From: a bacterium
GTDB taxonomy: Bacteria > Patescibacteriota > Patescibacteriia > JAACEG01 > JAGUWE01
DNA length: 64,000 nt
Direction: 5' to 3'
Assembly (NCBI GenBank): GCA_043798995.1
Contig: JAZDOD010000008.1
Coordinates: 119,468-183,467, forward strand
Shown: one piece after another, positions 1 to 64,000 of the stretch
Layout of the letters: the number at the start of each line of letters is the position of its first letter
Position numbering within the stretch: position 1 is the stretch's first letter
Position numbers and translations under genes: made by a program
Notes under the pieces: generated by a model
Database searches by the model: none
What the model saw: the letters and a program-made list of their open reading frames with translations, nothing else
What the model was told of the DNA's origin: nothing

Positions 1-862
1 AAGTATTGTTAAAAATTCAAAAAAAAGGCCGGTTTTAGTAAGTTTTGTTGGCGGTAAAGCAATTGCCGCCGGAGAAAAAATTTTTATCAAACGAAAGATT
101 CCTTTTTTTGAATTCCCAAATCAGGCAGTTAAGGTTTTAGCCCAAGTTTGGCAGGCCGAATTAGCTAAAGAAAAAGCCGCTCAATTCTTTAAGAATTATA
201 AGGAGACCAAAACTTTACCTAAGACCAATAAAACAAAGCAGTTAAAACTTTTTGCCGCGGCCAAGATTCTTAAAAAATATAGTTTGCCTTTAATTAAATC
301 AGTTGCGGTTAATTCTTATAGAGAAGCGCAAAAACAAGCCCGCCTTTTGGGTTTACCGGTCGTTTTAAAAATTAATTCAGAGAAAATTGTTCATAAAACC
401 GAGGTCGGAGCGGTTTTGACAAGATTAATCAGCGACAAAGAAATAAAACAAGCTTTTTTAAAACTAAAAAAGAGATTTCCGCGCGAAGAAATAGTTATTC
501 AGCCGCAACCGAAGGGGTTAGAGCTTCTCTTGGGCTTTAAACGGGATGATAATTTTGGCTTAATTTTTATTTTCGGTTTGGGAGGGATTTATACGGAGGT
601 TCTTAAAGATGCAACCTTGCGTTTAAATTCCCTGGATAAAAAAGAAATTTTAGCCATGTTTAAAGAAACCAGAGCTTATAAGCTTTTGACAGGATATCGT
701 CATTGTGTTAAAGTCGATCTTAATGATTTGGCCAATCTTTTTCTTAGGATGGTACGTTTAGCCAATGAAAATCCGCAAATTTTAGAGTTTGATATTAATC
801 CGCTTATTATTAATGATAATCTTGCTAAAATCGTTGATATTAGGATTATAACAACTAACTGA
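1..862 (+). CDS. ADP-forming acetyl/acyl-CoA synthetase (NDP-forming), 3' part with ATP-grasp domain; 5' end lies outside the window
   Basis: The frame is open from position 2 with no upstream stop. The translation shows a CoA-ligase/ATP-grasp pattern (LLGLPVVLKI, FGLGGIYTEVLKD, DINPLII). The ORF-track Met at 284 is internal. Confidence 0.55.
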   Translation, partial: SIVKNSKKRPVLVSFVGGKAIAAGEKIFIKRKIPFFEFPNQAVKVLAQVWQAELAKEKAAQFFKNYKETKTLPKTNKTKQLKLFAAAKILKKYSLPLIKSVAVNSYREAQKQARLLGLPVVLKINSEKIVHKTEVGAVLTRLISDKEIKQAFLKLKKRFPREEIVIQPQPKGLELLLGFKRDDNFGLIFIFGLGGIYTEVLKDATLRLNSLDKKEILAMFKETRAYKLLTGYRHCVKVDLNDLANLFLRMVRLANENPQILEFDINPLIINDNLAKIVDIRIITTN

Positions 863-871
863 ATTAATTTT

Positions 872-1096
872 ATGAAAGAAAAAATAATTAAGGAATTGGA
901 TTTGGTTAGAATTAATCTTCAGGCTCATGGCGGAGATGTGGAATTTGTTGATTTTGATGAAACTCAAGGCAAACTTCAAGTAAGATTAATTGGGGCTTGT
1001 CAGGGTTGTCCGATGGCAACTTTAACGCTTAAACAGGGCATTGAAAAACATTTTAAAAATAAGTTTAAAAAAATAAAAGAAGTTGAAGCAGTTTAA
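872..1096 (+). CDS. NifU-like Fe-S cluster assembly domain protein
   Basis: 74 aa carrying the CQGCPMATLTLKQGIE motif typical of the Nfu/NifU C-terminal domain. Confidence 0.7.
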   Translation: MKEKIIKELDLVRINLQAHGGDVEFVDFDETQGKLQVRLIGACQGCPMATLTLKQGIEKHFKNKFKKIKEVEAV

Positions 1097-1118
1097 ATTT
1101 TAAGAATATTACTAATTA

Positions 1119-1148
1119 TAAAACCGCCGAAAAGGCGGTTTTTTTTAA
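1119..1148. terminator. rho-independent terminator (bidirectional A-tract / hairpin / T-tract)
   Basis: CCGCC-GAAAA-GGCGG stem-loop followed by T8, with an A-run before it. It sits between convergent genes. Confidence 0.7.
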
Positions 1149-1168
1149 AATCATCTTTTTTAGAAAAA

Positions 1169-1459
1169 TCAATAAGGCTTAAAAGGATTTTTGAGATTTT
1201 CAAAATTAATTTCTTTTCCTTGTTGTTTTTTATTGAGATTTTCCGAGATTTTTTGATACAAATTTGTCTGAATGTCTTCGGTAAAGACAATCCCACTTTT
1301 CAAAGAGTTTATTTTTTCTATTTTTTGCAAAGAAAGATAGACATTCTGATATAAAAAATAACTAAAATAAGCCAGGGTAGAAATAAAAATTACTAATATC
1401 AAAAGATTTAAGTATCTGATTAACTGATAAAGTGAATTAATTTTAATTTTTAATTTCAT
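1169..1459 (-). CDS. small membrane protein, last gene of the pilus operon
   Basis: 96 aa with one hydrophobic segment, co-oriented and adjacent to the PilO-like gene. Confidence 0.35.
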   Translation of the reverse strand: MKLKIKINSLYQLIRYLNLLILVIFISTLAYFSYFLYQNVYLSLQKIEKINSLKSGIVFTEDIQTNLYQKISENLNKKQQGKEINFENLKNPFKPY

Positions 1460-1468
1460 AAAAATAAA

Positions 1469-2035
1469 TTATTGCTCATAATAAATTTTACCGGAAAGCT
1501 CAACCGTCAAATTGCCAGAAGACTCGGTCGGTAAATAAAAATCAGATCTTGAGGTTGGGCCTGAGGCGATGTCACTGGCAGTCAGATTAACTAAACTCAC
1601 TATTAAATAGTAGTTTGTTCTGTCTAGTTCATTGATAAATTTGAGAATTTTATCAAACTCGCCGAATAAAGTTATTTTTACCGGCAAAAAACTTTCGCTG
1701 CCTTCATTTTGCAGAGTGCCGATATTTGGTATCTGCTCAATCTGATATTTATCCGCCAATATTTCAATTTTCTGAATAAAAGAGAGTTCATCACCTTTTT
1801 TAATAAAAATATCAGTTTTAGATAGTTCATTTTTGATTTTATTAAGATCGGTCAAACTTTCTTTGATATTATTAGTTTTTAATTTTTTGCCTTCAAGCGA
1901 GAAAAGCTCGTCGTTCATATCTGCATTTATCTTTTTAATTTCGCCGTAAAAAGGCCAAATGACAAAATAACAAAGACCGCCGATAATGGCTAAAAGAGGA
2001 ATAAGATAATAAATTGTGCTTTTAATTTTGGCCAT
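1469..2035 (-). CDS. PilO-like pilus assembly protein
   Basis: N-terminal TM followed by coiled-coil and a periplasmic domain, placed after the PilN-like and PilM genes. Confidence 0.45.
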   Translation of the reverse strand: MAKIKSTIYYLIPLLAIIGGLCYFVIWPFYGEIKKINADMNDELFSLEGKKLKTNNIKESLTDLNKIKNELSKTDIFIKKGDELSFIQKIEILADKYQIEQIPNIGTLQNEGSESFLPVKITLFGEFDKILKFINELDRTNYYLIVSLVNLTASDIASGPTSRSDFYLPTESSGNLTVELSGKIYYEQ

Positions 2036-2050
2036 TTTAAAAGTTTTGAT

Positions 2051-2608
2051 TTAAAGATTAAAAACATCATTTTTTAGTTTGGCCATAAGCTGGAAATCAA
2101 TATTTTCTTTCTTGAGAAGATTACTGATCGGAAAGTCAACTTCACTAAAGCCGTTAGTTTGATTTAAATTAGTTTTAAGATCTAGGAGATCTTTTCTATT
2201 TTTAGCTCGGCCGTTGAGAGAAATCAGCCAGTAATAATTTTTATTTTCTTCTTTTTTTTCAATTTTAAGATTAGTCAGAAAAATATTTTCCGGCACAATT
2301 TTAATTAGAAAATCAATTTTTTCTGCCACGGGATTATAATCAGACTGAATTTTATTTATTAATTTAAGTTTATTATTTAATTCTTTAATATCCTGATTGA
2401 AACTGCTGAATTTTTTATTTCCATTTTCAGAAATTAATTGACTGTAGTTATTATTAAGAAGATATTTGCCAACACCAAGGCCCAAGCTGATAATAAAAAT
2501 CAAAAGAAAAATAAAAATAAAGAGTTTTTCAAAAAGCAGATGACTGCGTTTTTGTTCAATATGGATTCGCTGTTCAGCCGAAATTAGATTAAGATTAAGG
2601 TTAATCAT
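2051..2608 (-). CDS. PilN-like fimbrial assembly protein
   Basis: Short cytoplasmic N-terminus, one TM and a coiled-coil, immediately downstream of pilM. Confidence 0.45.
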   Translation of the reverse strand: MINLNLNLISAEQRIHIEQKRSHLLFEKLFIFIFLLIFIISLGLGVGKYLLNNNYSQLISENGNKKFSSFNQDIKELNNKLKLINKIQSDYNPVAEKIDFLIKIVPENIFLTNLKIEKKEENKNYYWLISLNGRAKNRKDLLDLKTNLNQTNGFSEVDFPISNLLKKENIDFQLMAKLKNDVFNL

Positions 2609-2616
2609 ATAAGTTT

Positions 2617-3711
2617 TTAGTAAATCAGATTTTTATCATGCACGCCCCTCAAGGCTAAGCCAAGCGCAGTAGTAAATTTAAGAGCCAAGCATTGATCGAA
2701 GGACTTATAAGTTCTGCCAATATTAACAAGGGGATTAGCTTTTTTGATATTTTTACCCAAAACAGTTTTTAGATTTTCTTCCAAGCCGCTTAAATTGGCT
2801 CCGCCTCCGCAAATGACAAGCTCGTTTATTTCTTGAGCTTCGGTAAAATGGTCTTTATAAAAGTTAATCGCTTCTTTTATTTTTTGGATTAAATGTTTGG
2901 TATTATCAGTCAATATTTCAGTTAAAATTGTCTGACATTCTTTATTTATACTACAAACAATTTTGGCTTTCTCGGCTTGTTCAAGAGAAATATTTAGGCG
3001 TTTGGCAATAGTTTCGGTTAAAATTTTGCCGGAAATCGGCAAACTGACGGTAAATTTTATATTATTCTGATCAAAAATAATAAGACTCGTTCTGACTCGG
3101 CCAAAGTCAATAATCATTTTTGCCCCGACATCTTGATTTTTATTGATCGGAAAAAGACTGCGGATGATTGCCATTGATTCAATTTCCAAAGCCACCGGTT
3201 CAAAACCGCAATATTTTAGCACCCCCAGATAATTATTAACTATGCTTTTGGGAGCAGCGCCAATCAGAATTTCAGTTGAGTTAGCGGTTTTACTAACTAC
3301 TTGCCAGTCCAGATATATTTCCTTGATTGGCAGGGGAATGTGTTCTTCGGTTTCGCGGCTGATTATCTCCGGAATTATTAACTCGCCTTTATCATATTTT
3401 TTTTCTTTAAGTTCCGAGCTTTCCGATTCAATTTTAATCCATTTAATAAATGTTTTCGGCTCAGGCAGAACCGAAATTACATTTTTGGTTTTAATTTTTT
3501 TGCCATTGATTTTCTTAAAAAGCAATTCCACACTTTTTTTGAATTGTTCCTGGTCTCGAATTTCGCCATGCTGAATACAGCCCTCCGGCAGATCTACGCT
3601 GCTAAAAGAAGTTAATTTAACAATTTTGCCGATTTTTTTTAGCTGAACTAATTTTAAAGTTAGTTCTCCAATATCCAGAGCAAAGGGCAAATTTTTTAAT
3701 ATTAAGGACAT
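2617..3711 (-). CDS. pilM: type IV pilus assembly protein PilM (actin-like ATPase fold)
   Basis: 364 aa with an FtsA/PilM-like fold and motifs (LVICGGGANLSGL, DIGELTLKLVQL), in operon context. Confidence 0.7.
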   Translation of the reverse strand: MSLILKNLPFALDIGELTLKLVQLKKIGKIVKLTSFSSVDLPEGCIQHGEIRDQEQFKKSVELLFKKINGKKIKTKNVISVLPEPKTFIKWIKIESESSELKEKKYDKGELIIPEIISRETEEHIPLPIKEIYLDWQVVSKTANSTEILIGAAPKSIVNNYLGVLKYCGFEPVALEIESMAIIRSLFPINKNQDVGAKMIIDFGRVRTSLIIFDQNNIKFTVSLPISGKILTETIAKRLNISLEQAEKAKIVCSINKECQTILTEILTDNTKHLIQKIKEAINFYKDHFTEAQEINELVICGGGANLSGLEENLKTVLGKNIKKANPLVNIGRTYKSFDQCLALKFTTALGLALRGVHDKNLIY

Positions 3712-3715
3712 AATT

Positions 3716-5176
3716 TTAGGGATTAAGTTCGCGCCATGAAATAAAAGTATATTCGCCGGATGTAGGAAAGGAGGGCGGCGGACTAAAAGTTAAGTGACCA
3801 TCGTAGGTAATGGTTCGGTTTTGATAACCCGAGCAGTAAGTTTCTCCGCAACTCCAGCTAAAACCATAACGGTTGTAAGTTGCCAGCGAACCGTATAAAG
3901 CGATTGAGTTTCTTTCATAATAAGTTGAGCTGCAACTTGAAGTAAAATAATAGCGGCCGATTCTGCCACTTTTGGCCACCAGCGAAGCGTCAATTTCCAA
4001 ATTGTCGTCACTGTATAAACCAACGGTAATGTTGCGCTGGGCAATTAAACCCAAAACATCAGAGCCGTTTTTATTAGTATACAATAAATTATGATTGATG
4101 ATAATATCAGCATCGCCGCTAGCCAAAGGTTCTCGGGCCGCTACCAAAGTAAGGCGGCTATTATTAATTTGGCCGTCAACCCAAACCTTATCTTCAATAA
4201 AGATTATGCCATTAGCCGGCAGAGGTTCGCCTAATTGAGGATTGTTCATAGTTTGGGCAATGCCGTCGGTATCGGTACTGCCACAAGTGTCTGTAACCGT
4301 TTTTACTATATAAATATCTACGGTTTGATTGGAATTAAAGTGCAGCCAATAACCGCGTTTGTTGGATTTATCAAGATAGAGTCCGTTGTTTTTAGCCAAT
4401 GTTTTTAAATCAGCCAGATTAGTAGTAAAGCCGTTAAAATCAACTGTGGTTACAGGAAATTTTCGGCCGGCTTGAAAAACATCCGTTCTTTGGGGGACAG
4501 CGGCTGGTGGTTGCGGGTCTTGAGGAGCAGTATGAGTATGGACTCCGAATTCAGTTTGGCTGTCATCTGGATCAACATAAGTTTGTCTGGCGCTGGTAAC
4601 AATATTGTGTGCCACGCCGTCAAATCTAATGCCGCCATTGGAATGAATCGGGCCATAGGTTTGGGTGCCGCTGCCAAAACGCATATCGGCATTTGCCACC
4701 ACAGCATAGGCAGAGAGCGCCGGAATGCCGTATTGAGCCAGAATTATTCGCTTGATATTTGGATAACTCAAAAGCCAGCCGGTTGATTGAATTGAAACAA
4801 TGGTAGTGTTAGGCATAGGCGTGATAATTAAGCTGAATTGGCCGATGATGTTGCCCTGAGGGTCGCGAAAATCATGGACATAAGGGCCGGCTCCGCCGGT
4901 TCCGTCCTGAAAATCGTCTGGTTCGTGCGCTAAATGCCAGCGGTAATAATTAATGCCGGCTTCAGCCACATGAATCGCTTGGGCTTTGGCTACTTTGTAT
5001 TTATTCAACTTATACTGATAAACCACCAGCGAAAGCAATCCGCCGGCTAAAATGATGAAGATGGAGGTGAAAACGAGAAGGGAAACCAAGATAGCTCCTT
5101 GATTAATAACTTCTGACTTCTGACTTTTTCCGCCAGAGGCGGATCCGCCTTTGGCGGAGACTTTTGACTTTATCAT
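3716..5176 (-). CDS. PilX-like minor pilin / pilus-associated protein
   Basis: N-terminal QGAILVSLLVF hydrophobic helix resembling the PilX_N domain, with no Glu at position +5. A large Gly/Thr-rich extracellular domain follows. Confidence 0.4.
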   Translation of the reverse strand: MIKSKVSAKGGSASGGKSQKSEVINQGAILVSLLVFTSIFIILAGGLLSLVVYQYKLNKYKVAKAQAIHVAEAGINYYRWHLAHEPDDFQDGTGGAGPYVHDFRDPQGNIIGQFSLIITPMPNTTIVSIQSTGWLLSYPNIKRIILAQYGIPALSAYAVVANADMRFGSGTQTYGPIHSNGGIRFDGVAHNIVTSARQTYVDPDDSQTEFGVHTHTAPQDPQPPAAVPQRTDVFQAGRKFPVTTVDFNGFTTNLADLKTLAKNNGLYLDKSNKRGYWLHFNSNQTVDIYIVKTVTDTCGSTDTDGIAQTMNNPQLGEPLPANGIIFIEDKVWVDGQINNSRLTLVAAREPLASGDADIIINHNLLYTNKNGSDVLGLIAQRNITVGLYSDDNLEIDASLVAKSGRIGRYYFTSSCSSTYYERNSIALYGSLATYNRYGFSWSCGETYCSGYQNRTITYDGHLTFSPPPSFPTSGEYTFISWRELNP

Positions 5177-5778
5177 AAATTGTCTTTCAAATTTCTAATT
5201 TGAATATCGGTTTCTAAATTATATTGCTGGGGTGATTTGCCGGGCTTGATATCAACTTTAAGGTAAGCGTGGACTAATCTGATTAAATTTTTGTCAATTG
5301 GTTGAGTTAATTGGTTGTTGCTACCATCAAAATAAGTAAAGATCGGAGTTGTTAGATTATTGACATAGCCGGCAATAAGAGTAATAACCTCGTTTTGGAC
5401 AAGATATTCGGCCGGCGAGCCGGTTGGGTCAATCACCCCTTTATTTAAATCAGTGCCGTTTAAAAAATAACGGACCCGTTCGGCCGAGCCATCACCATCA
5501 ATGTCAGAATAAAAAGTCAGGTTCTGCGCACCGGCATCCTCAATTAAATAGTCGCCGCGGTCGCTGGCAATTGCTTCGCGGATTTCCTTGGTCATAACTT
5601 CCAAACCATCGCGGGCGCTTTTGACTTGATAATCCAATTCAGAGCCAAAAGTACTGATCCGATAACCCTGAATAAAAAATGCCGTTGCCATACCAACAAC
5701 CATAACAAAAATACCAAGACTGATTATCATTTCTAAAAGAGTAAATCCAGCTTGATTTTTTAAAATTTTTAAATTCAT
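5173..5778 (-). CDS. type IV prepilin-like pseudopilin (N-methylation motif)
   Basis: Class III signal KNQAG/FTLLEMIISLGIF. Confidence 0.7.
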   Translation of the reverse strand: MNLKILKNQAGFTLLEMIISLGIFVMVVGMATAFFIQGYRISTFGSELDYQVKSARDGLEVMTKEIREAIASDRGDYLIEDAGAQNLTFYSDIDGDGSAERVRYFLNGTDLNKGVIDPTGSPAEYLVQNEVITLIAGYVNNLTTPIFTYFDGSNNQLTQPIDKNLIRLVHAYLKVDIKPGKSPQQYNLETDIQIRNLKDNL

Positions 5779-7968
5779 TTAATTAAGGTTTAAATAAATT
5801 GTCTGGGAAGAATTAGGCAGGAGATTAATCGGTTGGACCGGATTACTTAATTTAATGGTATAACCGCCGGTAGTGGCAATGGTGTAAAGATCCCATTCCA
5901 TAGTATTTAAAAGCAGACGACCATCGCTGTCGGTTGAAAGACTGTTGTCGGAGTATTTATGAATATCCGGATCAGTGCCGATTAATTTAGCGCCGGTAAT
6001 AGCAAGAGGAACACTGCCGACATAAGTGATTTCCTGCGGCGCTTCAAACTTGGCAGCATAAATATTAAAATTATTATTGCGGTTATCTTGCCAGGTAACA
6101 TAAACAGTGCCGCTGGAATCAACAGCCAAACTGGCTGAATATTGGTCAGTGGCCGTATTATCAGTGTTGACTCTTAAATCCGACTCCCATTGCTTGACAC
6201 CATCCAGATTATATTTTTGGGCATAAACGTCGCGATTGCCTTGGCGTTCGTCAGTCCAGGCAAAATAAACAAAATTGCCGCTGACTATAATTGAGGAATA
6301 ATATTGATCAGTCGCAGTGCTGTCGGTATTAATTTTAATGTCCGAACCCCAGAGGTTGGTGCCGTCCGGGCTGTATTTTTGAGCGTAAATATTTTGATTG
6401 CCATCGCGCCAGTCAGTCCAGCTAAAATAGATGTTGCCATTTGAGTCAAAGTCAAAACTCGTAAAATTTTGTGCGGCCGTGCCCGAGTCGGTATTAATTT
6501 TTAAATCATTAGCCCAGAGTTTAGTGCCGGCTGAATCAAATTTTTGGGAATAAATATCCTGATTGCCAGCCCGACTGTCAGTCCAGGCGACATAGACATT
6601 GTTATCGCTGTCAATTTTAAGATAGGGGTTAATCTGGCAATTGCCCGGGCTGTCGCTCGTGGCTTTAACTTCAGCTGCCCAGCCATTATTGCCAGCGGGC
6701 GTGATTTTGTGAAGATAAATGTCGCCGCAATCATCACGATCATCCTGCCAGACAACATAGCAATTATTGGCGCCGTCAACATCAATAATGGGCAAAATCT
6801 GATCAGCTGAATTAGCGCCGGTATCAATTTTTTTAGAGCCAGACCAGAGATCATTGCCGTTAGCGTCCCTCTTGATTAAGAAAACATCCTGATTGCCATT
6901 AACATCATCGTTCCAGGCGTAATAAATATTATTTTGCGAATCTAAAGCCATGTCCGGATTAACCTGGTTAACGGCGCTGGAAACGCGCGCATCCGGGCTC
7001 CAGCCCGGCGTTTCATCAGTTTTATATTTTTGAGAATAAATTCTGGGTGAGTTAGCCGAATCGCGATAATCTTCCCAAGCAAAATACATATTGCCCAGAG
7101 AATCAATTTCCAAAGTCGGGTTATAATGAGAGGCGCCGGAGCTATCGGTGTTGATTTGCCAATTGTCAGGCAAAGCTTGGCGCATGGTATAAATTGTTAA
7201 ACTACTGACTAAATCAATGGCAAAACTAATGTCGGTTTTTTGGCCGGCAAAAACCGAAGCGTGGGGTTTGGTGGGATTGGGATTTTGTATTGTTCGATCA
7301 TAAGTTTGATCAGTGCTATAACCGGTTTTGGTGACAGTAACTTTATAGCTTTCAATTGAAGCCGGAGCGCCGGGAAAGATGGCATGGCCTTCGGCGTTGG
7401 TTAAAACGTCAATTAAAATTTGTGGATTGACAGCGGAATTTTCAATATGGACATTAGCGCCGTTAATTGGATTGCCGTTAGCATTAAAAACAGTAATGTA
7501 TAATGTGCCGCCGCCGAGATTAGTTTCAATGCCTTTGGGGGCAATATCAGAAATTATTGCAACCGAACTGCCTAAATAACTTTGCCAACTAACATTGATT
7601 CTGACGCGCTTGTAATCATTGCCTAATAAATCAGCAGGAACTCCGCCAACCGTGCCATCGAAAGGATCGTCAATATAAATAACTTGGGTAGAAACAGTGT
7701 AGGTAACGCCATTTCTGATTATTTGTTCAGTTTGCGCAATACTGCCTGACGGGATACCGCCCTGAGTGCCAACACTGTTGTAGGGAAGGTTGCGGATTCG
7801 TTCCATTTTTTCATTAGCCAGAGAAATAGCGCCGATTCTGGATTTATTGGTGCCGATTATTTTCAGGGCATAATCAAACATATTAAAAATTGCCAAAACC
7901 AAAAGACTGGCAACAAAAATAGTGATAAGAACCTCAATAAGAGTAAAGCCGTAATTTTTTTTTCTCAT
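5779..7968 (-). CDS. giant type IV pilin: prepilin N-terminus, CarboxypepD_reg-like Ig domain and a 7x PD40/TolB-like beta-propeller
   Basis: Prepilin motif YG/FTLIEVL. Seven repeats of about 48 aa matching Y[FV][AV]W.D.R.GN.[DN][IV]Y.QK[YF]...G..W..D..[IV]NTD. Confidence 0.7.
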   Translation of the reverse strand: MRKKNYGFTLIEVLITIFVASLLVLAIFNMFDYALKIIGTNKSRIGAISLANEKMERIRNLPYNSVGTQGGIPSGSIAQTEQIIRNGVTYTVSTQVIYIDDPFDGTVGGVPADLLGNDYKRVRINVSWQSYLGSSVAIISDIAPKGIETNLGGGTLYITVFNANGNPINGANVHIENSAVNPQILIDVLTNAEGHAIFPGAPASIESYKVTVTKTGYSTDQTYDRTIQNPNPTKPHASVFAGQKTDISFAIDLVSSLTIYTMRQALPDNWQINTDSSGASHYNPTLEIDSLGNMYFAWEDYRDSANSPRIYSQKYKTDETPGWSPDARVSSAVNQVNPDMALDSQNNIYYAWNDDVNGNQDVFLIKRDANGNDLWSGSKKIDTGANSADQILPIIDVDGANNCYVVWQDDRDDCGDIYLHKITPAGNNGWAAEVKATSDSPGNCQINPYLKIDSDNNVYVAWTDSRAGNQDIYSQKFDSAGTKLWANDLKINTDSGTAAQNFTSFDFDSNGNIYFSWTDWRDGNQNIYAQKYSPDGTNLWGSDIKINTDSTATDQYYSSIIVSGNFVYFAWTDERQGNRDVYAQKYNLDGVKQWESDLRVNTDNTATDQYSASLAVDSSGTVYVTWQDNRNNNFNIYAAKFEAPQEITYVGSVPLAITGAKLIGTDPDIHKYSDNSLSTDSDGRLLLNTMEWDLYTIATTGGYTIKLSNPVQPINLLPNSSQTIYLNLN

Positions 7969-8100
7969 TTTTATAAAATTTAAAATTAAAAATCAAATAT
8001 AAAAAATTTAAAACACATATTTAAAAATAAAAAAATAATTTTTGCATTTTTGGTTTGCATTTTTTGTTTTTGAAATTTTATATTTTATTTTTCAGTATTT

Positions 8101-9165
8101 TTATATTGCTTGCGTTAACGAATACATCGGCATGATGACAGCAATAGCCATGCCAGCCACGGCCACGCCCAAAATAAGAATTAATACCGGTTCAATTATT
8201 GAAGGCAAATTTTTCATAATTTGATCAATGTCGTTTTCATAAAATTCAGCCAACTCTTCTAAAACATTATCAAGACTGCCGGTTTGTTCGCCAACGAGAA
8301 TCATCTGGGTGACAACCGGCGGAAAAAGAGATCCATTTTTCTTTAGTAATTCTCCCAAAGAAATACCTTTGGTAACGCTGCGCGAAGCTTTAAGCACTTC
8401 TTCTTTGTATAAAACATTGCCTAAGATATTGGCCGTGATATCAAGAGTTTGCATAATCGGAATATCAGTTTTTAAAAGGGAAGAGAAAGTGCGGGAAAAG
8501 CGGGCTAAATTTATTTTTTTGATTATCGACGCAATAATAGGTAGTCGTAAAAGTATTGAATGAAAAATATATTTGCCGCGTTTGGTTGAAATTAATTTGA
8601 AGAAAAAATAAATTAACCCGATCAAGGCAATAATAACAACCAGATAATTTTGGATAACAAACTCGCTGGTCGCCATAAGAACCCGGGTTGGCAAAGGCAA
8701 AGTTACCTCCGCTTCTTTAAAGACAGCCGTAATTTTGGGAATGACAAAAACTATCATTAAAGTGCCAATGACAATCATGGCAAAAACTACCACGGCCGGA
8801 TAAATCATCGCGCCTTTGACCTTGGAACGAAGTTCATGATCTTTTTTCATCTGAATATAGATTCGGCGCAGGACATTTTCCAACTGGCCGCTGGCTTCCC
8901 CGGCTTTAATCATATTGACAAAAAGATTGTCAAAAACACGGTTGTATTTGGCCAAATGATTGGAAAGCGGTTCACCCTTTTCCACCCCTTGAGTAATATC
9001 AACAATGATTTCTTTAAATCGTTTGTTTTCGGTTTGAAGCGAAAGCGTTTTTAAAGCCTCGGCCAGTGAAATCCCTGCTTTAAGCATTACTTCTAAGTGC
9101 TGGACGAAAAAAATTTTCTCTTTGACAGGAATTCGTTTAAACTTTTTTAAAAAATTTAATTGCAT
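8101..9165 (-). CDS. pilC: type IV pilus inner-membrane platform protein PilC (GspF family)
   Basis: T2SS-F domain motifs, 3 TM segments, 354 aa. Confidence 0.8.
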   Translation of the reverse strand: MQLNFLKKFKRIPVKEKIFFVQHLEVMLKAGISLAEALKTLSLQTENKRFKEIIVDITQGVEKGEPLSNHLAKYNRVFDNLFVNMIKAGEASGQLENVLRRIYIQMKKDHELRSKVKGAMIYPAVVVFAMIVIGTLMIVFVIPKITAVFKEAEVTLPLPTRVLMATSEFVIQNYLVVIIALIGLIYFFFKLISTKRGKYIFHSILLRLPIIASIIKKINLARFSRTFSSLLKTDIPIMQTLDITANILGNVLYKEEVLKASRSVTKGISLGELLKKNGSLFPPVVTQMILVGEQTGSLDNVLEELAEFYENDIDQIMKNLPSIIEPVLILILGVAVAGMAIAVIMPMYSLTQAI

Positions 9166-9174
9166 AAAGACAAT

Positions 9175-9252
9175 AAATTTTTATTATCAAGCGAGCGAGA
9201 CCCACCAAAGTTTTTGAAAAAAATTTAGGCGGGCGAGCGAGCGCTGATATCA
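9175..9252. repeat. GC-rich MITE-like element (copy 1), ends TTATCAAGCGAGCGAGA ... GCGAGCGCTGATATCAA
   Basis: Both ends recur in inverted orientation at 52700-52810 with a different interior. Confidence 0.6.
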
Positions 9253-9259
9253 AAGGGTC

Positions 9260-18996: not shown

Positions 18997-19962
18997 ATGC
19001 CGAGATGTTTTTACTTTCCTAAAACACGGAGCAAGCAATTGTCGAAGGGATTCAACTCTTCTTTATCAAACGTGATTGATGATCTAAACTGGCGTTTCGA
19101 CAAGACACAACGAACTAAAGCAGAAGAGAAGCACTTTAAACACGACAGAAAAAATTTGCACGAGAAGATAAAAGCAGAAACAGGAGGAGATACGATCAAA
19201 AAAACCATAGATGCGACTAACGAAATATTAAAAAAGTTAAGAATAGATGAAATCGACATAAGCCTATTTAAAACTTTGACTCCATATGATAGTGCCGAAC
19301 TCGTTTTCCCTTTTGATGGTTTTGAACTACCAATTGGACAAGGTGGCTCAGGTATAGAAATGGCCGTTGCTATTGCGTTTTTAGAGTCATTAGCAAAGAT
19401 TTCAAAAGAAGACATCGTTATTGTAATTGATGAGCCAGAATTGCACCTACACCCAACACTTCAAGAGAAGATTTTTAATCATTTCAAAGAAATATCGAGC
19501 GAAATTCAGATTATCGTTTCAACTCATTCGCCCTTTTTGTTTAGGAATGTTTATCAAAACAGTAAAGTTCAGTTGCTTTTAACAAAAAATGAAAGTGATA
19601 AAATCCTAATCCAAGACGCCAGGTCTTCTGAATTTGGGTTGTTAAATTGGAGTCCATCGTGGGGAGAAATATGTTATTTTTCTTACGATTTGCCGACAAT
19701 TGAATTCCACGATGATTTATATGCGAGTTTGCAGGACAAAAACGGAACGGAAAGTATCGCTGCAACAGAAACTTGGTTGATAGCTAATGGGCAAGCAAAG
19801 GAAATTAAATGGAAAGACGACAAAGACATTCAACAAGAAGAAACTTTAATGACCTATATAAGAAACAGAATCCATCACGGCGATAATCAAAATAGGCCAA
19901 TGTATTCTCCCGAACAGTTGAGAGATTCAATAGCGCGAATGATTACTTTACTAAAACTATGA
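18997..19962 (+). CDS. ABC/AAA_21-type ATPase, C-terminal part (signature, Walker B, H-loop) with an HEPN-like RNRIHH tail
   Basis: GQGGSGIEMAVAIAF, IVIVIDEPELHLHP and IIVSTHSP motifs. It is in a different frame from 18513-18953. Confidence 0.55.
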   Translation: MPRCFYFPKTRSKQLSKGFNSSLSNVIDDLNWRFDKTQRTKAEEKHFKHDRKNLHEKIKAETGGDTIKKTIDATNEILKKLRIDEIDISLFKTLTPYDSAELVFPFDGFELPIGQGGSGIEMAVAIAFLESLAKISKEDIVIVIDEPELHLHPTLQEKIFNHFKEISSEIQIIVSTHSPFLFRNVYQNSKVQLLLTKNESDKILIQDARSSEFGLLNWSPSWGEICYFSYDLPTIEFHDDLYASLQDKNGTESIAATETWLIANGQAKEIKWKDDKDIQQEETLMTYIRNRIHHGDNQNRPMYSPEQLRDSIARMITLLKL

Positions 19963-19993
19963 ACGAATTTTCTGAAGACAAATTAACCCCCGT
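19963..19993 (+). other. duplicated remnant of the hsdR 5' end (MNEFSEDKL...)
   Basis: ATGAACGAATTTTCTGAAGACAAATTAA here matches ATGAGCGAGTTTTCCGAAGACAAATTAA at 21665. It overlaps the upstream stop in an ATGA arrangement. Confidence 0.6.
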
Positions 19994-20230
19994 CTTGTGC
20001 GAAATACCATAACTAGCCAAGTTGTGGTGGTAAATTGAGCAAACAATCAAGCGTATAGAAACTGTCTAAAATGTGTCTAAATTAGACACTTGCAAAATAC
20101 TATACAAGAAAACACCGGTTTTTACGCTTAAAATAAGGGCAAAATAGGCAATGGCGCGTCTCTTGTAATGTATAGTTGACAAGAGATGGGCGTTTCTTGT
20201 AAACTTAAATAATCAAACAATACAAGAGTT

Positions 20231-21661
20231 ATGAACGAAGAAAGGAAAGAAAAATTATACCAATTTGTGCGCGACCAAATAGCACAGGGCGTTTTTCGCA
20301 CTCGTGCCTATGTTTTCAACGACCGTGGAGAGCGTAATCCACAAAGGAGTATGTTTTTGCGCATACAAAAATATGTCCATGATTTTATGGGCGGCAATGC
20401 TTCCGTGCGCTGGTTGGTCATGCCGGGTCTTCGCGGGTCCGGCAAGACAACTCTTTTGGCACAGTTATATCACGATACGGATGTACCAATAGAACGCAAA
20501 TTATTCTTGTCGGTGGATCAAGTTACCCAGACATTCGGCGCCTCACTGCAAGAAATTATTCAGGTATACGAAGAAGCGGTTGGTGGTTCGTTTGAGCGGC
20601 TGGAAGAACCGGTATTTTTATTTCTTGATGAAGTGCAATATGATCGTCGCTGGGCCGGATTTTTAAAAACCGTATATGACCGAACTCGGAAAGTTTTTAT
20701 TACTGCGACTGGTTCTTCTGCTCTGATGTTCAATATAAACGCGGATGTTGCTCGTCGAGCTGTATCGGAAAAATTGTATCCTATGAGTTTTACGGAATTT
20801 ATGAAAATCAAACACAATAAATATGAAGAAAAAGGATTGGGGCGAGAATTAAGACAAGCATTGCTGGATTCCAAATCAGCGCAAGAAGTTTATGATCAAC
20901 TTATATCATGCGGGGAAACAGTGAGGCACTATTGGCTGAATGTTGAACGCCAAGAAATAACGCACTATATCAATTACGGCACATTGCCGTATATGGTTGC
21001 TCTGAAAAATGAAGCTCTAGTATACGACCAAATTAAAAAATCGCTTGAGCGTGTTATTTCGGTTGATATTCCCCAAATTGGCAGATTTCGGCCAGATATT
21101 GCTTCAAAATTCCCGATGCTCTTATATGCGATAGCTGATTCAGAGCAGCTTAGTCTAAATAATCTTTCGCGCGTTATGGAGATTGGGAGACCTACACTTA
21201 TGCACATGCTTGATGTTTTGGAGCAGACGGAAACAATAATGCGTGTATATCCGCATGGATCCCATCGATCACAAGTAAGAAAACCATCAAAATATTTATT
21301 CACGTCCCCCGCATTTCGCGCGATGTATTTTAAATTCATCGGTAGCACGCAACGACAAGAAATATACGAAGGCAAGTTGTTGGAAGATATTGTCGGATTG
21401 TATTTGGGGCGGCTTTGCGAACAGCGATCAATATCCCTTACTTATGATTCTGCCGCTGGCGGTGCGGATTTTATCGTGCGAGATAACAATGCCCTTATCG
21501 CAATTGAAGTGGGTCGTGGTCAAAAAGGATTTGAACAGGTGGCACGCACCGCTAAAAAGGTCAAAGCAAAATATGGATTGGTTATTTCTGCGTCAGAATT
21601 GAAAATAGATGTAAAACATTCTGCCGTTTCAGTTCCGTTAGAATTTTTTCTACTTATATAA
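20231..21661 (+). CDS. AAA+ ATPase of the DUF4143/COG1373 family
   Basis: Walker A GLRGSGKTTLL, Walker B FLFLDEVQY and a DUF4143-like C-terminal region. Confidence 0.75.
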   Translation: MNEERKEKLYQFVRDQIAQGVFRTRAYVFNDRGERNPQRSMFLRIQKYVHDFMGGNASVRWLVMPGLRGSGKTTLLAQLYHDTDVPIERKLFLSVDQVTQTFGASLQEIIQVYEEAVGGSFERLEEPVFLFLDEVQYDRRWAGFLKTVYDRTRKVFITATGSSALMFNINADVARRAVSEKLYPMSFTEFMKIKHNKYEEKGLGRELRQALLDSKSAQEVYDQLISCGETVRHYWLNVERQEITHYINYGTLPYMVALKNEALVYDQIKKSLERVISVDIPQIGRFRPDIASKFPMLLYAIADSEQLSLNNLSRVMEIGRPTLMHMLDVLEQTETIMRVYPHGSHRSQVRKPSKYLFTSPAFRAMYFKFIGSTQRQEIYEGKLLEDIVGLYLGRLCEQRSISLTYDSAAGGADFIVRDNNALIAIEVGRGQKGFEQVARTAKKVKAKYGLVISASELKIDVKHSAVSVPLEFFLLI

Positions 21662-21664
21662 AAT

Positions 21665-24600
21665 ATGAGCGAGTTTTCCGAAGACAAATTAATAGAGCAA
21701 ACTGCTATCAAATTTTTCGGCGAGCTTTGGTCCGCTTCCGCTAAAGCTACAGCGGACAAGGGCGCTGAGAATTTCGTGAATGCTTATTCAGACGAGGGTG
21801 ACGCACGACTCGGACGAGAAAACCAGGGGCAGGTTGTTTTGATGAAATATTTAAAACCAGCACTTGAACGATTCAACCCTGATGTATCTACCGAGGGCTT
21901 AAACCTCGCGATCGACGAGATTATAAAAGACCGCTCGGCGATGAGCATGGTGAATGCGAACCGTGAAGTATGGCAACTACTTCGGGACGGCGTAAGGGTT
22001 GAGACGGAAAATGAAAAAGGCGAACAACAGACCGAGACAGTAAAGATTATTGATTTTGAAAATCCAAAAGAAAATCACTTTATGCTCGTATCCCAGCTTT
22101 GGGTAACCGGCGAATTGCATAAACGCCGTCCCGACTTAATTGGCTTTGTAAACGGCTTGCCGCTTGTGCTGATTGAGCTGAAAGCATCGCACAAAAATCT
22201 TCGCAATGCCTACCAGCAAAACATTCGGGATTACAAAGACACGATTCCGCAGCTTTTTTGGTATAACGCTTTTATAATTATTTCCAATGGTATTGAAAGC
22301 AAAGTTGGCACAATTACCGGCGCGTATGAACATTTCAACGAATGGAAGAAAATCAAGGACGAAAAAGAGGTTGGAAAAGTAAGTTTGGAAACGGTAATCA
22401 AGGGCACCTGCGAACCAGCGCGGCTTTTGGATATTATTGAAAACTTTATTCTTTTTGACGACTCCCGCGGAGAACGCGCCAAAGCGATTGCCCGATATTT
22501 TCAATTTTTCGGAGTGAACCGTGCTTTTCTGCAAGTTCAAAATCGGGAAAAAAATAAGGGCCGCCTCGGTGTTTTCTGGCACACGCAAGGGTCCGGCAAA
22601 TCATATTCAATGGTTTTCTTGTCTCAAAAAGTGTTTCGTAAGCTGACCGGAAATTTTACTTTTGTCGTGGTCACAGACCGCAAGGAACTTGATAGGCAAA
22701 TATACAAGACCTTTGCCGCCTGTGGCGCTGTTTACGAAAACGAAGTCCATGCCGATTCCGTAGAACATCTTAAGCAACTGCTTAAAGAAGACCACCGCCA
22801 TGTTTTTACGCTTATCCATAAATTTGCCGAACCAAAAGAATTATCAAACAGAAGCGATGTGATTGTGATGGCCGATGAAGCGCATCGCACGCAATACGAC
22901 CGCATGGCGGCAAATATGCGCATTGCGTTGCCTAAGGCATCATTTCTTGGCTTTACCGGCACGCCCTTGATGGCTAGCGGTGAAGAAAAAACCCGAGAAG
23001 CTTTCGGTGATTATGTCTCAACATACAACTTCGCGCAGTCAGTAAAAGACGGAGCTACGGTTCCCCTTTATTACGAAAATCGTGTTCCAAAACTGGAGAA
23101 TGTAAATCCGGATATTCAGAAAGATTTGGAACGGGTAATGAATTTTTACGATCTTGCGCCGGAAGAAGAGGAAAAACTGGAACAAGAATTTTCAACTTTC
23201 TATCATCTGATAACCCGCGAGGATCGCTTGAATAAAGTCGCAGAAGATATTGTCGCGCACTTCACCGCTCGAGGATATAACGGAAAAGCAATGGTTGTTT
23301 CTATTGATAAGAAAACGGCTATTCGAATGCACGCCAAAGTCAAAGAACAAATGCAACGCCATTTGGCAAAATTGAATATAGCTTTATCCAAAGCTGCTGA
23401 CGAACATGAAAAAGAAAAGATTCGGCAAATCATAGAACAATACGAAGGAATTGATATGGCAGTAGTGGTAAGCCAAGGCCAGAATGAAATCGCCGACATG
23501 GAAGAATTTGAGATTGATATGAGGCCGCTTAGAGCTCGTATGCAAAATGAAGATTTGGAAACCAAATTTAAAGATCCCGACAGCAACCTACGCATTGTCT
23601 TTGTTTGTGCAATGTGGATTACCGGTTTTGATGTTCTCAACCTTTCAACGCTCTACCTTGATAAGCCGCTTAAGAATCACACACTGATGCAGACCATCGC
23701 CCGCGCTAATCGAGTATATCCGGGTAAAACAAACGGCCTTATTGTTGACTACATCGGCGTATTTAGAAATATTCAAAGAGCCCTCGCAATTTATGCTACT
23801 CCGGAGAGCGGCGCGTCAATCGACGACATTATTAAAGAAAAAGAAGCACTCGTTGAGTTGTTGGTTTCAACCGCCACACAGACGAGAGGATTCTTAAAAA
23901 AGCTTGATCTTGATGTTGATAAATTGCTGAAAGCAAAAGACGCAGAAAAGATACGCCTTGTTGATGTATTCACAAATCGTATTTTGCAGGACGAACAGAC
24001 GAAGAAGAGATATCTTGATTTTGCGTCAGATGTCTACCAACTTTACAAAGCGGTATTGCCCGAGCCCAAGGCGGAAGATTATTATCAAGAAGTTATGGCC
24101 TTTAAAGTGATCGCTTCTCGTATTAAAGAAGTCATTGAGGAAGAAGCTGATGTCAGTCAAGTAAAAAAAGACCTTGAGGATTTGCTTGACCGTTCTATAA
24201 AGGCGGGAGAGTTTGTAATCAAGGAGCCAAAACTGAAAGATTTAAGTCATATTGACTTTGAAGCGCTCCGGAAATTTTTTGACGACACTGAAAACAAAAA
24301 CATTGCCGCTGAAAGTTTAAGTGCCGAGCTTGAAGAAAAAATCAAAGAAATGGCGCGGAAAAATAAGATCCGCAAACATTTTCTTGATCGTCTTAATTTA
24401 TTGATTAACGAGTACAATTCCGGCTCTCGCGATCTCGACTCATTTTTTGAAGAACTTCTCGCACTCGCAAAAGAATTAAGCGAGGAAGATCGCCGGGCGA
24501 TAAAAGAAAACCTCACGGAGGAGGAATTGGCGATATTCGATCTTCTTGCGAAGGAAAATCTTAACCCCGATGAAGTGGAGAAAGTGAAAAAAGTTGCGCT

Positions 24601-24820
24601 TGAGTTGTTGGCTAAACTTAAAGCAGAAAAGTTTGTCTTGGATTGGAAGCGGAAAGAGGAAACGCGGGCTGATGTGAAAATAACAATCCGGGATATGCTA
24701 TATGATAATTTGCCCGAGCCAGCGTACTCCGAACAAGATTGCGAAGACCGGACACAAAAAGTTTATTTCCATGTTTACGACAATTATGTGGACGCAAAAA
24801 TTAATGTTTACGCGCAGTAG
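21665..24820 (+). CDS. hsdR: type I restriction enzyme R subunit HsdR
   Basis: N-terminal PD-(D/E)xK motif (VLIELKAS), helicase motif I (HTQGSGKS), DEAH box (VIVMADEAHRTQY) and later helicase motifs. Confidence 0.9.
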   Translation: MSEFSEDKLIEQTAIKFFGELWSASAKATADKGAENFVNAYSDEGDARLGRENQGQVVLMKYLKPALERFNPDVSTEGLNLAIDEIIKDRSAMSMVNANREVWQLLRDGVRVETENEKGEQQTETVKIIDFENPKENHFMLVSQLWVTGELHKRRPDLIGFVNGLPLVLIELKASHKNLRNAYQQNIRDYKDTIPQLFWYNAFIIISNGIESKVGTITGAYEHFNEWKKIKDEKEVGKVSLETVIKGTCEPARLLDIIENFILFDDSRGERAKAIARYFQFFGVNRAFLQVQNREKNKGRLGVFWHTQGSGKSYSMVFLSQKVFRKLTGNFTFVVVTDRKELDRQIYKTFAACGAVYENEVHADSVEHLKQLLKEDHRHVFTLIHKFAEPKELSNRSDVIVMADEAHRTQYDRMAANMRIALPKASFLGFTGTPLMASGEEKTREAFGDYVSTYNFAQSVKDGATVPLYYENRVPKLENVNPDIQKDLERVMNFYDLAPEEEEKLEQEFSTFYHLITREDRLNKVAEDIVAHFTARGYNGKAMVVSIDKKTAIRMHAKVKEQMQRHLAKLNIALSKAADEHEKEKIRQIIEQYEGIDMAVVVSQGQNEIADMEEFEIDMRPLRARMQNEDLETKFKDPDSNLRIVFVCAMWITGFDVLNLSTLYLDKPLKNHTLMQTIARANRVYPGKTNGLIVDYIGVFRNIQRALAIYATPESGASIDDIIKEKEALVELLVSTATQTRGFLKKLDLDVDKLLKAKDAEKIRLVDVFTNRILQDEQTKKRYLDFASDVYQLYKAVLPEPKAEDYYQEVMAFKVIASRIKEVIEEEADVSQVKKDLEDLLDRSIKAGEFVIKEPKLKDLSHIDFEALRKFFDDTENKNIAAESLSAELEEKIKEMARKNKIRKHFLDRLNLLINEYNSGSRDLDSFFEELLALAKELSEEDRRAIKENLTEEELAIFDLLAKENLNPDEVEKVKKVALELLAKLKAEKFVLDWKRKEETRADVKITIRDMLYDNLPEPAYSEQDCEDRTQKVYFHVYDNYVDAKINVYAQ

Positions 24821-24844
24821 TTTGTGAGGTATATTCGAAGTTGA

Positions 24845-24997
24845 AATAGTGAAGTACCTATCCCACCTCTCAAAACCCAAAAACAAATTGTCGCCAAACT
24901 TTCCGCGGCCCAGGATTATAAAAAACAGCTTTTTGAACAGCGAACTAAATTGAAAGAATTATTTGATAGCGTCCTCCACAAATCTTTCAACGCCTAA
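24845..24997 (+). pseudogene. hsdS: hsdS remnant (C-terminal conserved region only)
   Basis: Translates to PIPPLKTQKQIVAKLSAAQDYKKQLFEQRTKLKELFDSVLHKSFNA, the conserved HsdS repeat region, with no TRD. Confidence 0.5.
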
Positions 24998-25047
24998 TAA
25001 CATACCAACAAACTTGAGAATGTTGGGATATTGTATATAATAAAAAT

Positions 25048-25332
25048 ATGGGGAAAATGAAAACCGCAAAACAAATGGAGCGACACCTTAAAGGTATGGC
25101 GAATCATTACCGTATTGAGATACTGCTTCTTATTGCCGAACGCGATGGAATAACGCTTGAAGATATTGTTGAAACACTCGGCGCCAACGAGAAGACTATA
25201 GGCGAGCACACGCGACGACTCTTTCAGGCGGGACTTATCAATAAAAAGTACCGCGGCAAATTTGTAGAGCACACGCTGTCGCCATACGGAAAAACATTCG
25301 TCAGCTTTCTCAAATCATTTCAACGTATATAA
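25048..25332 (+). CDS. ArsR/SmtB-family small HTH regulator (paralog 1)
   Basis: MANHYRIEIL...TIGEHTRRLFQAGLI HTH. It is flanked by 24-bp direct repeats at 25009-25032 and 25344-25367. Confidence 0.7.
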   Translation: MGKMKTAKQMERHLKGMANHYRIEILLLIAERDGITLEDIVETLGANEKTIGEHTRRLFQAGLINKKYRGKFVEHTLSPYGKTFVSFLKSFQRI

Positions 25333-25394
25333 CAACATCCTTACAAACTTGAGAATGTAAGGATATTTTAAACTTAAATATAAATAAGATAAAG

Positions 25395-25510
25395 ATTCCG
25401 TTACTGCCTCTCGAAACCCAAAAACAAATCGTTGAAAAACTCTCCGCGGCGCAGGAATACCCCAGTAGTAGAACGCAAAGCGTTCACTACGGGGCAGGCA
25501 AAAAAAAATA
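25395..25510 (+). pseudogene. hsdS: second orphan hsdS conserved-region fragment
   Basis: Translates to KIPLLPLETQKQIVEKLSAAQEY. It shares about 85% nucleotide identity with 24866-24918. Confidence 0.4.
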
Positions 25511-25549
25511 AGGAGAGAAGATCATTGTTAACTTAAAAAATTTAGGCGT

Positions 25550-26038
25550 ATGAAAAAGAAAGAAAACAATTTCGCGTTTATAGACGGCCAAAACCTTAAT
25601 CTCGGCATTCAAAGCTTGGGCTGGAAATTGAATTATTGGCGTTTTAGAAAATATCTTGCGGAAAAATATTCGGTAGCAACGGCGTATTACTTTATCGGTT
25701 ATGTAGCCGGTAACCAGCCGCTTTATTCCGAACTGCAAAAAGCCGGCTATGTGTTGGTGTTTAAGCCAACCATTCCAGATGGTGATGGAAATGTAAAGGG
25801 CAATATAGATGCCGATCTGGTTTTACAGGTGATGATTGATTTTCCAAATTATGATCAGGCAATCATTGTTTCAAGTGACGGAGATTTTTATTCGCTGGTA
25901 AAACATCTTTATCAAAACAATAAGCTGCGTTTTGTGATGAGTCCGTATATCAAAACTTGCTCAACTTTACTGAAAAAGGAAGCAAAAGAGAGAATTGTAT
26001 TTATGGATAATTTGCGAAAAAAGCTTGAATATAAATGA
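25550..26038 (+). CDS. NYN (LabA-like PIN) domain protein
   Basis: FIDGQNL at the N-terminus and IVSSDGDFYSLVKHL later, both NYN hallmarks. Confidence 0.7.
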   Translation: MKKKENNFAFIDGQNLNLGIQSLGWKLNYWRFRKYLAEKYSVATAYYFIGYVAGNQPLYSELQKAGYVLVFKPTIPDGDGNVKGNIDADLVLQVMIDFPNYDQAIIVSSDGDFYSLVKHLYQNNKLRFVMSPYIKTCSTLLKKEAKERIVFMDNLRKKLEYK

Positions 26039-26278
26039 AAAAGCACCGCTCGAGGACGAAACCTAAAGAGGTGCTCTCTCCTGTGAATTCTAATTAAAGA
26101 ATATTCCTATTATCAAATTTTGTCAAGTCTAAAAAATGTGGATAACTAAAAATTCGAAAAATCCGAGAAATAAAGCCAAAATTGGTTGAACCCCGAAGCA
26201 GTCCGACGCAAGGTCGGACACTACGGGGCAGGCAAAAAGTTGAACCCTTCGGTATACTCAAGGTGAAAAAATAAAATT

Positions 26279-26605
26279 ATGGAAAATGGAAAAGAGGACC
26301 AAATAATTAAAAAAATTGAAGAATTTTTTGAAGTTCCGGAGAGGGTTGCCGATAAAGTCAAAAATGTAGCAGAAAAAGTTAAGGGTGGTTATGTTTTGTT
26401 TGAAACGCGGCCTTGCTGGGACAGTTCTCCCGGCCCCTGGACTAAATTACCGGTGGCTAAAATTGTTTTTCATAAATCCACTCAAATCCGGAAGCTTTAT
26501 TGGATGCGGGCTTCTGGCAAATGGGAGCTTTATGGGCAATACAAAACATTAAACAGGGTTCTGAGGACAATAGAAGAAGATAAACACGGCTGTTTTTGGG
26601 GTTAA
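26279..26605 (+). CDS. hypothetical protein (Trp-rich, about 108 aa)
   Basis: Good coding statistics and an AAGGTGA Shine-Dalgarno sequence. No family recognised. Confidence 0.4.
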   Translation: MENGKEDQIIKKIEEFFEVPERVADKVKNVAEKVKGGYVLFETRPCWDSSPGPWTKLPVAKIVFHKSTQIRKLYWMRASGKWELYGQYKTLNRVLRTIEEDKHGCFWG

Positions 26606-26670
26606 TTCATAATTTAACAACATTCTCATATTCTGCAGAATATAAGAATGTGTGATATAATGGAATTGGT

Positions 26671-26955
26671 ATGAAAACAAAAACGGCAAAACAATTAGAG
26701 AGACACTTCAAAGGCATGGCGAATCATCACCGTATTGAAATTCTGAGGTTAATTGCTGAAAACGAAGGCATCAGTTTGGAGAGTATTGCGGGAAGTTTGG
26801 ATTGTAATTTCAAAACCATTTCTGAGCATACTAGGAAATTAGTTCAAGCCGGGTTGGTTAATAAAAAGTATCACGGCAGAATGGTTGCTCATTCTCTCTC
26901 GCCTTACGGCAAAATTTTTTATGAGTTTGTAAAACATTTCCAGGTTTCTAAATAA
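26671..26955 (+). CDS. ArsR/SmtB-family small HTH regulator (paralog 2)
   Basis: About 60% identical to the 25048 protein. It is flanked by direct repeats containing the palindrome ATTCTGCAGAAT. Confidence 0.7.
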   Translation: MKTKTAKQLERHFKGMANHHRIEILRLIAENEGISLESIAGSLDCNFKTISEHTRKLVQAGLVNKKYHGRMVAHSLSPYGKIFYEFVKHFQVSK

Positions 26956-27037
26956 CATTAATAACATTCTCATACTCATATTCTGCAGAATGTTGGAATG
27001 TCAAAATTTAGAGAAAAAGTAAAATGGAAAATGGACT

Positions 27038-27778
27038 ATGAAAAAGGTTTTGATTATAATTTTTATTGGTTTAGTAATAATTTTGGTCTGGTTTTTGCTT
27101 CCTAAAAAGGAATCAACAAACCAAAATCAATTTATGGGAGAAAAAAATTATTCTTTTGATAAGAATGGTTATATGGTGCTTCCCGAGCCAAGAAAGGAAA
27201 GCAAAACATCAATCGAAGAGGCGCTTTTAAAAAGGCGGAGTATTAGAGAATATAAAGACGAAGCGTTAAGTCTAGAAGAAATTTCTCAAATTTTATGGTC
27301 AGCTCAAGGAATTACTGCTCCAGAGCAGGGCGGTCGAACCGCTCCTTCAGCTGGCGCCCTCTACCCCTTGGAAATCTATTTAGTAGTAAGAAAAGCAGAA
27401 AATCTTGAGCCGGCTGTTTATCACTATTTGCCCGATGGTCATAAAATAGAAAAAGTTTTAGAAGGAGATGTTAGCGAAGATTTAGCCAAGGCAGCTTTAA
27501 ATCAGATGTTTATAAAAGAGGCGCCAGCAAACATAGTAATTTCAGCAGTTTTTTCTCGGACTACCTCAAAATACGGCGAACGAGGTAATCAATATGTTTA
27601 TATGGAGGCTGGCCATGTTTCCCAAAATATTTATTTACAGGTTGAAAGTTTGGAATTGGGGACAGTATCAGTAGGAGCTTTTTCTGGCGAAGAAGTTAAA
27701 AGAATTTTAAACCTGCAAGAAGAAATCCCCCTATACATAATGCCGATTGGGAGGATTAATAAATCCCGCACCTTTTAG
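27038..27778 (+). CDS. membrane-anchored nitroreductase-family protein
   Basis: N-terminal TM. Nitroreductase fold motifs ([28 protein letters not shown]). Confidence 0.7.
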
Positions 27779-27990
27779 CGGGGTTTTAAACCCCATTGAA
27801 AGGATTTACTTTATATTCTTTCATCCCCGCAAAAAGTTCTAGGGTACTCGAGAAAGGGAATATAAAAATATCATACCCTCTAATTCGCGCGAATAAGGGA
27901 ATAAGGAGTTGTAGTTTTTAGCTTTGCACTTTTCCCGCTTTCAGCGGGATCCCGCCATCGGCGGTGATAATTTTTACTTTAATAATTATG

Positions 27991-29109
27991 AAAATCGGCA
28001 TTGACGCCAGAATGTATGCGCCGGAGTGCACTGGCATTAGCCGTTATATCAGGGAATTAACTTATCATCTTTTTGACATTGATAAAACTAACGAATATTT
28101 AATGTTTATGCTGGAGCCGGAATATTCTAAGTTTGAAGCCCCGAATGAAAAGGTTAAAAAAATCAAAGTTGATTCCTACTGGTACGGTTATAAAGAACAG
28201 TTAATCTTGCCTTGGCAGATGTTAAAAACTGGCTGTGATTTAATCCATTTTCCTAATTTTAATACCCCGCTAATTTATCCCAAAAAATCAGTTGTCACAG
28301 TTCATGATATTACGCCGTTTTTCTTTTCCGGGCACCGCCGTCAATCAAAATGGCGTGACCGGGCTTTCCGGCAGGTTTTTTCCCGTTCGGTCAAACGAGC
28401 GACTAAAGTTATAGCTGTTTCCGAAGCCACCAAAAAGGATATTATTAGATATTTCAAAATAGCTCCGGAAAAAATTGAGGTGATTTACAACGGTCTGGAC
28501 CAAAAGTTCTTTCGGAAATCTTCTCCCTCGGAGCTTCAAAAGTTAAAAGATAAATACAAAATCCGCAGCCCATTTATTTTATATGTCGGCGTTTGGCGAA
28601 ATCATAAAAATGTGATAGGATTATTAAAAGCATTCAAGCTAATTCTTGATAAATATCAGTGCGATTATCAGTTAGTTTTATTAGGCAAGGAGTTGCCTAA
28701 ATATCCAGATATCAGAAAAACCTGGCAGCAGTTAAATTTGGAAAAAAATTTGGTTTTACCCGGTTTTGTCAGCGATGAAGAACTGTTGCTTTTTTATCAG
28801 GCAAGTGATCTGCTTGTCATTCCCTCCTTGGCCGAGGGATTTGGTTTTACCGGACTGGAAAGCTTGGCTTCAGGCACGCCGGTGGCGGCTTCAAACATTG
28901 CGGCGCTTGAGGAAGTTTTGGGAGAAAGCGCTTCTTATTTTAATCCGCACCGCTTTGAAGAAATGGCCGAAGTTATTTTTAATTTACTGACCAATCAAAG
29001 TTTGCGTCAGGAAAAATTAGCCAAAGCCGAAAATCAGATTAAAAAATACAGCTGGTTAAAAAACGCCGAACAAACCTTAAAACTTTATCAAGACGTTTTG
29101 GAAAAATAA
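27991..29109 (+). CDS. glycosyltransferase family 4
   Basis: MKIGIDAR start, as in the 12695 gene, and C-terminal AEGFGFTGLESLASGTPV. Confidence 0.75.
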   Translation, partial: KIGIDARMYAPECTGISRYIRELTYHLFDIDKTNEYLMFMLEPEYSKFEAPNEKVKKIKVDSYWYGYKEQLILPWQMLKTGCDLIHFPNFNTPLIYPKKSVVTVHDITPFFFSGHRRQSKWRDRAFRQVFSRSVKRATKVIAVSEATKKDIIRYFKIAPEKIEVIYNGLDQKFFRKSSPSELQKLKDKYKIRSPFILYVGVWRNHKNVIGLLKAFKLILDKYQCDYQLVLLGKELPKYPDIRKTWQQLNLEKNLVLPGFVSDEELLLFYQASDLLVIPSLAEGFGFTGLESLASGTPVAASNIAALEEVLGESASYFNPHRFEEMAEVIFNLLTNQSLRQEKLAKAENQIKKYSWLKNAEQTLKLYQDVLEK

Positions 29110-29111
29110 TT

Positions 29112-31607
29112 ATGCCTAAAAAACAAAAAGATAAAACTAAAAAGAAAGTGAAGAAATTAAGAAAGAAAGTTAAACTTGTTTCTAAAAAGCCCGCCCAGCG
29201 AGTAAAGCGGGCTATTAAAGTTAAAAAAGCCACAGGGAAACCATTAAAAAATGAAAATAAAATTGCCCGGATTTTTAAAAGAGAAAGCAAAATTGAAGAG
29301 CCCGAACTATTAGATTTGCCGGCCGAAACGCCAGCAGAAGAAAAAGAAGAAACAAAACAGAGTTATATTTCACCCCATCTTATTAATTTAAAAGAACCGG
29401 CCAAAGAAAAAGAAGAGCCCACCACGGATGATTTTAGAAAAACTCGGCCGGAAAAACCACGCAAGATTAGTTTTTTAAAAATTAATCTCATAAGAAAAAT
29501 TAATAAAGAGCCACGATTGACTTTTGTTTTTAGCCGAACTTTGGTGGCGGAACTGGCGATTTTTTTGTTTGTTTCTTTTGTCTTGGTTTCAATCCTTTTT
29601 TCTTTTAATTTTTTACAAAATCTAAAAGAAGGACTGCTTACAACTCGCGGCAAAGTTTTAGGCGAAGCTTCAACTGCCGTGGAACATCTTTTAAGCGGCA
29701 GCCAGGAACTTTTAAACTACAACCCCAGCAGCGCTTCCTATCAGTTTTCCCAGGCCGATGAATATTTTAATCAAGCTGGAAAAGAACTTGAAGGAATTAA
29801 TAGTTTAATTAAAGAGACGGCTAAAATTATTCCTTACGATCAGGGCGCGCTTGAGTCAGCTGATTCATTGGTTGAGGCCGGTAAAAATATCACTCTGGCC
29901 GCTTTGTATCTACCTGAAATATTAAATATCATCAATCGGCCGAACAAAGATTTTGGTTACGAAAATAGAGAATCAATTATTATTAATAATGAATCTTTAG
30001 TCGTTGGTCATTTACAGAAAAATTTTTATCAAAAATTAGAAGATTTAAATCTTAATTTAGCTTTAGCAGCTGACAGATTAACCATAGCCAATAATAATTT
30101 AACCGTAGTTAAAAGCGAAATTATTCCCGAAAATAAAAGAGAAGAATTTCTGCGCCTTAAAGAACAGTTAATGGAAGTTGAGGATAAATTTTTCCGCCTG
30201 AGCGAACTAACTGAAGCCTGGCTTGATATTTTAGGCCGAAAAGAATTAAAAAAATATTTGGTGATTTTTCAAAATAATAACGAATTGCGCTCAACAGGCG
30301 GCTTTATGGGCAGTTTTGCTTTAGTCACCGTTGACAAGGGTTTAATTAAGAAAGTTGAATTTCCCGAAGGCGGCAGTTATGACATCCAGGGCCAGCTTTT
30401 AGAGCGCGTTAAACCGCCCTCGGCGCTTAATTTAATTAATTCGCGCTGGTATTTTCACGATGCCAATTGGTGGCCGGATTTTCCGACCACGGCCCGGAAA
30501 CTCATTTGGTTTTATGAAAAAAGCGGCGGCCCGACTCCCGATGGCGTGGTGGCGATTACGGCCGATATAATGAAAGACCTATTGCAATTTACCGGTCCGG
30601 TTGAAGTGCCTGACTATCAAAAAACCATTACGGCCGAGAATTTTTATGAAGAAACGCAAAGAGCCGTTGAATTAGAATATGACAAAGAGGCCAATCGTCC
30701 AAAAAAATTTATGGTAGCTCTGGCTCTTGAATTTTTTAAAAAATTTACCCAGGATGAGAAAAATTTTCAGAATTTTTTCCAACTTTCGGATAAAATTTTT
30801 TCCCAAAAAACGATCCAATTTTACTTTACTAATGAAAAGACCGAAAAAGTTTTTACCTATTTTAATTTAACAGGCCAAATTAAAAATTTGCCAGGCGATT
30901 ATTTGGCAATTATCAATACCAATTTGCGCGGCGGTAAGACCGATAATTTTATTAAAGAAAAACTTTATTTGGAAACTGAGATTGATAATAATGGTCAAAT
31001 TATAAACAAATTGACTCTGGAAAGGACTCATACCGGGGACCCAAATAATTTTTTTGGAAAAACAGTCAATCTTGATTATTTAAGAATTTATGCGCCAAAA
31101 GGAGCTAAACTTCTGAGCGCTTCGGGTTTTAATCCGCCGGAAGCCAAAAGCTATTATTCAGAAGATGAAACATTGGCGCTTGATGCGGATTTAGCCCGTC
31201 TTGAAAATGAGGTGACCATTGATCCCCCCAGCGGCACCAAAATTTATGATCAGTTTGGTAAAACTGTTTTTGCCAACTGGGTTCAGGTAGCGCCGGGTGA
31301 AACTTCAAAAATTATTTTGACTTATCAGCTGCCTTTTACTTTAGACAAGAGATCGGAAAAAGAAGAGAAAAATTATTATGATTTAATTCTGGGAAAACTA
31401 TTAGGCAAAGAAAATATTGATTCTCAGGAAGATTTTCGGACTTATACTTTATTGATCCAAAAACAGGCCGGTGATAATAATTTAGTGTTTAATCAGAAGA
31501 TTAATTTACCGAATAATTGGCAGCTTATTTGGCAGAATAAAGAATTGCCGGCTGAAATTAATCTGCTTCAAGATAATTTTTACGGCGTAATTTATCAGGT
31601 TAAATAA
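29112..31607 (+). CDS. large Lys-rich membrane/surface protein, DUF4012-like
   Basis: K-rich N-terminus, a TM segment and an LRSTGGFMGSFALV core block. The DUF4012 assignment is from memory of that family. Confidence 0.45.
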   Translation: MPKKQKDKTKKKVKKLRKKVKLVSKKPAQRVKRAIKVKKATGKPLKNENKIARIFKRESKIEEPELLDLPAETPAEEKEETKQSYISPHLINLKEPAKEKEEPTTDDFRKTRPEKPRKISFLKINLIRKINKEPRLTFVFSRTLVAELAIFLFVSFVLVSILFSFNFLQNLKEGLLTTRGKVLGEASTAVEHLLSGSQELLNYNPSSASYQFSQADEYFNQAGKELEGINSLIKETAKIIPYDQGALESADSLVEAGKNITLAALYLPEILNIINRPNKDFGYENRESIIINNESLVVGHLQKNFYQKLEDLNLNLALAADRLTIANNNLTVVKSEIIPENKREEFLRLKEQLMEVEDKFFRLSELTEAWLDILGRKELKKYLVIFQNNNELRSTGGFMGSFALVTVDKGLIKKVEFPEGGSYDIQGQLLERVKPPSALNLINSRWYFHDANWWPDFPTTARKLIWFYEKSGGPTPDGVVAITADIMKDLLQFTGPVEVPDYQKTITAENFYEETQRAVELEYDKEANRPKKFMVALALEFFKKFTQDEKNFQNFFQLSDKIFSQKTIQFYFTNEKTEKVFTYFNLTGQIKNLPGDYLAIINTNLRGGKTDNFIKEKLYLETEIDNNGQIINKLTLERTHTGDPNNFFGKTVNLDYLRIYAPKGAKLLSASGFNPPEAKSYYSEDETLALDADLARLENEVTIDPPSGTKIYDQFGKTVFANWVQVAPGETSKIILTYQLPFTLDKRSEKEEKNYYDLILGKLLGKENIDSQEDFRTYTLLIQKQAGDNNLVFNQKINLPNNWQLIWQNKELPAEINLLQDNFYGVIYQVK

Positions 31608-31613
31608 TATAAT

Positions 31614-33569
31614 ATGCCCAAAATTCCTATCAACAATAATTCCCCGCAGCCAGAGGAATCGGAAGACGGCGTTTTTCATCAGAAAGAAATCAAAGATGAT
31701 TTGATGGACATTTATCGTGATGGAGACGGCAAAATCCCGGATATGAGCCGAATTGAAATTGACAAAAAATCTCGGCTGAAATTGTTTTTGGCAAGATTCT
31801 TTTCTTTTCTCTTTATTATCGGGTTGATCGGTTTGGTGATTTATCTCATCATTCAGCGAGTTAATTATAATAATCAAGGCAAGCAGAGTCTTTCGCTGGA
31901 GGTGCAGGCGCCGCAGGTTTTGGCCTCGGGCGACAAGATAGTTTACAAAATTAATTATATTAATAATGAACAGGCGGCTTTGAATAATAATCAGCTTAAT
32001 GTTGATTATCCCGAAGGTTTTGTTTTTGAATCAGCTGATCCGGCGCCAAGCTCTGAATACAAAAACGTTTGGCAATTGGGTCGGCTTGAGGCCGGCGAGA
32101 AAAAGCTGGTAACAATTATCGGCCGTTTGATTGCGTCGCCTGATTCCGAGCAGAATCTAAAAATCATTGCTTCCTATGAGCCGGAAAATTTCCATTCTGA
32201 GTTTCAGAAATCGGTATTTTTCGCAACTAAGATAGTGGCTAATGTGATTGATTTGACAATTGAGGGTCCGGATAAGATTTTAGCCGATCAGTCAACTATT
32301 TATAGAATCAAATATAAAAACAATTCAGATCAGCCGATAGAAAAAATGCAGATAGATCTTGTCTACCCTTCAGATTTTAAATTTATTGAAGCCAGCCCCG
32401 TGCCTTCAAGCCCGATTGAGGGCGAAAAACAAAATAATCTCTGGTTAGTTGAAAGTTTGGGAGGGCTCTCTTCGGGTGAAATTAATATTAAAGGCTCTTA
32501 TCCGCAAAATTTAACCCAAGACCAGCAGTTAAAGGTTCAGATAAAAATTAAAGATCTTAACGATCAGCTGAAAATTTTAACAGAAAAAGATTTTACGAGC
32601 CACACTCTCGGTAGCGCCTTAAGTTTGAATTTAATCATTAATGGCGCTTCGGCCGACAATTCGGCTAATTTTGATGACTGGTTAAATTATTCCATTGTTT
32701 ATAAAAATAAAAGCGATACACCGCTTAATAATGTCAAAATTAGTGTTCAGGTTTTAGCTTCAGCCGGTGATACGCCATTTAATTTTATTGATTGGTCAAA
32801 AATTGCCGATGATAATCACGGCCAGCTTTCAGACAATCAAATTAACTGGACAAGCAATGAAATTTCAGAATTAAACTCACTTGATGCCGGCGAGGAAGGC
32901 GTGATTGATTTTAAAATTAAGCTCAAATCTTATCAGGAGCTGGAAGAACAAATTAAAAAAATAAGCTCAACTGATTATAAAATTGTTTCTCAAGCCAGCT
33001 TGCAAGGCGAAAACGGCTCTACAACCCAGTCAGACGGACAAACCTTGCCAATTATTTTAAAAAGCAATCAAATAACCACCCGAATTTTAAGCAACGCGAC
33101 TTTTACGGCCCAGGCCCGTTATTTTAATGATGACAACATCGCGGTTGGCAGCGGCCCCTTACCGCCGAAAGTTGGGCAGACTGCTAAATATCGCATTTAC
33201 TGGACAATCGGCAACAGCCTCCATGAGTTGGAAAATATCACTATTACGGCTAATTTATCGCCAAATATTAATTTCAGCAACCGGACCAACGCCGCTCAAG
33301 GAGAAATTTCTTATTCGTCTTCAAGCAGGGCCGTCAACTGGACCGTAAAATCTATCGCGGCTAAGGCCGGCGAGATTGAGGCTGATTTTGAAGTTGAGGT
33401 CACGCCTCGCGAAGAAGATTTGAATAAAATAATCAGTCTGGTTGGCCAATCAACTTTAACCGCCACCGACAAACAAAACAACCTCCCCTTAACTTTGAAC
33501 GCCAAACCGCTTACTTCTAATTTAGACGGTGATCCTATTGCCGAAGGCAAAGGACTGGTGACAAATTAA
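31614..33569 (+). CDS. membrane-anchored surface protein with tandem Ig-like (DUF11/CARDB-like) repeats
   Basis: N-terminal TM, then about 5 repeats containing GEKKLVTIIGRL, GEINIKGSY and GEIEADFEVEV. Confidence 0.4.
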   Translation: MPKIPINNNSPQPEESEDGVFHQKEIKDDLMDIYRDGDGKIPDMSRIEIDKKSRLKLFLARFFSFLFIIGLIGLVIYLIIQRVNYNNQGKQSLSLEVQAPQVLASGDKIVYKINYINNEQAALNNNQLNVDYPEGFVFESADPAPSSEYKNVWQLGRLEAGEKKLVTIIGRLIASPDSEQNLKIIASYEPENFHSEFQKSVFFATKIVANVIDLTIEGPDKILADQSTIYRIKYKNNSDQPIEKMQIDLVYPSDFKFIEASPVPSSPIEGEKQNNLWLVESLGGLSSGEINIKGSYPQNLTQDQQLKVQIKIKDLNDQLKILTEKDFTSHTLGSALSLNLIINGASADNSANFDDWLNYSIVYKNKSDTPLNNVKISVQVLASAGDTPFNFIDWSKIADDNHGQLSDNQINWTSNEISELNSLDAGEEGVIDFKIKLKSYQELEEQIKKISSTDYKIVSQASLQGENGSTTQSDGQTLPIILKSNQITTRILSNATFTAQARYFNDDNIAVGSGPLPPKVGQTAKYRIYWTIGNSLHELENITITANLSPNINFSNRTNAAQGEISYSSSSRAVNWTVKSIAAKAGEIEADFEVEVTPREEDLNKIISLVGQSTLTATDKQNNLPLTLNAKPLTSNLDGDPIAEGKGLVTN

Positions 33570-33696
33570 ATCCCAATATCCAAATCCCAATTTCAAATCA
33601 AATTCTAAATCCCAATAAAAAATAGTTTTTTGGATTTTGGACTTTGGATTTGATCCGCCAACTGGCGGATTGAGTTTGGGATTTTTGATTTCTAGT

Positions 33697-34995
33697 ATGT
33701 TTCAAATAATTAAAAAAAGTTCAAAAAGTTCTGCTCGAGTCGGAATTATTACAACACCTCACGGAGAAGTTAAGACCCCTTGTTTTATGCCGATCGCGAC
33801 TAAGGGGGCGGTGAAAAATTTAACGCCGGAGGAATTAAAATTTTTAGGTGCTGATTTGATTTTGGGCAATACCTATCATTTATGGCTAAGACCGGGCGTA
33901 AAAGTTATCAATAAAGTTGGCGGTTTACATAAATTTATGAATTGGTCTGGCCCGATTTTGACCGATTCAGGGGGATATCAGGTATTCTCTTTAGAGAATA
34001 AAGTCAAAAGTCAAAAGTCAAAAGTCAAAAATTTAAGTCAAAATTCAAAAGGTTATAAAAATAATTCTTTAAGTTTGGTTAAAATCGCCGATAGGGGGGT
34101 TGAGTTTAGAGATCCGTTTGATGGCAAAACTTATTTTTTAACTCCGGAAAAGGCAATTGAGATTCAATTGAAACTCGGCTCGGATATTATTATGGTTTTG
34201 GACGAATGCCCGCCTTACCCCTGCACCCGCGAACAGGCCAAAAAAGCGGTACATCGGACAACCGAATGGGCGAGAAGATGCAAAAAATTTTTCATAAAAC
34301 ATGTAACATGTAACCTGAAACATGAAAAAAGACCGTTGCTGTTTGGGATAATACAGGGTTCGGTTTATCAAGGTTTAAGAATAAAAGCTATCAGAGATTT
34401 ACTGGCAATAGGCTTTTCCGCCAAAGGCGGACCAGCCTCTGGCTGGGACGGTTATGCTATTGGCGGCGTGGCAGTAGGCGAGCCGCGGCAATATTTGGCT
34501 AAAATTCTAAAATGGGTAATACCGCTTTTACCCGAGGACAAACCTTGTTATTTAATGGGCTTAGGCAGGCCCGAAGAAATTGTTGAAGCGGTGAAATTGG
34601 GCATTGATCTTTTTGACTGCGTCATCCCAACGAGAGAAGCGAGACATGGCAGGTTATACCTTTGGAAAAATCCGAAATCCGAAATCCCTGCCCGCCATCG
34701 GCTTACACCTCAGGCGTTAGCAGGCGGGCGAAATCCGAAAAAAATCCGAAATCCGAAATCCAAAAATAAGAATTGGGAATTTTATGAGATGATAAATATT
34801 TTAAACTCTAAATATAAAAACGATTCTAATCCTATTAATCAAACTAATTTAAAAAGTTATTCAAGGGCATATTTACACCATCTTTTTAAAATGGGTGAAC
34901 CTTTAGCCCAACGGCTGGCCACATTAAACAATTTAGAATTTTATTTATCTTTAATGGTGAACTTGCGTCAGGCAGTTAAAATTGACAAAATTTAA
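33697..34995 (+). CDS. tgt: queuine tRNA-ribosyltransferase Tgt with two in-frame repeat-derived insertions
   Basis: PCFMPIATKGAVK, LGNTYHLWLRPG, GPILTDSGGYQVFSL, GYAIGGVAVGE and SRAYLHHL. The Zn cysteines are absent. The start is the ATG at 33697. Confidence 0.85.
   Translation: MFQIIKKSSKSSARVGIITTPHGEVKTPCFMPIATKGAVKNLTPEELKFLGADLILGNTYHLWLRPGVKVINKVGGLHKFMNWSGPILTDSGGYQVFSLENKVKSQKSKVKNLSQNSKGYKNNSLSLVKIADRGVEFRDPFDGKTYFLTPEKAIEIQLKLGSDIIMVLDECPPYPCTREQAKKAVHRTTEWARRCKKFFIKHVTCNLKHEKRPLLFGIIQGSVYQGLRIKAIRDLLAIGFSAKGGPASGWDGYAIGGVAVGEPRQYLAKILKWVIPLLPEDKPCYLMGLGRPEEIVEAVKLGIDLFDCVIPTREARHGRLYLWKNPKSEIPARHRLTPQALAGGRNPKKIRNPKSKNKNWEFYEMINILNSKYKNDSNPINQTNLKSYSRAYLHHLFKMGEPLAQRLATLNNLEFYLSLMVNLRQAVKIDKI
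34002..34031. repeat. heptanucleotide microsatellite (AAAGTCA)x4 inside tgt
   Basis: Direct tandem repeats. Confidence 0.8.
34666..34760. repeat. composite insertion inside tgt: (AAATCCG)n direct repeats flanking a GCCCGCC/GGCGGGC hairpin
   Basis: aaatccgaaatccgaaatcc - hairpin - cgaaatccgaaaaaaatccgaaatccgaaatcc. Confidence 0.7.
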
Positions 34996-35060
34996 ACTAA
35001 AAAGTCCTTTCAAAAAGGACTTTTTTTATGGTCCCAGAAAAAACTCACATCGCTGAGGTT

Positions 35061-35915
35061 TTAATAAGCGATTATTTCCTTTAGTAATTTATTAACAAAA
35101 GTCATTTCAGAATCTTTGGTGATAACGATATCAAAATTCTTCCGATAATTTTTGAGATTTTCTTTGACATTTTTATTCAAAAAACCAATTTTGATTAAGT
35201 TGTCATATCTAAAACCTTTAATCATACCAATATCTGATAAATTATCGCCCAGTAAAATGACATTTTTTCTTTTTTTAATTATTTTATAGACCGGGAAATT
35301 TTTAACCATTGTTTCGTCTTTGTTTAACGAATGAATAATTGGCTTTTTAACGCCTATTATTTTGCCCCGTTGGCTCCACTTAAGAGAATTAGATATAATA
35401 TAAATGTTGGGGTATAATCGTTTTTTATTTTTAAAATACATTGAAATTGACTCAGTGCCCAGTCCGCTAGCCGACATAACAACGAGAGGTATTTTAAAGC
35501 GGTAAAGCAGATCGAAAAATTGCAGAGCGCCCTTTCTAAACTGAATTTTTCCTGAGTCAATGACTCGCTTGACATCTTTTAATTTGAGCCCGGTTTTTAT
35601 TAATAATTTAAAGTGCGTAGTCCACCACTTTTGCATTTCTTTCTTTCTTTTGGCAAGGGGAATGTTCTGGTCGACTTCTATTGGATGATATTTTTCAAAA
35701 AGCGCAATGGCTTTCTTGGTATAATCCGCTGTTAAAAGATTACCCGACCTTAAAATTGAGAGAAGAGAGGGCGTTTCCTTGCCGGCAACGAAGGCCTTGG
35801 TCAAAGTTCGGTCAAAATCAGCCAAAATATGAAGTTTATCAACGCCGTCTTTGGCAATTTTTTGTTTTATTTTTTCTAGTTTTTTCAAGTTAGTTATGAT
35901 AACATTTTTTGGCAT
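35061..35915 (-). CDS. HAD-superfamily hydrolase, pyrimidine 5'-nucleotidase-like
   Basis: Motif I DFDRTLT and C-terminal LLGDNLSD. Confidence 0.5.
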   Translation of the reverse strand: MPKNVIITNLKKLEKIKQKIAKDGVDKLHILADFDRTLTKAFVAGKETPSLLSILRSGNLLTADYTKKAIALFEKYHPIEVDQNIPLAKRKKEMQKWWTTHFKLLIKTGLKLKDVKRVIDSGKIQFRKGALQFFDLLYRFKIPLVVMSASGLGTESISMYFKNKKRLYPNIYIISNSLKWSQRGKIIGVKKPIIHSLNKDETMVKNFPVYKIIKKRKNVILLGDNLSDIGMIKGFRYDNLIKIGFLNKNVKENLKNYRKNFDIVITKDSEMTFVNKLLKEIIAY

Positions 35916-35968
35916 AATTTTGGCTTAAAATCCTTTTTATGTTACAATTTTAATACGAAGATTTTATT

Positions 35969-36742
35969 TTGGCAAGCTTTATGGAGGAAATAATCAAAAT
36001 TTTAATTGTCAGCGTCGCCGGTTTTTTAGGCGGTTTTTTAGGCGGGCAGGTTGGGGGAGGGGCTCTTATTACTTTGCCCGTTCTTCTGGCCTTGGGGCTG
36101 GCGCCGTCGGTGGCGATGGGCACCAATGTGCTTCATGGCGTTTTTGGCAATTTAACCAGCGGCTTAAGATATTTTAAAGACAGAAGAATTAATTTTAAAA
36201 AACTTTTGCCTTATTTGATTTTAGCTTTTTTGGGCGCGGCCATTGGCGCTAAGATTAATATTTCTTTTGATCAAATTCTTCTTAAAAAAATCATTGCTTG
36301 GCTTCTGGCGGCTTTAGCAATTTTTACTTTTTTTAAAGATTATTTAGATAAAAAACTTAAAGTAGTTGAAGCGCGCCATAAAAAAGAAATGGAGTACTTT
36401 TCTTTGGTTTTAATTTTTCTTTTGGGAATCTACGGCGGAATGTTCAGCATTGCCATTACCACGCTTATCGCTTTTCTTTTCCTACTTTTTTTAGGTAAAA
36501 ATTTTATTGACAGCATGGCCCATTCGTTTGTGGTGACAACCTTCTGTCTTTTAGGCGGCTCGCTTGTTTACCTTAGCCAAGGCGCGGTTAATTTTTTTTA
36601 TTTTTGGCCGCTCACGATTTTTACTTGTTTAGGTTCCTGGCTCGGGACCGGTTTTGCGATTAAAAAGGGGGAGAGATGGATTCACCAGCTGTTTTTGGTA
36701 ATTGTAATAATTTTAGTTTTGAAATTAATATTGGATTGGTAA
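35969..36742 (+). CDS. TauE/SafE (DUF81) family membrane transporter
   Basis: 8 TM segments and a Gly-rich AMGTNVLHGVFGN motif. Confidence 0.7.
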   Translation: MASFMEEIIKILIVSVAGFLGGFLGGQVGGGALITLPVLLALGLAPSVAMGTNVLHGVFGNLTSGLRYFKDRRINFKKLLPYLILAFLGAAIGAKINISFDQILLKKIIAWLLAALAIFTFFKDYLDKKLKVVEARHKKEMEYFSLVLIFLLGIYGGMFSIAITTLIAFLFLLFLGKNFIDSMAHSFVVTTFCLLGGSLVYLSQGAVNFFYFWPLTIFTCLGSWLGTGFAIKKGERWIHQLFLVIVIILVLKLILDW

Positions 36743-36871
36743 ACCCTCTCTAATTTTTAAAACTAAGTGTGGGGGTAAAATTGACAAGAAATGAAAATTA
36801 ACTTAGAATTGACAGATAAAAAGCAAGAAACGTCTCGTTCTTTTTAAAATTTTTTAAAAGGAGGTATTTAA

Positions 36872-37918
36872 ATGGGAGAAAGAATTACGATTCGACGGCC
36901 GGATGATTGGCATACTCATTTACGCGAGAATGAAATGCTGAAATGGGTTTTGCCTTACAGTAATGTTTTTGGCAGGGTGGTAGCAATAGGGAACTTGAAT
37001 AGACCGATTGTTGATGCTTATGATGTTAAAAAATATCGAATGGAGATACTCCGTCAAAAACCTCGCTTTCAACCAGTAATGAGTATTATGTTAGTCAAAC
37101 AGACCACCCCACAGATTATTTGCCGCGCCTTTGAAGAAGGGGCCAGAGTTTTAAAATTCATTCCGGCTGATACTTCAACCGGCTCTCAGGAAGGAATTTC
37201 TCTAATCAATCTTAAAGATTATTACCCGGTATTAGAAATGGCGGAGCGCTTAGTCATGATTTTTTCCGGTCATTGGGAGCTAACCAAAGATCCTGAAACT
37301 GCCCGGGTAATTCCTGAGTTAGAAAGAGAAGAAGCCGCTTTACCTTATCTCAAAAAAGTGATTGATGATTTCCCGAACCTTAAAATTGTTGTTGAACATG
37401 TATCTACGGCTAAAATGATTTATTTTATTGAAAAAGCCCCAGCCAATGTTGCCGCGACTCTGACCGCTCATCATATTGGACCAGCTTATTACCCTAATGT
37501 TTTCAATGAAAAAGGCGAAATAGAAGAACCATTTTATTATTGCCGACCGGTTATCAAAAATATTAAAGATGCGGATGCCGTGATGCGGGCAATGACCAGC
37601 GGCAACCCCAAATTTTTCTTTGGTTCTGATTCAGCGCCTCATCCGATTGAAAAAAAGCTGAAAAATCCGCCCGCGGCCGGTATTTTTTCCGCGCCAGTTG
37701 CTCTCGTGTGGGTATGGACTGCCTTTCAACATAGAAATAATGGTAAAGAATTATTTGAGAACTTTATTTCTCGCTCTGGCGCTGAATTCTACGGCCTGCC
37801 CCTGAATAACAATTATTTAACTCTTGTTAAACAGAAATGGACTGTTCCTAAAACTTATAATGGCATCGTTCCTTTTTTAGCCGGTTTTAAGCTTTATTGG
37901 CAAATCGCCGAGCAGTAA
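36872..37918 (+). CDS. pyrC: dihydroorotase (class II, E. coli type)
   Basis: IRRPDDWHTHLRE and LGSDSAPH motifs. Collinear with E. coli PyrC, with a strong AAAGGAGG Shine-Dalgarno sequence. Confidence 0.85.
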   Translation: MGERITIRRPDDWHTHLRENEMLKWVLPYSNVFGRVVAIGNLNRPIVDAYDVKKYRMEILRQKPRFQPVMSIMLVKQTTPQIICRAFEEGARVLKFIPADTSTGSQEGISLINLKDYYPVLEMAERLVMIFSGHWELTKDPETARVIPELEREEAALPYLKKVIDDFPNLKIVVEHVSTAKMIYFIEKAPANVAATLTAHHIGPAYYPNVFNEKGEIEEPFYYCRPVIKNIKDADAVMRAMTSGNPKFFFGSDSAPHPIEKKLKNPPAAGIFSAPVALVWVWTAFQHRNNGKELFENFISRSGAEFYGLPLNNNYLTLVKQKWTVPKTYNGIVPFLAGFKLYWQIAEQ

Positions 37919-37921
37919 ACC

Positions 37922-38002
37922 CCCACACCTAAATCTTTAGATTTAGGTGTGGGGGTAAATTTTCAATAGCCCACTCAAAAAACATCAAAGTGGGCTTTTT
38001 CT
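37922..38002. terminator. tandem hairpins after pyrC
   Basis: A 36-bp perfect palindrome of the CCCCCACACC family (CCCCCACACCTAAATCTTTAGATTTAGGTGTGGGGG), then a GCCCACT...AGTGGGC + T5 terminator. Confidence 0.65.
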
Positions 38003-38139
38003 TGACTTTTTTCTTTTTTTATGTTATCTTTAAATTATTAATTATTTAGTTAGTTTGGAAAAAACAATCTTTTCAAAGCTCGACTATTTTTAGGTCATTT
38101 GAGAAGTAGTTTGCCAAACACGAAAGGTCATTTAAAAAA

Positions 38140-38331
38140 ATGAATTCTCAAAATGACTTTGGTAGTCGTCAAATGTACCAAGGCGATTGGACTTGCGCAG
38201 AATGCGGAGCTAAAATCACCGAACTGCCTTTTCAGCCAGATGGTGACAGACCGATTTATTGTCGGGATTGCCACCGGACCCGCCGACGTAGTAGCGATCA
38301 AGGCGATCGTGGATCAAGACGAAGATACTAA
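38140..38331 (+). CDS. small zinc-ribbon protein with an Arg-rich tail
   Basis: CAEC...CRDCH. Confidence 0.4.
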   Translation: MNSQNDFGSRQMYQGDWTCAECGAKITELPFQPDGDRPIYCRDCHRTRRRSSDQGDRGSRRRY

Positions 38332-38342
38332 AGATAAACCTA

Positions 38343-38369
38343 AAAATCCGCTTAAAAGCGGATTTTTAG
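38343..38369 (+). terminator. rho-independent terminator
   Basis: AAATCCGCTTAAAAGCGGATTTTT. Confidence 0.7.
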
Positions 38370-38562
38370 ATTGCCAAGAACTAAAAAACCAACCTCAACG
38401 GTTGGCTTTTTAGTTCTTGTATATTAAGGCGCGTAGAACCAGTGTTTTAAAATGGCAAATTTTTCTTTTCTTTGTCCATTATAGCGGATTTAAAAAATTT
38501 GTCAAGAGCCACGATCTGTTATATACTAATAACTAACAACTATTAACTAATAACTAAACCAT

Positions 38563-38892
38563 ATGAACATCACTATCAAGGCCACTAATTTGGAGCTAAC
38601 TCCCGAGCTTAGAGCTTATATTGAGGAAAAATTTCAGCATTTGACCCATTATTTTGATAATATTTTAGAAGCTCACGTTGAAATTGAAAAAACCACTCGC
38701 CATCATCAGAAAGGTGAAATTTTCCGCGCCGAAGCTAATTTAAGAGTGCCGGTTAAAGGCGTGTTGCGGGTAGAAAAAACAGAAAAAGACATTTATAAAG
38801 CCATTGATAAGGTTAAGGATCATTTTAAGGAAGAAATTATAAGATATAAAGAAAAATTAAGAGAACATAGCTCTCGGCCAGATAAAACTTAG
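38563..38892 (+). CDS. hpf: ribosome hibernation promoting factor (HPF/RaiA, short form)
   Basis: MNITIKATNLELTPELRAYIEEKFQHL...HVEIEK. Confidence 0.8.
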   Translation: MNITIKATNLELTPELRAYIEEKFQHLTHYFDNILEAHVEIEKTTRHHQKGEIFRAEANLRVPVKGVLRVEKTEKDIYKAIDKVKDHFKEEIIRYKEKLREHSSRPDKT

Positions 38893-38930
38893 TTTTAGTA
38901 AAATAATGTAAAAATTTAAAAGGAGGAGAA

Positions 38931-39062
38931 ATGGAAATATGGGAGGCACTTAAGATATTTTTTAATCCCGTAAAAATGTTAGTCGGGGTGGTAGTTGTGC
39001 TGATAACCTATCTGATCCTGCGTAAAATCTTTGGAGAAAAAGAAACAAAAAGAAAATCCTGA
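38931..39062 (+). CDS. small (43 aa) single-TM protein, absent from the ORF track
   Basis: AAAGGAGGAG Shine-Dalgarno sequence 4-7 nt upstream. Hydrophobic core MLVGVVVVLITYLIL. A terminator hairpin follows directly at 39080-39107. Confidence 0.45.
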   Translation: MEIWEALKIFFNPVKMLVGVVVVLITYLILRKIFGEKETKRKS

Positions 39063-39079
39063 AAATAATAAAAACTTTT

Positions 39080-39107
39080 AGCAGGCCTCAAAAACCTGCT
39101 TTTTTTA
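39080..39107 (+). terminator. rho-independent terminator
   Basis: AGCAGG-cctcaaaaa-CCTGCT + T7. Confidence 0.7.
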
Positions 39108-39190
39108 TTTACCCTGAGTTTATCGAAGGGTTTTATCCCCTTGAATTTTTGCTTAATTTGGAATATAATTAGGAAGTAATATTCTTCAAA

Positions 39191-39313
39191 TTGTCATTCC
39201 GGACTTGATCCGGAATCCAGATTATTTCTATGACAAATTATTTCACTGGATTCCTGCTCCCCGCTTTCGCGGGGACAAGTTTACCCCTGCGGAAGCAGGG
39301 GCAGGAATGACAG
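39191..39313. repeat. hairpin-repeat cluster (TGTC-hairpin-CCAG / CTGG-hairpin-GACA family), including a predicted three-way junction
   Basis: TGTCATTCCGGActtgaTCCGGAATCCAG, then CTGGATTCCTGC[CCCCGCtttcGCGGGG]...[CCCCTGCggaaGCAGGGG]GCAGGAATGACAG. Confidence 0.7.
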
Positions 39314-39333
39314 ATTATGTATTTTGTTTTCTT

Positions 39334-42129
39334 ATGAATATTTTAACAAAAATTTTAGGCGATCCGAATCAGCGGGTGATTGATAAACTTGAGCCGTTAG
39401 TTGAAAAAATTAATCAACTTGAGTCAAAATTTGAAAAATTAAGCCCCGAGGAATTAAAGGCGCAAACCGAGCTTTTTCAAGAGCGACTTAAAAAAGGCGA
39501 AACCCTGGATGAGCTTTTGCCCGAGGCCTTTGCCGCGGTGCGTGAAGCAGCCAAAAGGACTCTTGGTCAGCGCCATTTTGATGTTCAGTTAATCGGCGGC
39601 ATTGTGCTTCATCGCGGTGAAATTGCGGAAATGAAAACAGGTGAAGGCAAAACTTTAACGGCCACTTTGCCGGTTTATTTGAATGCTTTGACCGGCAAGG
39701 GCGTTCATCTGATAACAGTCAATGATTATTTAGCTCAACGCGATTCAGTTTGGATGGGGCAAGTTTATCATGCCTTGGGATTAACCATCGGCTGCATACA
39801 ACATGAAACTGCTTTTTTATTTGATCAGGCAGTGGAAAATTCCTTAAAACCCGTAAACCGTAAAGAAGCTTATTTGGCTGACATTACTTATGGCACCAAT
39901 AATGAATTTGGTTTTGATTATCTGCGCGATAATATGGTGGATGATTTAGAGAGGATGGTGCAAAGGGAACTACATTTCGCGATTGTTGACGAGGTTGACA
40001 GTATTTTAATTGACGAAGCTCGCACCCCGCTTATTATTTCCGCACCGGCCGAAGAAGGGACCGAGATGTATTATAAATTCTCCCAATTGGTTAAACGATT
40101 GAAAGAAAACGAGGATTACAACATTGATGAGAAAATGCGCGCGGCTACTCTGACCGAAGAGGGCATTAATAAAATGGAACGTTGGCTTGGCGTTGATAAT
40201 ATTTATACTGCCGGCGGCGTTCGGATGGTCCATCATATTGAACAGGCGCTAAGGGCTATGGCGCTTTTTAAACTTGATCGCGATTATGTTATAAAAGACG
40301 GCGAAATAATTATTGTTGACGAATTTACCGGTCGGCTGATGTTTGGCCGGCGTTACAGCGAAGGGCTTCATCAAGCCATTGAAGCCAAAGAAGGAGTGCC
40401 AATCCAGCGCGAATCGCAGACACTGGCCACTATTACTTTTCAGAATTATTTCCGGCTTTATGAAAAATTGGCCGGTATGACCGGCACGGCCGTAACCGAA
40501 GCCGAAGAATTCGCCAAAATTTATAATTTAGAAGTTGTAATAATTCCGACCAATAAACCAATGATCCGGCGCGATTTAGCTGATAGAGTTTATCGCAGTG
40601 AGGCCGGAAAATTTCAAGCAGTAATTGAAGAAATTAAAATTCATCATCAAAAAGGCCAGCCGCTTTTAGTTGGCACTATTTCTATTGAAAAAAATGAATT
40701 TTTAAGCCAGCTGCTTAGCCGTGCCGGCATTGCGCATAATCTTTTGAATGCCAAACAGCATGAAAAAGAGGCGCAGATTATCGCTGACGCCGGTAAAATC
40801 GGGGCTGTGACTATTGCCACCAATATGGCCGGCCGCGGTGTGGATATTATCCTTGGCGGCAGGCCGCCCGCGGAACTAATAACTAATAACTTACAACTTA
40901 CAACAGAGCAAAAGGGGAAATTGACAAAATGGCAGGAGGAGCACGATAAAGTGGTGGCATCAGGGGGGTTGCACATCATCGGTACTGAACGCCACGAATC
41001 GCGCCGCATTGACAATCAGTTGCGTGGTCGCAGCGGCCGTCAGGGTGATCCGGGGAGTAGCCAGTTTTATGTTTCTATGGAAGATGATTTAATGAGAATT
41101 TTCGGCGGTGAAAGAATGAAAAATTTAATGACCACTCTCAGAGTGCCGGAAGATATGCCGATTGAAAACAGAATGGTTTCCCGCTCAATTGAATCAGCCC
41201 AGAAAAAAGTGGAGGCCCATCACTTTGATATTAGAAAACATTTGGTTGAATATGACGACATTATTAATAAACACCGGGAGGTAATTTATAAAAAGCGTTG
41301 CGAGATTTTAGAAATAGTGAAAGCCGAAGAGGAAGAAAAAGCCGAGGAAAAGCTGCATGATGAAATTTTGAAAATGGTGGAAAAAGAAATTGAGCAGATT
41401 GTTCTTTTTCATACCGATGAATCAAAAGGCGACTGGAGTTTGAAAGAAATTTATGAGGCGGTCAAGACGATTTTTCCGGTTACCCAGGAGTTAGAGCTTA
41501 GAATTGAAGAAATTAGCCAAGATAAAGGCCAACTGGGCGTGGCTGAAATTAGAACGAAAATCATTAATTATTTATTTGATTTGGCGCATAAAGCGTATGA
41601 ACAGTTGGAAAATAAGGTTCTTACCAACAGCAATGATCCAAAATTGATGCGGGTAATTGAAAAAGGCATACTGCTTAGGGTGATTGATACGCTTTGGATT
41701 GAACATTTGGAAGCAATTGACCACTTGCGCACCGGCATTGGGCTGCGCGGCTATGGCCAGCGCGATCCTTTAGTTGAATATAAGAAAGAAGCTTTTCGCA
41801 TATTCACTGAACTGGTGAATTTAATTCAAAAAGAAGTGGTCTATAGTATTTATAAAATCAGCTTTGCCCAAAAAATCGCGCCATCTTTGATGCAAACTGA
41901 CGCTATTAATGTTTTGGCGCCAAGCAAAACCATGGAAAAAGGAACCGATCGCTGGGCTCAAACGCCGCTTACTAAAGAGGCAAACCAGCGCAGCCAAGAT
42001 TCAATTCCCGCCAAAATGCGCGATGCTGCCGGCCAAAAAGTCGGTAGAAACGATCCGTGCCCATGTGGAGCGACTAAATCAGACGGTCGTCCGATTAAAT
42101 ATAAACATTGCCATGGTAAGGGTGCTTAA
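39334..42129 (+). CDS. secA: preprotein translocase ATPase SecA
   Basis: Walker A (MKTGEGKT), DEAD-like DEVD motif, HIIGTERHESRRIDNQLRGRSGRQGDPG and a C-terminal Zn motif CPCG...CHG. The ORF-track start at 39205 is an artefact of the repeat. Confidence 0.9.
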   Translation: MNILTKILGDPNQRVIDKLEPLVEKINQLESKFEKLSPEELKAQTELFQERLKKGETLDELLPEAFAAVREAAKRTLGQRHFDVQLIGGIVLHRGEIAEMKTGEGKTLTATLPVYLNALTGKGVHLITVNDYLAQRDSVWMGQVYHALGLTIGCIQHETAFLFDQAVENSLKPVNRKEAYLADITYGTNNEFGFDYLRDNMVDDLERMVQRELHFAIVDEVDSILIDEARTPLIISAPAEEGTEMYYKFSQLVKRLKENEDYNIDEKMRAATLTEEGINKMERWLGVDNIYTAGGVRMVHHIEQALRAMALFKLDRDYVIKDGEIIIVDEFTGRLMFGRRYSEGLHQAIEAKEGVPIQRESQTLATITFQNYFRLYEKLAGMTGTAVTEAEEFAKIYNLEVVIIPTNKPMIRRDLADRVYRSEAGKFQAVIEEIKIHHQKGQPLLVGTISIEKNEFLSQLLSRAGIAHNLLNAKQHEKEAQIIADAGKIGAVTIATNMAGRGVDIILGGRPPAELITNNLQLTTEQKGKLTKWQEEHDKVVASGGLHIIGTERHESRRIDNQLRGRSGRQGDPGSSQFYVSMEDDLMRIFGGERMKNLMTTLRVPEDMPIENRMVSRSIESAQKKVEAHHFDIRKHLVEYDDIINKHREVIYKKRCEILEIVKAEEEEKAEEKLHDEILKMVEKEIEQIVLFHTDESKGDWSLKEIYEAVKTIFPVTQELELRIEEISQDKGQLGVAEIRTKIINYLFDLAHKAYEQLENKVLTNSNDPKLMRVIEKGILLRVIDTLWIEHLEAIDHLRTGIGLRGYGQRDPLVEYKKEAFRIFTELVNLIQKEVVYSIYKISFAQKIAPSLMQTDAINVLAPSKTMEKGTDRWAQTPLTKEANQRSQDSIPAKMRDAAGQKVGRNDPCPCGATKSDGRPIKYKHCHGKGA

Positions 42130-42222
42130 ATTTAAGAAAAAAGCAAGCGGAGTCCACCAAAGCCTTGGCGTCGGCGGATGGGTCAGGTAAGAAATATAAA
42201 AAGTGTTGCGGGAAATAAAATT

Positions 42223-42651
42223 ATGGAACAAAACAAGCCAAAAGTTGGTGTCGGCGTGATGATTCTTAAGGATGGCAAGGTTTTGCTTGGCAAAAGAAAA
42301 GGATCGCACGGAGAAGGAGAATATGCTTTCCCTGGCGGCCACCTTGAGTATATGGAATCTTTTGAGGATTGTGCGAGGAGGGAGGTTAATGAAGAATGCG
42401 GCATTGAAATTAAAAATATCCGATTCCAGTTTTTAGCCAACATAACGAAATACGCCCCCAAACACTATGTGCACATCGGATTATTAGTAGATTGGAAAAG
42501 TGGCGATCCTAAAGTATTGGAGCCAGAGAAGTCGGAATCATGGGATTGGTATGAGCTTGATAAATTACCGCAGCCGATGTTTGAGATGTGTAAATTAGCC
42601 ATTGATAGCTATAAGACTGGCAGGAATTATTATGATGTTCCTGCGGACTAA
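42223..42651 (+). CDS. NUDIX hydrolase
   Basis: Nudix box GGHLEYMESFEDCARREVNEECGI. Confidence 0.7.
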   Translation: MEQNKPKVGVGVMILKDGKVLLGKRKGSHGEGEYAFPGGHLEYMESFEDCARREVNEECGIEIKNIRFQFLANITKYAPKHYVHIGLLVDWKSGDPKVLEPEKSESWDWYELDKLPQPMFEMCKLAIDSYKTGRNYYDVPAD

Positions 42652-42672
42652 GAAATAAATATAAGAAGTGCC

Positions 42673-43137
42673 TTGGGGCGTAAAAATATGCCAAAATTTA
42701 AACCCAAACCGGGACAAATTGATTTTAGCCAGGCTCGTTGGGCGCCGGTGATTAATTGCGTGGTAAAATACAAAGATAAAATTTTAATTGTCCAGCGAAG
42801 CCAGGATTCTAATTTTTATCCCGGCTACTGGAACGGCATTTCCGGCTTTTTGGACGATGATAGAAGTTTGGAAGAAAAAGTCAAAAAAGAATTACAAGAA
42901 GAATTGGGGATTGAGCAGGCAAATATAATCTCAATTCGTTTGGGAGCAATTTTTCACGAAGATGCGCCAAAATATAATAAAACCTGGATTGTTCATCCGG
43001 TTTTGGTAGGGGTGGCAACAGACAAAATTAAACTTGATTGGGAGGCGCAAAATTATCAGTGGGTTACTCTCAAAGAAGTAAAAAATTTCAATTTATTGCC
43101 GGGATTTGATAGGGTGTTAGAGAATTTGTTTAATTAA
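42673..43137 (+). CDS. NUDIX hydrolase (second, divergent)
   Basis: GFLDDDRSLEEKVKKELQEELGI. Confidence 0.6.
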   Translation: MGRKNMPKFKPKPGQIDFSQARWAPVINCVVKYKDKILIVQRSQDSNFYPGYWNGISGFLDDDRSLEEKVKKELQEELGIEQANIISIRLGAIFHEDAPKYNKTWIVHPVLVGVATDKIKLDWEAQNYQWVTLKEVKNFNLLPGFDRVLENLFN

Positions 43138-43142
43138 CAACC

Positions 43143-43233
43143 TGTCATCCCGCACTTAATGCGGGATCCAGAACTTGCCCTTGTTAAAGTAAGGAACTAT
43201 CAAAACTGGATTCCTGCTTTCGCAGGAATGACA
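43143..43233. repeat. MITE-like composite of two inverted hairpin-repeat units
   Basis: TGTCATCCCGCActtaaTGCGGGATCCAG ... CTGGATTCCTGCtttcGCAGGAATGACA. Confidence 0.7.
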
Positions 43234-43286
43234 ATCTTTTTATTATTTGATTTTTTTTTAAGTTTGTTGTATATTTAAAATAATAT

Positions 43287-44030
43287 ATGATTGAGTTAAT
43301 TTGGCATGATTTTTTGTACCAGCCGTTTTTGAATTTACTGATTCTGATTTATAACAATTACACGAATTTTAATCTGGGATTGGCGGTTATTTATTTGACC
43401 GTTCTTTTACGATTAGTGCTTTTGCCCTTTACATTTGTTTCCGAACGTGATAAATTGCGCTGGGAGCGGCTTAACGAGGAAGTTAAGAAGATCAAAGAGG
43501 ATTATAAAAAAGATCCGGTGATGATGAAAGAAATGGTCCGCGAAACTTTAAAAAAATATCAGATTCGGCCCTGGGCTAAAACCGTGGTTTTGGGAATTCA
43601 ACTTCTGGTTTTGATTGTCTTATATCAGGTTTTTATGGGTGGAATTAATAATAAATTTAATGATTTATATAACGGCGTAGACGCGCCTGATTTTATTCAG
43701 CTGATCTTTTTGCCTATTAATCGATTAAATTTTTCCGGTTTTAATTTGGGGGCGACCAGAGATTTAATTTTACCAGCTTTAGTCGGCATAATTTTGTATC
43801 TTGAAATTTATCTTAGCCAGAGAGCCCGCAGCGAAATTTTAACCCGTTCGGACGCGGCTTTTCGATTTTTTTTCCCGCTTTTTAGTTTTTTCGCCCTTTA
43901 TTATCTGCCGACGGTGAAATCAGTTTTTATATTGACTTCAATGTTTTTTTCCATTATTGTTTCACTGATAGCTTGGCCGTTTAGAATGGCGATGCTTAGG
44001 GCGAATAAACTAAATATTAATAAAACTTAA
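43287..44030 (+). CDS. yidC: membrane protein insertase YidC/Oxa1 (short form)
   Basis: LGLAVIYLTVLLRLVLLPFT, KKYQIRP, 5 TM segments. Confidence 0.7.
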   Translation: MIELIWHDFLYQPFLNLLILIYNNYTNFNLGLAVIYLTVLLRLVLLPFTFVSERDKLRWERLNEEVKKIKEDYKKDPVMMKEMVRETLKKYQIRPWAKTVVLGIQLLVLIVLYQVFMGGINNKFNDLYNGVDAPDFIQLIFLPINRLNFSGFNLGATRDLILPALVGIILYLEIYLSQRARSEILTRSDAAFRFFFPLFSFFALYYLPTVKSVFILTSMFFSIIVSLIAWPFRMAMLRANKLNINKT

Positions 44031-44164
44031 CAGGTTTAGTTAAAAGTTTAAAGTTTAAAGTGAAAAGTCAAAGTCCAAAATTAAAAATTATTGCTAAAAG
44101 CTAAAATTTTAACTTGAAAATTTAATTTTTAACTTTTCATTTTTAACTTTTAACTATTTATTTT

Positions 44165-44746
44165 ATGGCCGAAGCAATTGATAAGATGATGTATTCCTTT
44201 GTGGTTGAGGATGTTTTGAAGGGATTTTTTATCAAAGTCCCGCCCGGTTATGTCGCCTGCGTTTATGACTTGGGCAGGGGGGTTTTAAAAAGAGTTTTAA
44301 AGCCGGGACTGCATTTAAAAATTCCCTTTTGGCAGAAAGCCAAACTTTTCAACACCCAGACCTTGGAATACAACATCAGTAAGAATTTTGATTCTAAAAA
44401 CGAAAAATTAATGGGCGATGAATTAGTTCGCGTTGTTTCCTTTGACAGTCGAAGTGGCTTAGTGGAAGGAACTATTCTTCTTCGCTTAGATGTGGAACAA
44501 ATCCCGCATATCTGGCAAAATATCGGCGAAGAATTTGTTGAAAAAATTATCCGGCCAACCATCCGTTCCCGCGTCAGAATGATTGCCACTAAATATAACC
44601 TCAAGGACTTAATATCAACCCATCGCGGTCAGGTTGAAATTGAAATCAAGCAGGAATTGGAGAAAATTTTTTATTCCCGTGGCATTTTAGTCGAAAATGT
44701 ATTGCTTTCAGAAATCAAACCCATCTCAGGTAGCGATCAGAAATGA
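44165..44746 (+). CDS. SPFH/band-7 domain protein
   Basis: Prohibitin-like core with no obvious TM segment. Confidence 0.5.
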   Translation: MAEAIDKMMYSFVVEDVLKGFFIKVPPGYVACVYDLGRGVLKRVLKPGLHLKIPFWQKAKLFNTQTLEYNISKNFDSKNEKLMGDELVRVVSFDSRSGLVEGTILLRLDVEQIPHIWQNIGEEFVEKIIRPTIRSRVRMIATKYNLKDLISTHRGQVEIEIKQELEKIFYSRGILVENVLLSEIKPISGSDQK

Positions 44747-44766
44747 AATTCTATACCCTTTAAATT

Positions 44767-46485
44767 ATGAAATTTTTGACTCCTTTTTTTAGAAAATTAT
44801 TATTTCGCAAATCAGATCAAAAACCCAAAGCCAAAATTCGCTGGCTTGTTTTTGGTTTATTTATCATAGCACTTTTAGTAGCTGCCTTTGATTTTCCGTC
44901 TTATTTTAATGGGGGCGTTGACTGGATTAATGCCAAGACCAGTTTGGGGCTACCCAAGATGTATGATAAACCGTTTAAATTGGGGCTTGATTTGCAGGGT
45001 GGCACTCGTTTAATTTACGAAGCTGATGTTGCCAACATTCCGGATACTGACCGTAATTCAGCCATGGACGGAGTGCGTGATGTTATTGAAAGACGCGTTA
45101 ATGCCTTTGGCGTTTCTGAACCGATTGTTCAGACCAGTAAAACCAGCGGCCAGTGGCTGGTGGTAGTTGAATTAGCCGGCATTAAGGACGTTAATCAGGC
45201 CATAAAAATGATCGGCGAGACACCTCTTTTGGAGTTTAAAGAAGAAAATCAGCCAACTCAAAAGGAATTAACGCCAAAAGAGCAAAAAGAACTGGATGAT
45301 TATAACAAAAAAGCCGAGGAAAAAGCAACAGAAATTCTGAAAGAAGCTCTCAAGCCGGGAGCCGATTTCGCCGAATTAGCTAAAAAAAATTCAGAAGATC
45401 CTGGTTCGGCCCAAAGTGGAGGCGATTTAGGGTTTTTTAAAAAGGGGCAAATGGCGCCGGAATTTGAAAAAGCCGCTTTTGAATTAGGCAATGGGGAGAT
45501 TAGCAAAAATTTAGTTCAGTCAATGTTTGGTTATCACATTATTAAAAGGGAAGAATCGCGCGGGGGAGCACAACCGGACGGTACCGATACCACCGAAGTC
45601 AGAGCCCGCCATATTTTAATTAAAACCAAGTCTAGGGCTGACTTTCAGCCAGAAGCTCCGGCTTGGCTTAACACTCAACTTTCCGGCAAACATTTAAAGC
45701 GTGCTTATGTTCAGTTTGATCCTAATACCCAGGCGCCGGAAGTGAGTTTGGAATTTAATGATGAAGGTAAAAATTTATTTGCCGAAATTACTTCACGTAA
45801 TATCGGCAAGAAAGTAGCTATCTTTTTAGACGAAACGCCAATCAGTATTCCCACTGTCCGTGAGGCAATTAAGGAAGGCAAGGCTATTATCAGCGGCGAT
45901 TTTACTTTAGCCGAAGCTAAATTATTAGCTCAACGGCTTAATGCCGGCGCACTACCCGTGCCGATTAAATTAGTCAGTCAAAATACAGTCGGGGCGACCC
46001 TAGGCAGTATTTCGCTTGAAAAAAGCTTAACCGCTGGTTTTATTGGTTTGGTGGCCGTGGTTTTATTTATGATTTTACTTTATGGCCTAAATGGTCTTCT
46101 GGCTGATTTCGCCCTTTTAGTTTATGGCGTAACAACCCTGGCAATTTTTAAATTATTTGGTATTACTTTGACTTTAGCTGGCATTGCCGGTTTTATCCTT
46201 TCAATCGGGATGGCTGTTGATGCCAATATTTTGATTTTTGCCAGAATGCGCGAAGAAAAAAAATTGGGCAAAAGCGGTTTTCAACTTATTGAAGACGGCT
46301 TCAAACGAGCCTGGCCCTCCATTCGCGACAGCAACATTGCTACTATAATTACTTCTTTAATTTTAATCTGGTTTTCTACCAGCGTTGTTAAGGGTTTTGC
46401 CATAACTTTAATTCTCGGCGTTTTAGTCTCAATGTTTACCGCTATTGTTGTGACGCGATTACTGCTTAAAGCATTTAGAAGTTGA
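44767..46485 (+). CDS. secD: protein-export membrane protein SecD carrying an embedded PpiC/parvulin-type PPIase domain
   Basis: SecD P1 head and C-terminal 6-TM segments. The internal block ADFAELAKKNSEDPGSAQSGGDLGFFKKGQMAPEFEKAAFEL...MFGYHIIKRE is a parvulin signature. Confidence 0.8.
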   Translation: MKFLTPFFRKLLFRKSDQKPKAKIRWLVFGLFIIALLVAAFDFPSYFNGGVDWINAKTSLGLPKMYDKPFKLGLDLQGGTRLIYEADVANIPDTDRNSAMDGVRDVIERRVNAFGVSEPIVQTSKTSGQWLVVVELAGIKDVNQAIKMIGETPLLEFKEENQPTQKELTPKEQKELDDYNKKAEEKATEILKEALKPGADFAELAKKNSEDPGSAQSGGDLGFFKKGQMAPEFEKAAFELGNGEISKNLVQSMFGYHIIKREESRGGAQPDGTDTTEVRARHILIKTKSRADFQPEAPAWLNTQLSGKHLKRAYVQFDPNTQAPEVSLEFNDEGKNLFAEITSRNIGKKVAIFLDETPISIPTVREAIKEGKAIISGDFTLAEAKLLAQRLNAGALPVPIKLVSQNTVGATLGSISLEKSLTAGFIGLVAVVLFMILLYGLNGLLADFALLVYGVTTLAIFKLFGITLTLAGIAGFILSIGMAVDANILIFARMREEKKLGKSGFQLIEDGFKRAWPSIRDSNIATIITSLILIWFSTSVVKGFAITLILGVLVSMFTAIVVTRLLLKAFRS

Positions 46486-46518
46486 AAATATAAAATTAAA
46501 ATGACAAAAAATGTCATA

Positions 46519-46614
46519 ATGTCATTGCGAGTCCAGCCCTTTCCGAATAAAGGGCTGGGCGTGGCAATCTCATTAATTACTAATTTGTCATGCTGAACTT
46601 GTTTCAGCATCTCA
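46519..46614. repeat. hairpin-repeat units (two)
   Basis: TGTCATTGCGAGTCCAGCCCTTTccgaataAAGGGCTGGgcgtgGCAATCTCA and TGTCATGCTGAACttgTTTCAGCATCTCA. Confidence 0.65.
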
Positions 46615-46702
46615 ATTAAAATTAGGTTTAATTAAGTTCACATAAAATCCAATCAGAGATCGAATATACAAAAACACATCACCTAAAAACGAGTTAGGTG
46701 AA

Positions 46703-47251
46703 ATGCTTGCTTATTTGTATACGAATCATATGAAAAAAACTATATTAAAAATTGCCATAATCGTTTTTGCATTACTTCTATTATTTAGTTTGTCAACATA
46801 TACATGGTATATTGGCGTTTTTGTAGGATTACTTTTTTCAGCAATGCCATTCCTCATATCAATCATTACCTTAATAATTGGTATTATTATTTTCGTTACT
46901 CGCAAAAAGATATTATTAGCATTATATTCGTTGATGATAATCATAACAATTATATTGAGTTTTTTCATCGGATCATATATTGGGGAGCTTAAAGAAAAAA
47001 ATACCGCTAAGAATGCCGAGGAAGTTATAGTATTGTTAGAATCTTATAAAATTAAACACAACGAATATCCGGAAAATATTTTATTGTTATTTTCTGATTT
47101 TCCGGACAGCAAAGTTAAATTCAAAAATATTACTTATAATTATATAAACGGCAAAGAATATGAACTATTTCTTAATACAACAAACTGTGGAAAGATATAT
47201 ATAAACAGAACAACAGAACAAAAATGGGATTCTTTGCCATGTCTTCCATAA
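46703..47251 (+). CDS. hypothetical membrane protein inserted between secD and secF
   Basis: 3 TM segments and a C-terminal soluble domain. Hairpin repeats lie on both sides. Confidence 0.4.
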   Translation: MLAYLYTNHMKKTILKIAIIVFALLLLFSLSTYTWYIGVFVGLLFSAMPFLISIITLIIGIIIFVTRKKILLALYSLMIIITIILSFFIGSYIGELKEKNTAKNAEEVIVLLESYKIKHNEYPENILLLFSDFPDSKVKFKNITYNYINGKEYELFLNTTNCGKIYINRTTEQKWDSLPCLP

Positions 47252-47413
47252 ACAAGCAAGTACATCGCCTAACACCGAATAAACGGAAAAGTCCTCGGTT
47301 CGAACTTTTCGCAAATTTTCTTCGCTACGCTTCAGAAAAACTTCGTTTATTCGGATATGTTAGACGAAATAAATTTTATAACCCCCCTTATTTTCTAATT
47401 AACCTCCATTCAA

Positions 47414-47442
47414 CAGATCCCGAAACAAGTTCGGGATGACAG
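47414..47442. repeat. hairpin-repeat unit whose ATGACA end supplies the secF start codon
   Basis: CAGATCCCGAAacaagTTCGGGATGACAG, with the secF ATG at 47436. Confidence 0.65.
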
Positions 47443-48413
47443 ACAAGAAGAATATGTTCAATATCATTGGCAAAAAAAATTATTACTTCATTTTTTCCGG
47501 CGCTTTGTTTGTTTTAAGCGTGATTGCTTTATTCTTATGGGGTCTTAGAATCGGTATTGATTTTGTCGGCGGCAGTTCCTTGGAGGTAGAATTTGCTAAT
47601 GCTAATCGTCCAGACAGCCAAGAAGTAACGGAAGCTCTTAAAGATTTTAATTTAGGCGAAATAATTGTTCAGCCGGTAGCCGAGCAAGATATGATTTTAA
47701 AATTAAAATCAATTGATGAAGAAACTCATCAGAAAATTTTGGAAAAATTGCGCGGTTTGATTAAAACCGAAAGCGCTGTCCAGCAGAATAAAGACAGTCA
47801 AACGTTAGCCAGCGCAAATCAAAAGCCGGAATTGATTGAAAAACAATTTACTTCCATTGGCCCGACTATTGGCAAGGAATTAACCCGAAAAACCATTTGG
47901 GCCCTGATTTTAGCGAATATTTTAATTACCATTTACATTGCTTTTTCTTTCCGTAAAGTTTCCAAGCCGGTTCCTTCATGGCAGTATGGAGTAGCCGCTG
48001 TTTTGGCCTTGATTCATGATGTGATTATCACTTTAGGCGTTTTCGCCTTTTTGGGTCATTTCTTTAACATTGAGATTGACGCTTCATTTATTGCCGCGAT
48101 TTTAACCGTGATTGGTTTTTCAGTTCACGACTCAATCGTTGTTTTCGACAGAACCAGAGAAAATTTAATTAAGACCGTCCAGCAGTTTGAAGAAACTGTA
48201 AATTTCAGCGTTAACCAGACATTAGGCCGTTCAATTAGCACCTCAATGACGGCCATAATTGCAGTTTTAGCTATTTATCTTTTCGGCGGCCAGTCAACCA
48301 AATTAATCAGTTTGGCTTTAGTTATAGGTATTTTCTTCGGCACTTATTCTTCAATTTTTTTAGCCAGCCCTCTTTTGGTTGTTTGGCAAAAATTGAGCCA
48401 AAAAAGAAGATAA
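47436..48413 (+). CDS. secF: protein-export membrane protein SecF
   Basis: GIDFVGGSSLEVEF start, 6 TM segments, typical SecF length. Confidence 0.85.
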   Translation: MTDKKNMFNIIGKKNYYFIFSGALFVLSVIALFLWGLRIGIDFVGGSSLEVEFANANRPDSQEVTEALKDFNLGEIIVQPVAEQDMILKLKSIDEETHQKILEKLRGLIKTESAVQQNKDSQTLASANQKPELIEKQFTSIGPTIGKELTRKTIWALILANILITIYIAFSFRKVSKPVPSWQYGVAAVLALIHDVIITLGVFAFLGHFFNIEIDASFIAAILTVIGFSVHDSIVVFDRTRENLIKTVQQFEETVNFSVNQTLGRSISTSMTAIIAVLAIYLFGGQSTKLISLALVIGIFFGTYSSIFLASPLLVVWQKLSQKRR

Positions 48414-48562
48414 AATAAATTTAAAATTCTTTAAAAGTCCTAATATTAATTACAAAATAACCTCAAATTTAATTAAGTTCGCGTAAAAAGATACGATAAA
48501 GGTAAAGGTCGATTTTGCGAAAACACCCAAATTTTAATAATTTAATAATAAGGAAAAAAAAT

Positions 48563-48874
48563 ATGAGTATTGAAAATCCAAATTTAAACCAAGGGGAACA
48601 AAAAGAAATAATAAAAGAGGAGTTTGAGACCAGAAATTTTAATGACACTATTATGGTTAGAGTAACCGACCGTGGGAAAGAGATATTAAAAGAAAAAGGT
48701 GTTGATTATCTCAAGGAGAATGAGGAGGGCTGGACTGAAATAGCGCATTCTGATTTGATGAAAATTTTTGGCGAAGAGATGACCGTAGGTTCTTTTGTTG
48801 ATCATCCTAACAAAAAATTTCAGTTGCCTATCGAGCCAGATTACAGAATTAAAAAGCTAAAAGAAAAAAAATAA
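48563..48874 (+). CDS. hypothetical acidic protein
   Basis: Start placed at MSIENPNL, preceded by AAGGAAAAAAAA. No family recognised. Confidence 0.3.
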   Translation: MSIENPNLNQGEQKEIIKEEFETRNFNDTIMVRVTDRGKEILKEKGVDYLKENEEGWTEIAHSDLMKIFGEEMTVGSFVDHPNKKFQLPIEPDYRIKKLKEKK

Positions 48875-48934
48875 AAATAAAATTTGTTCTGAACAGCGAA
48901 CTTCACTTGCCTGCCTCGTCGAGTCAAGGCGGGT

Positions 48935-49090
48935 TTCAGAGTTCCTTCGCTGTGTCACCCTGAGATCGTTTCAGGGTCTCAATGAGATGCTGAAACAAGT
49001 TCAGCATGACAAGATGGGCGAATCAGCAGACGGATTATTTCTCAATCTCCCGAGGCGGGACAAGTAAGTTCGGGATGACATTAAATAAGA
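48935..49090. repeat. hairpin-repeat array (at least 3 units)
   Basis: TGTCACCCTGAgatcgtTTCAGGGTCTCA; AGATGCTGAAacaagTTCAGCATGACA; ...TTCGGGATGACA. Confidence 0.65.
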
Positions 49091-49104
49091 AAGGGGGTGA
49101 GATT

Positions 49105-49362
49105 ATGGCAGAAGAAAAATTGATTGGCAAAATCACCCATTATTTTTCTAAAATCGGCGTGGCCGTGATTGGGTTAAGCGATACTTTAAAAGTCGGCAGT
49201 ACAATCCATATCAAAAACAGTGATCGCGACTTTAATCAGCAAGTTTCTTCCCTGCAGATTGAGCACGAACAGGTTAAAGAGGCAACCGCCGGCCAATCCG
49301 CTGGTCTTAAGGTTGATCAGAAAGTCCATGAAGGCGACGAGGTTTATTTGGTGAGCGAATAA
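49105..49362 (+). CDS. small beta-barrel protein resembling EF-Tu domain 2
   Basis: AAGGGGGTGA Shine-Dalgarno sequence 5 nt upstream. G.V..G.L..GD.V.I pattern. The ORF-track start at 49006 comes from the repeat ATG. Confidence 0.35.
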   Translation: MAEEKLIGKITHYFSKIGVAVIGLSDTLKVGSTIHIKNSDRDFNQQVSSLQIEHEQVKEATAGQSAGLKVDQKVHEGDEVYLVSE

Positions 49363-49389
49363 AAATAATATTATCTCAAATTATTATTC

Positions 49390-49515
49390 TATGTCACTGC
49401 GCACTTGCCTGCTCGCCGTAATTTTAATGCAGGCGGGATGCGGAATCCATACATTGTTTCTGTGAAAAAATAGATTATTGTTTAAAACTGGATTCCCGCT
49501 TTCGCGGGAATGACA
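49390..49515. repeat. hairpin-repeat units
   Basis: TGTCACTGCGCActtgCCTGC...GCAGGCGGGATGCGGAATCCA ... CTGGATTCCCGCtttcGCGGGAATGACA. Confidence 0.6.
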
Positions 49516-49705
49516 GATTAGAGATTAAAAATTTTCAAAGTTTTTTAATTGTGAGCAAAAGTTCATTTTTTTATTTTTTAAATACCCAATGATCTTGCCA
49601 GAAATTATTTTTTGCTATATATAAATAACTAATCAAAGCTCTTTAACAATCAAATAATTCGATATTTTATAAAAATGATAAAAACCATGTGAAAAGGAGG
49701 AGAAA

Positions 49706-50854
49706 ATGGAAGAAAAATGCAGAATTTGCGGTAATCCAGAAGCTTATGATGGGGTAAGTAATTTAGTACAATACATAGAATATCCTGAGAAATTATGCAG
49801 TGGTTGCATAAAATGGCTTCGCGGATTTTATGAAGGAAAGGAAAAAAGTTTAACCTACAAAGATAGCGGCGTTGACATCGAGGCCGGAAATCAAGCTGTT
49901 CAACTAATTAAAAACAAGATTGAACAAACCTTTAAGTTTTTCCCCGGAAAAGTTTTAAATGAATTGGGCGGCTTTTGTTCCGTAGCAGAATTGCAAAACG
50001 GAACAGTTATCGGCACAACTACCGACGGAGTTGGCACTAAAGTTAAAATCGCGATTTTATTAAATAGACACGACACCATTGGCATTGATTTAGTAGCAAT
50101 GTGCGTTAATGATTTAATTGTCCATAACGTCAACCCAGCTGGTTTTCTTGACTATATTGCCCAAGGAAAACAGATTCCGGAGCGAACGGACGCGTTAATT
50201 AGTGGTATGATTTCCAGCTGTAATTCAGCCAAAACAGCGCTCTTAGGCGGAGAAATGGCGGAAATGCCTGGAATATACAAAGAGGAAGATTATGATTTGG
50301 CTGGTTTTGCTTTTGGTTTTGCTAAATCAAAGGGTGATCTAATTTTTGGCCAGAAAATAAGACCGGGGATGAAGGTTTTTGGGTTGCCGTCTTTCGGTCT
50401 CCATTCCAATGGTTATAGTTTGGCAAGAAAAGTCTACGGTATTGATGACTCTAAACCCGAGGAAGCGATCAAAATATTAAACAGCCAATTCATGCGCACC
50501 ACTTTCTCTCTTGGCGATGAGTTGCTAAGAGCTACAATGATTTATGTTCAAACGGTCGAATATTTGTTAAAAAGATACGAAATAGCCGGCATGGCTCATA
50601 TTACCGGCGGGGGATTAGTTGAAAATCCGCTGCGAATTTTACCCGAAGGTTGTGCTATACGAATTGATTGGGAACGCTGGCCGATTTTGCCGATTTTCAA
50701 AGATATCCAGCAAAAAGGCAACATCTCGGATAGAGAAATGCGTCGGACCTTTAATAACGGCATTGGTTTTATTTTGATTTCTCCCGATGAAATTCAAGAG
50801 GCCTATGAAATCGGCGAAATTATCGAAGGTGAAAGAGTTGTTATTTTTGATTAA
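49706..50854 (+). CDS. purM: phosphoribosylformylglycinamidine cyclo-ligase (AIR synthase) with an N-terminal 4-Cys zinc-ribbon extension
   Basis: The PurM body begins at SLTYKDSGVDIEAGN. The 45 aa before it read CRICGN...CSGC. Confidence 0.8.
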   Translation: MEEKCRICGNPEAYDGVSNLVQYIEYPEKLCSGCIKWLRGFYEGKEKSLTYKDSGVDIEAGNQAVQLIKNKIEQTFKFFPGKVLNELGGFCSVAELQNGTVIGTTTDGVGTKVKIAILLNRHDTIGIDLVAMCVNDLIVHNVNPAGFLDYIAQGKQIPERTDALISGMISSCNSAKTALLGGEMAEMPGIYKEEDYDLAGFAFGFAKSKGDLIFGQKIRPGMKVFGLPSFGLHSNGYSLARKVYGIDDSKPEEAIKILNSQFMRTTFSLGDELLRATMIYVQTVEYLLKRYEIAGMAHITGGGLVENPLRILPEGCAIRIDWERWPILPIFKDIQQKGNISDREMRRTFNNGIGFILISPDEIQEAYEIGEIIEGERVVIFD

Positions 50855-50911
50855 CAAAGAAGAATTCAATACTGAGGTTCAAAAAATTCTCAAAGAAAAA
50901 AGGAGGTTAAA

Positions 50912-51106
50912 ATGCCAAAAAAAGAAGTGAAACAAATAGTTTGTCCGCTTTGCTTGCAAGAAATGAGAGTAGAAAAAAGGCAATTTATTTTTGAATGTTT
51001 TGAAGGCAAAATTCACTCTTTTACCACCGATACCCAGACCAGCCCATTGGCTAAAAAAGTTGCTGAGCTGGACTGCCAGATCGCCCATCAACTTATTCTG
51101 TCTTAA
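50912..51106 (+). CDS. small CxxC-containing hypothetical protein
   Basis: AAAGGAGG Shine-Dalgarno sequence. Two terminator hairpins follow. Confidence 0.4.
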   Translation: MPKKEVKQIVCPLCLQEMRVEKRQFIFECFEGKIHSFTTDTQTSPLAKKVAELDCQIAHQLILS

Positions 51107-51120
51107 AACTTGACGCCAAA

Positions 51121-51206
51121 CCCTCTTTATGTTAAAAACAAAACAAGGAGGGTTTTTCTTTATTGATTAAAAAAATTTAAAAAGGCCTTCGCGAGAAGCC
51201 TTTTTT
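51121..51206 (+). terminator. two consecutive rho-independent terminators
   Basis: CCCTC...GAGGG + T5 at 51121-51161 and AAGGC...GCCTT + T6 at 51182-51206. Confidence 0.6.
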
Positions 51207-51263
51207 CTTTCTTGAATTGCATAAGTTCACATACATATTGGACTCTTTGAAGGAATCCAGGGT

Positions 51264-52322
51264 ATGCAAATCCACTCTAAGTACCGGGGAATAAAAGGTT
51301 TTGTCAGAACCTACAATTATGGCCTAAAATGGTTGCATATGATTACTGACAAAGCCAAGTACAAAGCCCGAGTTTTGGCCTTTTGGTCAAAACACGGCCT
51401 TCAGGCCACCCTCGATGCCTTTCCGGCCAAACGTTCAATCTTGTTTTACTGGAAAAGAAAACTCAAGGCAGGCCAAGGAAAACTCGAATCTTTAAACAAC
51501 CAATCACGCACACCTCAAGCTAAAAGGAAACGCCTTTGGCCTGAGCCGGTCTTAGCAGAAATCAAGCGCCTAAGATGGACTTATCCTAATTTAGGCAAAG
51601 ACAAAATCTATCCTTTGCTCCTAAAATACTGTCAGGCCAACAATCTTAAATGTCCCACTGCCTCAACTATCGGCCGGTTGATTCAGGATCTGGGCGGACT
51701 GCGGATTTTCCCTCAAAAGGTAAGTCATTTTGGCAAGGTTAAACTACTAAAAAGAGCCAAAGTTTTTAGAAAACCCAAAGATTTTAAAGCAGAATACCCT
51801 GGTCATCTGGTCGCCTTAGACACGATTGAAAGGTTTATCCACGGCGTCAGGCGTTATGTTATCACCTTTGAAGATATTTACACCCGTTTCAGTTTTGCTT
51901 GGGCAACTAAAAGTCATGCCAGTTTGGCAGCTAAAGAATTCTTTAACTACTGCTGCTTAGTTTTTCCCTATCCCATAACCTTTGCCCTAACTGATAATGG
52001 CAGTGAATTTAAAAAACATTTTAACAGCGAGCTGATTAAGTTGCATATTGCTCATTATCATACTTATCCCAGGACTCCTAAAATGAACTCTCACTGCGAA
52101 AGATTCAACCGCACCATCCAGGAAGAGTTTGTTGATTACCATGCCGGTGAGTTGCTTGAACCGGCAAGCTTTAACCGCTCTCTGATGACCTGGCTCATCT
52201 GGTACAATACCGAAAGGCCGCACTTTGCTTTTCAAAACAAGCTTTCGCCTGTACAATACATCGTGTCTTTAGAAAGAGCTAAAAAACTAACCGAGTCCAA
52301 AGTAGGGTGGACGCATACATGA
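51264..52322 (+). CDS. DDE transposase with integrase-core (rve) domain, IS481/IS3-superfamily-like
   Basis: N-terminal HTH. Catalytic pattern D(LVALD)...D(LTDNGSEF)...E(HCERFNRTIQEE), plus YPRTPKMN. Confidence 0.75.
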   Translation: MQIHSKYRGIKGFVRTYNYGLKWLHMITDKAKYKARVLAFWSKHGLQATLDAFPAKRSILFYWKRKLKAGQGKLESLNNQSRTPQAKRKRLWPEPVLAEIKRLRWTYPNLGKDKIYPLLLKYCQANNLKCPTASTIGRLIQDLGGLRIFPQKVSHFGKVKLLKRAKVFRKPKDFKAEYPGHLVALDTIERFIHGVRRYVITFEDIYTRFSFAWATKSHASLAAKEFFNYCCLVFPYPITFALTDNGSEFKKHFNSELIKLHIAHYHTYPRTPKMNSHCERFNRTIQEEFVDYHAGELLEPASFNRSLMTWLIWYNTERPHFAFQNKLSPVQYIVSLERAKKLTESKVGWTHT

Positions 52323-52446
52323 ATTTGACATTTTTAATTAAATTAATTAAAATACATTTAAGTGTTGACAGGTTTTAATAATTAAGATAAAATAATTTTG
52401 TTTGGGGTTTGTTAAAGAACGAATTCCCCAAATTTTTTAGTTTTTT

Positions 52447-52683
52447 ATGGAACAGCACTCCACCTCCTCTCCTAGCAAAGATTTTCTTGAATCCCGGGGC
52501 AAAGTAATGGAATTGTTGCCGGCAGCGACATTCAAGGTTAAACTTGAAAACGGCCATGAGATTATTGCCCATCTTTCCGGCAGAATGCGGCTTAATAAAA
52601 TCCGGATTTTACCCGGCGATGAGGTTAAGGTCCAGATGACGCCTTATGATTTAACTAAAGGGAGAATTATCTATCGCCATTAA
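52447..52683 (+). CDS. infA: translation initiation factor IF-1
   Basis: [31 protein letters not shown]...[24 protein letters not shown]. Confidence 0.8.
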
Positions 52684-52699
52684 ATAAAGGGCATTAAAC

Positions 52700-52810
52700 C
52701 CCTTGATATCAGCGCTCGCCTCGCCTCGCCGTAGCCTTCGGCGAAGCGCGGGTCGGAAATGAATCCGCCAGCTGGTGGATTCATAACTCTCGCTCGCTTG
52801 ATAATAAAAA
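52700..52810. repeat. GC-rich MITE-like element (copy 2, inverted relative to 9175-9252)
   Basis: It shares both ends with copy 1. The interior holds the GAATCCGCCAGCTGGTGGATTC hairpin. Confidence 0.6.
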
Positions 52811-52853
52811 AATTGTTTTTTTGTTTGTTCGGTCTTGTTTTAATTTAAAGATT

Positions 52854-52967
52854 ATGAAAGTAGGGGCTTCAGCTAAGAAAATTTGTAAGGATTGTCGCGT
52901 TGTCAGAAGGAAAAAACGCGTTTTTATTATTTGTAAAAATCCAAAACACAAACAAAGACAAGGATAA
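52854..52967 (+). CDS. rpmJ: 50S ribosomal protein L36, absent from the ORF track
   Basis: [37 protein letters not shown]. Confidence 0.85.
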
Positions 52968-53230
52968 GCGCTTGCGAATCAAGGGAAATTACAAGCTCCA
53001 AACTCCAAATCCCAAACAAATCCCAATCTTTTGGGGTTATGGTCTAAGGTTTACGGTTTATGGAAGCCAGTTTAGTAAAATGGTTTAAGGTTTATAGTAA
53101 AAAATAATACCAAAGACAATAAACTATTAACCAAACCAGCAGCCATAAACTATAAACTAAAGACAAAAATCTTTAATTTATTTAGGTTAATTAGAATAAT
53201 TAGGTCAATTAGAAATTTTGATTGAAACAT

Positions 53231-53620
53231 ATGCCTCGTATTGCCGGAGTAAATTTACCACAAAGCAAAAGAATTGAAATAGGTTTAACCTATATTTTTG
53301 GTATTGGCAGAAGTTTGTCCAATAAAATTTTGGCTACAGCGAAAATTAATCCGGATAAACGGAGTTCAGAGCTAACCGAAGCCGAGGTTAATACTTTGCG
53401 CGAAATCATTGAAAAACAGCATAAAGTTGAAGGTGATTTAAAAAGAGAAATTTTGTCCAATATTAAGCGATTAAAGGAAATTGGTTGTTACCGGGGCATT
53501 CGGCATACAAGGCATTTGCCAGTCAGGGGGCAGAGAACAAAAACTAATACTAGAACCGTCCGCGGCAATGTTCGCCGAACCACAGGATCTGGCCGTCGAC
53601 CAACGGCGCAAAAAACCTAA
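53231..53620 (+). CDS. rpsM: 30S ribosomal protein S13
   Basis: [10 protein letters not shown]...GIG...RHL. Confidence 0.9.
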
Positions 53621-53700
53621 ACCAATGCTAATAATATGCGAATTGAATGCGAATGCTACGAATATAATTTTAAAAATAAAGAATTGAATATTAAATTTTT

Positions 53701-54159
53701 ATGGTAGAAGAAAAATCAATAAAACAATCGGACGAGAAAACTGAAGTTTTGTTTTCCGAGCAGCCGGCTAAAGCAGTAAAAAAAGGTGGCCAAAGCAAAA
53801 AAATGCCAAGGCAAGTAGCCAACGGCCGAGCTTATGTTAAAGCAACTTATAATAATACTATTGTCACTTTAACCGATCAGGCAGGCAATGTTCTTGCCAG
53901 TGCGAGCGCGGGACAGGCCGGTTTTAAGGGGCCGAAAAAATCAACGCCCTACGCTGCTTCAATTATTGTCAGAAATGCGGTTGATAAAGTTAGAATTTAC
54001 GGCTTAAAAAATGTCAGTGTTTTTGTTAAGGGCGTTGGTTCTGGCCGAGAGTCTGCCATCCGGGCTTTTAATACCAATGGTTTAAATGTTGTTTCAATAA
54101 AAGATGTCACGCCGATTCCTCATAACGGTTGTCGTCCGAAAAAACCAAGACGTGTCTAA
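53701..54159 (+). CDS. rpsK: 30S ribosomal protein S11
   Basis: [11 protein letters not shown]...GFKG..KSTPYAA. Confidence 0.9.
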
Positions 54160-54172
54160 AATAAATTTAATT

Positions 54173-54817
54173 ATGCAAAAGACTAATGCTAAATGTAAAA
54201 AATGTCGCCGTGAAGGCAAGAAGCTGTTTCTAAAAGGGGAGCGCTGTTTTAGCGCTAAATGCGCTATTGTAAAAAGAAATTATCCGCCGGGGATTCACGG
54301 AACAAAAGCCAGGACCAAATCAAAAAGAGGTTTAAGTGCTTACGGTCAGCAGCTTAGAGAAAAGCAGGTTGCCAAAAAAGTTTATAATCTTAATGAAAAA
54401 CAATTTGCCAATTATTTCAAGAAAGCTATCAGACAAAAAGGCGATACCGGCGAAAATCTTCTTCAGTTTTTAGAATTACGACTTGATAATGTTATTTATC
54501 GGGTCGGTTTAGTGTCTTCGCGAAAATTAGCCCGCCAATTAGTAAGTCATGGTTATTTTCAGGTCAATGGTAAAAATATTAATATTCCTTCCTACAATTT
54601 AAAAACAAACGATAAAATAACCATTAAACCGGCAAAAATTAATAAAAAAATCCTAGATAATATTAAAGAATCAATCAAAGAAAAAAAAGACAATTTCTCT
54701 AGCTGGTTAAATTTAGATAAAGATAGTTTTGCAATTACCATCTTGGCAAAACCAAACTTTAAAGAGGTGGAACGTCTTTTTGATATTAAGATGATCGTTG
54801 AGTTTTACTCCAAATAA
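54173..54817 (+). CDS. rpsD: 30S ribosomal protein S4
   Basis: Zn-finger start CKKCRREG...C..KC and an S4 RNA-binding domain. The ORF-track start at 54104 is an upstream extension. Confidence 0.9.
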   Translation: MQKTNAKCKKCRREGKKLFLKGERCFSAKCAIVKRNYPPGIHGTKARTKSKRGLSAYGQQLREKQVAKKVYNLNEKQFANYFKKAIRQKGDTGENLLQFLELRLDNVIYRVGLVSSRKLARQLVSHGYFQVNGKNINIPSYNLKTNDKITIKPAKINKKILDNIKESIKEKKDNFSSWLNLDKDSFAITILAKPNFKEVERLFDIKMIVEFYSK

Positions 54818-54844
54818 TAATCATTAAAATAGATAAAAAAAATT

Positions 54845-55669
54845 ATGGAAAAAATACCTTTGCCCGCAAAAATCATTTTTGAAAAAACTTCTAATCAAAA
54901 TCAAATTATCGCAACCATAGAGCCGTTTTATCCCGGTTATGGCACGACTATCGGTAATAGCTTAAGAAGAATAATGCTTTCTTCTTTGACCGGCGCAGCT
55001 ATTACCGGCATTAAAATTAAAGGCATCCAGCATGAATTTTCAACCATTCCTAATATTTTAGAGGATTTTATTCAGATAGTTTTGAATCTTAAATTAGTTC
55101 GTCTTAAGGTTTTTACTGACGAAACTGTCAAATTAATTTTATCAGCCAAAGGCGAGGGCAAGGTTACCACTAAAGACATTAAGACAACCAGTGATGCAGA
55201 AATAGTTAATCCTAATCAGCCTATTGCCACCCTAACGGCCAAGAATGCCGAGCTTAACATGGAAATCTATGCCAAGCGTGGTCGTGGTTTTTGGCCGGTT
55301 GAGGAAAGGGCCGGCGAACAGGAAGTCGGCGTTATTGCCATTGATGCGCTTTTTACTCCGGTCAGAAAAGTAGGACTACGAATTGAAAATGTCCGGGTCG
55401 GACAGATGACCAATTATGAAAAAGTCGTTTTTGACATTGAAACCGATGGCACCATCCGTCCAGAGCAAGCTCTTCTTGACTCGGTAAAAATTTTGATTGA
55501 ACAATTTAATTTTTTTGTTGAAAATATTAAAATTGAAGAAGAAAAAAAAGCGCGAAAAGGAGAAAAGGCCGAGGCAGAAACCAAACCTAAAAAGACCAAA
55601 GAAAAAAAAGAAAAGAAAGAAAAAGAATCTTCTAAAGCTCAAAAAACTAAGAAAAAAGCAAAAAAGTAA
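54845..55669 (+). CDS. rpoA: RNA polymerase alpha subunit, N-terminal domain only, with a Lys/Glu-rich tail in place of the alpha-CTD
   Basis: An alpha-NTD of about 228 aa, followed by EEEKKARKGEKAEAETKPKKTKEKKEKKEKESSKAQKTKKKAKK. Confidence 0.8.
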   Translation: MEKIPLPAKIIFEKTSNQNQIIATIEPFYPGYGTTIGNSLRRIMLSSLTGAAITGIKIKGIQHEFSTIPNILEDFIQIVLNLKLVRLKVFTDETVKLILSAKGEGKVTTKDIKTTSDAEIVNPNQPIATLTAKNAELNMEIYAKRGRGFWPVEERAGEQEVGVIAIDALFTPVRKVGLRIENVRVGQMTNYEKVVFDIETDGTIRPEQALLDSVKILIEQFNFFVENIKIEEEKKARKGEKAEAETKPKKTKEKKEKKEKESSKAQKTKKKAKK

Positions 55670-55672
55670 AAT

Positions 55673-56023
55673 ATGAGACATCAAAAAAAAACGATAAAAC
55701 TCGACCGAAAGTCAGGACCAAGAAAAGCATTGCTTAAAAATTTAGCCATGAGCGTTATAATTTATGAAAAGATTACAACCACCGAAGCTAAAGCCAAAGC
55801 GGTTAAGCCGCTGGTTGAGAAATTAGTAACTTTAGGCAAGGAAAATAGTTTAGCAAATTATCGCAAGCTTCTTCGGTCTTTACCGACAGAAAAAGCGGCC
55901 AAAAAAGTTATAGAAGTTTTGGGGCCAAAATACAAAGAAAGAAAAGGCGGCTACCTCCGGCTTGTTAAGGTTATTTCGAGAAAAGGCGATGGAGCAAAAA
56001 TGGTAAGAGTAGAATTTGTTTGA
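55673..56023 (+). CDS. rplQ: 50S ribosomal protein L17
   Basis: MRHQKK..KL.R....R.ALL.NL. Confidence 0.9.
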   Translation: MRHQKKTIKLDRKSGPRKALLKNLAMSVIIYEKITTTEAKAKAVKPLVEKLVTLGKENSLANYRKLLRSLPTEKAAKKVIEVLGPKYKERKGGYLRLVKVISRKGDGAKMVRVEFV

Positions 56024-56077
56024 AAATTAATATATTATATATATACATACATATATTTTAAAATTAATTTTTAAAAA

Positions 56078-56665
56078 ATGTTTGGTAAAATTTCTTTTCT
56101 CACAGGTACTTTGTTTTTAATTTTAGTAGCTTTAATCGGCGGAGTTGTGATTTATTTCGTTTATGATGCTTCGTTAAACGAAATAACAAGAATTAATCAA
56201 ATCTACGCCAAAACTAAAGAAACCATCGCCGTAGATGTCTACTTTTGTCACAGCGGTCCGGGGGAAGCTCAGTCCTGCGAATGTGATTCGCCGGTAAGCA
56301 GACGAATTACCAGTTCACCGAATATGAAAATTGTTGCGACCGCGGCCATTAATAAATTTTTGGAAAGCCCGACCGTTAAAGAAAAAGAAGAGGGTTATTC
56401 AAGCGGTATTCCCACTAAAGAACAGATCGCAAGTTATAAGAGCGCTACGGGTAAAGAAATAGGGGATGAGATAAAACTTTTAGGGTTAACAATTGAAAAC
56501 AGCATGGCCACAGCTAATTTTTCTGAAGAATTATTGGCTTATGGCGGCAGTAGTTGCCGGGCCAAATCAATCAGCTCTTCAATTGCCAATACTTTGCTTC
56601 AGTTCAGCAGCATAAAAGGCGTCAAAATTTTAGTTAATAATAATCCAACCAGTTTACAGCCTTAA
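56078..56665 (+). CDS. membrane-anchored GerMN-like domain protein
   Basis: N-terminal TM followed by a GerMN-like pattern (VDVYF..., LLQFSSIKGVKILVNN). Confidence 0.5.
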   Translation: MFGKISFLTGTLFLILVALIGGVVIYFVYDASLNEITRINQIYAKTKETIAVDVYFCHSGPGEAQSCECDSPVSRRITSSPNMKIVATAAINKFLESPTVKEKEEGYSSGIPTKEQIASYKSATGKEIGDEIKLLGLTIENSMATANFSEELLAYGGSSCRAKSISSSIANTLLQFSSIKGVKILVNNNPTSLQP

Positions 56666-56673
56666 ATTAAAAT

Positions 56674-57048
56674 ATGAAAAAGAAAACCGTTAAAAATCCG
56701 GCAAAAAAAGTTTATACTTTAGATGCCACCGGACAAATTTTAGGTCGTTTGGCAAGTCAGACAGCCATCCTTTTACTTGGTAAAAATAAAGTTTCATATT
56801 TGCCTAATAAATTAAATCAAGACGAAGTAATTGTTAAAAATATCTCAAAATTGAGGTTTTCCGGCAAGAAAACCGAGCAAAAAAAATATTACCATTATTC
56901 CGGCTACCCCGGCGGCTTAAAGACAAAAAAGTTTGAAGAAATTTTTGCCAAAAATCCAGCCCAAATTTTTAAACAGGCCGTTTCCAAGATGCTGCCGAAA
57001 AATAGATTGAGGCCAAAACTTTTAAAACATCTTAAGCCTGAAAATTAG
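56674..57048 (+). CDS. rplM: 50S ribosomal protein L13
   Basis: LDATGQILGRLAS, YYHYSGYPGGLK and MLPKNRL. Confidence 0.85.
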   Translation: MKKKTVKNPAKKVYTLDATGQILGRLASQTAILLLGKNKVSYLPNKLNQDEVIVKNISKLRFSGKKTEQKKYYHYSGYPGGLKTKKFEEIFAKNPAQIFKQAVSKMLPKNRLRPKLLKHLKPEN

Positions 57049-57050
57049 TT

Positions 57051-57491
57051 ATGACAAAAAAAATTATTAAAACTGAAAAAGTCAAAACCAAAAAAGAAGA
57101 GCCGAAAGGCAATGTTTTTGCGGTTGGCAGAAGAAAATCGGCCATTGCTCAAGTTAGATTAACCCGAGGCAAAGGAGAAATAAAAATTAATAGCAAGACG
57201 TTAAAAGAATTTTTTCCTTATTTTGAATTTCAGCAGATTATTTTGGCGCCATTTAAGGCGGTCGGAGAAGCTGAAAAATACGATGCCCAGGCCAAAATTG
57301 TTGGCGGCGGCAAACACGGCCAGGCCGAGGCCCTACGATTGGCCATTGCCCGCGCTTTGCTTAAAATTGACTCTTCCTTCCGTCAACCACTAAAAAACCT
57401 TGGCTTTTTGACCCGCGATGCCAGAGTTAAAGAAAGAAAAAAACCCGGCCTCAAGCGCGCCCGAAGGGCACCGCAGTGGCAAAAAAGATAA
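57051..57491 (+). CDS. rpsI: 30S ribosomal protein S9
   Basis: GRRKSAIA..., GGG...QA.A...A.ARAL and KKPGLKRARRAPQ. Confidence 0.9.
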   Translation: MTKKIIKTEKVKTKKEEPKGNVFAVGRRKSAIAQVRLTRGKGEIKINSKTLKEFFPYFEFQQIILAPFKAVGEAEKYDAQAKIVGGGKHGQAEALRLAIARALLKIDSSFRQPLKNLGFLTRDARVKERKKPGLKRARRAPQWQKR

Positions 57492-57607
57492 TATCTTTTT
57501 TGCCAACCCTTCCGTAGCTTTACGCGAAGGAGGGTGGCCAGAAGAGGTAGTTTTTACACTATTAAACTAAACGAAAAATAATTTTATTAATTAATTTATT
57601 AAAATCT

Positions 57608-57895
57608 ATGGGAATTGAAAAATTAGAACCTCAAAAACCAAGAGAAATCATTGAAGTTAAAAACAAAGAAGAATGGTTTAATGAAGCGCCTCAATTAAAA
57701 GATTTTCTTGAAAAATTAACTGATCCTATCTTGGGTGCCGAGGAAATCGAAAAAATGCTTTTTGATTACAATGCTAAAGCAAAAGATTTGCCGCCAGGAG
57801 AAATAAAGCGTTACGCCTTCACCACTGAAAACGGAATTACCATCGAACTCTGTAAAGACGAAGAAGGAAAAATCGCTTTTAATTGGTCAAAATAA
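57608..57895 (+). CDS. hypothetical protein
   Basis: 95 aa. A clean terminator follows at 57910-57938. Confidence 0.3.
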   Translation: MGIEKLEPQKPREIIEVKNKEEWFNEAPQLKDFLEKLTDPILGAEEIEKMLFDYNAKAKDLPPGEIKRYAFTTENGITIELCKDEEGKIAFNWSK

Positions 57896-57909
57896 CATAT
57901 TTTTGACAA

Positions 57910-57938
57910 AAAAACGGCCCGATTTTAGCCGTTTTTTT
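57910..57938 (+). terminator. rho-independent terminator
   Basis: AAACGGCccgattttaGCCGTTTTTTT. Confidence 0.7.
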
Positions 57939-57979
57939 ATTTGACCGCAGTGGTTAATTTGACTATAATTTAAATAGTT

Positions 57980-59428
57980 ATGTCTGATGATTATCAATCA
58001 GGAAAAATCACCAAAAATACCGGCTATTTAATTGCCTCTTATATTGGACAAAATTTTTTGTCTTTTATTTTTTTTATTATCTTAGCTCGTTTCTTGGGAG
58101 TAGAAGATTTGGGTAAATATGTCTTTGCTTTTTCTTTTGCTACTCTTTTTAGCATCGCGGTTGATCTTAATTTAAGTCAAGTTCTCACTCGCGAGATAGC
58201 TAAATTTAAAGACAAGGCAGAAAATTATTTGAACAATATCATAGCTTTCAAGTTAATTACAGCGGCGCTAACTTATTTGACGGTAGTTTTGTTAATTAAT
58301 TTTTTGAATTACCCCGATCTCACTAAAATTTTAGTTTACCTTACAGGGTTAGTGATGATTTTAGATTCTTTTTCTTTAACTTTTTATGGCGCCTTGCGCG
58401 GCATTCAAAATCTCAAATTTGAGGCCTTAAGTACAATCTACGGTCAATTAATCATTATTTCTTTAGGCACTGTAGCTTTATTTTTAGGTTTACCTTTACC
58501 CGTCTTAATTGTAATTTATATTTTGGCCAGTTTATTTAAATTTATTTATTCCTTTTGGCAGGTTAAGAAAAATCTTAGGGTAAAATTTAGACCAAATCTT
58601 GACAAGTCAATTTTAAAATTACTTTTTGCTCTAGCCCTACCCTTTGCTTTAGCGGGAATTTTCAACAGAGTTTTTTATTATACTGATACAATTTTCCTTT
58701 CTAAATTAATAGGTGATGTGGCGGTTGGTATTTATAGCATTGCTTATAAATTAACTTATTCTTTGCAATTTATTCCCGCTGCTTTAGGAGCAGCCCTTTT
58801 TCCGGCTATGAGCAGTTTTTATCTTACTTCACCGGAGAACCTTAAAAAATCGTTTGAAAAATCATTTTTATATCTTTCGTTTATAGCCCTGCCAATTACT
58901 TTTGGCACTATTGCTTTAGCGCCAGAATTAATCAAAACTCTTTATAGCGAAAAGTATCTTGAGGCAATTTTACCACTTCAACTTTTGATTATGGCTGTTA
59001 TTTTTATTTTTCTTAATTATCCCATTGGCTCACTGCTTAATGCTTGCGATAGACAAAAAGCCAACACTTTTAATGTTGGGATAGCGATGGCGGCTAATAT
59101 TATTTTAAATATTATTTTAATTCCGCGTTTCAGTTACGTTGGTGCGGCAATCTCAGGTTTGGTAAGTCAAACTTTGTGGTTTGTTCTTGGTCTTTATCAG
59201 GCCAATAAATTGATAAAAATTGATAAAAAAATGTTGGGCAGAAAAACAGCTTTAATATTTTTATCGGCCGTGATAATGTTTTTTATGATTGTGATGTTTA
59301 AAAAAGTTAACTGGCTTTTAGCCGGTGGATTTTCAACTATTTTTTATTTGATGCTGATAATTGTGTTTAGAGTTATTAAGATAGTTGAAATCAAAGAGTT
59401 GATAAGCACGGTTATTAAGAAAACTTAA
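57980..59428 (+). CDS. polysaccharide/oligosaccharide flippase (MOP superfamily, Wzx-like)
   Basis: 482 aa with about 14 TM segments. Confidence 0.7.
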   Translation: MSDDYQSGKITKNTGYLIASYIGQNFLSFIFFIILARFLGVEDLGKYVFAFSFATLFSIAVDLNLSQVLTREIAKFKDKAENYLNNIIAFKLITAALTYLTVVLLINFLNYPDLTKILVYLTGLVMILDSFSLTFYGALRGIQNLKFEALSTIYGQLIIISLGTVALFLGLPLPVLIVIYILASLFKFIYSFWQVKKNLRVKFRPNLDKSILKLLFALALPFALAGIFNRVFYYTDTIFLSKLIGDVAVGIYSIAYKLTYSLQFIPAALGAALFPAMSSFYLTSPENLKKSFEKSFLYLSFIALPITFGTIALAPELIKTLYSEKYLEAILPLQLLIMAVIFIFLNYPIGSLLNACDRQKANTFNVGIAMAANIILNIILIPRFSYVGAAISGLVSQTLWFVLGLYQANKLIKIDKKMLGRKTALIFLSAVIMFFMIVMFKKVNWLLAGGFSTIFYLMLIIVFRVIKIVEIKELISTVIKKT

Positions 59429-59432
59429 GACA

Positions 59433-59560
59433 TTGTCATTCCCGTTCCGTATCAAGAGTCCGGGGATTGTCATGCTGAACTCGTTTCAGCATCTCAGAGA
59501 CCCTGAAACAAGTTCAGGGTGACACAAGAAAATGTCCTGAAATAAATTCAGGATGACCAT
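59433..59560. repeat. tandem array of four hairpin-repeat units
   Basis: TGTCATTCCCG...CCGGGGAT; TGTCATGCTGAACtcgTTTCAGCATCTCAG; GACCCTGAAacaagTTCAGGGTGACA; TGTCCTGAAataaaTTCAGGATGACCA. Confidence 0.7.
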
Positions 59561-59568
59561 AAATAATT

Positions 59569-60726
59569 ATGAAAAAAGTTTTGCTTTTAACTTTGGATTT
59601 TCCGCCGCAGACCGGCGGAGTTGCTAATTATTTGGCTAATATTAGCCAAAATTTGTCAGCAGATAAAATTTCCATTTTAACAGTCAGGCAAAGTGGTTCA
59701 GCTAAATTTGATCAAAAACAGGGCTATAAAATTTATCGGGAAAATTTAATAAGTCAACTGCCAATTTGGCCCAAGTGGCTTGCGGCAATTTATCACGCTT
59801 TTCAGGTTATTAAAAAAGAAAAACCGGATTTAATTTTAGTTGGTCAAATTTTGCCTTTAGGCACGGTCGCTTTAGTCATTAAAAAACTTACAGGTCTTAA
59901 CTATTTTGTCTCTTGTCATGGTATGGATATTTTGCTGGCGCAAAAAAACAAGCGAAAAAAATGGCTGACAACTCTAATAATTAAAAACTCCCAACAGATT
60001 ATTGCTAATAGCCAATTTACTAAAAAAGAAATTATGAAATTGGGGGCAGGGGAGAATAAAATAACGGTAATTTATCCTTGCCCCCACACCAATATAATTG
60101 GTGTGGGGGCTTGTCCGAATATAACTAACAACCAACAACTTAACAACAAACAACTAAATGAAAAATTTAATTTATCTAATAAGAAAGTTCTTTTAACCGT
60201 TGGCAGATTAGTTGAACGAAAAGGACAAGACCAAGTTATTCGGGCTTTACCCGAGGTGATTAAAAGTTTTCCCAAACTCGTTTATTTTATTGTTGGCAGC
60301 GGGCCTTATCAGGGCGAGTTAGAAAAATTAGCCAAAGAATTAAATTTAGAAGATAAGATTATTTTTGCCGGCAGAGTGAATGATGAAGAATTAACCAATT
60401 ATTACCAAACAGCTGATATTTTTATTATGGCATCAAGACAAATTGCCGGCGATGTTGAGGGCTTTGGCATTGTTTATTTGGAGGCGGCTTCTTTCGGCTT
60501 GCCCGTCATTGCCGGCCGATCCGGCGGAGTAGGAGAAGCTGTGTTAGATGGACAAACTGGTATTTTGGTTAATCCGGAAAACATAAAAGAGATTGCCCAA
60601 GCAATTATAAAATTATTGGCAGATGAGAATTTAGCCAAAAAAATGGGACAAACAGGGAAGGAAAGAGTAGAAAAGGAATTTCAGTGGTCTAAACAAGCAG
60701 CGAAGTTAAAAGAATTATTAAAATAA
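59569..60726 (+). CDS. glycosyltransferase family 4 carrying an in-frame palindrome insertion
   Basis: GT4 C-terminal motifs (VGRLVERKGQD, EGFGIVYLEAASFGLPVIA). The 29-bp CCCCCACACC palindrome at 60081-60109 encodes PHTNIIGVGA. Confidence 0.8.
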   Translation: MKKVLLLTLDFPPQTGGVANYLANISQNLSADKISILTVRQSGSAKFDQKQGYKIYRENLISQLPIWPKWLAAIYHAFQVIKKEKPDLILVGQILPLGTVALVIKKLTGLNYFVSCHGMDILLAQKNKRKKWLTTLIIKNSQQIIANSQFTKKEIMKLGAGENKITVIYPCPHTNIIGVGACPNITNNQQLNNKQLNEKFNLSNKKVLLTVGRLVERKGQDQVIRALPEVIKSFPKLVYFIVGSGPYQGELEKLAKELNLEDKIIFAGRVNDEELTNYYQTADIFIMASRQIAGDVEGFGIVYLEAASFGLPVIAGRSGGVGEAVLDGQTGILVNPENIKEIAQAIIKLLADENLAKKMGQTGKERVEKEFQWSKQAAKLKELLK

Positions 60727-60953
60727 AAAACGAGGTGATAATAAATATTCACCCCATTTTCTCTTTGGCAACCAGAAAATTTATTAAGTAAAGTTGGCAA
60801 ACCTTGACATTAAGATTAACTCAAGGTTTTTTTTATTTGTTTTAAAAGAGCCCTTTTGAGATTTTTTTTGTTCTTGACAAAATTGAAAATATTTGCTTAG
60901 ATTGAAAGCAGATTATATGTTTAATCATTCTTTCTAAAAAGGAGGAAAAAATT

Positions 60954-61166
60954 ATGTCAAACTGCGGTTGTGAAGGCAGCTGCCCAGTTTGTCGCTTGGG
61001 CGAAGTGGATAATCATAAATGCGCTCGTTGCGGGGCGGAGTTCTGCCCGAAGTGTCATGGCATCACGAATAATGTCAAATCGAAAAATGTGTTGCTCTGC
61101 AAGTGCAAGAAGGTTGTGAATAAGAAGAAAAAAAAGAAGAAAGAAAAAAAGAAGCGCAAAAGGTAG
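60954..61166 (+). CDS. Cys-rich small protein (12 Cys in 50 aa) with a poly-Lys tail
   Basis: AAAGGAGGAAAAAATT Shine-Dalgarno sequence. A terminator follows at 61192-61221. Confidence 0.5.
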   Translation: MSNCGCEGSCPVCRLGEVDNHKCARCGAEFCPKCHGITNNVKSKNVLLCKCKKVVNKKKKKKKEKKKRKR

Positions 61167-61191
61167 TTTTTTATCGACGCACAAACAATCA

Positions 61192-61221
61192 TGGCCACAT
61201 GCTTCGTCCTGTGGCTTTTTT
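61192..61221 (+). terminator. rho-independent terminator
   Basis: GGCCACAtgcttcgtccTGTGGC + T7. Confidence 0.7.
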
Positions 61222-61401
61222 TCTTTCCAAAAAAATTTTAAAAAGGTTCATCCGCCAGCTGGCGGGGAAAATGTAAAAAATTATTTGTGATTTTTTGTTA
61301 GCCCAATTCCGATTTTTTTTATTCTATTTTAAAAGGACAAAATAAATTTATTTCGCCTATTTAAGTTTCGGAGTGAACGGATTTTGCACAATGGGCGGCG
61401 G

Positions 61402-61848
61402 CTACAAACCTTCTTTAATTTTATCAACTATCTTCTTTTTAACTATAGTGGATACTTCTCCCCCCCTTTCTTTATTATAATGATGACCAAATTCTGGATC
61501 TTCAAAAATTTTACCGGCGAATTCAACTTTATAATTATATCTTGGTCGGAAATGCCAATGAACATGGGGATTCGGCGGATCATTTTGATAAGCATTGTTC
61601 ATTAAACAAGTCCAATTAAACATTGTTGCATCAAAAGACCTTTTCAAAGCTGATTCAATTCTTTTGACAAGTTTAATGAAATCAGACCATTCAGAATTTT
61701 TTAATTCAGCCAAATCCCCACAATGTCTTTTCAAAGTTATATAACATCGACCAAGATATGCCTGATCGGATGCAATAGTCACTTTCCAGAATTTGGTCTG
61801 GTAAATCAAATCATTCTTATTCGGTTTTTGACAACCATCGCATTTCAT
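61402..61848 (-). CDS. HIT-family (histidine triad) protein
   Basis: HVHWHFRPRY triad. The probable start is MKCDGCQ at 61848. The ORF-track start at 62022 is an extension. Confidence 0.6.
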   Translation of the reverse strand: MKCDGCQKPNKNDLIYQTKFWKVTIASDQAYLGRCYITLKRHCGDLAELKNSEWSDFIKLVKRIESALKRSFDATMFNWTCLMNNAYQNDPPNPHVHWHFRPRYNYKVEFAGKIFEDPEFGHHYNKERGGEVSTIVKKKIVDKIKEGL

Positions 61849-61903
61849 AAGTTTATATAAATTATGTATTATATACGAAATATACGCAAAAACCACGATT
61901 TTT

Positions 61904-62380
61904 TTAACTGAACCTTGAGTTGAGCCAGTCGCCGAGATAGTGGCTAAGAATAACAACGAGTAAGGCGATAAACAAATGCTCGGCCACGGCTGGCCAGGGT
62001 TTGCTTTTTTGTTCTTTGGCAATATAAAAACTAAAAATTCCTAAAAGTATTAGTCCGCTGATGACACTGATAATTATTGCCTTACCAAGCGGAAGCAGCA
62101 AGACCGGAATAATAAATATCAGCGTGAAGATGAATTTAAACAAAAAAGTGGTCAAAGTTGATTCCCAGATTTCTTTTTTAGTATGTCTGTTTTCTGATTC
62201 TTCGGCAATGTGGATGCCTAAAGCATCGGAAAAGGCATCGGCAACAGCAATGGTTAGAATTCCGCCGATAACCGCCAATTTTGAGTGCGTGCCTGAATGG
62301 AGGCCGACCATTAATCCTAAAGTTGTAATTATGCCCGAGGTCAGCCCAAAACTCAGGCCAACTTGTAACGAATGCCGCAT
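61904..62380 (-). CDS. VIT1/CCC1 (DUF125) family membrane protein
   Basis: GLSFGLTSGIITTLGLMVG...AVADAFSDALG pattern, 4-5 TM segments. Confidence 0.55.
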   Translation of the reverse strand: MRHSLQVGLSFGLTSGIITTLGLMVGLHSGTHSKLAVIGGILTIAVADAFSDALGIHIAEESENRHTKKEIWESTLTTFLFKFIFTLIFIIPVLLLPLGKAIIISVISGLILLGIFSFYIAKEQKSKPWPAVAEHLFIALLVVILSHYLGDWLNSRFS

Positions 62381-62389
62381 AAATAAAAA

Positions 62390-63994
62390 TTAGTTGATTT
62401 CTAATTTGCTTAGAATATCAGTTTGATAACTCTCTAATCCTTGAATAAATTGATCTAAAAATTTTGTTACTTCTTCATTATTTAATAAGCTTGGTTTTCC
62501 TGCGTTAGAGTGGAAGGGGAATAAATATAAGGTAGTTTTTTGCTGTGCAGCAATAACGCCGACTGAAAGACCAATATTTACTTCTTCTGGAGAATCTTGA
62601 TCAAATATAAAGTTGCCTAATGAATAAAAAATCGGTTTGCCTTGGTAGATTTCTAGCGGCTGAATAACGTGAGGATGATGGCCAATGATTAAATCAGCGC
62701 CGGCATTAATAAATTTTTGAGCAAGATCTCTCTGTCGGGTTGTAGGCATAGTGCCGTATTCTTCCCCCCAATGGACATTTAAAAAAACAAAATCGTGATT
62801 TTTTTTGGCATTGCTGATAATTTGTAGTGCCGGTTCAGTCGGTAAGACGCCCCCAACGTCATTAAACCCACAGAGAGCGATTTTTAAGTTGTTTTTATCA
62901 ATTGTTGCGCAGGTTTTGTTGTTTATTTCATAAGCCCCAAATGACCGAATATTTGCTTTGTTTAGAAAATTTCGAGTATCTTCATCACCTGCTAAAAAAT
63001 AGTCTAAGGTATGGTTATTAGCCAGATTAAGAAGGTTGAACCTATATTTTTTCAGTAATGGCAATACTTGCTCAGGATTAAAGCGAAAAATCACTGGTTT
63101 ATTTTGTGCTTTTTTTTGATAACTTAAAACTCCTTCTAAATTTAGAATATTAAAATTATTGCCTTTGAAAAATCGTTCTTCTTGTCCGGCGATCGTAGAC
63201 AAAATATCTTCAGCCCCCAGCAGAGAAGCAATTTTTCGATCAAACATGGCATCGCCAAAAAAATGCAGACTAATTTGTGGAGATTGTTTTTTTTCCCCTG
63301 AAGAAAAAGAAATGTAAAGATGGCTAGTTGTTTGCTCAGGTTTTTGTTGGAAAAAAAAGTCCTGGCTATTGGTATGATTTAACAATGAAACATTCATGAG
63401 ATTTTCTTTTTCTGCCCAACGAGTTATCGCTCGTAAAGATGCTGGTGAATCTACTTCAATAGACTTAAGTTCATCATAATCAAAGTTTTGTATGGCCGTA
63501 AATGAGGATTGATCATGAAAATCTGCGACCGAATATGGCATATAATGCGAGAAGTCAACGCTGGCAATTACTAAAATATCTTGCTTATCAGCTAATAAAT
63601 TCATATATAAAGCCAACTGGTCAATTTCTTTATCAGAAGTATCTACTTTTAGGGTGAAAGGAACAAACTCAGCAGTTGGGAAAAATTCTTTTATGAATGT
63701 CGCGTGCGCATATATGCTATGTTCTTTTTCAAATGATTGACAATTAATAGCAGCTAAATTTTTTTGGGTCACTTCTTGAACAATCTTTGGGGTTGTTTTT
63801 AAATCTCCCCGAACGGTAGTATATGTGCTGTTACAAGTTTGGATATTTTGCTCGCCTTTTTCAAAATGATTGGGGCCAACTAATATAACTACTTTCGGTT
63901 GAAATTGCTCTGATAAGCTGCGATAAATTTTTGTTAGTTCTGGCGCTGTAATCAAATGATGCGGAAGGATAACCGCACGAGTTGAGCCCGGCAC
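62390..63994 (-). CDS. fusion protein: N-terminal MEMO1-family (AmmeMemoRadiSam protein B-like) domain and C-terminal CapA/PgsA metallophosphatase-like domain
   Basis: N-terminus AVILPHH...VVILVGPNH...VDFSHY. C-terminus LANNHTLDY...HWGEEY...IIGHHPH...YSLGNFIFDQ. Confidence 0.6.
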   Translation of the reverse strand: MPGSTRAVILPHHLITAPELTKIYRSLSEQFQPKVVILVGPNHFEKGEQNIQTCNSTYTTVRGDLKTTPKIVQEVTQKNLAAINCQSFEKEHSIYAHATFIKEFFPTAEFVPFTLKVDTSDKEIDQLALYMNLLADKQDILVIASVDFSHYMPYSVADFHDQSSFTAIQNFDYDELKSIEVDSPASLRAITRWAEKENLMNVSLLNHTNSQDFFFQQKPEQTTSHLYISFSSGEKKQSPQISLHFFGDAMFDRKIASLLGAEDILSTIAGQEERFFKGNNFNILNLEGVLSYQKKAQNKPVIFRFNPEQVLPLLKKYRFNLLNLANNHTLDYFLAGDEDTRNFLNKANIRSFGAYEINNKTCATIDKNNLKIALCGFNDVGGVLPTEPALQIISNAKKNHDFVFLNVHWGEEYGTMPTTRQRDLAQKFINAGADLIIGHHPHVIQPLEIYQGKPIFYSLGNFIFDQDSPEEVNIGLSVGVIAAQQKTTLYLFPFHSNAGKPSLLNNEEVTKFLDQFIQGLESYQTDILSKLEIN

Positions 63995-64000
63995 AGCTAT

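Follow-up and report, generated by a model that had tools for sequence, protein, structure and literature searches.

The 64-kb stretch of DNA analysed here (the window) contains an operon for a type IV pilus-type assembly machinery, which reads in the order PilB, PilC, a 729-aa modular pilin, a 201-aa pilin, a 486-aa ComZ/GspK-like pilin, PilM, PilN and PilO, and comprises the following genes:

9260..10990, minus strand: PilB-type assembly ATPase, 576 aa (Pfam T2SSE 1.8e-130 and MshEN; TIGR02538 1.9e-175)
8101..9165, minus strand: PilC/GspF platform protein, 354 aa counted from the first ATG (Pfam T2SSF 1e-55), with homologs of 360-410 aa
5779..7968, minus strand: modular pilin, 729 aa, ATG start; the interval includes the stop codon, which the start of the next pilin gene abuts
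5173..5778, minus strand: second minor pilin, 201 aa, class III signal AG/FTLLE (Pfam N_methyl 2.9e-7)
3716..5176, minus strand: third pilin-like protein, 486 aa, GspK/PilX-type with a beta-solenoid (ComZ-like)
2617..3711, minus strand: PilM, 364 aa (Pfam PilM_2 6.7e-41; TIGR01175 4.3e-51)
2051..2608, minus strand: PilN, 185 aa (Pfam PilN 2.7e-7)
1469..2035, minus strand: PilO-like protein, 188 aa

The PilO-like protein has no Pfam match of its own. It shows 28-34% identity to the syntenic open reading frames of three related loci (L001, L002 and L005), and those of L001 and L002 carry the PilO domain PF04350. The N-terminal helix of the 486-aa protein is devoid of the conserved Glu at position +5.

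Relatives of the 729-aa protein come almost entirely from Patescibacteria/CPR, and the same arrangement of pilC, pilins and pilM-pilN-pilO recurs in the related loci. In 39 of 42 such loci the modular pilin gene is followed directly by a homolog of the 201-aa pilin, and the set of three pilins (modular, 201-aa type and ComZ/GspK-like) is present in 38; three of the remaining four are cut by contig ends. The three-pilin set is conserved across Patescibacteria. It resembles the GspI-GspJ-GspK and PilV-PilW-PilX sets and the ComZ-PilA2 locus of Thermus, where three consecutive pilin genes likewise end with a GspK/ComZ-like protein lacking Glu5. Unlike GspI and PilV, which are small and consist of a single domain, the first pilin here has 729 residues, and its similarity to PilV/GspI is weak.

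Among all open reading frames in the window with 100 aa or more, the search did not find pilD, pilT or a major pilin, and a six-frame regular-expression scan for class III signals returned two pilins of this operon and no others. Processing by PilD and the type of filament are assumed, because a prepilin peptidase, a major pilin and PilT are missing from the window. The scan of the operon for promoters and terminators gave nothing reliable above background.

The modular pilin gene corresponds to the 729-aa frame at 5779-7968 described in the original prediction, which had not given its strand. All the motifs quoted there, namely the leader MRKKNYG/FTLIEVL, TLYITVFNANGNPINGANVHIE, SYKVTVTKTGYS and the repeat pattern, occur in the protein. 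In the AlphaFold2 model (pLDDT 90.3, pTM 0.71) and in profile searches it is divided as follows:

7948..7968, minus strand: class III (prepilin) leader peptide MRKKNYG, residues 1-7 (Pfam N_methyl and TIGR02532)
7792..7947, minus strand: mature N-terminal hydrophobic extended alpha-helix with F+1 and E+5, residues 8-59 (modelled helix 10-59)
7519..7791, minus strand: small pilin head, residues 60-150, a four-stranded antiparallel sheet (modelled strands 80-85, 88-99, 119-128 and 134-142)
7177..7518, minus strand: CarboxypepD_reg-type beta-sandwich, residues 151-264 (Pfam PF13620)
6019..7176, minus strand: seven-bladed beta-propeller cassette, SBBP/CylK-like, residues 265-650, built of seven repeats of 54-55 aa
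5782..6018, minus strand: C-terminal beta-sandwich, termed C-dom, residues 651-729 (79-80 aa; modelled strands 654-728)

The succession of pilin, CarboxypepD_reg domain and propeller had been foreseen correctly, but the propeller is an inserted cassette and not the C-terminal appendage it was taken for. The earlier list of domains ended there and missed the additional beta-sandwich at residues 651-729.

The prepilin leader is as canonical as proposed. Pfam N_methyl covers residues 2-28 with 29 bits (cutoff 21.2) and TIGR02532 scores 21.5 against a cutoff of 16.3. Cleavage is predicted after Gly7, at the slash in MRKKNYG/FTLIEVLITIFVASLLVLAIF, leaving a mature protein of 722 aa. As is typical of type IV pilins, the leader ends in Gly and is followed by a hydrophobic residue at +1, Glu at +5 and a hydrophobic run of roughly 20 residues. 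In the aligned homologs, Gly occurs at -1 in 49 of 50 and Glu at +5 in 47 of 52. The AlphaFold2 prediction shows the pilin fold, an extended helix followed by an antiparallel-sheet head, with pLDDT mostly 83-92 through residue 142, and as modelled, residues 8-59 are the helix that assembles into the filament core. The head bears an invariant acidic loop, IDDPFDG...D....DYK (D100, D101, D104, G105, D113, D118, Y119, K120). Residues 6-60 give sub-threshold matches to the PilV, GspI and ComGE models. The PilV model TIGR02523 is confined to these residues (E 9.2e-5, 22.9 bits against a cutoff of 52.2), and among 54 homologs such sub-threshold matches are found for PilV in 38, ComGE in 42 and GspI (TIGR01707) in 20.

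The CarboxypepD_reg-like domain named in the original prediction is recognized by Pfam at residues 156-228 (34.5 bits, cutoff 32.3), and PF13620 matches 53 of the 54 homologs. Judged by sequence and model, the protein thus resembles type IV pilins and bears both a CarboxypepD_reg domain and a propeller of seven blades. As modelled, it is a modular pilin in the sense of Raynaud et al. 2021 (PMC8179133), a pilin module with at least one domain that is not pilus-specific, because the CarboxypepD_reg domain scores above the Pfam cutoff and the propeller is modelled with seven blades.

The structure prediction that had been suggested as a check of the fold was run, and AlphaFold2 folds the seven repeats as a seven-bladed beta-propeller with pLDDT 90. 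The repeat unit is 54-55 aa (45 aa in the last one) rather than about 48 aa, with the motif Q-x7-D-x2-GN-x-Y-x2-W-x-D-x-R-x-GN-x-D-I-Y-x-QK-x4-G-x3-W. Its proposed assignment to the PD40/TolB type had to be abandoned: PD40 (PF07676) gives no match on the isolated propeller even at E<=10 and matches one of 54 family members, while the TolB models match five of 54, weakly. The nearest models are those of SBBP-repeat propellers, that is PF06739, TIGR04275 and the Leptospira LipL53 family. TIGR04275 (2.1e-12; 54 of 54 homologs) and the LipL53 SBBP model (2.3e-16; 21 of 54) both match the protein below their curated cutoffs, and Pfam SBBP stays under threshold (E 7.3; 6 of 54). In a search of the PDB the single protein retrieved no match, and CylK was found by the family profile only, at E=1.4e-9. 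The cassette is modelled with seven four-stranded blades and is homologous to CylK, a solved member of this kind of propeller.

Across 54 orthologs the conserved residues of the propeller are those of the repeated scaffold motif, with a single blade-specific conserved residue, and the sequence-level comparison reveals no conserved His or Cys. Catalytic residues of the BNR_4/PL25, GH145 or PL42 type conserved on one face were likewise not found at the sequence level in these orthologs. Since only the scaffold motif is conserved, with no His or Cys and one blade-specific residue, the propeller probably serves for binding rather than catalysis.

The position of the propeller is best understood from relatives with other inserts, to which similarity ends at residues 259-264. 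The pilin module and the CarboxypepD_reg sandwich make up the conserved part of the family, the N-module. In the basal family members, of about 440 aa, a C-dom homolog follows 5-17 aa past the N-module with no insert between them, and such insert-free forms account for 47 of 150 family representatives. Other relatives carry inserts of about 150, 325, 390 or 700-1050 aa at one shared insertion point. The same operon slot can be filled by a protein with a DUF2341 insert or with a much longer insert, and DUF2341, beta-helix and lectin-like cassettes alternate with the propeller at one site. The SBBP/CylK-like propeller is carried by about a quarter of the representatives. As far as sequence and model indicate, it is one of several cassettes that occupy a constant position, with a conserved beta-sandwich domain on either side. 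Clustering of the propeller-bearing forms by N-module similarity gives a weak signal, mixed at about 50% identity.

The protein can be compared with the modular type IV pilins, whose prototype, PilB of S. sanguinis, combines a pilin with a vWA module (PMC8179133). In these proteins, too, the pilin part is small and has a class III signal, and it bears a bulky module for display on the filament. The catalogue of modular pilins lists the architecture IPR012902 + PF13620 as the third most common, with 66 proteins, and includes candidate-phyla bacteria among the representative species of its 15 commonest architectures, but the propeller was not recognised there (PMC8179133). The present protein, known here from its sequence and model, differs in that its module is inserted between two beta-sandwiches instead of simply being appended.

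Another counterpart is PilX2 of the saccharibacterium Nanosynbacter lyticus TM7x, likewise a minor pilin with a seven-bladed propeller from a type IV pilus of Patescibacteria and proposed to be the tip adhesin; when it is deleted, host binding falls to 4.6% of host cells, from 10.6% (PMC11623550). The propeller of PilX2 is C-terminal and made of RCC1 repeats, and the protein, named after PilX, has no predicted PilD signal peptide (PMC11623550). Set against this published description, the protein studied here has a canonical signal peptide, the first (PilV/GspI-like) slot, an SBBP/CylK-like propeller, and CarboxypepD_reg and C-terminal sandwiches. The PilY1/PilC adhesins of type IVa pili also combine a seven-bladed propeller, beside a variable module, with a tip complex of minor pilins (PMC8179133). 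The comparison with them that had been proposed did not hold, as neither PilY1 nor Neisseria_PilC is matched in the Pfam and NCBIfam scans and the protein is itself a pilin. In PilY1, which is not a pilin, the propeller is the constant part and serves as the carrier docking onto the minor pilins; here the pilin does the carrying, and what varies is its cargo, the propeller.

The interpretation preferred here, with a probability of about 60%, is that the 729-aa protein belongs to a type IV pilus of Patescibacteria as a modular minor pilin, taking the PilV/GspI slot of the tip complex and presenting a propeller that binds a ligand. It would be cleaved after Gly7 by a prepilin peptidase whose gene would lie elsewhere. 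The 201-aa pilin and the ComZ/GspK-like cap lacking Glu5 would then join it in a three-pilin priming complex, in which it would occupy a position like that of GspI/PilV. This complex would start filament assembly on PilC and end up at the tip of the pilus. The CarboxypepD_reg domain and the C-terminal sandwich would form a stalk and the propeller an exposed ligand-binding head with surface loops that vary between lineages and a conserved scaffold, whose blade junctions may hold Ca2+ like those of CylK. The likeliest ligand would be a glycan or protein on the surface of a host or partner cell, and the cassette would therefore set the specificity of attachment.

Bulky modular pilins were argued to fit only at the pilus tip (PMC8179133; PMC6561018), and a tip location of the present protein is plausible because of its size and its position among minor pilins. 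A role as adhesin can reasonably be inferred, and the halved host binding after deletion of PilX2 is a precedent for it. A tip heterotrimer with GspJ-like and GspK-like partners is suggested by gene order and by the GspK/ComZ-like fold of the third gene product, and the sub-threshold N-terminal matches and the gene order make the PilV/GspI slot a tentative assignment.

Points that count against this model are the lack of a prepilin peptidase, a major pilin and PilT in the window, the ComZ-like neighbour, and the enzymes (CylK, GH145, PL42 and PL25) among the best structural neighbours. The ComZ-like neighbour hints at DNA uptake rather than host attachment, in which case the pilus would be of the competence type, its three-pilin tip would be a DNA receptor built around the ComZ-like protein, and the propeller would help to capture DNA or macromolecular nutrients. 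This is considered rather unlikely, as a ComZ-like fold is no proof of DNA binding, such beta-solenoids being also ice-binding or adhesin folds, and a cassette site that varies between lineages is better explained by varied cell-surface ligands than by DNA. The roles in DNA uptake and in host attachment are not mutually exclusive. A catalytic role of the propeller, as a polysaccharide lyase, a hydrolase or another enzyme that the pilus tip would bring up to cleave or alter the surface polymer of a partner, is very improbable. The top Foldseek matches are indeed carbohydrate-active seven-bladed propellers (GH145, PL42, PL24/PL25 and sialidases, E about 1e-10), BNR_4, the ulvan-lyase domain, matches 15 of 54 homologs and GH43 nine, and the closest solved relative, CylK, is an enzyme. 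However, the matched enzymes share 10-14% sequence identity with the protein, and each is a generic seven-bladed fold. CylK works in biosynthesis in the cytoplasm; its active site requires a second domain, an N-terminal beta-roll that the present protein lacks, and it has other residues in place of the W-x-D-x-R of the propeller repeats. The catalytic reading was down-weighted because the propeller has no asymmetric conserved site: no His, Cys or blade-specific residue conserved in the family is able to build one.

Core minor pilins are required for pilus assembly in other systems, and the protein might act in priming only, the propeller being a bulky spacer or cap that plays a passive part and binds no ligand specifically. 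The head does appear dispensable for the conserved function, because about a third of the family representatives have no insert. An inert role is nevertheless unlikely for a well-folded domain of ~390 aa under purifying selection (41% mean identity across orthologs), one that is swapped with the DUF2341, beta-helix and lectin-like cassettes, and very little credence is given to it. Class III signal peptides are also shared with T2SS pseudopilins and archaeal sugar-binding proteins, which leaves an improbable arrangement in which the protein is not part of an extended pilus and its pilin-like N-terminus is an anchor, in the membrane or in a short pseudopilus like that of the T2SS or the archaeal bindosome, for substrate capture. 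The ATPase and platform proteins of the operon score nearly as high on the GspE and GspF models as on those of PilB and PilC, and neither the operon nor the window holds a major pilin gene. On the other hand, the operon includes PilM, PilN and PilO and is conserved as one of the T4P type, and direct observation has revealed pili on cultivated Patescibacteria (PMC11623550).

The insertion point may even be a site for exchangeable "receptor-binding cassettes", in analogy to the receptor-binding proteins of phages. Propeller, DUF2341, beta-helix, lectin-like and other modules would then be traded between lineages, directing the pilus tip to new host surfaces, and the propeller would bind glycans multivalently and be stabilised by Ca2+. 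This is a tentative proposal, more doubtful than the tip minor pilin with a binding head. If it were true, the type of cassette could predict the host range of uncultivated Patescibacteria from their genomes.

Modular pilins, including those with the N_methyl + PF13620 architecture, and a propeller-bearing minor pilin that Saccharibacteria need for host binding are already published, and the protein leaves the current picture of type IV pili unchanged; it extends the modular-pilin concept and the PilX2 result from Saccharibacteria to other CPR lineages. To our knowledge, almost none of the ultrasmall episymbiotic Patescibacteria have been grown and their recognition of hosts is largely unknown. 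What is defined here is a phylum-wide three-pilin set, the exact insertion point of variable heads and one common head, the SBBP/CylK-like propeller. Together, the set, the insertion point and the head provide expressible candidates for determinants of host specificity and a genomic marker to be correlated with host co-occurrence.

The gene at 5779-7968 (minus strand) belongs to a pilus operon and encodes a modular, probably minor pilin, the first member of a conserved trio. Its ORF starts with ATG, codes for 729 residues and has a G+C content of 42.5% versus 37.7% for the window; its translation contains every motif quoted in the original prediction. The canonical prepilin leader reported there is borne out: MRKKNYG/FTLIEVL is a class III signal, which scores 29 bits with Pfam N_methyl (cutoff 21.2) and lies above cutoff for TIGR02532. 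Among 54 aligned full-length homologs, 49 of 50 have Gly at -1 and 47 of 52 have Glu at +5. The proposed CarboxypepD_reg domain is matched by Pfam at residues 156-228, with 34.5 bits against a gathering score of 32.3, and is present in 53 of the 54 homologs. There are indeed seven tandem repeats (residues 278-650, 35% mean pairwise identity), but their period is 54-55 residues and not about 48.

An AlphaFold2 model built with the 54-sequence alignment (mean pLDDT 90.3, pTM 0.71) contains the following elements:

Residues 10-59: alpha-helix
To residue ~142: four-stranded pilin head
Residues 154-263: beta-sandwich
Residues 281-641: seven blades of 3-4 strands each
Residues 654-728: additional beta-sandwich, missing from the original prediction

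The seven-bladed propeller, for which structure prediction had been named as the check, is thus recovered in the model. The top Foldseek ranks are GH145, PL42, sialidases, PL24/PL25 lyases and one lectin (E ~1e-10, identity 10-14%). The pilin head carries an acidic loop, IDDPFDG...D....DYK (residues 100-125; window 7594-7671, minus strand), with the invariant residues D100, D101, D104, G105, D113, D118, Y119 and K120. It is kept in all architectures of the modular-pilin family, is the lowest-confidence region of the model (pLDDT 70-72) and looks like a putative metal-binding (Ca2+) site.

The operon is read on the minus strand in this order:

9260-10990, minus: PilB
8101-9165, minus: PilC
5779-7968, minus: modular pilin
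5173-5778, minus: canonical pilin, 201 aa
3716-5176, minus: 486-aa protein without a Pfam match
2617-3711, minus: PilM
2051-2608, minus: PilN
1469-2035, minus: PilO-like ORF
1169-1459, minus: 96-aa ORF

GspK is a pilin lacking Glu5. The 486-aa protein resembles it, as Glu+5 is not conserved in the N-terminal helix of the homolog consensus. It has more than 3400 homologs at ~50% identity, some of which carry the name "PilX N-terminal domain", and is a ComZ/GspK-like partner of the modular pilin. ComZ, a GspK-like pilin into which a beta-solenoid is inserted, has been argued to cap the competence pilus and to bind DNA (PMC6561018). Six-frame translation of the window yields only the operon's two canonical class III signals, and no pilD, pilT or major pilin gene was found across the whole 64 kb.

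The gap between pilC and the modular pilin gene (7969-8100, 132 nt) is very A+T-rich, with one weak promoter-like match (8025-7996) and no obvious Shine-Dalgarno sequence upstream of the ATG. This spacing is smaller elsewhere: among related loci with listed called genes, the two genes overlap in L001 and lie 2-30 nt apart in L002-L005. An inverted repeat of 15 pairs (9 G-C) at 5127-5160 sits right after the ATGA overlap of the 201-aa pilin and 486-aa genes, within the first 50 nt of the latter, where it encodes the low-complexity, low-confidence N-terminal stretch SAKGGSASGGKS. This hairpin may serve translational coupling or regulation; alternatively, the real start of the 486-aa gene may lie further downstream.

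An identical protein is encoded by an NCBI MAG, on a contig of 203 kb. The modular pilin has hundreds of relatives, named, where a name is given, Falkowbacteria, Buchananbacteria or "Patescibacteria group". The closest species-representative locus, L006 (Patescibacteria isolate DeMMO5_21), is 75-86% identical to the window over PilB, PilC, the modular pilin and both other pilins, 68% over PilM and 59% over PilN. Of 42 related loci, 38 have homologs of both the 201-aa pilin and the ComZ/GspK-like protein directly downstream of the modular pilin; contig ends interrupt three of the remaining four. Parcubacteria-type loci retain the collinear PilB-PilC-trio-PilMNO order, while Woesebacteria and Gottesmanbacteria loci keep the trio with PilM upstream and PilC-PilB downstream, both on the opposite strand. 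Several TPA-assembled MAGs titled "uncultured Gammaproteobacteria" or "Pseudomonadales" (L007, L009, L017, L018, L020, L024, L028, L030, L039) bear a Patescibacteria-type pilus operon, with N-terminal modules 34-52% identical; these titles look like taxonomic mislabels.

Within this family the insertion point is fixed, and the propeller is a cassette that occupies it. By BLAST, relatives with other architectures match the N-terminal part only over residues 1 to ~262 (the pilin and CarboxypepD_reg module), at ~50% identity, and the last 79 residues, the C-terminal beta-sandwich, are likewise conserved. The commonest forms, of ~440 aa, consist of the N-terminal module, 5-17 residues, the C-terminal domain and an ~87-aa tail, which matches the CarboxypepD_reg portion of the N-terminal module profile. 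An exhaustive HMM search with this module gave 752 cluster representatives at E<=1e-30, and the best 150 of these 752 were sorted by architecture:

47/150: basal form, without insert
21/150: insert of ~150 aa
10/150: insert of 270-360 aa without propeller, a size range that includes DUF2341 proteins
34/150: complete propeller, insert of ~390 aa or more
12/150: C-terminal extension
16/150: C-terminal domain undetected, mostly truncated proteins
10/150: other forms

In this set, 32 of the 34 propeller forms stop directly after the C-terminal domain, without a tail. This is one side of a strong family-wide co-variation (P0241-P0377; loci L007-L042), the other being that non-propeller forms nearly always retain the ~87-aa tail, which resembles a second CarboxypepD_reg. 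The same operon slot is occupied elsewhere by DUF2341-insert proteins or by one with a 728-aa insert. Propeller and non-propeller forms are not cleanly separated by similarity of the N-terminal module, and the modules closest to that of the protein described here (53% identity) belong to non-propeller proteins; at this divergence, the mixed sequence similarities are no more than a hint of repeated gain, loss or exchange of the cassette.

The PD40/TolB-type label given to the propeller fails. With the propeller searched alone, Pfam PD40 gives no match up to E<=10, and it matches 1 of 54 homologs; TolB models are marginal (E 0.091 for the protein described here; 5/54 homologs). The repeats instead match TIGR04275 "beta_prop_Msarc" in all 54 homologs (best 8e-23, below the curated cutoff) and the Leptospira SBBP LipL53 model (2.3e-16 for the protein described here; 21/54, below the curated cutoff), together with Pfam BNR_4 (15/54), GH43 (9/54) and SBBP (6/54), all below curated cutoffs. 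A PDB search with the single sequence gave no match, while the family profile found CylK as the sole propeller match by sequence (E 1.4e-9), along with generic pilin N-termini. On account of these matches, the seven-bladed propeller is termed SBBP/CylK-like; the analysis shows its fold and its kinship with CylK, with the Pfam SBBP match staying below its curated cutoff. The same propeller type, at 32% identity across residues 269-645 of the modular pilin, occurs in a 952-aa non-pilin (P0097, JGI) that bears a Por_Secre_tail domain for type IX secretion; the cassette therefore circulates outside pilins too.

Across 54 orthologs, conservation in the propeller is confined to the scaffold motif that recurs in each repeat (Q; W-x-D-x-R; D-I-Y-x-QK; G-x3-W-x2-D), with no conserved His or Cys and a single conserved blade-specific residue, E433. 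Such a pattern speaks against one asymmetric catalytic site and is compatible with variable-loop recognition or with repeated, lectin-like sites. Each blade junction of CylK has a bound Ca2+ (PMC8916777), and by analogy the conserved Asp and Asn may bind it here.

Elsewhere in the window, SecD (572 aa, 44767-46485, plus strand), followed by SecF (47436-48413), has a PPIC-type peptidyl-prolyl isomerase insert (Rotamase, residues 175-263) that separates its first periplasmic segment from the P1 head. It is unusual for a translocon accessory protein to be fused with a chaperone-like domain in this way. A type I restriction-modification locus (16230-24820, plus strand) comprises an HsdM-HsdS fusion in a single 759-aa ORF and HsdR (21665-24820), separated by an AAA_14/DUF4143 ATPase and an AAA_15/AbiEii-like ATPase in two ORFs (18513-18953, 18997-19962), the latter gene being probably disrupted. 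A typical toxin-antitoxin module (14726-15752, plus strand) consists of a nucleotidyltransferase (MNT) gene overlapping a HEPN gene and is adjoined by a RadC-like gene (13861-14670). After a GT4 glycosyltransferase, adjacent large DUF4012 (831 aa) and DUF11-repeat (651 aa) proteins (29112-33569, plus strand) are probable surface proteins; in L004 a DUF4012 gene is also near the pilus operon. An rve-family integrase (IS element; 51264-52322, plus strand) lies upstream of the S11-S4-RpoA ribosomal cluster, and a 534-aa Memo-like and PGA_cap fusion (62390-63994, minus strand) is at the window end.

The definition of modular pilins comes from Raynaud et al. 2021, in whose catalogue IPR012902 with PF13620 is the third commonest architecture (66 proteins), and the representative species for the 15 commonest architectures include candidate-phyla bacteria (PMC8179133). 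Kinship with PilY1 is rejected, and matches to PilV/GspI are below threshold. The minor pilin PilX2 of Saccharibacteria TM7x has a seven-bladed RCC1-type propeller, and deleting this pilin cuts host binding from 10.6% of host cells to 4.6% (PMC11623550). The protein described here differs from PilX2 in its SBBP/CylK-like propeller class, its canonical signal peptide, its position as the first pilin of the trio and the internal insertion of its propeller.

In the proposed mechanism, PilD would cleave the prepilin leader and the three pilins would assemble as a priming complex of the GspI-J-K kind, topped by the Glu5-less 486-aa protein. The modular pilin would end up at the pilus tip because the shaft has no room for a subunit of 722 aa, an argument made for modular pilins and ComZ (PMC8179133, PMC6561018). 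There, the propeller would serve as an exposed binding head upon a beta-sandwich stalk.

What the first reader, a model, noticed from the sequence alone, without database searches (positions are those of the whole stretch)
9175..9252. GC-rich MITE-like element present twice in opposite orientation, with conserved ends and swapped interior
Copy 1 is 9175-9252, between pilC and pilB. Copy 2 is 52700-52810, between infA and rpmJ. They share TTATTATCAAGCGAGCGAGA and GCGAGCGCTGATATCAA(G)GG ends, but the interiors differ. Copy 2 contains the GAATCCGCCAGCTGGTGGATTC hairpin, which also occurs on its own at 33652-33672 and 61237-61257. In this AT-rich genome these GC-rich modules stand out. Being mosaic suggests they recombine.
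Basis: seen in the sequence. Interest (0 to 1): 0.5.

Follow-up and report, generated by a model that had tools for sequence, protein, structure and literature searches.

The report
Small mobile hairpin element of ultrasmall bacteria
The two GC-rich stretches are copies of a small, hairpin-forming piece of mobile DNA with no gene of its own; I found no published description of this family, which is common in groundwater "ultrasmall" bacteria and can even sit in-frame inside essential genes.

Summary
Both 20-nt ends occur exactly twice in the window (chance about 0), and a covariance model finds no third copy.

The two stretches belong to a large repeat family. More than 110 non-redundant copies turned up in Patescibacteria (CPR) and groundwater Elusimicrobiota genomes and metagenomes. 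The consensus is TTTAT|TATCAAGCGAGCGAGAG-[covarying hairpin]-CCGAGCGAGCGCAGATAACAC-[small hairpin, loop TTAATA]-TTTAT.

Both window copies are insertions. Relatives with 81-90% identical flanking proteins have empty pilB-pilC and infA-rpmJ spacers. Filled and empty sites differ by the element plus a second TTAT/TTTAT.

In other genomes the element sits in-frame inside pdxA, proC, lgt and an oxidoreductase gene, as Rickettsia palindromic elements do. There are no terminal inverted repeats, no neighbouring transposase, no Rfam match and no orientation bias relative to transcription.

The "swapped interiors" are three architecture variants. Each recurs in other genomes, at up to 97% identity, so they were not made by recombination in this genome.

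Best reading: a non-autonomous, structure-dependent mobile element of the REP/RPE/MITE kind, mobilised in trans by an unknown enzyme. It is a new family of a known kind, of moderate interest.

The parts
9180..9184 (+). Copy 1, left TTTAT: the target or target-site duplication immediately 5' of the element.
   Evidence: Positions -5 to -1 before TATCAAGCG are T, T, T, A, T in 91, 105, 109, 111 and 113 of the 113 copies. The empty site in L188 has a single TTAT.
9185..9200 (+). Copy 1, conserved 5' block TATCAAGCGAGCGAGA.
   Evidence: Exact in both window copies. Present in about 35 CPR/Elusimicrobia genome loci.
9201..9233 (+). Copy 1, interior hairpin of variant B: CCCACC, an AT-rich loop, then GGCGGG.
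   Evidence: The same interior occurs in L019, L030, L015 and L044.
9234..9259 (+). Copy 1, conserved 3' block CGAGCGAGCGCTGATATCA plus the tail AAGGGTC. Only the 5' arm of the small hairpin HP2 is present.
   Evidence: L019 has the same HP2-less tail.
9260..9263 (+). Copy 1, right TTAT, the duplicated target. Its TTA is the complement of the ancestral pilB stop codon.
   Evidence: PilB ends in RVTRE* in all relatives. Empty sites read ..TTAT-TCTC...
52684..52688 (-). Copy 2, 3'-flanking TTTAT (ATAAA on the + strand), directly after the infA stop codon.
52687..52704 (-). Copy 2, small 3' hairpin HP2 (AAGGGG TTTAAT GCCCTT on the - strand).
   Evidence: The HP2 stem covaries and its loop is conserved across copies.
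52705..52719 (-). Copy 2, conserved 3' block (GCGAGCGCTGATATCA on the - strand).
52720..52756 (-). Copy 2, extra GC-rich hairpin module of variant C, inserted between ..TTTCCGA and GCGAGCGC.
   Evidence: Comparable modules sit at the same position in L027, L115, L033, L074, L170 and L020.
52756..52787 (-). Copy 2, main hairpin HP1 (GTTATGAATCCACCAGCTGGCGGATTCATTTC on the - strand). Its tip is the CCRCCAGCTGGYGG palindrome.
   Evidence: A near-identical HP1 occurs in L019 and L034.
52787..52803 (-). Copy 2, conserved 5' block (TATCAAGCGAGCGAGAG on the - strand).
52804..52808 (-). Copy 2, 5'-flanking TTTAT (ATAAA on the + strand).
33653..33670 (.). Stand-alone ATCCGCCAACTGGCGGAT palindrome, the same module as the tip of copy 2's HP1. 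It is not a copy of the element.
61250..61267 (.). Stand-alone ATCCGCCAGCTGGCGGGG palindrome. It is not a copy of the element.

Best explanation
The two sites are copies of a family of 70-125 bp non-autonomous mobile DNA elements that depends on hairpin structure rather than on terminal inverted repeats.

Anatomy: a 5' block TATCAAGCGAGCGAGAG, then a main hairpin whose sequence is free but whose pairing is kept, then a 3' block CCGAGCGAGCGCAGATAAC, and usually a small hairpin with loop TTAATA.

The ends TTATC/GATAA and the GC steps of the two GCGAGCGAG blocks can pair. This gives a rod interrupted by conserved 2x2 mismatches, which are G.A/A.G on the purine strand.

The element inserts at TTTAT (or TTAT) and leaves that short sequence on both sides. 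It carries no gene, so an enzyme encoded elsewhere must move it. I infer a single-strand hairpin-recognising recombinase, most plausibly of the HUH type, but this is not shown.

The element spreads within and between genomes of groundwater Patescibacteria and Elusimicrobiota. It tolerates coding sequence when the gene reads its pyrimidine strand.

In this window both copies are neutral-looking insertions into short operon spacers, pilB-pilC and infA-rpmJ.

Shown: family membership, insertion polymorphism, the flanking duplication, hairpin covariation, in-frame gene insertions, and the lack of a nearby transposase. Inferred: ssDNA recognition, the type of enzyme, and horizontal transfer.
For: - The ends are exact and non-random in the window.
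- About 35 copies lie in 17 or more CPR/Elusimicrobia MAGs.
- Copies are 93-97% identical between genomes whose flanking genes are 64-70% identical or unalignable.
- infA-rpmJ is empty in L062 (24-nt spacer, InfA 90% identical) and in L063 (80 nt, 82%).
- pilB-pilC is empty in L188, L189 and L190, with spacers of 9, 12 and 39 nt and PilC 86-81% identical.
- For pdxA, four homologues carry the insert and eight lack it. At DNA level the empty site reads CAACTTC-TTTAT-TTTTC and the filled site reads CAACTTT-TTTAT-[element]-TTTAT-TTTTC.
- Pfam domains span in-frame inserts in Pyr_redox_2, PdxA, LGT and ProC proteins.
- Covariation: 14 pairs change on both sides, 93.5% of cells pair against 33-52% when the partner is slid, and 0 of 500 shuffles reach the observed values.
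- There is no strand bias relative to transcription: 20 forward against 17 reverse between co-directional genes.
- No Rfam family matches.
Against: - No mobilising enzyme was identified. No ORF-bearing version with the same ends was found, and no recurrent neighbouring gene.
- The very high conservation of the two blocks across distant lineages is unusual for selfish repeats and could mean a host function.
- Orientation shows no link to local GC skew (38 vs 30). This gives no support to an IS200/IS605-like preference for the lagging strand.
- Predicted folding energies are the same on both strands. The functional strand rests only on G.U:A.C = 27:14 and on the G.A argument.
- The length of the duplication (2-5 nt) cannot be fixed in T-rich context. 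An element-borne terminal TTTAT cannot be excluded.
Confidence: 0.8

Rival explanations
1. It is a gene for a small structured RNA, or a cis-acting RNA motif, whose conserved blocks and covarying hairpins serve an RNA function. The many copies would then be gene duplicates.
For: Covariation is strong in two hairpins. G.U exceeds A.C by 27 to 14 on the purine strand. The internal-loop sequence is conserved and could form tandem G.A pairs. The small hairpin followed by TTTATTTT resembles a weak terminator. Folding z-scores run from -4.4 to -5.9.
Against: The upstream sequence is not conserved beyond TTTAT, so there is no promoter (none detected). Orientation relative to neighbouring genes is random (20 vs 17). 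Copies lie in-frame inside pdxA, proC, lgt and an oxidoreductase gene, antisense to the putative RNA strand. Presence varies between close relatives. Tandem copies share one TTTAT. Distribution is sporadic, about 17 MAGs among 185,579 species representatives by the exact 17-mer. No Rfam family matches.
Confidence: 0.08
2. It is primarily a host-selected 3'-end element, that is a terminator or mRNA-stabilising hairpin as has been proposed for REP and SPRITE, and mobility is incidental.
For: Copies are enriched between convergent genes (24) relative to divergent genes (9), binomial p about 0.015. Many copies follow directly on a terminator-like hairpin with a T-run, a tRNA or 5S rRNA. HP2 with its T-run scores as terminator-like in copy 2.
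Against: Between co-directional genes both orientations are equally common. Both window copies sit inside operons, pilB-pilC and infA-rpmJ, where termination would be harmful, and they present the hairpin without a T-tract to the mRNA. Copies occur inside coding sequences. The terminator scan found none at copy 1 and one at copy 2, within chance expectation. Avoiding divergent spacers is equally expected from selection against disrupted promoters.
Confidence: 0.1
3. It is a classical DDE-transposase MITE, an internally deleted insertion sequence with terminal inverted repeats and a fixed-length target duplication.
For: It is small, multi-copy and non-coding, with insertion polymorphism and a flanking TTAT/TTTAT duplication.
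Against: There are no terminal inverted repeats: the 5' end TATCAAGCGAGCG has no inverted counterpart at the 3' end ..GGGTTAATACCC. The hairpin sequence varies freely with compensation. That pattern points to a structural requirement, not a sequence-specific one. No longer element with the same ends was found in about 1.3 Mb of flanking DNA.
Confidence: 0.05

Closest known systems
Rickettsia palindromic elements (RPE)
   Same: Both are short palindromic repeats in a reduced genome with no transposase of their own. Both occur in intergenic DNA and repeatedly in-frame inside unrelated housekeeping genes, where they add a conserved peptide. The RPE description is from PMC10969869. Here the peptide is ..KGYKPCVISARSEMK..HFTRSLDNK.. 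in PdxA, ProC and an oxidoreductase.
   Different: The hosts differ (Patescibacteria and Elusimicrobiota, not Rickettsia). This element is shorter, about 80 bp against about 150 bp. It has a defined TTTAT target and conserved mismatched GCGAGCGAG blocks. Sequence relatedness to RPEs was not tested. Most copies here are intergenic: about 6 of 113 are in genes.
REP / REPIN elements mobilised by RAYT (Y1 HUH) transposases
   Same: Both are GC-rich imperfect palindromes in which pairing rather than sequence is conserved. Both are multi-copy, sit mostly at gene 3' ends, sometimes in tandem, and have no terminal inverted repeats. Recognition as a folded single strand is plausible for both.
   Different: This element has no GTAG-type 5' tetranucleotide. 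It is 2-3 times longer and has two different hairpins. It also occurs inside genes. No RAYT-like gene was seen next to any copy. It is shared across phyla, whereas REPs are species-specific (my own knowledge).
IS200/IS605-derived palindrome-associated transposable elements (PATEs)
   Same: Both have asymmetric ends without inverted repeats, hairpins near both ends, and insertion next to a specific 4-5 nt sequence. From memory, IS606 is reported to use TTTAT.
   Different: The two hairpins are unlike each other, whereas the left-end and right-end hairpins of IS200/IS605 resemble each other. The target sequence appears on both sides. No orientation bias with skew was seen. No tnpA or tnpB was found nearby.
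Bacterial MITEs such as Correia, ERIC, RUP and QMITE
   Same: They match in size, copy number, non-autonomy, insertion polymorphism, occasional in-frame insertion into genes, and possible effects on neighbouring genes.
   Different: Those elements are defined by terminal inverted repeats that match a parent insertion sequence. This element has none.

Membership tests
Classical MITE | Terminal inverted repeats | tested here: not met
   The alignment of 22-24 copies shows a 5' end TATCAAGCGAGCG and a 3' end ..GGGTTAATACCC(TTTAT). Only TTATC/GATAA are complementary, and they are internal.
Classical MITE | Target-site duplication | tested here: inconclusive
   TTTAT/TTAT flanks the insert on both sides and occurs once in the empty sites at pdxA and pilB-pilC. 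Its length is ambiguous in T-rich context. The 3' T's also pair within HP2.
Classical MITE | Small, non-coding and multi-copy, with insertion polymorphism | tested here: met
   copy number; empty sites.
Classical MITE | A parent insertion sequence with the same ends | tested here: not met
   No 5' block/3' block pair encloses an ORF in about 190 loci. This covers only 8-15 kb around each copy.
Rickettsia palindromic elements | Palindromic repeat inserted in-frame in protein-coding genes and compatible with the protein | tested here: met
   Pfam domains span the inserts in Pyr_redox_2, PdxA, LGT and ProC proteins. PdxA homologues exist with and without the 26-aa insert. The window's own two copies are intergenic.
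Rickettsia palindromic elements | Sequence homology to RPE-1 to RPE-10, and a Rickettsia host | not tested
   No RPE sequences were available. The hosts here are CPR and Elusimicrobiota, so this is at most an analogue.
REP/REPIN-RAYT | A 20-40 nt imperfect palindrome with a conserved 5' tetranucleotide, strictly extragenic | tested here: not met
   The element is 70-125 nt with two hairpins, and it occurs inside genes.
REP/REPIN-RAYT | An associated RAYT gene flanked by the repeats | not testable with these tools
None was found among 755 neighbouring ORFs by clustering.
IS200/IS605 PATE | No inverted repeats, and similar subterminal hairpins at both ends | tested here: inconclusive
   The absence of inverted repeats is met. 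Hairpins lie near both ends but are dissimilar.
IS200/IS605 PATE | Strand bias with respect to replication | tested here: not met
   Purine-strand orientation against local GC skew gives 38 vs 30, p = 0.40. This is a weak test because local skew follows gene strand.
Rfam structured RNA families | A match at the gathering score | tested here: not met
   No hit in the window, none in the two regions at E <= 10 beyond noise, and none on 20 loci with canonical copies.
Intrinsic terminator | A GC hairpin followed by a U-run, oriented with the upstream gene | tested here: not met
   No terminator was called at copy 1. One weak call at copy 2 lies on the strand antisense to the genes. Orientation relative to genes is random.
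Integron attC site | RYYYAAC...GTTRRRY boxes, arrays of cassettes next to intI | tested here: not met
   The boxes are absent. Copies are dispersed, in both orientations, and occur in tandem without cassettes.

The most novel reading that the evidence does not exclude
The element may be more than a selfish repeat. It could be a cross-phylum, structure-coded mobile element whose invariant mismatched rod (GCGAGCGAG opposite CGAGCGAGC, with tandem G.A) is the recognition site for a so-far unknown mobilisation system shared by groundwater Patescibacteria and Elusimicrobiota. That system might be a host-encoded single-strand recombinase, or something coupled to DNA uptake. The element would then actively reshape proteins in these minimal genomes through in-frame insertion. 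Together with the other GC-hairpin modules seen in the window, this would make palindrome insertion a general driver of protein and spacer evolution in ultrasmall bacteria.
Probability: 0.2. Interest if true: 0.75.

Novelty: new member of a known kind. Interest (0 to 1): 0.55.

Why it matters
CPR/Patescibacteria genomes are usually described as streamlined and poor in mobile DNA. Three points follow from this family.

- It is abundant and highly conserved, and it moves between genomes of different phyla, which gives a marker for gene flow among ultrasmall groundwater bacteria.
- It explains many GC-rich "islands" in AT-rich spacers that could otherwise be mistaken for RNA genes or terminators.
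- It accounts for odd 20-30-residue inserts in conserved enzymes of these organisms, which matters for annotation and structure prediction.

The element moves without terminal inverted repeats or a linked transposase. That makes it a tractable entry point for finding the responsible enzyme.

Tried and rejected
- **Promoter reading of the TTGATA motifs.** No -10 partner at the right spacing, and the scan found none.
- **Rfam families.** No credible hit, including ribozymes, CRISPR repeats and group II domain 5 among the sub-threshold noise.
- **Viral origin.** Ten matches in viral contigs were all chance hits in coding DNA of 46-60% GC.
- **Exact-protein look-ups.** Look-ups of the window's InfA, RpmJ and PilC, and of the 100%-identical InfA hit P0001, found no contig record.
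- **Associated gene.** Clustering of neighbouring ORFs gave only housekeeping families, a DUF5701 protein and a nuclease-GGDEF protein, and no transposase.
- **Autonomous version.** None found.
- **Replication-strand bias.** None.
- **Strand assignment from folding energy.** Both strands fold equally well.
- **Stop codons as the reason for gene-insert orientation.** I had thought stop codons on the purine strand explained why gene insertions are always read on the other strand. That is wrong: 48 of 66 copies have an open frame on the purine strand.
- **pilB stop codon from the element.** I had thought the pilB stop codon came from the element. That is also wrong: PilB ends in RVTRE* in relatives that lack the element.
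- **Resemblance of CTTGATA to the nick site of pC194/phiX174-type rolling-circle replicons.** This is recalled from memory. The left-end copy of the motif is present only in the GATATC subfamily and could not be tested.
- **attC, DGR, retron and DNA-uptake-sequence readings.** The anatomy and the dispersed distribution do not fit.

Full report
**Observation**

The finding is real. TTATTATCAAGCGAGCGAGA occurs at 9181-9200 (+) and 52788-52807 (-). GCGAGCGCTGATATCAARGG occurs at 9237-9256 (+) and 52700-52719 (-). Neither has any further match even with three mismatches, and 0.00-0.01 matches are expected by chance. The interiors differ as described.

Copy 1 lies between the stop codon of pilB (9260-10990, -) and the start codon of pilC (8101-9165, -). 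Copy 2 lies between infA (52447-52683, +) and rpmJ (52854-52967, +). The copies are opposite in window coordinates but have the same orientation relative to their operons.

**A large family**

A scan of one genome per species for TTATCAAGCGAGCGAGA gave 51 loci. About 35 of the matches are full elements in Patescibacteria MAGs and in two MAGs labelled Elusimicrobia. The Patescibacteria hosts include UBA4787, H41-bin211_1, DeMMO5_21, SO_2017_LW3_137, Komeili-, Falkow- and Saccharibacteria, and Parcubacteria. The remaining matches are chance hits in unrelated coding DNA.

I compiled 113 non-redundant copies in all. Viral contigs gave only chance matches.

The consensus is TTTAT|TATCAAGCGAGCGAGAG-HP1-CCGAGCGAGCGCAGATAACAC-AGGGT TAAT ACCCT-TTAT. 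Some copies stand in tandem and share one TTTAT (L007, L029, L033, L074, L115, L156).

A covariance model built from 22 copies in other genomes finds the two window copies (E = 6.5e-10 and 7e-5) and nothing else in the window.

**Structure**

On an alignment of 22 copies:
- 93.5% of cells pair in the proposed structure, against 33-52% when the 3' partner is slid by 1-3 columns.
- 14 pairs change on both sides: 11 in helix 2, all within HP1, and 3 in the small hairpin HP2.
- None of 500 shuffles reaches the observed values.

HP1's sequence is essentially free: GAAATGAAA.., GAAGAGCAAAC.., GGAGAGCAAAC.., GAAGTGATATGC.. all occur. The flanking blocks are nearly invariant.

TTATC pairs with GATAA. 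The two GCGAGCGAG blocks pair at their G-C steps and leave conserved 2x2 internal loops. These loops are G.A/A.G on the purine strand and C.U/U.C on the other (MFE structures).

Nearest-neighbour energies do not separate the strands (-27.7 vs -27.6 kcal/mol as RNA, -16.2 vs -15.7 as DNA). G.U cells outnumber A.C cells 27 to 14 on the purine strand. That is weak evidence that the purine strand is the one that folds.

**It is an insertion**

- **infA-rpmJ.** The two closest relatives found, with InfA 90% and 82% identical, have spacers of 24 and 80 nt with no trace of the element.
- **pilB-pilC.** Relatives with PilC 86%, 84% and 81% identical have spacers of 9, 12 and 39 nt. PilB ends in RVTRE* in all of them. 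On the element's strand the empty site reads ..AAATT-TTAT-TCTC.. and the window reads ..AAATTT-TTAT-[TATCAAGCG..AAAGGGTC]-TTAT-TCTC... The closest relative (95%) carries a different GC-hairpin insert in the same spacer.
- **Identity between genomes.** Element copies are 93-97% identical between the window and other MAGs, although the surrounding genes align at 64-70% or not at all.

**Insertions inside genes**

In other genomes the element lies in-frame within conserved genes:
- a Pyr_redox_2 oxidoreductase gene (L067);
- pdxA (L090 and L132, one shared event);
- proC (L110);
- lgt (L084, in another frame);
- after the PilM domain of a pilM-like ORF (L034).

Pfam domains span the inserts in the first four.

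For PdxA, which NCBI assigns to Elusimicrobiota, four homologues carry the 26-residue insert KGYKPCVISARSEMKT..HFT.SLDNK. Eight homologues that are 73-88% identical elsewhere lack it. At the DNA level the empty allele reads CAACTTC-TTTAT-TTTTC and the filled allele reads CAACTTT-TTTAT-[element]-TTTAT-TTTTC.

In all five independent events the gene reads the pyrimidine strand. Stop codons alone do not explain this.

**Context statistics**

Among 70 copies with both neighbours called within 350 nt:

| Neighbouring genes | Copies |
|---|---|
| Convergent | 24 |
| Co-directional, purine strand sense | 20 |
| Co-directional, purine strand antisense | 17 |
| Divergent | 9 |

There is no strand preference relative to transcription. 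Divergent, promoter-bearing spacers are avoided (24 vs 9, p about 0.015).

The upstream flank is conserved only as T-rich sequence ending in TTTAT. Many copies follow directly on a terminator-like hairpin with a T-run, a tRNA or 5S rRNA. Orientation does not follow local GC skew (38 vs 30).

No gene family recurs next to the copies, no transposase was seen, and no ORF-bearing version exists in the sampled DNA. No Rfam family matches either the window or the canonical copies.

**The mosaic interior**

Three architectures recur:
- **A**, a single HP1.
- **B**, HP1 replaced by CCCRCC, an AT-rich loop and GGCGGG, with an HP2-less tail. This is window copy 1, and also L019, L030, L015, L044 and L133.
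- **C**, HP1 plus a second GC-rich hairpin between ..TTTCCGA and GCGAGCGC. This is window copy 2, and also L027, L115, L033, L074, L170 and L020.

Each variant is found in several genomes, so the window's two forms were not made by recombination in this genome.

The CCGCCAGCTGGCGG palindrome at the tip of copy 2's HP1 also occurs alone, inside other copies, and translated as NPPAG in proteins. It behaves as an independent small module.

**Interpretation**

The evidence fits a non-autonomous mobile element recognised by its folded shape, mobilised in trans, with target TTTAT/TTAT.

The closest analogues are Rickettsia palindromic elements (in-frame gene insertions in a reduced genome; PMC10969869), REP/REPIN elements and IS200/IS605-derived PATEs. 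It fails the defining test for a classical MITE because it has no terminal inverted repeats. It cannot be placed in any of those families by sequence.

Full-text searches of the held open-access paper library found no description of such an element in CPR or Elusimicrobia.

The RNA-gene and terminator readings are disfavoured by random orientation, coding insertions, the lack of a promoter and presence/absence polymorphism. They are not excluded as secondary roles.

**Verdict**

This is a new family of a known kind. Interest is moderate, raised by three features: cross-phylum sharing at 84-89% identity, the conserved mismatched rod, and the in-frame protein insertions.

Noticed in passing
window 33637-34995 (tgt), inserts at about 34000-34075, 34417-34443 and 34665-34765: Compared with a solved Tgt structure, the window's tgt gene has three in-frame inserts. 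The first is a run of AAAGTCA-type repeats. The second is a pair of GC hairpins (CCGCCAAAGGCGG / CCAGCCTCTGGCTGG) encoding FSAKGGPASG. The third is a GC hairpin flanked by AAATCCG repeats. So GC-rich palindromic modules also sit inside coding sequence in this genome.
   Followed up: partly
window 33560-33700: AAATCCCAA-type short repeats and their complements form long AT-rich arms around the stand-alone CCGCCAACTGGCGG hairpin, just upstream of and overlapping the start of tgt. This looks like a second kind of composite repeat.
   Followed up: no
window 36932, 46585, 47414, 48952/48984, 59467/59497/59531: A separate repeat family, TGTCA-[hairpin YCTGAAAC..GTTCAGR with compensating stem changes]-CTCA, often occurs as back-to-back copies in opposite orientation in intergenic DNA.
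   Followed up: no
window 43202-43233 and 49484-49515: Two 94%-identical copies of AAAACTGGATTCCYGCTTTCGCRGGAATGACA, a hairpin that ends in TGACA like the family above.
   Followed up: no
window 5132-5158 and 34417-34443: GCCAGAGGCGGATCCGCCTTTGGCGGA and its near-complement occur once in a spacer and once inside tgt (27 nt, 93% complementary).
   Followed up: partly
L187 4345-4418 (pilB-pilC spacer of the closest relative, PilC 95% identical): The same spacer that holds copy 1 in the window holds a different insert here: two GC hairpins (CCCCCTACGGGG, TCTCCAGAAGGGAGA) flanked by AATTTCCAA-type repeats. These short spacers seem to be hot spots for hairpin elements.
   Followed up: no
PdxA homologues P0121-P0132 (alignment A3): Besides the element, these Elusimicrobiota PdxA proteins show further short insertion polymorphisms (RVGQPLAE, NPPAGRHA, PVRNPALRDAISNKVK, TCPTNPVGRVCLTGLCRRG, PPEADPLSTD). 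Several look like translated GC-rich palindromes.
   Followed up: no
window 14669-14730: A near-perfect palindrome of 31 + 31 nt with no spacer (87% complementary) contains TTGACA. It may be an operator/promoter region.
   Followed up: no
window 6208-6615, inside ORF 5779-7968 (-): Internal repeats of 81-128 nt at 165/327-nt spacing (70% identity) lie inside a 729-aa ORF next to the pilus genes, which suggests a repeat-domain protein.
   Followed up: no
L033 7119-7170: A collapsed copy, TTATTATC-GAGCGAGCGAAGATAATATAGG, lacks the whole interior, as if deleted between the two direct GCGAGCG blocks.
   Followed up: no

Follow-up and report, generated by a model that had tools for sequence, protein, structure and literature searches.

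Orphan hsdS tails beside an HsdM-half-S restriction module, probable relics of a lost second Type I system

Two hsdS-like fragments lie downstream of hsdR in the 64-kb window (the whole stretch of DNA analysed here), one on either side of an ArsR-like gene, arsR1, much as the original prediction described (Table 1). They are probably non-coding relics of a second Type I restriction system, here called family B, whose other genes were lost when the module of the resident system (family A) replaced them, or when they were deleted, up to the start of fragment 1. What the window holds at this place is ordinary gene debris and not a working switch, and both fragments would now be functionless DNA, the promoter and palindrome signals beside them excepted. 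In annotation, the Type I system is best given as an HsdM-half-S fusion plus HsdR, the hsdS-like stretches as pseudogene debris of another system, and the arsR gene as belonging to the old family-B flank.

Table 1. Features of the window that are discussed in the text (positions count from the first letter of the window).
Feature	Position	Strand	Description
HsdM-half-S fusion	16230..18509	+	HsdM, one TRD and a C-terminal helix; N6_Mtase and Methylase_S (residues 571-719) by Pfam
hsdR of the resident (family-A) Type I system	21665..24820	+	Identified by Pfam; its stop is the right edge of the transferable RM module
Fragment 1	24845..24997	+	Complete 3' tail of a family-B hsdS, 47 codons and stop
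Palindrome copy A (repeat D2a)	24995..25035	+	Overlaps the stop codons of fragment 1; holds the promoter-like -35 hexamer of arsR1
Sigma-70-like promoter TTGAGA-16-TATAAT	25014..25041	+	Before arsR1; 11 of 12 consensus matches, from a consensus scan only
arsR1	25048..25332	+	94-aa ArsR/MarR-type winged-helix regulator
Palindrome copy B (repeat D2b)	25330..25370	+	Overlaps the arsR1 stop codon
Fragment 2	25389..25459	+	Orphan copy of the first ~22 codons of a family-B tail, ending ...AAQEY
H1 hairpin mini-element	25460..25504	+	CCCCAGTAG...CTACGGGGCAGGC; ends fragment 2
NYN-domain gene	25550..26038	+	Identified by Pfam; common family-B neighbour
H2 hairpin mini-element	26186..26238	+	H1 family; fold z = -4.4
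Second palindrome-arsR-palindrome unit	26611..27001	+	palC 26611-26655, arsR2 26671-26955, palD 26956-27001
Palindrome types			Type-1 AAACTTGAGAATGT; type-2 ATTCTGCAGAAT

Two copies of one hsdS tail

A repeat search aligns 24866-24918 with 25407-25459 at 45 of 53 positions, which bears out the DNA identity of about 85% that had been predicted. These are 53-nt direct repeats, 541 nt apart, and their longest exact run is 16 nt. A degenerate 26-nt pattern made from the shared part finds 2 sites in the 64 kb, exactly these, where 100 shuffles give an expectation of 0.00. Fragment 1 translates as NSEVPIPPLKTQKQIVAKLSAAQDYKKQLFEQRTKLKELFDSVLHKSFNA and then two stop codons, fragment 2 as INKIKIPLLPLETQKQIVEKLSAAQEY and then unrelated sequence. 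The top Pfam match of both is Methylase_S (PF01420) at profile positions 128-161 of 168, with scores of 19.5 and 19.2 bits (E 1.2e-3 and 1.5e-3) that fall under the 22-bit cut-off. Stronger evidence comes from hsdS ORFs of full length in CPR metagenomes, to whose final residues both fragments show 57-86% amino-acid identity, a likeness close enough to place them among HsdS conserved regions. Compared with the C-termini of a set of 351-410-aa hsdS ORFs, the identity is 74-80% for fragment 1 and 62-86% for fragment 2, which matches the C-terminus of one hsdS (locus L124) at 24 of 25 residues.

The translations and these matches to family-B hsdS therefore confirm that both stretches are HsdS conserved-region sequence with no TRD upstream. 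The original prediction nevertheless placed them wrongly within the gene: it took them for the conserved region between the TRDs, whereas both are the C-terminal (distal) conserved region, and the central region of family B reads IQKQIVERLDKIAEAQKLND. Type I HsdS proteins have the layout S1-D1-S2-D2, in which D2 is this distal region (Loenen et al. 2014, PMC3874165). The fragments resemble D2 in sequence, in their place at the very end of hsdS and in their coiled-coil-type composition, but differ from it in having no TRD, start codon or ORF, and in being two copies of D2 with no D1.

Fragment 1 begins after an in-frame TGA (24842-24844), 24 nt past the hsdR stop, has no ATG, GTG or TTG before codon 35, and closes with a TAA at 24995-24997, directly followed by another. 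It covers positions 2-142 of the tail model with 115 bits in nhmmer (most intact tails score 120-140 bits). Fragment 2, which is preceded by a palindrome, covers positions 2-68 with 57 bits. No usable ATG, GTG or TTG start was found for either, the window's ORF list has no ORF of at least 40 aa covering either, and neither has what a functional hsdS would need, namely at least one TRD and an ORF with a start codon.

In another reading the fragments would still be translated, either into small proteins made of the helix alone or through ribosomes reading on from hsdR, and the products would influence how the half-S methyltransferase assembles. Fragment 1 shares the frame of hsdR and has its 47 codons intact, an ATG stands directly before a corresponding orphan tail in another locus (L127), and a protein collection contains a 46-aa ORF that begins MPDLKTQKQ... 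(P0008). However, both a TAG (24818) and the TGA (24842) intervene between hsdR and fragment 1, an ATG, GTG or TTG start is missing from both window fragments, fragment 2 reads into a hairpin element, and the helix family of the fragments is unlike that of the resident HsdM-S. I regard translation as most unlikely.

The positions on the tail model also bear on how the two copies arose. The original prediction saw them as scars of a single ancestral hsdS broken by insertions. Both are copies of the same tail region, and since they overlap there, a single split hsdS could not have given rise to both as complementary parts, so this proposal does not hold. Nor can they be the central and the C-terminal conserved regions of one gene, as the family's central region, ERLDKIAEAQKLND, is unlike either of them. 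Each fragment is nearer to tails from other metagenomes (up to 94% identity) than to the other fragment (85%).

Two Type I families and the edge of a transferable module

A scan of metagenome contigs with the tail DNA pattern returned 94 stretches. At least 36 distinct tails among them close ORFs with at least 250 in-frame upstream codons; counted from the first Met, ten of these ORFs measure 351-410 aa. Their layout is TRD1, the central conserved region, TRD2 and a C-terminal conserved region of the form ...PPLxTQKQIVAKLSA[AV]Q[DE]YKKQLLEQKxKLKELFDS..., and the ORF in L039 is PF01420-positive. A protein search with fragment 1 gave only 11 matches, all of 46-82 aa and all other orphan or contig-truncated tails. 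At intact loci hsdS is the last of the hsd genes, often with a 32-nt palindrome after its stop, then small accessory genes (a palindrome-bounded arsR-like regulator, NYN and others) and often one additional, TRD-less orphan copy of the tail. Judged by these contigs, family B appears to be a Type I family common in CPR/Patescibacteria, and sequence comparison assigns both window fragments to family-B hsdS.

The resident system is of another kind. Its HsdM is only 26-30% identical to family-B HsdM, and the C-terminal helix of the HsdM-S fusion, ILIPPKEVIEKFNKIAKPAFDLL, is unlike both fragments. The 38 relatives of the resident system (L001-L038) have the order hsdM, separate hsdS, inserted genes and then hsdR. 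Their hsdS has a central region of the LSAYDDLIENN (IENN) type, again unlike the fragments, and a family-B tail occurs in none of the 38. I therefore rejected the idea that the fragments are what remains of the resident system's own hsdS, the family being wrong both for the HsdM-S helix and for the hsdS of the relatives.

The surrounding region is a defence island between glycosyltransferase genes. It starts with radC, an NTase/HEPN pair, a GIY-YIG gene, the hsdM-TRD fusion and an AriA/PtuA-like ATPase (in two ORFs), and continues with a PDC-S01 (AAA_14/DUF4143) gene, hsdR, the fragments around arsR1, NYN, DUF3024, arsR2 and a nitroreductase gene. Type I systems on genomic islands have been reported in Patescibacteria (PMC12455944). 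The window HsdR is 91% identical to that of a Jorgensenbacteria MAG. The RM module occurs again in L145, where the ATPase is intact and the PDC-S01 gene is absent; identity is 93% across hsdM-S and the ATPase, and 84% at the DNA level across hsdR. The homology of L145 with the window stops at 24824 and other genes lie downstream there, so that the start of fragment 1 falls at the border of a module that has been transferred between genomes. The homology of the other relatives (38 loci) stops at 24810-24823.

The only TRD-like sequence in the window lies at 17940-18440, inside the HsdM-S fusion, and tblastn found no further TRD there. The original prediction was right that the sole TRD of the window is the one fused to HsdM, but wrong to make this a result of the breaking up of hsdS. 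Fusions of this HsdM-half-S kind, 722-785 aa long, fall into at least 11 clusters; one is 95% identical to the window protein, and its locus (L145) has neither the fragments nor a separate hsdS. The single TRD thus belongs to the RM lineage itself and did not come about through the fragments. The HsdM-half-S fusion is an established architecture, and by analogy it should recognise a symmetric bipartite site as a dimer. Truncated S subunits that act as homodimers and the M~S fusions of gamma-methyltransferases are its analogues (PMC3874165). Like these homodimeric or half-size HsdS proteins and gamma-class fusions, the resident HsdM-half-S has one TRD and one helix; unlike them, it is built on a Type I HsdM, to which the half-S is fused covalently and which has a separate HsdR as its partner.

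Could the two copies instead belong to a shufflon-type, phase-variable locus, in which a recombinase reshuffles hsdS? Repeated hsdS conserved regions do lie near a Type I system here, and repeats of this kind drive switching at the Mycoplasma pulmonis, Bacteroides and pneumococcal SpnIII loci. However, the copies are direct repeats where inverted ones would be expected, share 85% identity with no exact run above 16 nt, carry no alternative or silent TRD and belong to a family other than that of the expressed HsdM-S helix. No tyrosine or serine recombinase turned up in the 40 window ORFs compared with Pfam (all but eight larger ones), the only mobility gene there being an rve (DDE) transposase at 51264-52322, 26 kb away. 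A shufflon is hardly credible on these grounds, and the shufflon mechanism to which the original prediction alluded is largely refuted. The fragments do resemble the silent hsdS' cassettes of SpnIII/ivr, M. pulmonis hsd and Bacteroides fragilis in being partial hsdS sequences by a Type I system with a conserved region in common. Those cassettes, however, have alternative TRDs, inverted orientation, long near-identical repeats in common with the expressed gene and a neighbouring recombinase, and the window has none of these.

The collinearity with intact and orphan-bearing loci, the module boundary and the lack of start codons are features of the sequences themselves; the order of events that follows I infer. 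The stretch from 24845 to about 27000 would be the surviving 3' flank of a lost family-B Type I system. The transferable family-A module (HsdM-half-S, AriA-like ATPase and hsdR) ends 24 nt before what would be the last 47 codons of a family-B hsdS, of which everything 5' of the junction has presumably gone, fragment 1 being what remained after replacement or deletion. The native palindrome of fragment 1 would now carry the promoter-like site of arsR1. Fragment 2 would be an older orphan tail that already lay beyond the arsR unit and was later shortened where H1 inserted.

Some observations sit less easily with the view that the fragments are relics. The window yielded no 5' remains of family-B hsdS, hsdM or hsdR, and a missing 5' half of hsdS is absent upstream of hsdM, where radC, the NTase/HEPN pair and the GIY-YIG gene stand instead. 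The former presence of a whole family-B system is thus deduced from other loci, and the flank may instead have been cut short before its arrival. There is also hardly any decay in fragment 1 (115 bits, with its frame open to the native stop), which would mean either that the truncation is recent or that something has preserved it. Finally, R-gene stops abut scraps of S tails in four unrelated loci: in the window; in L122, where the final ~10 codons of a family-B tail directly adjoin a window-type hsdR and a full orphan tail lies beyond them; in L045, where a Type III res gene overlaps an orphan tail; and in L012, where a different S-tail scrap follows hsdR. Simple random decay would lead one to expect fewer such junctions.

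The source is a metagenome-type assembly and the junction of hsdR with the tail is read from the assembly alone, which raises the question of whether it could be a chimeric join made through tails or palindromes common to co-occurring CPR populations. Tail, palindrome and H elements are near-identical across many groundwater metagenome contigs, and repeats of this sort are a known cause of chimeric joins. The junction, however, lies outside any repeat, an independent contig (L122) has a like juxtaposition, and the order of arsR, palindrome and orphan tail occurs again in L127 and L061, all of which makes an artefact very unlikely.

The same layout in other loci

L056 and L128 are collinear with 24863-25367 of the window (506 nt, 74% identity) downstream of an intact 363-aa hsdS and have tail, palindrome, arsR and palindrome in that order. 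L061 has the whole layout, orphan tail included. In L127, which is collinear with 25329-25470 at 86% identity, arsR and two palindromes are followed by a 36-nt spacer as in the window and then by an orphan tail; this tail has an H1-type element at the same tail position where fragment 2 ends, and resumes past the element. Five further loci (L039, L049, L070, L076 and L131) have tail, palindrome and orphan tail with no arsR between, so the orphan tail is independent of arsR and arsR broke no hsdS. Between loci the arsR unit behaves as an indel bounded by palindromes. The view of arsR as a disrupting insertion thus fails, the gene being a usual downstream neighbour of intact family-B hsdS (L056/L128, L061 and L127), and these loci show the arsR unit to be a native neighbour of that gene.

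Orphan tails start at scattered places (model positions 2, 14, 20, 22, 29, 32, 36 and 79), and the share of their differences that falls on third codon positions is 58%, against 59% in intact tails. The scattered starts, together with a third-position bias like that of live tails, suggest that orphan copies arise by repeated recombination at the hsdS 3' end. Such recombination, homologous or illegitimate, would accompany turnover of hsdS alleles and cassettes. The third-position excess fits repeated recent orphaning or gene conversion, but selection could produce it too, if the tails had a function as coding sequence or as DNA.

The main rival reading, conceivable if improbable, is that tail and palindrome are active recombination sites of a cassette-capture system and the fragments attL/attR-like. 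In this case units of palindrome, arsR and palindrome would insert beside the 3' end of hsdS by an att-like, an integron-like or a Campbell-type homologous route and leave the tail or palindrome duplicated. Direct repeats do surround a small gene in the window, L061, L077, L115/L138, L079 and L118, and the unit of palindrome and arsR is cleanly present (L061, window) or absent (L039, L070), with palindromes as its bounds. Tail DNA from different metagenomes reaches 94% identity, and orphan tails have a coding-like substitution pattern, as if they still exchanged with live tails. Moreover, the two-fold symmetry of the palindromes covaries (26 cells are doubly changed, where shuffles give 12.1 +/- 2.8), although these figures are inflated because most of the set was chosen for arm pairing or by eye as palindromes.

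Several observations point away from capture. No integrase or recombinase lies in or beside the bracketed segment or among the 40 scanned ORFs, the eight different orphan starts imply that there is no fixed crossover point, the exact run common to the window copies is only 16 nt, and the arsR indel is bounded by palindromes rather than by tails. On inspection the palindrome is unlike the R''/R' consensus of attC, and I rejected the arsR-flanking palindromes as attC sites: by direct reading AACAT...ATGTT does not suit R''(RYYYAAC)/R'(GTTRRRY), and no integrase was found. As attL/attR candidates, the fragments do bracket an insert, but this is 0.5 kb long and without an integrase, and orphan starts elsewhere vary.

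An idea of the same low probability is that the hsdS tail and its 32-nt palindrome form a docking site at which CPR bacteria gain, lose or exchange small promoter-bearing units. Such units could be the palindrome-bounded arsR, a structured element of ~165 nt and the H hairpins, with orphan tails as footprints, and the machinery could be a cassette system, either recombinase-independent or with a novel recombinase, attached to restriction loci.

The relics that I favour also invite comparison with the orphan modules of rhs and cdiA and with attL/attR duplicates. In all of these a full gene end is followed by partial copies with small genes between, and the hsdS orphans, like the rhs/cdiA orphans, resemble recently live sequence. 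Unlike either, they have no toxin or TRD payload, no integrase was found, and their breakpoints are not fixed.

The debris pattern of tail, palindrome, palindrome-bounded arsR, orphan tail and hairpins recurs across many groundwater CPR contigs, and this recurrence singles out the 3' end of hsdS as an edge of defence islands that is prone to recombination in these reduced genomes. Literature searches turned up no account of orphan hsdS tails in Patescibacteria; as far as my searches show, the recurrent architecture and its associated small elements are undescribed and any function is putative.

Palindromes, small neighbours and hairpins

The arsR1 product contains an ArsR/SmtB winged-helix domain, PF01022 (HTH_5) scoring 26.5 bits against a cut-off of 22, although its score with NCBIfam HTH_metalloreg, 36.5 bits, is under the 55-bit cut-off. 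It is 68% identical to its paralogue arsR2 (26671-26955), and homologues of 56-94% identity adjoin hsdS tails in 18 retrieved metagenome loci, several of which are duplicate contigs. NYN genes likewise adjoin family-B hsd genes and orphan tails in L039, L041 and L118. Exact-sequence searches of the assembly collection with ArsR1, HsdR and NYN returned no match.

The palindromes that flank arsR1 form a 41-nt repeat (D2) of 83% identity, and copies A and B differ by two compensatory stem changes. Copy B has a 9-pair stem (z = -2.6) and is 97% identical over 33 nt to the palindrome after the hsdS of L049, while the element of copy A also follows hsdS stops in L045, L049, L054, L056, L070 and L135. 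The sequence TGAGAATGT occurs four times in the window, always within the palindromes of arsR1 and arsR2. A strict scan finds palindromes on both sides of arsR homologues in L061, L070, L074 and at arsR2 of the window; if looser copies are read in, arsR is flanked on both sides in L054 and L114 too. In L118 one flanking copy was detected. A terminator scan of 24700-27200 was negative, scans of viral contigs with the tail pattern and the palindrome pattern gave no match, and Rfam gave no credible match to the palindromes, the H hairpins or the 165-nt element. These three uncharacterised repeat or RNA-like elements would merit study in their own right.

The H hairpins resemble Rickettsia palindromic elements and REP sequences in that they are short, multi-copy hairpins, near-identical across genomes and insertable in frame in coding sequence, but they differ in belonging to another sequence family with no Rfam match. 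H1 folds at -21.6 kcal/mol (z = -6.4) and has the 20-mer CACTACGGGGCAGGCAAAAA in common with H2. The H family has at least 21 distinct members in CPR loci, and 40 nt of H1 recur with 100% identity in L090.

Palindromes beside arsR and hsdS genes

Both arsR paralogues of the window are flanked by copies of a 32-nt palindrome family with the consensus ACATTCTCACATTCTGCAGAATGTGAGAATGT (table), and the palindrome variant tracks the clade of the neighbouring ArsR, type 1 occurring with ArsR1-like and type 2 with ArsR2-like proteins. In other loci from the candidate phyla radiation (CPR) the same palindrome follows hsdS stop codons, and in one retrieved comparison locus, L009, a copy lies between two tRNA genes (22501-22532). 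Two further loci, L121 and L049, carry a copy within hsdS ORFs, directly past the central conserved region, a position that hints at an origin of hsdS from two half-genes. Candidate roles for the palindrome are operator, terminator-like hairpin and recombination site.

Hairpin elements and hsdS tails

A second family of repeats, here called H, comprises hairpins of 35-75 nt that run from CCCC(R)nTAG through a variable inner hairpin to CTAnCGGGGCA(G/A)G. I found at least 21 distinct copies across 1.28 Mb of CPR loci, including L090, L143, L127, L098, L049 and others, and 40 nt of one copy are 100% identical to a copy from another metagenome. Some copies sit within an orphan hsdS tail (an extra copy of the C-terminal conserved region that lacks a target recognition domain, TRD), and others form read-through C-terminal extensions of hsdS ORFs. 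H repeats are reminiscent of the palindromic elements of Rickettsia or of REP repeats; an Rfam search with the hairpins gave no match.

Orphan tails in comparison loci (table) contain a longer conserved element of about 165 nt, absent from the window and always between AAACCCAAAAACA and AATCGT. A long helix closes the element, and its inner hairpin shows CG<->UA covariation. Seven sequence variants occur, and an Rfam search with this element also returned no match. Two possible readings are a structured RNA and a site-specific mini-insertion.

Features in the window and in comparison loci (+ and -, strand)
Feature	Locus	Positions	Remark
32-nt palindrome	window	24995-25035; 25330-25370; 26611-26655; 26956-27001	
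H repeat	window	25460-25504 (+); 26186-26238 (+); ~13926-13961 (-)	
~165-nt element	L039	5826-6003	
~165-nt element	L049	5829-6003	
~165-nt element	L061	757-934	
~165-nt element	L070	490-667	
~165-nt element	L076	1089-1266	
~165-nt element	L115	1258-1435	
HsdM fusion gene	window	16230-18509	in frame with partial hsdS
AriA/PtuA-like AAA_15 ATPase, two ORFs	window	18513-18953; 18997-19962	between hsdM-S and hsdR
AAA_14/DUF4143 gene (PADLOC PDC-S01)	window	19987-21650	between ATPase and hsdR
S-subunit-like C-terminal scrap (KVKISPLETQKQRAAGMEEQEKIIEANKKLIGIMEQKISNVLSEI*)	L012	13166-13305	
rve-type DDE transposase gene	window	51264-52322	26 kb downstream of hsdS fragments
Type IV pilus gene set	window	2051-10990	upstream of hsdS fragments

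The restriction-modification module and its surroundings

The second half of an hsdS central region, one TRD and a C-terminal helix are fused in frame to HsdM. Homologues of this fusion (722-785 aa) fall into at least 11 protein clusters, and in L020 (Desulfobacterota) a fusion is followed by a further TRD segment. The adjacent AriA/PtuA-like ATPase is broken into ORFs of 146 and 321 aa, whereas in L145, whose module is 93% identical, it is a single 466-aa gene; the window copy is thus probably a pseudogene. Relative to L145, the PDC-S01 gene is an additional insertion; in L003 the same position is occupied by a homologue with 88% aa identity.

Neither the rve-type transposase gene nor the type IV pilus genes (PilM, PilN, a pilin, PilC-like T2SSF and PilB-like T2SSE) adjoin the hsdS fragments, the two non-coding tail relics around arsR1. 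The relative L012 provides another instance of an R gene adjoining an orphan S tail: its S-like scrap lies 30 nt past the hsdR stop and differs from the tails in the window.

Follow-up and report, generated by a model that had tools for sequence, protein, structure and literature searches.

A winged-helix protein family of Parcubacteria with genes bracketed by cognate palindromes, a candidate repressor-operator system

Two genes for 94-aa winged-helix proteins, arsR1 and arsR2, are each bracketed by a pair of palindromes in the 64-kb stretch of DNA analysed here (the window; Table 1). The unit of gene plus palindromes is found in ~150 loci from many Parcubacteria lineages, and the sequence type of the palindrome follows the clade of the protein. 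Because the unit recurs in so many loci, it is most likely a conserved repressor-operator system and not the product of a local duplication. On balance, we consider it somewhat probable that the protein is a conserved repressor and that the two palindromes form a bracketing pair of its operators; binding, repression and the part played by the downstream copy are what we infer from this anatomy. A search of the literature on Parcubacteria and Patescibacteria for ArsR together with a palindrome, or for the motif string, found no relevant description.

Table 1. Positions in the window of the two regulator genes, their palindromes and promoter elements, and the neighbouring genes and fragments.
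Feature	Position	Strand	Description
hsdS fragment 1	24860..24997	+	Start-less; C-terminal conserved region of type I hsdS; TAA stop abuts site A
Site A	24999-25032	+	Type-1 palindrome upstream of arsR1; core AACATACCAACAAACTTGAGAATGTTGGGATATT; contains -35-like TTGAGA (25014-25019)
-10 of arsR1	25036..25041	+	TATAAT, 6 nt before ATG
arsR1	25048..25332	+	94-aa ArsR/MarR-type winged-helix protein, type-1 clade
Site B	25334-25367	+	Type-1 palindrome, starts 2 nt past arsR1 stop; core AACATCCTTACAAACTTGAGAATGTAAGGATATT
hsdS fragment 2	25395..25460	+	Conserved region, no start codon, truncated by GC-rich hairpin
GC-rich hairpin, copy 1	25460..25504	+	Ends in CACTACGGGGCAGGCAAAAA; fold -21.6 kcal/mol, z -6.4
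NYN-domain gene	25550..26038	+	Pfam NYN 2.4e-14; PADLOC NYN; candidate downstream unit of site B
GC-rich hairpin, copy 2	26191..26238	+	Direct repeat GTTGAACCC either side (26185-26193, 26239-26247); fold -27.1 kcal/mol
DUF3024 gene	26279..26605	+	Pfam DUF3024 5.8e-25; PADLOC PDC-S43 8e-23; upstream neighbour of site C
Site C	26619-26652	+	Type-2 palindrome upstream of arsR2; AACATTCTCATATTCTG / CAGAATATAAGAATGTG
Extended -10 of arsR2	26651..26661	+	TGTGATATAAT; abuts site C; read from sequence
arsR2	26671..26955	+	94-aa winged-helix paralog of arsR1, type-2 clade
Site D	26963-27002	+	Type-2 palindrome downstream of arsR2
Nitroreductase-family (SagB-like) gene	27038..27778	+	Pfam Nitroreductase 3.3e-31; NCBIfam SagB domain; candidate downstream unit of site D

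The initial annotation described the proteins encoded at 25048 and 26671 as paralogs, and the comparison bears this out, with 61 of 90 positions identical (68%, E 1e-45). Both pass the Pfam cutoff of 22 bits for HTH_5 (ArsR, PF01022; 26.5 bits for arsR1 and 28.4 for arsR2), and both also pass the threshold for MarR (PF01047), so that their placement inside the winged-helix clan is not exclusive. Scores against the NCBIfam model HTH_metalloreg (NF033788) are 36.5 and 45.6 bits, below its cutoff of 55. The best solved relatives in a PDB sequence search are ArsR 6j05, HlyU and CadC (E 9e-5 to 3e-3; 8.8e-5 for arsR1 against 6j05). The metal-sensing ligands (alpha-3N Cys motif, alpha-5 Asp/His/Glu site) are absent from both sequences; arsR1 has no cysteine, arsR2 has one that is not conserved, and the C-terminal helix holds a single histidine. 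The helix order of an AlphaFold2 model, built on a shallow alignment and of poor confidence (mean pLDDT 57), fits a winged helix with a dimerisation helix. arsR1 has 2200 homologs, the top ones 88-95% identical, and an exact-sequence look-up of the two window proteins returned no record. In viral collections the gene and its sites occur on a single IMG/VR contig, which argues against a phage feature.

Each regulator had been reported to be flanked by palindromic repeats. This is confirmed at four places (sites A to D, each ~34 nt), and a search of the 64-kb window with a degenerate 16-nt core pattern gives these four and no others, all flanking the two genes. In related loci (730 kb) the pattern occurs 352 times, as against 6 in shuffled versions, and in 20-kb views the sites are confined to the regulator and the next unit. 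The initial annotation also distinguished two separate kinds of repeat and gave both downstream copies a common core. Instead, all four are variants of one palindrome family, and the core AGAATGTTGG is common to A, upstream of the first gene, and D, downstream of the second, while B has AGAATGTAAGG. The repeats of the second gene are present as described, at coordinates one base higher (26619 and 26963, for 26618 and 26962). The 41-nt stretches flanking arsR1 (24995-25035 and 25330-25370) are 83% identical, and site B has one mismatch against the family consensus. Site C is a 16+16 palindrome with arms 94% complementary, and the nearest relatives (L090-L092) carry the same palindrome type. Site D has CTCATA twice in tandem, and this 6-nt duplication displaces its left arm.

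Arrangements were counted in 80 loci from species-representative genomes, where the consensus AACATCCTTACAAACTTGAGAATGTAAGGATGTT precedes the ATG by ~49 nt and recurs 1-6 nt past the stop codon. Sites stand on both sides of the regulator in 70 of the 80 loci, upstream only in 6 and downstream only in 4; the comparison of orthologous loci thus gave no refutation of the bracketed anatomy. Computed on a codon alignment, the synonymous sites of the family are saturated across Parcubacteria at ~79% protein identity (third-position identity 0.46, dN/dS ~0.065), and GC3 follows the GC of the locus (r = 0.56). Even so, many positions of the non-coding palindrome hardly vary, which argues for selection on the DNA site and not on the gene alone. 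The arm sequence itself, and not just its pairing, is conserved across classes, and two half-site alleles mix without compensation.

Within this family, type-1 sites read AACATCC...GGATGTT and type-2 sites AACATTC...GAATGTT. Type 1 is found in 84 loci and type 2 in 71, with only one mixed locus; the window holds one regulator of each clade, and both genes carry the site type of their own clade. The residues that switch with site type are E48F and G52S in the recognition helix, K71R in the wing, and Y21R, a co-variation that rests on two clades and is confounded with phylogeny. The proposed tie between operator-like sites and the regulator is supported by the sites on both sides of the gene in most orthologous loci and by this correspondence of site type and protein clade, and the two protein/site pairs are apparently orthogonal.

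The upstream sites overlap the regulator's own promoter. At arsR1 a promoter scan found TTGAGA-16-TATAAT at 25014-25041 (11 of 12 matches), and at arsR2 the extended -10 that had been said to overlap the repeat is indeed there, abutting site C. Across related loci, a good -10 stands at the right place in 67% of upstream sites, 11% of downstream sites and 5% of random positions. At the sequence level, upstream sites with a -35-like TTGAGA that abut a -10 indicate probable autoregulation of a near-leaderless mRNA, in keeping with the autoregulation suggested at the outset.

In the explanation that we favour, each gene would encode a minimal ArsR-family winged-helix repressor without metal-binding ligands, which, as one dimer or as two, would bind the ~34-bp palindrome (16-2-16) cognate to it. 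With the -35 (TTGAGA) at the centre of the upstream copy and the -10 abutting it, transcription would start at the ATG or a few bases from it, and repressor bound to this copy would shut its own promoter (autorepression). The downstream copy, at or just past the stop codon, would be a second operator, most likely serving as a 3' boundary at which the bound protein, joined in some loci by an RNA hairpin, would hold back transcription running on into the gene that follows. The copy may instead form a repression loop together with the upstream site. Under both versions, expression of the adjacent accessory or defence gene (here NYN and nitroreductase) would require release of the repressor. A second operator downstream, within or after the first gene, is also a feature of the looping or roadblock pairs gal OE/OI and lac O1/O2; these belong to a different protein family, whereas here the regulator's own gene lies between the pair, whose spacing is near-constant at ~335 bp, and the distance between the two flanking sites has no clear helical periodicity. 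In favour of this explanation, downstream sites differ from upstream ones in having fewer -10 elements (11%), a more palindromic sequence, more T-rich tails and an excess of G.U-type over A.C mismatches, and at one related locus (L185) the last site sits between convergent gene ends.

The ArsR/SmtB autorepressors (SmtB, CzrA, CadC and ArsR, and the non-metal HlyU, BigR, NolR and SdpR) use 12-2-12 inverted-repeat operators. The system described here resembles them in its small winged-helix protein (~95-120 aa in those regulators), in the Pfam HTH_5 match and in an imperfect palindromic candidate operator over its own promoter, and its architecture would suggest binding by two dimers. It differs from them in having neither alpha-5 metal ligands nor a conserved Cys and in scoring below the NCBIfam ArsR/SmtB cutoff. 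The putative operator is longer (16-2-16) and in ~88% of loci has a second copy at the gene's 3' end, and there is no fixed resistance operon, the neighbours varying by genome. A site of 34 bp is long for one ArsR dimer, and this counts against the operator reading.

Each downstream copy had been placed directly in front of the next gene, which the regulator was thought to control. Site D ends 35 nt from the nitroreductase ATG; site B is separated from the NYN ATG by 182 nt, an interval that holds a GC-rich hairpin and a piece of hsdS. In favour of control over cargo, NYN follows the regulator and a site in three other loci (L060, L100 and L146); the scarcity of -10 elements at downstream sites makes an operator at the cargo promoter doubtful. 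A weak promoter-like ATGTCA-16-TAAAAT at 26998-27025 overlaps the right end of site D. Neighbours in related loci are extremely diverse, with 92 clusters and 117 Pfam families among 125 site-preceded ORFs, and no coherent regulon or signal emerges among these ORFs, a further point against the operator reading.

The initial annotation set the two units inside a broken hsdS region. Tail fragments of hsdS are indeed present, both lacking a start codon. Fragment 1 (translation IPPLKTQKQIVAKLSAAQDYKKQLFEQRTKLKELFDSVLHKSFNA, then the stop) matches Pfam Methylase_S weakly (E 0.085), its homologs are ORFs of 46-70 aa, some of them carrying PF01420, and BLASTP found no similarity between this fragment and the HsdM-S fusion. 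The same tail stands at the end of a broken hsdS in L179. Fragment 2 is a 53-nt direct repeat, 85% identical to 24866-24918. Since the junction of hsdS tail, TAA and site recurs in unrelated contexts, the tail may have arrived with the module, and a break in situ is not required. A regulator of the window lies after hsdR, and most family members do not adjoin restriction-modification genes. In contrast to the controller (C) proteins that act with a C-box in restriction-modification systems, the fold here is of the ArsR type and not an Xre-type HTH.

A different and, in our view, unlikely explanation takes the palindrome for a recombination site or a miniature element that propagates itself; the winged-helix protein would be its cognate binding partner and regulation a secondary matter. 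Copies would then spread by insertion or gene conversion, and recombination would shuffle, delete and duplicate the bracketed genes. Several features of related loci point this way. An in-frame copy whose type, 1 or 2, is that of the locus lies in the TM2-TM3 loop of TspO, and in-frame copies occur at two different positions of MnmA; in the window no gene contains an in-frame copy. Locus L026 looks as if the stretch from the site past the regulator to the one inside TspO had been deleted, and a MerR/DUF4325 insert is flanked there by a 77-bp duplication that takes in the site, the promoter and 28 nt of gene sequence. In L176, sites delimit MnmA, an hsdS-tail chimera and each of two regulators. 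The recurrent hsdS-tail junction fits as well, as do the greater likeness of sites within a locus than between loci (28.0 vs 24.6 of 34 positions), the stop codons of upstream genes that abut or overlap sites (median 1 nt) and the metagenome contigs that break inside the palindrome. A plain operator model does not require the in-frame copies in TspO and MnmA, the homogeneity of sites within a locus or the rearrangement junctions.

Against mobility, no integrase, transposase or HUH enzyme is associated with the sites among the commonest families of the 125 ORFs preceded by a site, and the sites are not dispersed, all four in the window being at the regulator genes. Arms of neighbouring sites pair no better across the cassette (12.95 of 16) than across the outside (13.19 of 16). 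The site inside TspO is kept in the two clades alike and agrees in type with its locus, as both function and mobility would allow. Vertical residence of the regulator and saturation of its synonymous sites argue against recent spread. It is a tentative idea that the palindromes mark the boundaries of a gene-shuffling system in Parcubacteria, with the winged-helix protein as its site-specific organiser. By analogy with REP/RAYT or integron cassettes, site-bracketed units (regulator, defence genes, TspO and hsdS fragments) might conceivably be gained, lost, duplicated or inserted in frame via the palindromes, here without a known recombinase; this, too, we hold to be doubtful.

The analogies are partial. 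As with REP/REPIN sequences and their RAYT proteins, a gene is flanked by its own cognate ~35-nt palindrome, protein clades have distinct palindrome types, and copies lie just past stop codons; unlike in REP/RAYT systems, the flanked gene encodes a 94-aa HTH_5/MarR protein and not an HUH Y1 tyrosine transposase, and copies are few per locus and nowhere dispersed in the 64-kb window or the 20-kb views. Integron attC arrays likewise consist of diverse genes in short same-orientation arrays, with imperfect palindromes between them and stop codons close by. The sites described here differ from attC in being 34 nt long and nearly perfect, without an R/L box or cassette-type arm pairing; the arrays are short (2-6 sites), and no integrase (IntI) is found among the listed window genes or the commonest families of those 125 ORFs. 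Rickettsia palindromic elements also lie in frame in coding genes, in loops that tolerate extra residues, as the palindromes do in relatives of the window; at 34-36 nt, the latter are shorter than those elements (~100-150 nt) and are linked to promoters and to one particular DNA-binding protein.

Still less likely is that the palindromes act mainly as RNA, as terminators, 3'-stabilisers or processing hairpins, with the link to the regulator incidental or due only to promoter overlap. Sites do begin at or right past stop codons, and downstream sites are more palindromic than upstream ones, more often have T-rich tails (16% vs 3%) and favour G.U-type over A.C mismatches (86:52, p = 0.005). Site B folds as a perfect 9-bp stem followed by ATTTT, AUUUU in the RNA (-9.5 kcal/mol, z -2.9). 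However, the hairpins of the window sites are weak (-6.4 to -13.5 kcal/mol; z = -0.8 for site A), a scan of 24700-27200 detected no canonical intrinsic terminator, and the mismatch bias is reversed, with A.C ahead of G.U, in upstream and other sites. Upstream sites precede the predicted transcription start and so lie outside the regulator's own mRNA. The conserved arm sequence, the uncompensated mixing of half-site alleles and the agreement of site type with protein clade also speak against a role as RNA, and no Rfam family matched the palindromes or the GC-rich hairpins at gathering or permissive thresholds.

A recent local duplication of a regulator-cargo mini-cassette in a broken hsdS gene, the duplicating unit of the initial annotation, is highly improbable: the paralogs lie 1.6 kb apart with the same architecture, and hsdS conserved-region fragments stand on either side of the first gene, but the two share 62% of nucleotides, with a third-position identity of 0.41 and an undefined dS, the closest relatives of each paralog are in other genomes (95% identity for arsR1, 83-85% for arsR2), the two belong to clades with different site types, and their cargo genes, NYN and nitroreductase, are unrelated. 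Synonymous saturation and the placement in two old clades with different palindromes refute a recent event; the pair may stem from an ancient duplication followed by divergence of the clades.

To our knowledge, almost nothing is known of transcription control in the Candidate Phyla Radiation, as nearly all of its members are uncultured. A small regulator family with a defined, nearly invariant 34-bp site offers a directly testable candidate repressor-operator system, with proteins of just 94 aa and sites that lend themselves to synthesis. The site would serve as a marker for promoters and near-leaderless starts in Parcubacteria genomes, and the system as a handle on the silencing of accessory and defence genes beside the regulator. 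The repeats are of practical concern for metagenome assembly too, because contigs break at the sites. Should the palindromes drive rearrangement as well, they would help to explain how variable islands form in reduced genomes.

Each of the two ArsR/MarR-type winged-helix genes, arsR1 and arsR2, is bracketed by two copies of a palindrome, and the four copies (A-D) are variants of one family. This confirms the initial annotation, which had described paralogous regulators each flanked by palindromic repeats. A search of the 64-kb window with a degenerate 16-nt core pattern recovers these four sites and none in the remaining 60 kb. Inside site A, TTGAGA lies 16 nt ahead of a TATAAT (11 of 12 promoter matches) that ends 6 nt before the arsR1 ATG, and an extended -10 (TGTGATATAAT) adjoins site C. 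The two proteins are 68% identical; neither reaches the NCBIfam ArsR/SmtB cutoff, and both lack the usual metal ligands. Their closest solved structures are ArsR 6j05, HlyU, and CadC (E 9e-5 to 3e-3). The 2200 database matches to arsR1 (the top 120 at 87-95% identity) span many Parcubacteria lineages (Uhr-, Sung-, Lipton-, Ryan-, Giovannoni-, Kaiser-, Doudna-, Portnoy-, and Nealsonbacteria).

Coordinates of regulators, sites, and repeats (window positions, or positions within a related locus where an L-number is given)
Feature	Position	Remark
Site A, before arsR1	24999-25032	
Site B, after arsR1	25334-25367	
Site C, before arsR2	26619-26652	
Site D, after arsR2	26963-27002	left arm with 6-nt tandem duplication
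arsR1, 94-aa ORF	25048-25332	above Pfam thresholds for HTH_5 (ArsR-type HTH) and MarR
arsR2, 94-aa ORF	26671-26955	above Pfam thresholds for HTH_5 (ArsR-type HTH) and MarR
HsdM-HsdS fusion	16230-18509	
GC-rich hairpins	25460-25504 (+), 26191-26238 (+), 13925-13939 (-)	
TspO-internal sites	L010 4590-4623; L065 2259; L073 3580; L106 5959; L133 5950	type is that of the local regulator clade

The regulator region forms the right-hand part of a defence-type island (13861-27778) between GT4 glycosyltransferase genes (12695-13849 and 27964-29109). The island encodes, in order, RadC, a nucleotidyltransferase/HEPN pair, the HsdM-S fusion, a split AAA_15 ATPase, an AAA_14/DUF4143 ATPase, and HsdR, followed by the arsR1 unit, the NYN gene, DUF3024, the arsR2 unit, and a nitroreductase-family gene; PADLOC labels AAA_14 as PDC-S01, DUF3024 as PDC-S43, and the NYN gene as LabA-like. 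The AAA_15 (OLD/AbiEii-like) ATPase occupies two ORFs (18513-18953 and 18997-19962), one corresponding to the N-terminal and the other to the C-terminal portion of the Pfam model; this gene within the type I restriction-modification cluster has probably been disrupted. GC-rich hairpins that end in CACTACGGGGCAGGC(AAAAA) form a second repeat family. The NYN gene lies between two identical 20-mers of this family, and a third, inverted copy directly follows the GT4 gene on the island's left edge. The plus-strand hairpins fold at -21.6 and -27.1 kcal/mol, and Rfam returned no match to the family. Direct repeats of GTTGAACCC on both sides of the second hairpin (26185-26193 and 26239-26247) look like a target-site duplication around an insert of ~45 nt.

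Across 80 species-representative loci, a 34-nt consensus (AACATCCTTACAAACTTGAGAATGTAAGGATGTT) lies ~49 nt 5' of the ATG and is repeated 1-6 nt 3' of the stop codon. The initial annotation had named the absence of the repeats from orthologous loci as an outcome that would refute it, and the counts do not show this: sites are present on both sides in 70 of the 80, upstream only in 6, and downstream only in 4. A codon alignment of these loci gives a median protein identity of 0.79, a third-position identity of 0.46, and a dN/dS of ~0.065 (dS is undefined for 60% of pairs, with a median of ~2 where defined), and regulator GC3 correlates with locus GC (r = 0.56). Judged from these alignments, the regulator family is old and constrained, without recent spread. 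The comparison of arsR1 with arsR2 is itself saturated (third-position identity 0.41, dS undefined), and the recent duplication proposed for this pair is therefore rejected. Synonymous sites are less conserved than the non-coding palindrome, which implies selection on the palindrome as a DNA sequence.

Outer arms differ by regulator clade: 84 of 156 units (the related loci and the window's two) carry type-1 arms (AACATCC...GGATGTT), 71 carry type-2 arms (AACATTC...GAATGTT), and one is mixed. Metagenomic relatives of arsR2 bear AACATTCCAACATTCT-NN-AGAATGTTGGAATGTT. The window has one regulator of each type, flanked by its own type of site. Four substitutions track the site type: E48F and G52S (within or beside the recognition helix), K71R (wing), and Y21R. 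This co-variation, though confounded with phylogeny, is the strongest argument that the protein would read the palindrome. In one related locus (L056), where a type-1 regulator has a type-1 site array, a perfect type-2 palindrome (AACATTCTGACATTCTGCAGAATGTCAGAATGTC, 5270-5303) is located 2 kb downstream of the regulator, suggesting that other genomes, too, harbour both systems.

The core pattern recovers 352 sites in 160 loci vs. 6 in shuffles. A same-strand gene starts within 200 nt of 269 sites, and the median distance from site end to ATG is 16 nt, as near-leaderless starts would require; the stop codon ahead of a site ends a median of 1 nt from it. The 125 non-regulator ORFs after sites form 92 clusters and 117 Pfam families, most commonly TspO (7), DUF559/Vsr-like (5), MnmA (4), acylphosphatase (4), NYN (3), and GNAT (3), with PIF1, Mur ligase, and ArgRS also represented; none of the frequent families is a recombinase. 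The order regulator, site, NYN in L060, L100, and L146 supports the NYN gene as the putative unit downstream of site B, despite a 182-nt gap. Up to 3 kb from a regulator gene, additional sites have a density of 0.03-0.2 per kb, and in 20-kb views sites are limited to the regulator and the next unit. In L064, the heptamer TAACGTA is repeated five times in tandem between the regulator stop codon and the downstream palindrome.

Some features are not predicted by a plain operator model, namely in-frame copies, rearrangement junctions, the likeness of sites within a locus, and contig breaks. An in-frame palindrome in the TM2-TM3 loop of TspO genes close to the regulator encodes KHPYILENVRML in type-1 loci (type-1 site) and KHSNILENVRML in type-2 loci (type-2 site); other TspO genes lack the insert. 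MnmA (tRNA 2-thiouridylase) carries in-frame insertions at two different positions (L017 4412 and L058 3202), both genes lying directly 3' of a regulator. In L026, a regulator and site precede the C-terminal half of TspO alone, the arrangement that a deletion between two sites should leave. A 1.4-kb stretch of L026 coding for a MerR-like protein and DUF4325 lies between two 77-bp copies (97% identical; 1449-1525 and 2951-3027) of the site, the promoter, and the first 28 nt of the regulator gene. The order in L176 is site-regulator-site-(hsdS-tail chimera)-site-regulator-site-MnmA; the site-bounded chimera between the tandem regulators is a 67-aa ORF (1198-1401) with a TspO-like start (MRINN...) and the hsdS C-terminal conserved region at its end. 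The junction of hsdS C-terminal tail, TAA, and site found in the window (24860-25032) recurs in L176 (type-1 site) and, after a type III res gene, in L177 (type-2 site), while L172 and L173 contain full HsdS, a type-2 site, and a tail fragment in that order. Site likeness is 28.0/34 within loci vs. 24.6/34 between loci, and the palindrome is the break point of several metagenome contigs. A cassette system is opposed by the lack of an associated recombinase, by arms that do not pair across the cassette, and by a vertically resident regulator. That the palindromes serve rearrangement or self-propagation is, in our view, fairly improbable.

Properties of palindromes by position
Property	Upstream	After regulator	Other sites	Random
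Good -10 (>=5/6) directly after palindrome	67%	11%	16%	5%
TTGAGA at palindrome centre	58%	44% (p = 0.025)	63%	
Palindromic pairs, of 17	13.1	13.9	13.3	
T-rich tail	3%	16%	11%	2%
G.U : A.C mismatches	79 : 126	86 : 52	23 : 57	

The asymmetric centre has the same orientation bias in upstream, after-regulator, and other sites (TG:CA = 95:24, 62:21, and 39:7), and the distance between flanking sites peaks at 335 bp with no clear helical phasing. The downstream copies had been read as operators of cargo genes; the case for a cargo promoter there is weak on the -10 frequencies tabulated. Given the differences between upstream and after-regulator sites in -10, centre, palindromic pairs, T tail, and mismatches, and the order site-regulator-site-ORF-site in L185, where the final site lies between convergent gene ends, the downstream copy fits a candidate second operator or 3' boundary, weakly terminator-like, better than a promoter for the gene that follows. 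Action of the palindromes at the RNA level only is graded less likely than a part in rearrangement or self-propagation, and we regard it as decidedly doubtful. The searchable literature yielded no description of this regulator-palindrome system. The best-supported mechanism, which we consider somewhat probable on comparative grounds, is an ArsR-type repressor that would sit on a cognate 16-2-16 palindrome overlapping its own promoter, while the second copy at the 3' end would gate or bound transcription toward the next, variable gene.

Follow-up and report, generated by a model that had tools for sequence, protein, structure and literature searches.

Element H, a family of short palindromic DNA elements dispersed across Patescibacteria, probably REP- or RPE-like insertions

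The best-studied short palindromes resembling the element considered here are the GTAG-tagged REPs. According to Di Nocera et al. 2013 (PMC3733652), these are imperfect palindromes of 20–40 bp, with stems of 5–13 bp and loops mostly of 2–4 nt, that carry an unpaired GTAG (or CGTC) terminal tag and occur in tens to thousands of copies per genome; the RAYT (Y1/HUH) transposase gene associated with them is flanked by repeats. Patescibacteria do not figure among the hosts named in the sections of that survey consulted. A second precedent is provided by the Rickettsia palindromic elements (RPEs), selfish palindromes found in frame in unrelated housekeeping genes of reduced-genome, host-dependent bacteria, where the added peptide is apparently tolerated (PMC10969869). 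In this study, we describe element H, a palindrome that is spread through the Patescibacteria (CPR). Genomes in this superphylum are very small and streamlined, and classical transposons are believed to be scarce in them; to our knowledge, their mobile-element biology is almost unexplored. Neither literature searches with the H sequence nor searches pairing CPR with REP, MITE or palindromic elements returned a prior description.

The window, that is, the whole 64-kb stretch of DNA analyzed, contains exactly two occurrences of CACTACGGGGCAGGCAAAAA (25485–25504 and 26219–26238), even when up to three mismatches are allowed. None is expected by chance (0 in 100 shuffles of the window), which excludes chance as the source of the two exact 20-mers. 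An earlier note on this DNA had correctly reported the motif as shared by two sites, but had placed the first copy 5 nt too low (25480–25499) and made the second 2 nt too long (26217–26238). As that note had also seen, each copy is preceded by a different perfect hairpin (GAACGC-AAA-GCGTTC at 25471–25485; GTCCGAC-GCAAG-GTCGGAC at 26201–26219) lying inside a CCCC...GGGG outer stem (25460–63 with 25491–94; 26191–94 with 26225–28). Between the two helices is a third, GTAGT/ACTAC, which had been missed; copy 1 has it in full, copy 2 only in part. The RNA folding that had been proposed as a check gives stable hairpins in both cases: −21.6 kcal/mol for the core of copy 1 (z = −6.8) and −24.4 kcal/mol for copy 2 with its flanks (z = −2.2). 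The distance of about 45 nt to the downstream genes also holds, the motif ending 45 nt before the ATG of an NYN gene (25550) and 40 nt before that of a DUF3024 gene (26279). The features of the locus, and a third copy found elsewhere in the window, are as follows.

13925–13962, minus strand: H3, third copy in the window, upstream of radC (covariance-model match 36.1 bits, E = 4e-8).
25395–25459, plus strand: second remnant of an hsdS C-terminal conserved region (IPLLPLETQKQIVEKLSAAQEY), from direct-repeat family D4 (85% identity over 53 nt) and its translation.
25459–25508, plus strand: H1, full copy of element H (covariance-model match 71 bits, E = 4e-19).
25550–26038, plus strand: NYN-domain (LabA/DUF88-like) gene downstream of H1 (Pfam NYN, E = 2.4e-14).
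26120–26146, plus strand: promoter-like TTGTCAAGT...TGTGGATAAC between the NYN gene and H2, by sequence resemblance.
26185–26193, plus strand: GTTGAACCC, left copy of a 9-nt direct repeat bracketing H2, read from the sequence.
26190–26238, plus strand: H2, second full copy (covariance-model match 56.4 bits, E = 1.5e-14; fold).
26239–26263, plus strand: right copy of GTTGAACCC (26239–26247), overlapping a 21-nt motif, AACCCTTCGGTATACTCAAGG.
26279–26605, plus strand: DUF3024 gene downstream of H2 (Pfam DUF3024, E = 5.8e-25).

H1 can be read as A (25459), CCCC (25460–63), A, GTAGT (25465–69), A, GAACGC-AAA-GCGTTC (25471–85), ACTAC (25486–90), GGGG (25491–94), CAGGC (25495–99) and a run of A; a copy inside the UvrD gene of another Parcubacteria genome (L150) differs from it by 1 nt over ~46 nt. 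H2 combines a CCCCG/CGGGG clamp, a reduced middle helix and the inner hairpin GTCCGAC-GCAAG-GTCGGAC with the tail CAGGCAAAAA. The 9-nt repeat around it corresponds to the pair TTGAACCC(CGAAG)/TTGAACCC(TTCGG) that had previously been read as a CCGAAG/CTTCGG stem. The pair exists as a direct repeat, but the stem does not stand: it is missing from the minimum-energy fold and competes with the CCCCG/CGGGG clamp. No such GTTGAACCC repeat was found at the homologous H of contig L214, where H followed by AAAAAGTGGAACCCTTCGATAAACTCAGGG lies downstream of an NYN homologue in an arrangement matching that at H2. AACCCTTCGGTATACTCAAGG is found again at about 39.1 kb in the window, there on the minus strand, and L214 has it behind an H copy. 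H3, of sequence TCCCCGAAGTA-AATAC-CTC-GTATT-ACTACGGGGCAGGC, precedes radC, whose true start is at 14008; the RadC Pfam match starts at residue 49 of the long ORF.

H1, H2 and H3 are copies of one dispersed family of palindromic DNA elements found across the Patescibacteria. The consensus is A-CCCC-A-GTAGT-A-[variable perfect stem, mostly 3-nt loop]-ACTAC-GGGG-CARG, with arms CCCCAGTAGTA and ACTACGGGG, and the whole element measures 36–50 nt. Within the outer CCCC/GGGG clamp, the GTAGT/ACTAC helix is offset by two A residues of one strand that are conserved and unpaired. On either strand, GTAG adjoins the inner stem (GTAGTA-stem on the plus, GTAGT-stem on the minus) and pairs with CTAC. The inner stem is perfect, 4–9 bp long and free to vary in sequence; it is usually closed by a 3-nt loop and the element ends in a short 3' tail, CARG(Y).

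The family extends well beyond this locus. A genome-wide search for the motif had been proposed at the outset; when 185,579 species genomes, one per species, were scanned with an 18-mer, 40 loci were recovered, of which ~30 have the full hairpin architecture, nearly all of them in Patescibacteria MAGs. The structure clearly recurs in relatives, contrary to the possibility, raised in the earlier note, that the motif is confined to this place. A metagenome scan anchored on the arms gave at least 120 loci, and the covariance model recovered, besides the three copies in the window, ~14 extra, non-ascertained copies in ~270 kb of other CPR DNA. A single genome holds a modest number of copies (three per 64 kb here, a density of tens of copies per Mb), and the inner stems of the three window copies are unrelated, so that nothing indicates that H has recently proliferated in this genome. 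Copies in one genome can nevertheless be similar, as on contig L281, which carries three look-alikes with different flanks. Inverted dimers and clusters occur in L147, L164, L179 and L265. In viral contigs, a 14-mer gave only chance matches inside coding regions and a 17-mer none.

The structure of H is conserved and under selection. Across 30 copies, 89.9% of cells are paired and both sides have changed in 64 cells, compared with 18 in shuffles and 6–15 in slid controls; the compensatory change first noticed between the two inner hairpins is thus genuine and general. At orthologous sites (our group A loci), the arms are kept while the inner stem is replaced. Inner-stem pairs are Watson-Crick in 565 of 600 cases (94%), and the exceptions are equally rare for G·T (8) and A·C (7), which points to a DNA palindrome rather than to a strand-specific RNA. 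The constraint looks to be exerted at the DNA level, as the prevalence of 3-nt loops and the use of both orientations also suggest.

This bears directly on the idea that H is a cis-acting RNA, a 5'-UTR hairpin that regulates or stabilizes the NYN and DUF3024 messages or gives them a ribosome-binding site. H1 and H2 are co-oriented with these genes, 35–40 nt upstream, and arm retention with compensatory stem change at orthologous sites speaks for the same view. A promoter-like box precedes H2; the GTGGATAAC box recurs in many CPR intergenic regions, often after TTGTCA or TTGACA, and if functional would put H2 in the 5' UTR of the DUF3024 transcript. At many other intergenic loci, the GGGG end lies 10–16 nt before the start codon, with the tail CAGG(T/C) as a possible weak Shine-Dalgarno sequence. 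All the same, we hold this interpretation to be very unlikely. Triloops predominate (77 of 109 loops are 3 nt long), G·U wobbles on the H strand are no commoner than on the opposite strand, and Rfam gave no match to H, either at the gathering threshold on the whole window or at E ≤ 10 on 25380–26300. The genes downstream of H elsewhere are unrelated housekeeping genes, 25 intergenic copies run antisense to the genes on either side and several of those inside genes are likewise antisense. Finally, NYN homologues 80–94% identical are present without H in many CPR lineages: 14 locus records with NYN homologues, representing seven distinct neighbourhoods (close homologues 90–94% identical), have H neither upstream nor downstream, and H is therefore not NYN-specific. 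The NYN protein of the window had no exact counterpart in the public collection. NYN and DUF3024 are neighbours of H, not partners. On these grounds, the cis-regulatory RNA common to the two genes suggested in the earlier note finds no support, and the suggestion of a shared dedicated regulator falls away.

How H comes to lie where it does is best illustrated by filled and empty sites. The LigA gene of L137 contains an exact 39-nt in-frame insert of H that is present neither in L175 nor in ~50 other homologues, and a second filled (L137) and empty (L175) pair lies upstream of the same gene. In-frame copies occur in the sense orientation in UvrD, Pth and a D-Ala-D-Ala carboxypeptidase-like gene, and in the antisense orientation in ProRS, KsgA and iPGM. 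The reading frames of UvrD, Pth, ProRS, KsgA and iPGM are intact despite the insertion, which adds 11–13 residues; the encoded peptide depends on the stem as well as on orientation (PSSRTQSVHYGAG versus PRSE..STTGV). Between genes, 41 copies are co-directional, 25 anti-directional, 16 convergent and 13 divergent. A search for a constant target-site duplication on all diagonals of 141 independent copies found none, the weak signal being explained by base composition.

We consider it likely that H represents a new family of selfish palindromic insertions, similar in kind to REPs or RPEs and moved by a putative enzyme. Under this interpretation, H would be added to genomes as a discrete unit with no constant target duplication, landing between genes in either orientation and surviving inside genes only where the insertion is in frame and tolerated. 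Being an imperfect palindrome, it probably folds as a single-stranded DNA hairpin or cruciform, and this fold would be what the trans-acting enzyme recognizes, candidates being a RAYT-like HUH/Y1 transposase or another recombinase. At the present locus, the co-oriented H1 and H2 would be transcribed into the NYN and DUF3024 5' UTRs as stable hairpins (−21.6 and approximately −24 kcal/mol), which may incidentally affect mRNA stability or translation; the two copies would also mark a rearranged part of a restriction-modification island. One could also envision some benefit to the host, since copies ending shortly before start codons could supply a Shine-Dalgarno-like CAGG. Counting against selfish insertion are this potential usefulness, the low copy number, the unrelated inner stems of the three window copies, the conservation of the arms over a whole superphylum, the junctions of some copies with duplicated gene fragments and the failure to find the mobilizing enzyme. 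No transposase was seen among the 47 genes of the window or 10 hand-picked neighbour genes, among the families listed (best 25), and no transposase or recombinase family was enriched among 150 genes within 400 nt of H copies, again among the families listed. An IS-like structure in L269, consisting of inverted H-containing repeats around one ORF, was discarded as a candidate, the ORF being DHO_dh-like and not a transposase.

Terminator, mRNA 3'-end-stabilizing and nucleoid-protein-binding roles have been proposed for some REPs, and H might likewise be a piece of non-mobile host punctuation of one of these kinds. Arm conservation across the superphylum combined with stem replacement would be explained as well by a conserved host function as by selfish spread; moreover, the hairpin is stable and GC-clamped, and the 16 copies between convergent genes are suitably placed. 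We nonetheless find this explanation highly improbable. H also occurs in 13 divergent promoter regions and inside ORFs, and the filled and empty sites show recent gain. It does not behave as an intrinsic terminator: neither strand has a U-tract, as CAGGCAAAA comes after H on the plus strand and the sequence beyond it on the minus strand varies, and a scan of 24800–27100 returned 0 terminator-like sites.

A different kind of mobility is suggested by the subset of copies that adjoin duplicated gene fragments, a position for which simple insertion offers no explanation. The similarity of the second hsdS remnant to the first (24845–24996) stops precisely where H1 starts, at the CCCC of the element. 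Elsewhere, H abuts truncated duplicates of rpsN, a tRNA and radC. In L214, H copies stand on both sides of a distant NYN homologue (47% identical), and this block lies between two copies of a unit made up of H and the first ~190 nt of a 378-aa gene, the second copy being cut off by another H. NYN genes reside in restriction-modification or defence surroundings (HsdR here, DpnI in L171 and L214, GmrSD in L007-10). These findings inspire analogies with integron attC sites. H would then be a folded site, in which conserved arms surround a freely varying central palindrome and one strand is marked by extrahelical bases, used by a site-specific recombinase to move cassettes such as H-NYN-H in defence islands; the two conserved unpaired A residues do render the palindrome asymmetric. 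Like attC, H lies between cargo genes and flanks a defence-island gene, both in L214 and in this window. However, the attC cores RYYYAAC and GTTRRRY are missing from the H arms, and the GTTGAAC copies beside H2 are direct rather than inverted repeats, for which reason an integron attC proper was rejected. Whereas attC arrays adjoin intI and attI, no adjacent intI or attI, and no other integrase, appears among the families listed for the window or for the genes neighbouring H. H is found as single copies within ORFs and in either orientation, solitary cargo-free insertions of 36–39 nt lie in ORFs and intergenic DNA alike, 33 of 37 copies tested have no flank duplication, and close NYN homologues elsewhere do without H. 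The idea of a recombination site, already raised in the earlier note, thus retains the truncated-duplicate junctions and the flanked NYN homologue in its favor, but the lack of a recombinase among the families listed and the solitary insertions fit a mobile palindromic repeat better, and we regard the attC-like reading as unlikely. An equally doubtful extension would make H, as an attC-like folded DNA site, the recognition site of a putative Patescibacteria-wide enzyme serving both self-propagation and the gain, loss and duplication of cassettes such as H-NYN-H in defence islands. Were this extension true, it would point to a gene-shuffling system specific to the CPR superphylum.

Returning to selfish insertion, H resembles the GTAG REPs (PMC3733652) in being a short palindrome with very short loops, sub-families differing by complementary stem changes and GTAG beside the stem-loop. 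By the same source, both occur as singletons, inverted dimers and clusters with no target-site duplication, and both have occasional in-frame genic copies, particularly in replication and repair genes (LigA and UvrD in the case of H). Its dimensions are those of a REP-type short stem-loop (stems 4–9 bp, 94% Watson-Crick, mostly triloops, 36–50 nt in total). The differences are no less evident. The GTAG of H is base-paired to CTAC on both strands inside the clamp, whereas that of REPs is described as an unpaired terminal tag (PMC3733652). Furthermore, H arms are conserved over a whole superphylum but its stem varies almost freely, its density is low, and no RAYT gene was found nearby among the families listed. 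With RPEs, H shares in-frame insertion in unrelated housekeeping genes (LigA, UvrD, Pth, ProRS, KsgA, iPGM). The sequences are unrelated, and RPE-1, an element of Rickettsia, is ~100–150 bp long and encodes a conserved peptide, in contrast to the 36–50 nt and the 11–13 orientation- and stem-dependent residues of H in Patescibacteria. Correia, ERIC, BOX and the QMITEs of Coxiella are, like H, non-autonomous, dispersed and sometimes intragenic, and can add promoters, RBS-like sequences or hairpins to nearby transcripts. These elements, however, measure 100 bp or more and have both terminal inverted repeats and defined target duplications, whereas H consists of one hairpin and lacks a constant duplication.

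If H is indeed a mobile palindrome, selfish or recombinogenic DNA would persist even in the streamlined genomes of Patescibacteria. From Saccharibacteria to Parcubacteria, one short palindrome can lengthen core housekeeping enzymes (LigA, UvrD, ProRS, KsgA, iPGM, Pth). For annotation, H accounts for spurious ORFs, for gene starts that are split or duplicated and for odd insertions in CPR proteins, and it might serve as a marker of CPR contigs placed in the wrong genome bin. Its sequence also offers a defined bait for finding the enzyme that recognizes it. A link to the 16S 338F/341F primer region was set aside, the string matches in the literature being primer listings and the likeness looking superficial; a tRNA or tmRNA origin was likewise dropped, ARAGORN having given no tRNA overlapping H, although one copy abuts a tRNA 3' fragment.

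The shared sequence that the earlier note had placed, with hairpins, ahead of the NYN-domain gene and the following DUF3024 gene is real. The window has exactly two copies of the 20-mer CACTACGGGGCAGGCAAAAA, at 25485-25504 (the note had put this copy 5 nt too low) and at 26219-26238; there is no extra window match at up to three mismatches and none in 100 shuffles, and each copy forms the 3' strand of a long hairpin. We refer to the whole palindrome, a dispersed element of about 36-50 nt, as H. It is best explained as a previously undescribed, Patescibacteria-wide palindromic insertion element, similar to the repetitive extragenic palindromes (REPs) or to the Rickettsia palindromic elements (RPEs). 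The features that bear on this reading are as follows.

13861-14010: decayed duplicate of the radC 5' end, upstream of radC
13925-13962 (-): H3, third window copy of H
16230-18509: type I restriction-modification HsdM-S fusion (Pfam)
21665-24820: HsdR (Pfam)
24845-24996 and 25395-25459: two remnants of the hsdS C-terminal conserved region
25048-25332 and 26671-26955: two paralogous 94-aa winged-helix regulators, ArsR/MarR-like
25459-25508: H1, copy of H ahead of the NYN gene
25550-26038: NYN-domain gene (Pfam)
26190-26238: H2, copy of H ahead of the DUF3024 gene
26279-26605: DUF3024 gene (Pfam), followed in the listed gene order by a nitroreductase (Pfam)

H1 folds (-21.6 kcal/mol, z = -6.8) into an outer clamp (CCCC, 25460-63, with GGGG, 25491-94), a middle helix (GTAGT/ACTAC, with two unpaired A) and an inner hairpin, GAACGC-AAA-GCGTTC. 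The corresponding parts of H2 (-24.4 kcal/mol, z = -2.2, flanks included) are CCCCG/CGGGG, AG/CU only, and GTCCGAC-GCAAG-GTCGGAC. The CCGAAG/CTTCGG stem previously proposed around H2 is missing from the minimum-energy fold and competes with the clamp; the TTGAACCC... pair that brackets H2 is instead a direct repeat of 9 nt, GTTGAACCC (26185-93 and 26239-47). Sequence CAGGCAAAAA, common to both copies, is one of several tail variants of H. A 21-nt motif, AACCCTTCGRTAWACTCARGG, occurs three times, at window 26243-26263 (+), at about 39100-39130 (-) and at 12329-12349 of L214, a locus record from elsewhere; it stands directly behind an H tail in two of the three (H2 and L214) and once without an obvious H.

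No Rfam family matches at the gathering threshold, nor does any match H at E<=10. Scanning one genome per species (GTDB) with the 18-mer ACTACGGGGCAGGCAAAA returned 40 loci. About 30 have the full architecture, in which CCCC[AG][AG]TAGTA and a perfect hairpin of locus-specific sequence precede the 18-mer; almost all are Patescibacteria (CPR) metagenome-assembled genomes (Saccharibacteria, Nomura-, Zambryski-, Moran-, Brenner-, Doudna-, Nealson-, Kaiser- and Portnoybacteria, Parcubacteria). About six are chance matches within genes of other phyla, and a few carry only a variant or partial element. A covariance model built on a 30-copy alignment added H3 (36 bits, upstream of radC) and about 14 copies across other loci, several without the A-rich tail. 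A metagenome scan with CCCCAGTAGTAN{9,25}ACTACGGGG, designed against tail bias, gave at least 120 loci. Among the metagenome matches listed, the base ahead of CCCC is A in 76%, and GGGG is followed by C (90%), A (79%), R, G (80%) and then free sequence, from which the core reads A-CCCC-A-GTAGT-A-[stem-loop]-ACTAC-GGGG-CARG(Y). Viral contigs yielded no copy. Three look-alike copies with differing flanks share the single contig L281, and inverted dimers or clusters occur in L147, L164, L179 and L265.

Compensatory change recurs across the family. Across the 30 aligned copies 89.9% of cells are paired, and both partners have changed in 64 cells, compared with 18 ± 3 in shuffles and 6-15 with a slid partner column; all of this covariation is confined to the inner stem, since the 3' arm was fixed by the search pattern. 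In a set of 126 distinct inner sequences, Watson-Crick pairs fill 565 of 600 stem positions; there are 8 G·T mismatches, which correspond to G·U on the H strand, and 7 A·C mismatches, which correspond to G·U on the opposite one. Of 109 loops, 77 have 3 nt. Between genes, H runs in the direction of both neighbours in 41 cases and against both in 25, with 16 more copies between convergent and 13 between divergent genes. The predominance of Watson-Crick pairs, the near-equal G·T and A·C counts, the 3-nt loops and the use of both orientations point to a constraint acting on the DNA palindrome, double- or single-stranded, and not on one RNA strand.

That H inserts as a unit is seen in LigA. In L137 and a 99%-identical cluster the protein is longer by 13 residues, TPVVEHKTFTTGQ, missing in some 50 homologues, the closest of which is 77% identical. 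In the DNA this is an exact 39-nt insertion (TTGAAG[ACCCCAGTAGTAGAACACAAGACGTTCACTACGGGGCAG]GCAAAATAT vs CTTAAG--CCAAAATAC), so that H includes either the A at -1 or the CAG(G) tail. Another filled/empty pair is found 82 nt ahead of this gene, with a 36-nt insert and TTCG at both sides. Other genes carry H with the reading frame intact, in sense in UvrD (L150), Pth (L227), a D-Ala-D-Ala carboxypeptidase-like protein (L219) and L212, or in antisense, reading PRSE..STTGV, in ProRS (L257), KsgA (L258) and iPGM (L185); aligned to solved structures, the KsgA copy is an extra segment between both conserved halves. No constant target duplication was found over 141 independent copies. Many intergenic copies end 10-16 nt ahead of a start codon, and the CAGG tail may thus also serve as a weak ribosome-binding site.

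In a minority of cases H abuts a duplicated gene end: 30 nt of the rpsN 5' end in L133 (five differences, all synonymous), a tRNA 3' half beside an intact tRNA-Thr and a 20-nt repeat in L132, and, in the window, the decayed radC 5' end before H3 and the hsdS remnant before H1, the mutual similarity of the two hsdS remnants ending exactly at the CCCC of H1. In L214 a distant NYN homologue (47% identical) has H on both sides, within a block bounded by two units of H plus the first ~190 nt of a 378-aa gene, the second truncated by another H; the copy downstream of NYN, with 30 nt behind it, is homologous to H2 plus 26239-26263. Such arrangements fit the earlier note's alternative, a recombination site, and keep it alive as a minority possibility; against it, no recombinase or transposase is found among the families listed for 150 neighbouring, 47 window and 10 selected genes.

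As a regulatory signal shared by NYN and DUF3024, the leader proposed in the same note is unsupported. The 14 locus records encoding close NYN homologues represent seven distinct neighbourhoods (for example after ruvA, after DUF4015, or beside DpnI, TrpRS or GmrSD), and H is absent from all 14 by string search and covariance model. The window protein (162 aa, NYN/LabA-like) shares 80-94% identity with over 100 cluster representatives from Wolfe-, Doudna-, Nealson-, Giovannoni-, Wildermuth- and Gribaldobacteria, yet its neighbourhood changes each time, which suggests that this single gene either moves horizontally or is under unusual constraint. Its context is frequently one of restriction or defence (HsdR in the window, DpnI in L171 and L214, GmrSD/Bro-N in L007-10). 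As an insertion element, H would contribute stable 5'-UTR hairpins at the NYN/DUF3024 locus and would mark a rearranged defence island.

In all close homologues (L001, L003, L007, L171, L173, L174) the NYN stop and the next 45 nt (window 26030-26085) read ...TATAAA TGA AAAAGCACCGCCAAGGGACGGAACCCGAGGAAGTGCTTTTTC, a conserved hairpin followed by a U-rich run, with compensatory change in two base pairs only. If the T of TGA is omitted, the resulting +1 frame encodes EKAPPRDG... (in the window, EKAPLEDET*), a match to the in-frame C-terminus ...KEKAPIKDEP* of the distant L214 homologue; the segment may serve for +1 recoding or as a conserved terminator. Further on, TTGTCA(A)-N-TGTGGATAA(C/T) (26120-26146) is found again between genes at many Patescibacteria loci and looks like a promoter common to the clade, its -10 box being extended.

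Our literature search found no description of the H sequence or of REP, MITE or palindromic elements in CPR. Among known elements, the GTAG-tagged REP (PMC3733652) comes closest. Both are short palindromes with 2-3-nt loops, have sub-families set apart by complementary stem changes, form dimers and clusters, and are sometimes found within genes, replication and repair genes in particular; a RAYT transposase, proposed for REPs, is a candidate for H as well. H differs in that its GTAG is paired and enclosed in the CCCC/GGGG clamp, its arms are conserved superphylum-wide while the stem is nearly free, its copy density is low, and no RAYT gene was seen among the listed neighbour-gene families. RPEs (PMC10969869) likewise colonise housekeeping genes in frame, but they are three times as long as H and have no sequence relationship to it. 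In architecture H recalls integron attC sites by analogy only, since attC core sites are absent.

Several unusual copies deserve mention. In L159 (5105-5139), L161 (1326-1390) and L166 (6458-6506) the H 3' half, TTTACTACGGGGCAGGCAAAAATAAAATG, is joined to another 5' strand, CYTGC..CGTATAAT, whose pairing partners are GCAGG and UACG instead; they represent rearranged copies or else a second variant of the structure. A GC-rich repeated context, GGCGGCGGAAA-H-CA(A/G)GAAGCGAGGGCGGGCCCCGAAGG..., surrounds H in L164 (174-321), L181, L230, L233, L239, L272 and L277, where at least three copies are arrayed, in tandem or inverted, within 150 nt. Bona fide copies on short contigs of bins labelled Desulfurellaceae, Elusimicrobiota, Planctomycetia, Gammaproteobacteria or Aminicenantia (L138, L148, L152, L153, L154, L158, L170) are probably on misplaced CPR contigs; L138, L148, L154 and L158 have identical flanks and an identical stem.

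The rest of the window is housekeeping (SecA, SecDF, type IV pilus genes, TGT, ribosomal proteins), and this content and the G+C of 31-43% fit a Patescibacteria chromosome. The radC duplicate reads MAKIKDLPK..PEQR vs ..IHDLPKEERPRER; with the true radC start at 14008 and the duplicate and H3 upstream, the long ORF 13861-14670 is probably a gene call extended too far. Both HsdS remnants are start-less and downstream of hsdR, the functional specificity domain being fused to HsdM, and the restriction-modification operon is broken by an AAA_15 ATPase in two ORFs (18513-18953, 18997-19962) and an AAA_14/DUF4143 gene. Four related palindromes (24992-25035, 25327-25370, 26612-26651, 26971-27001), of the forms TAACAACAT..stem..AAACTTGAGAA and TTCTGCAGAA..stem, flank both winged-helix genes. 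Their stems vary among copies in a compensatory manner and two of the four overlap promoter-like TATAAT boxes; they are probably operators.
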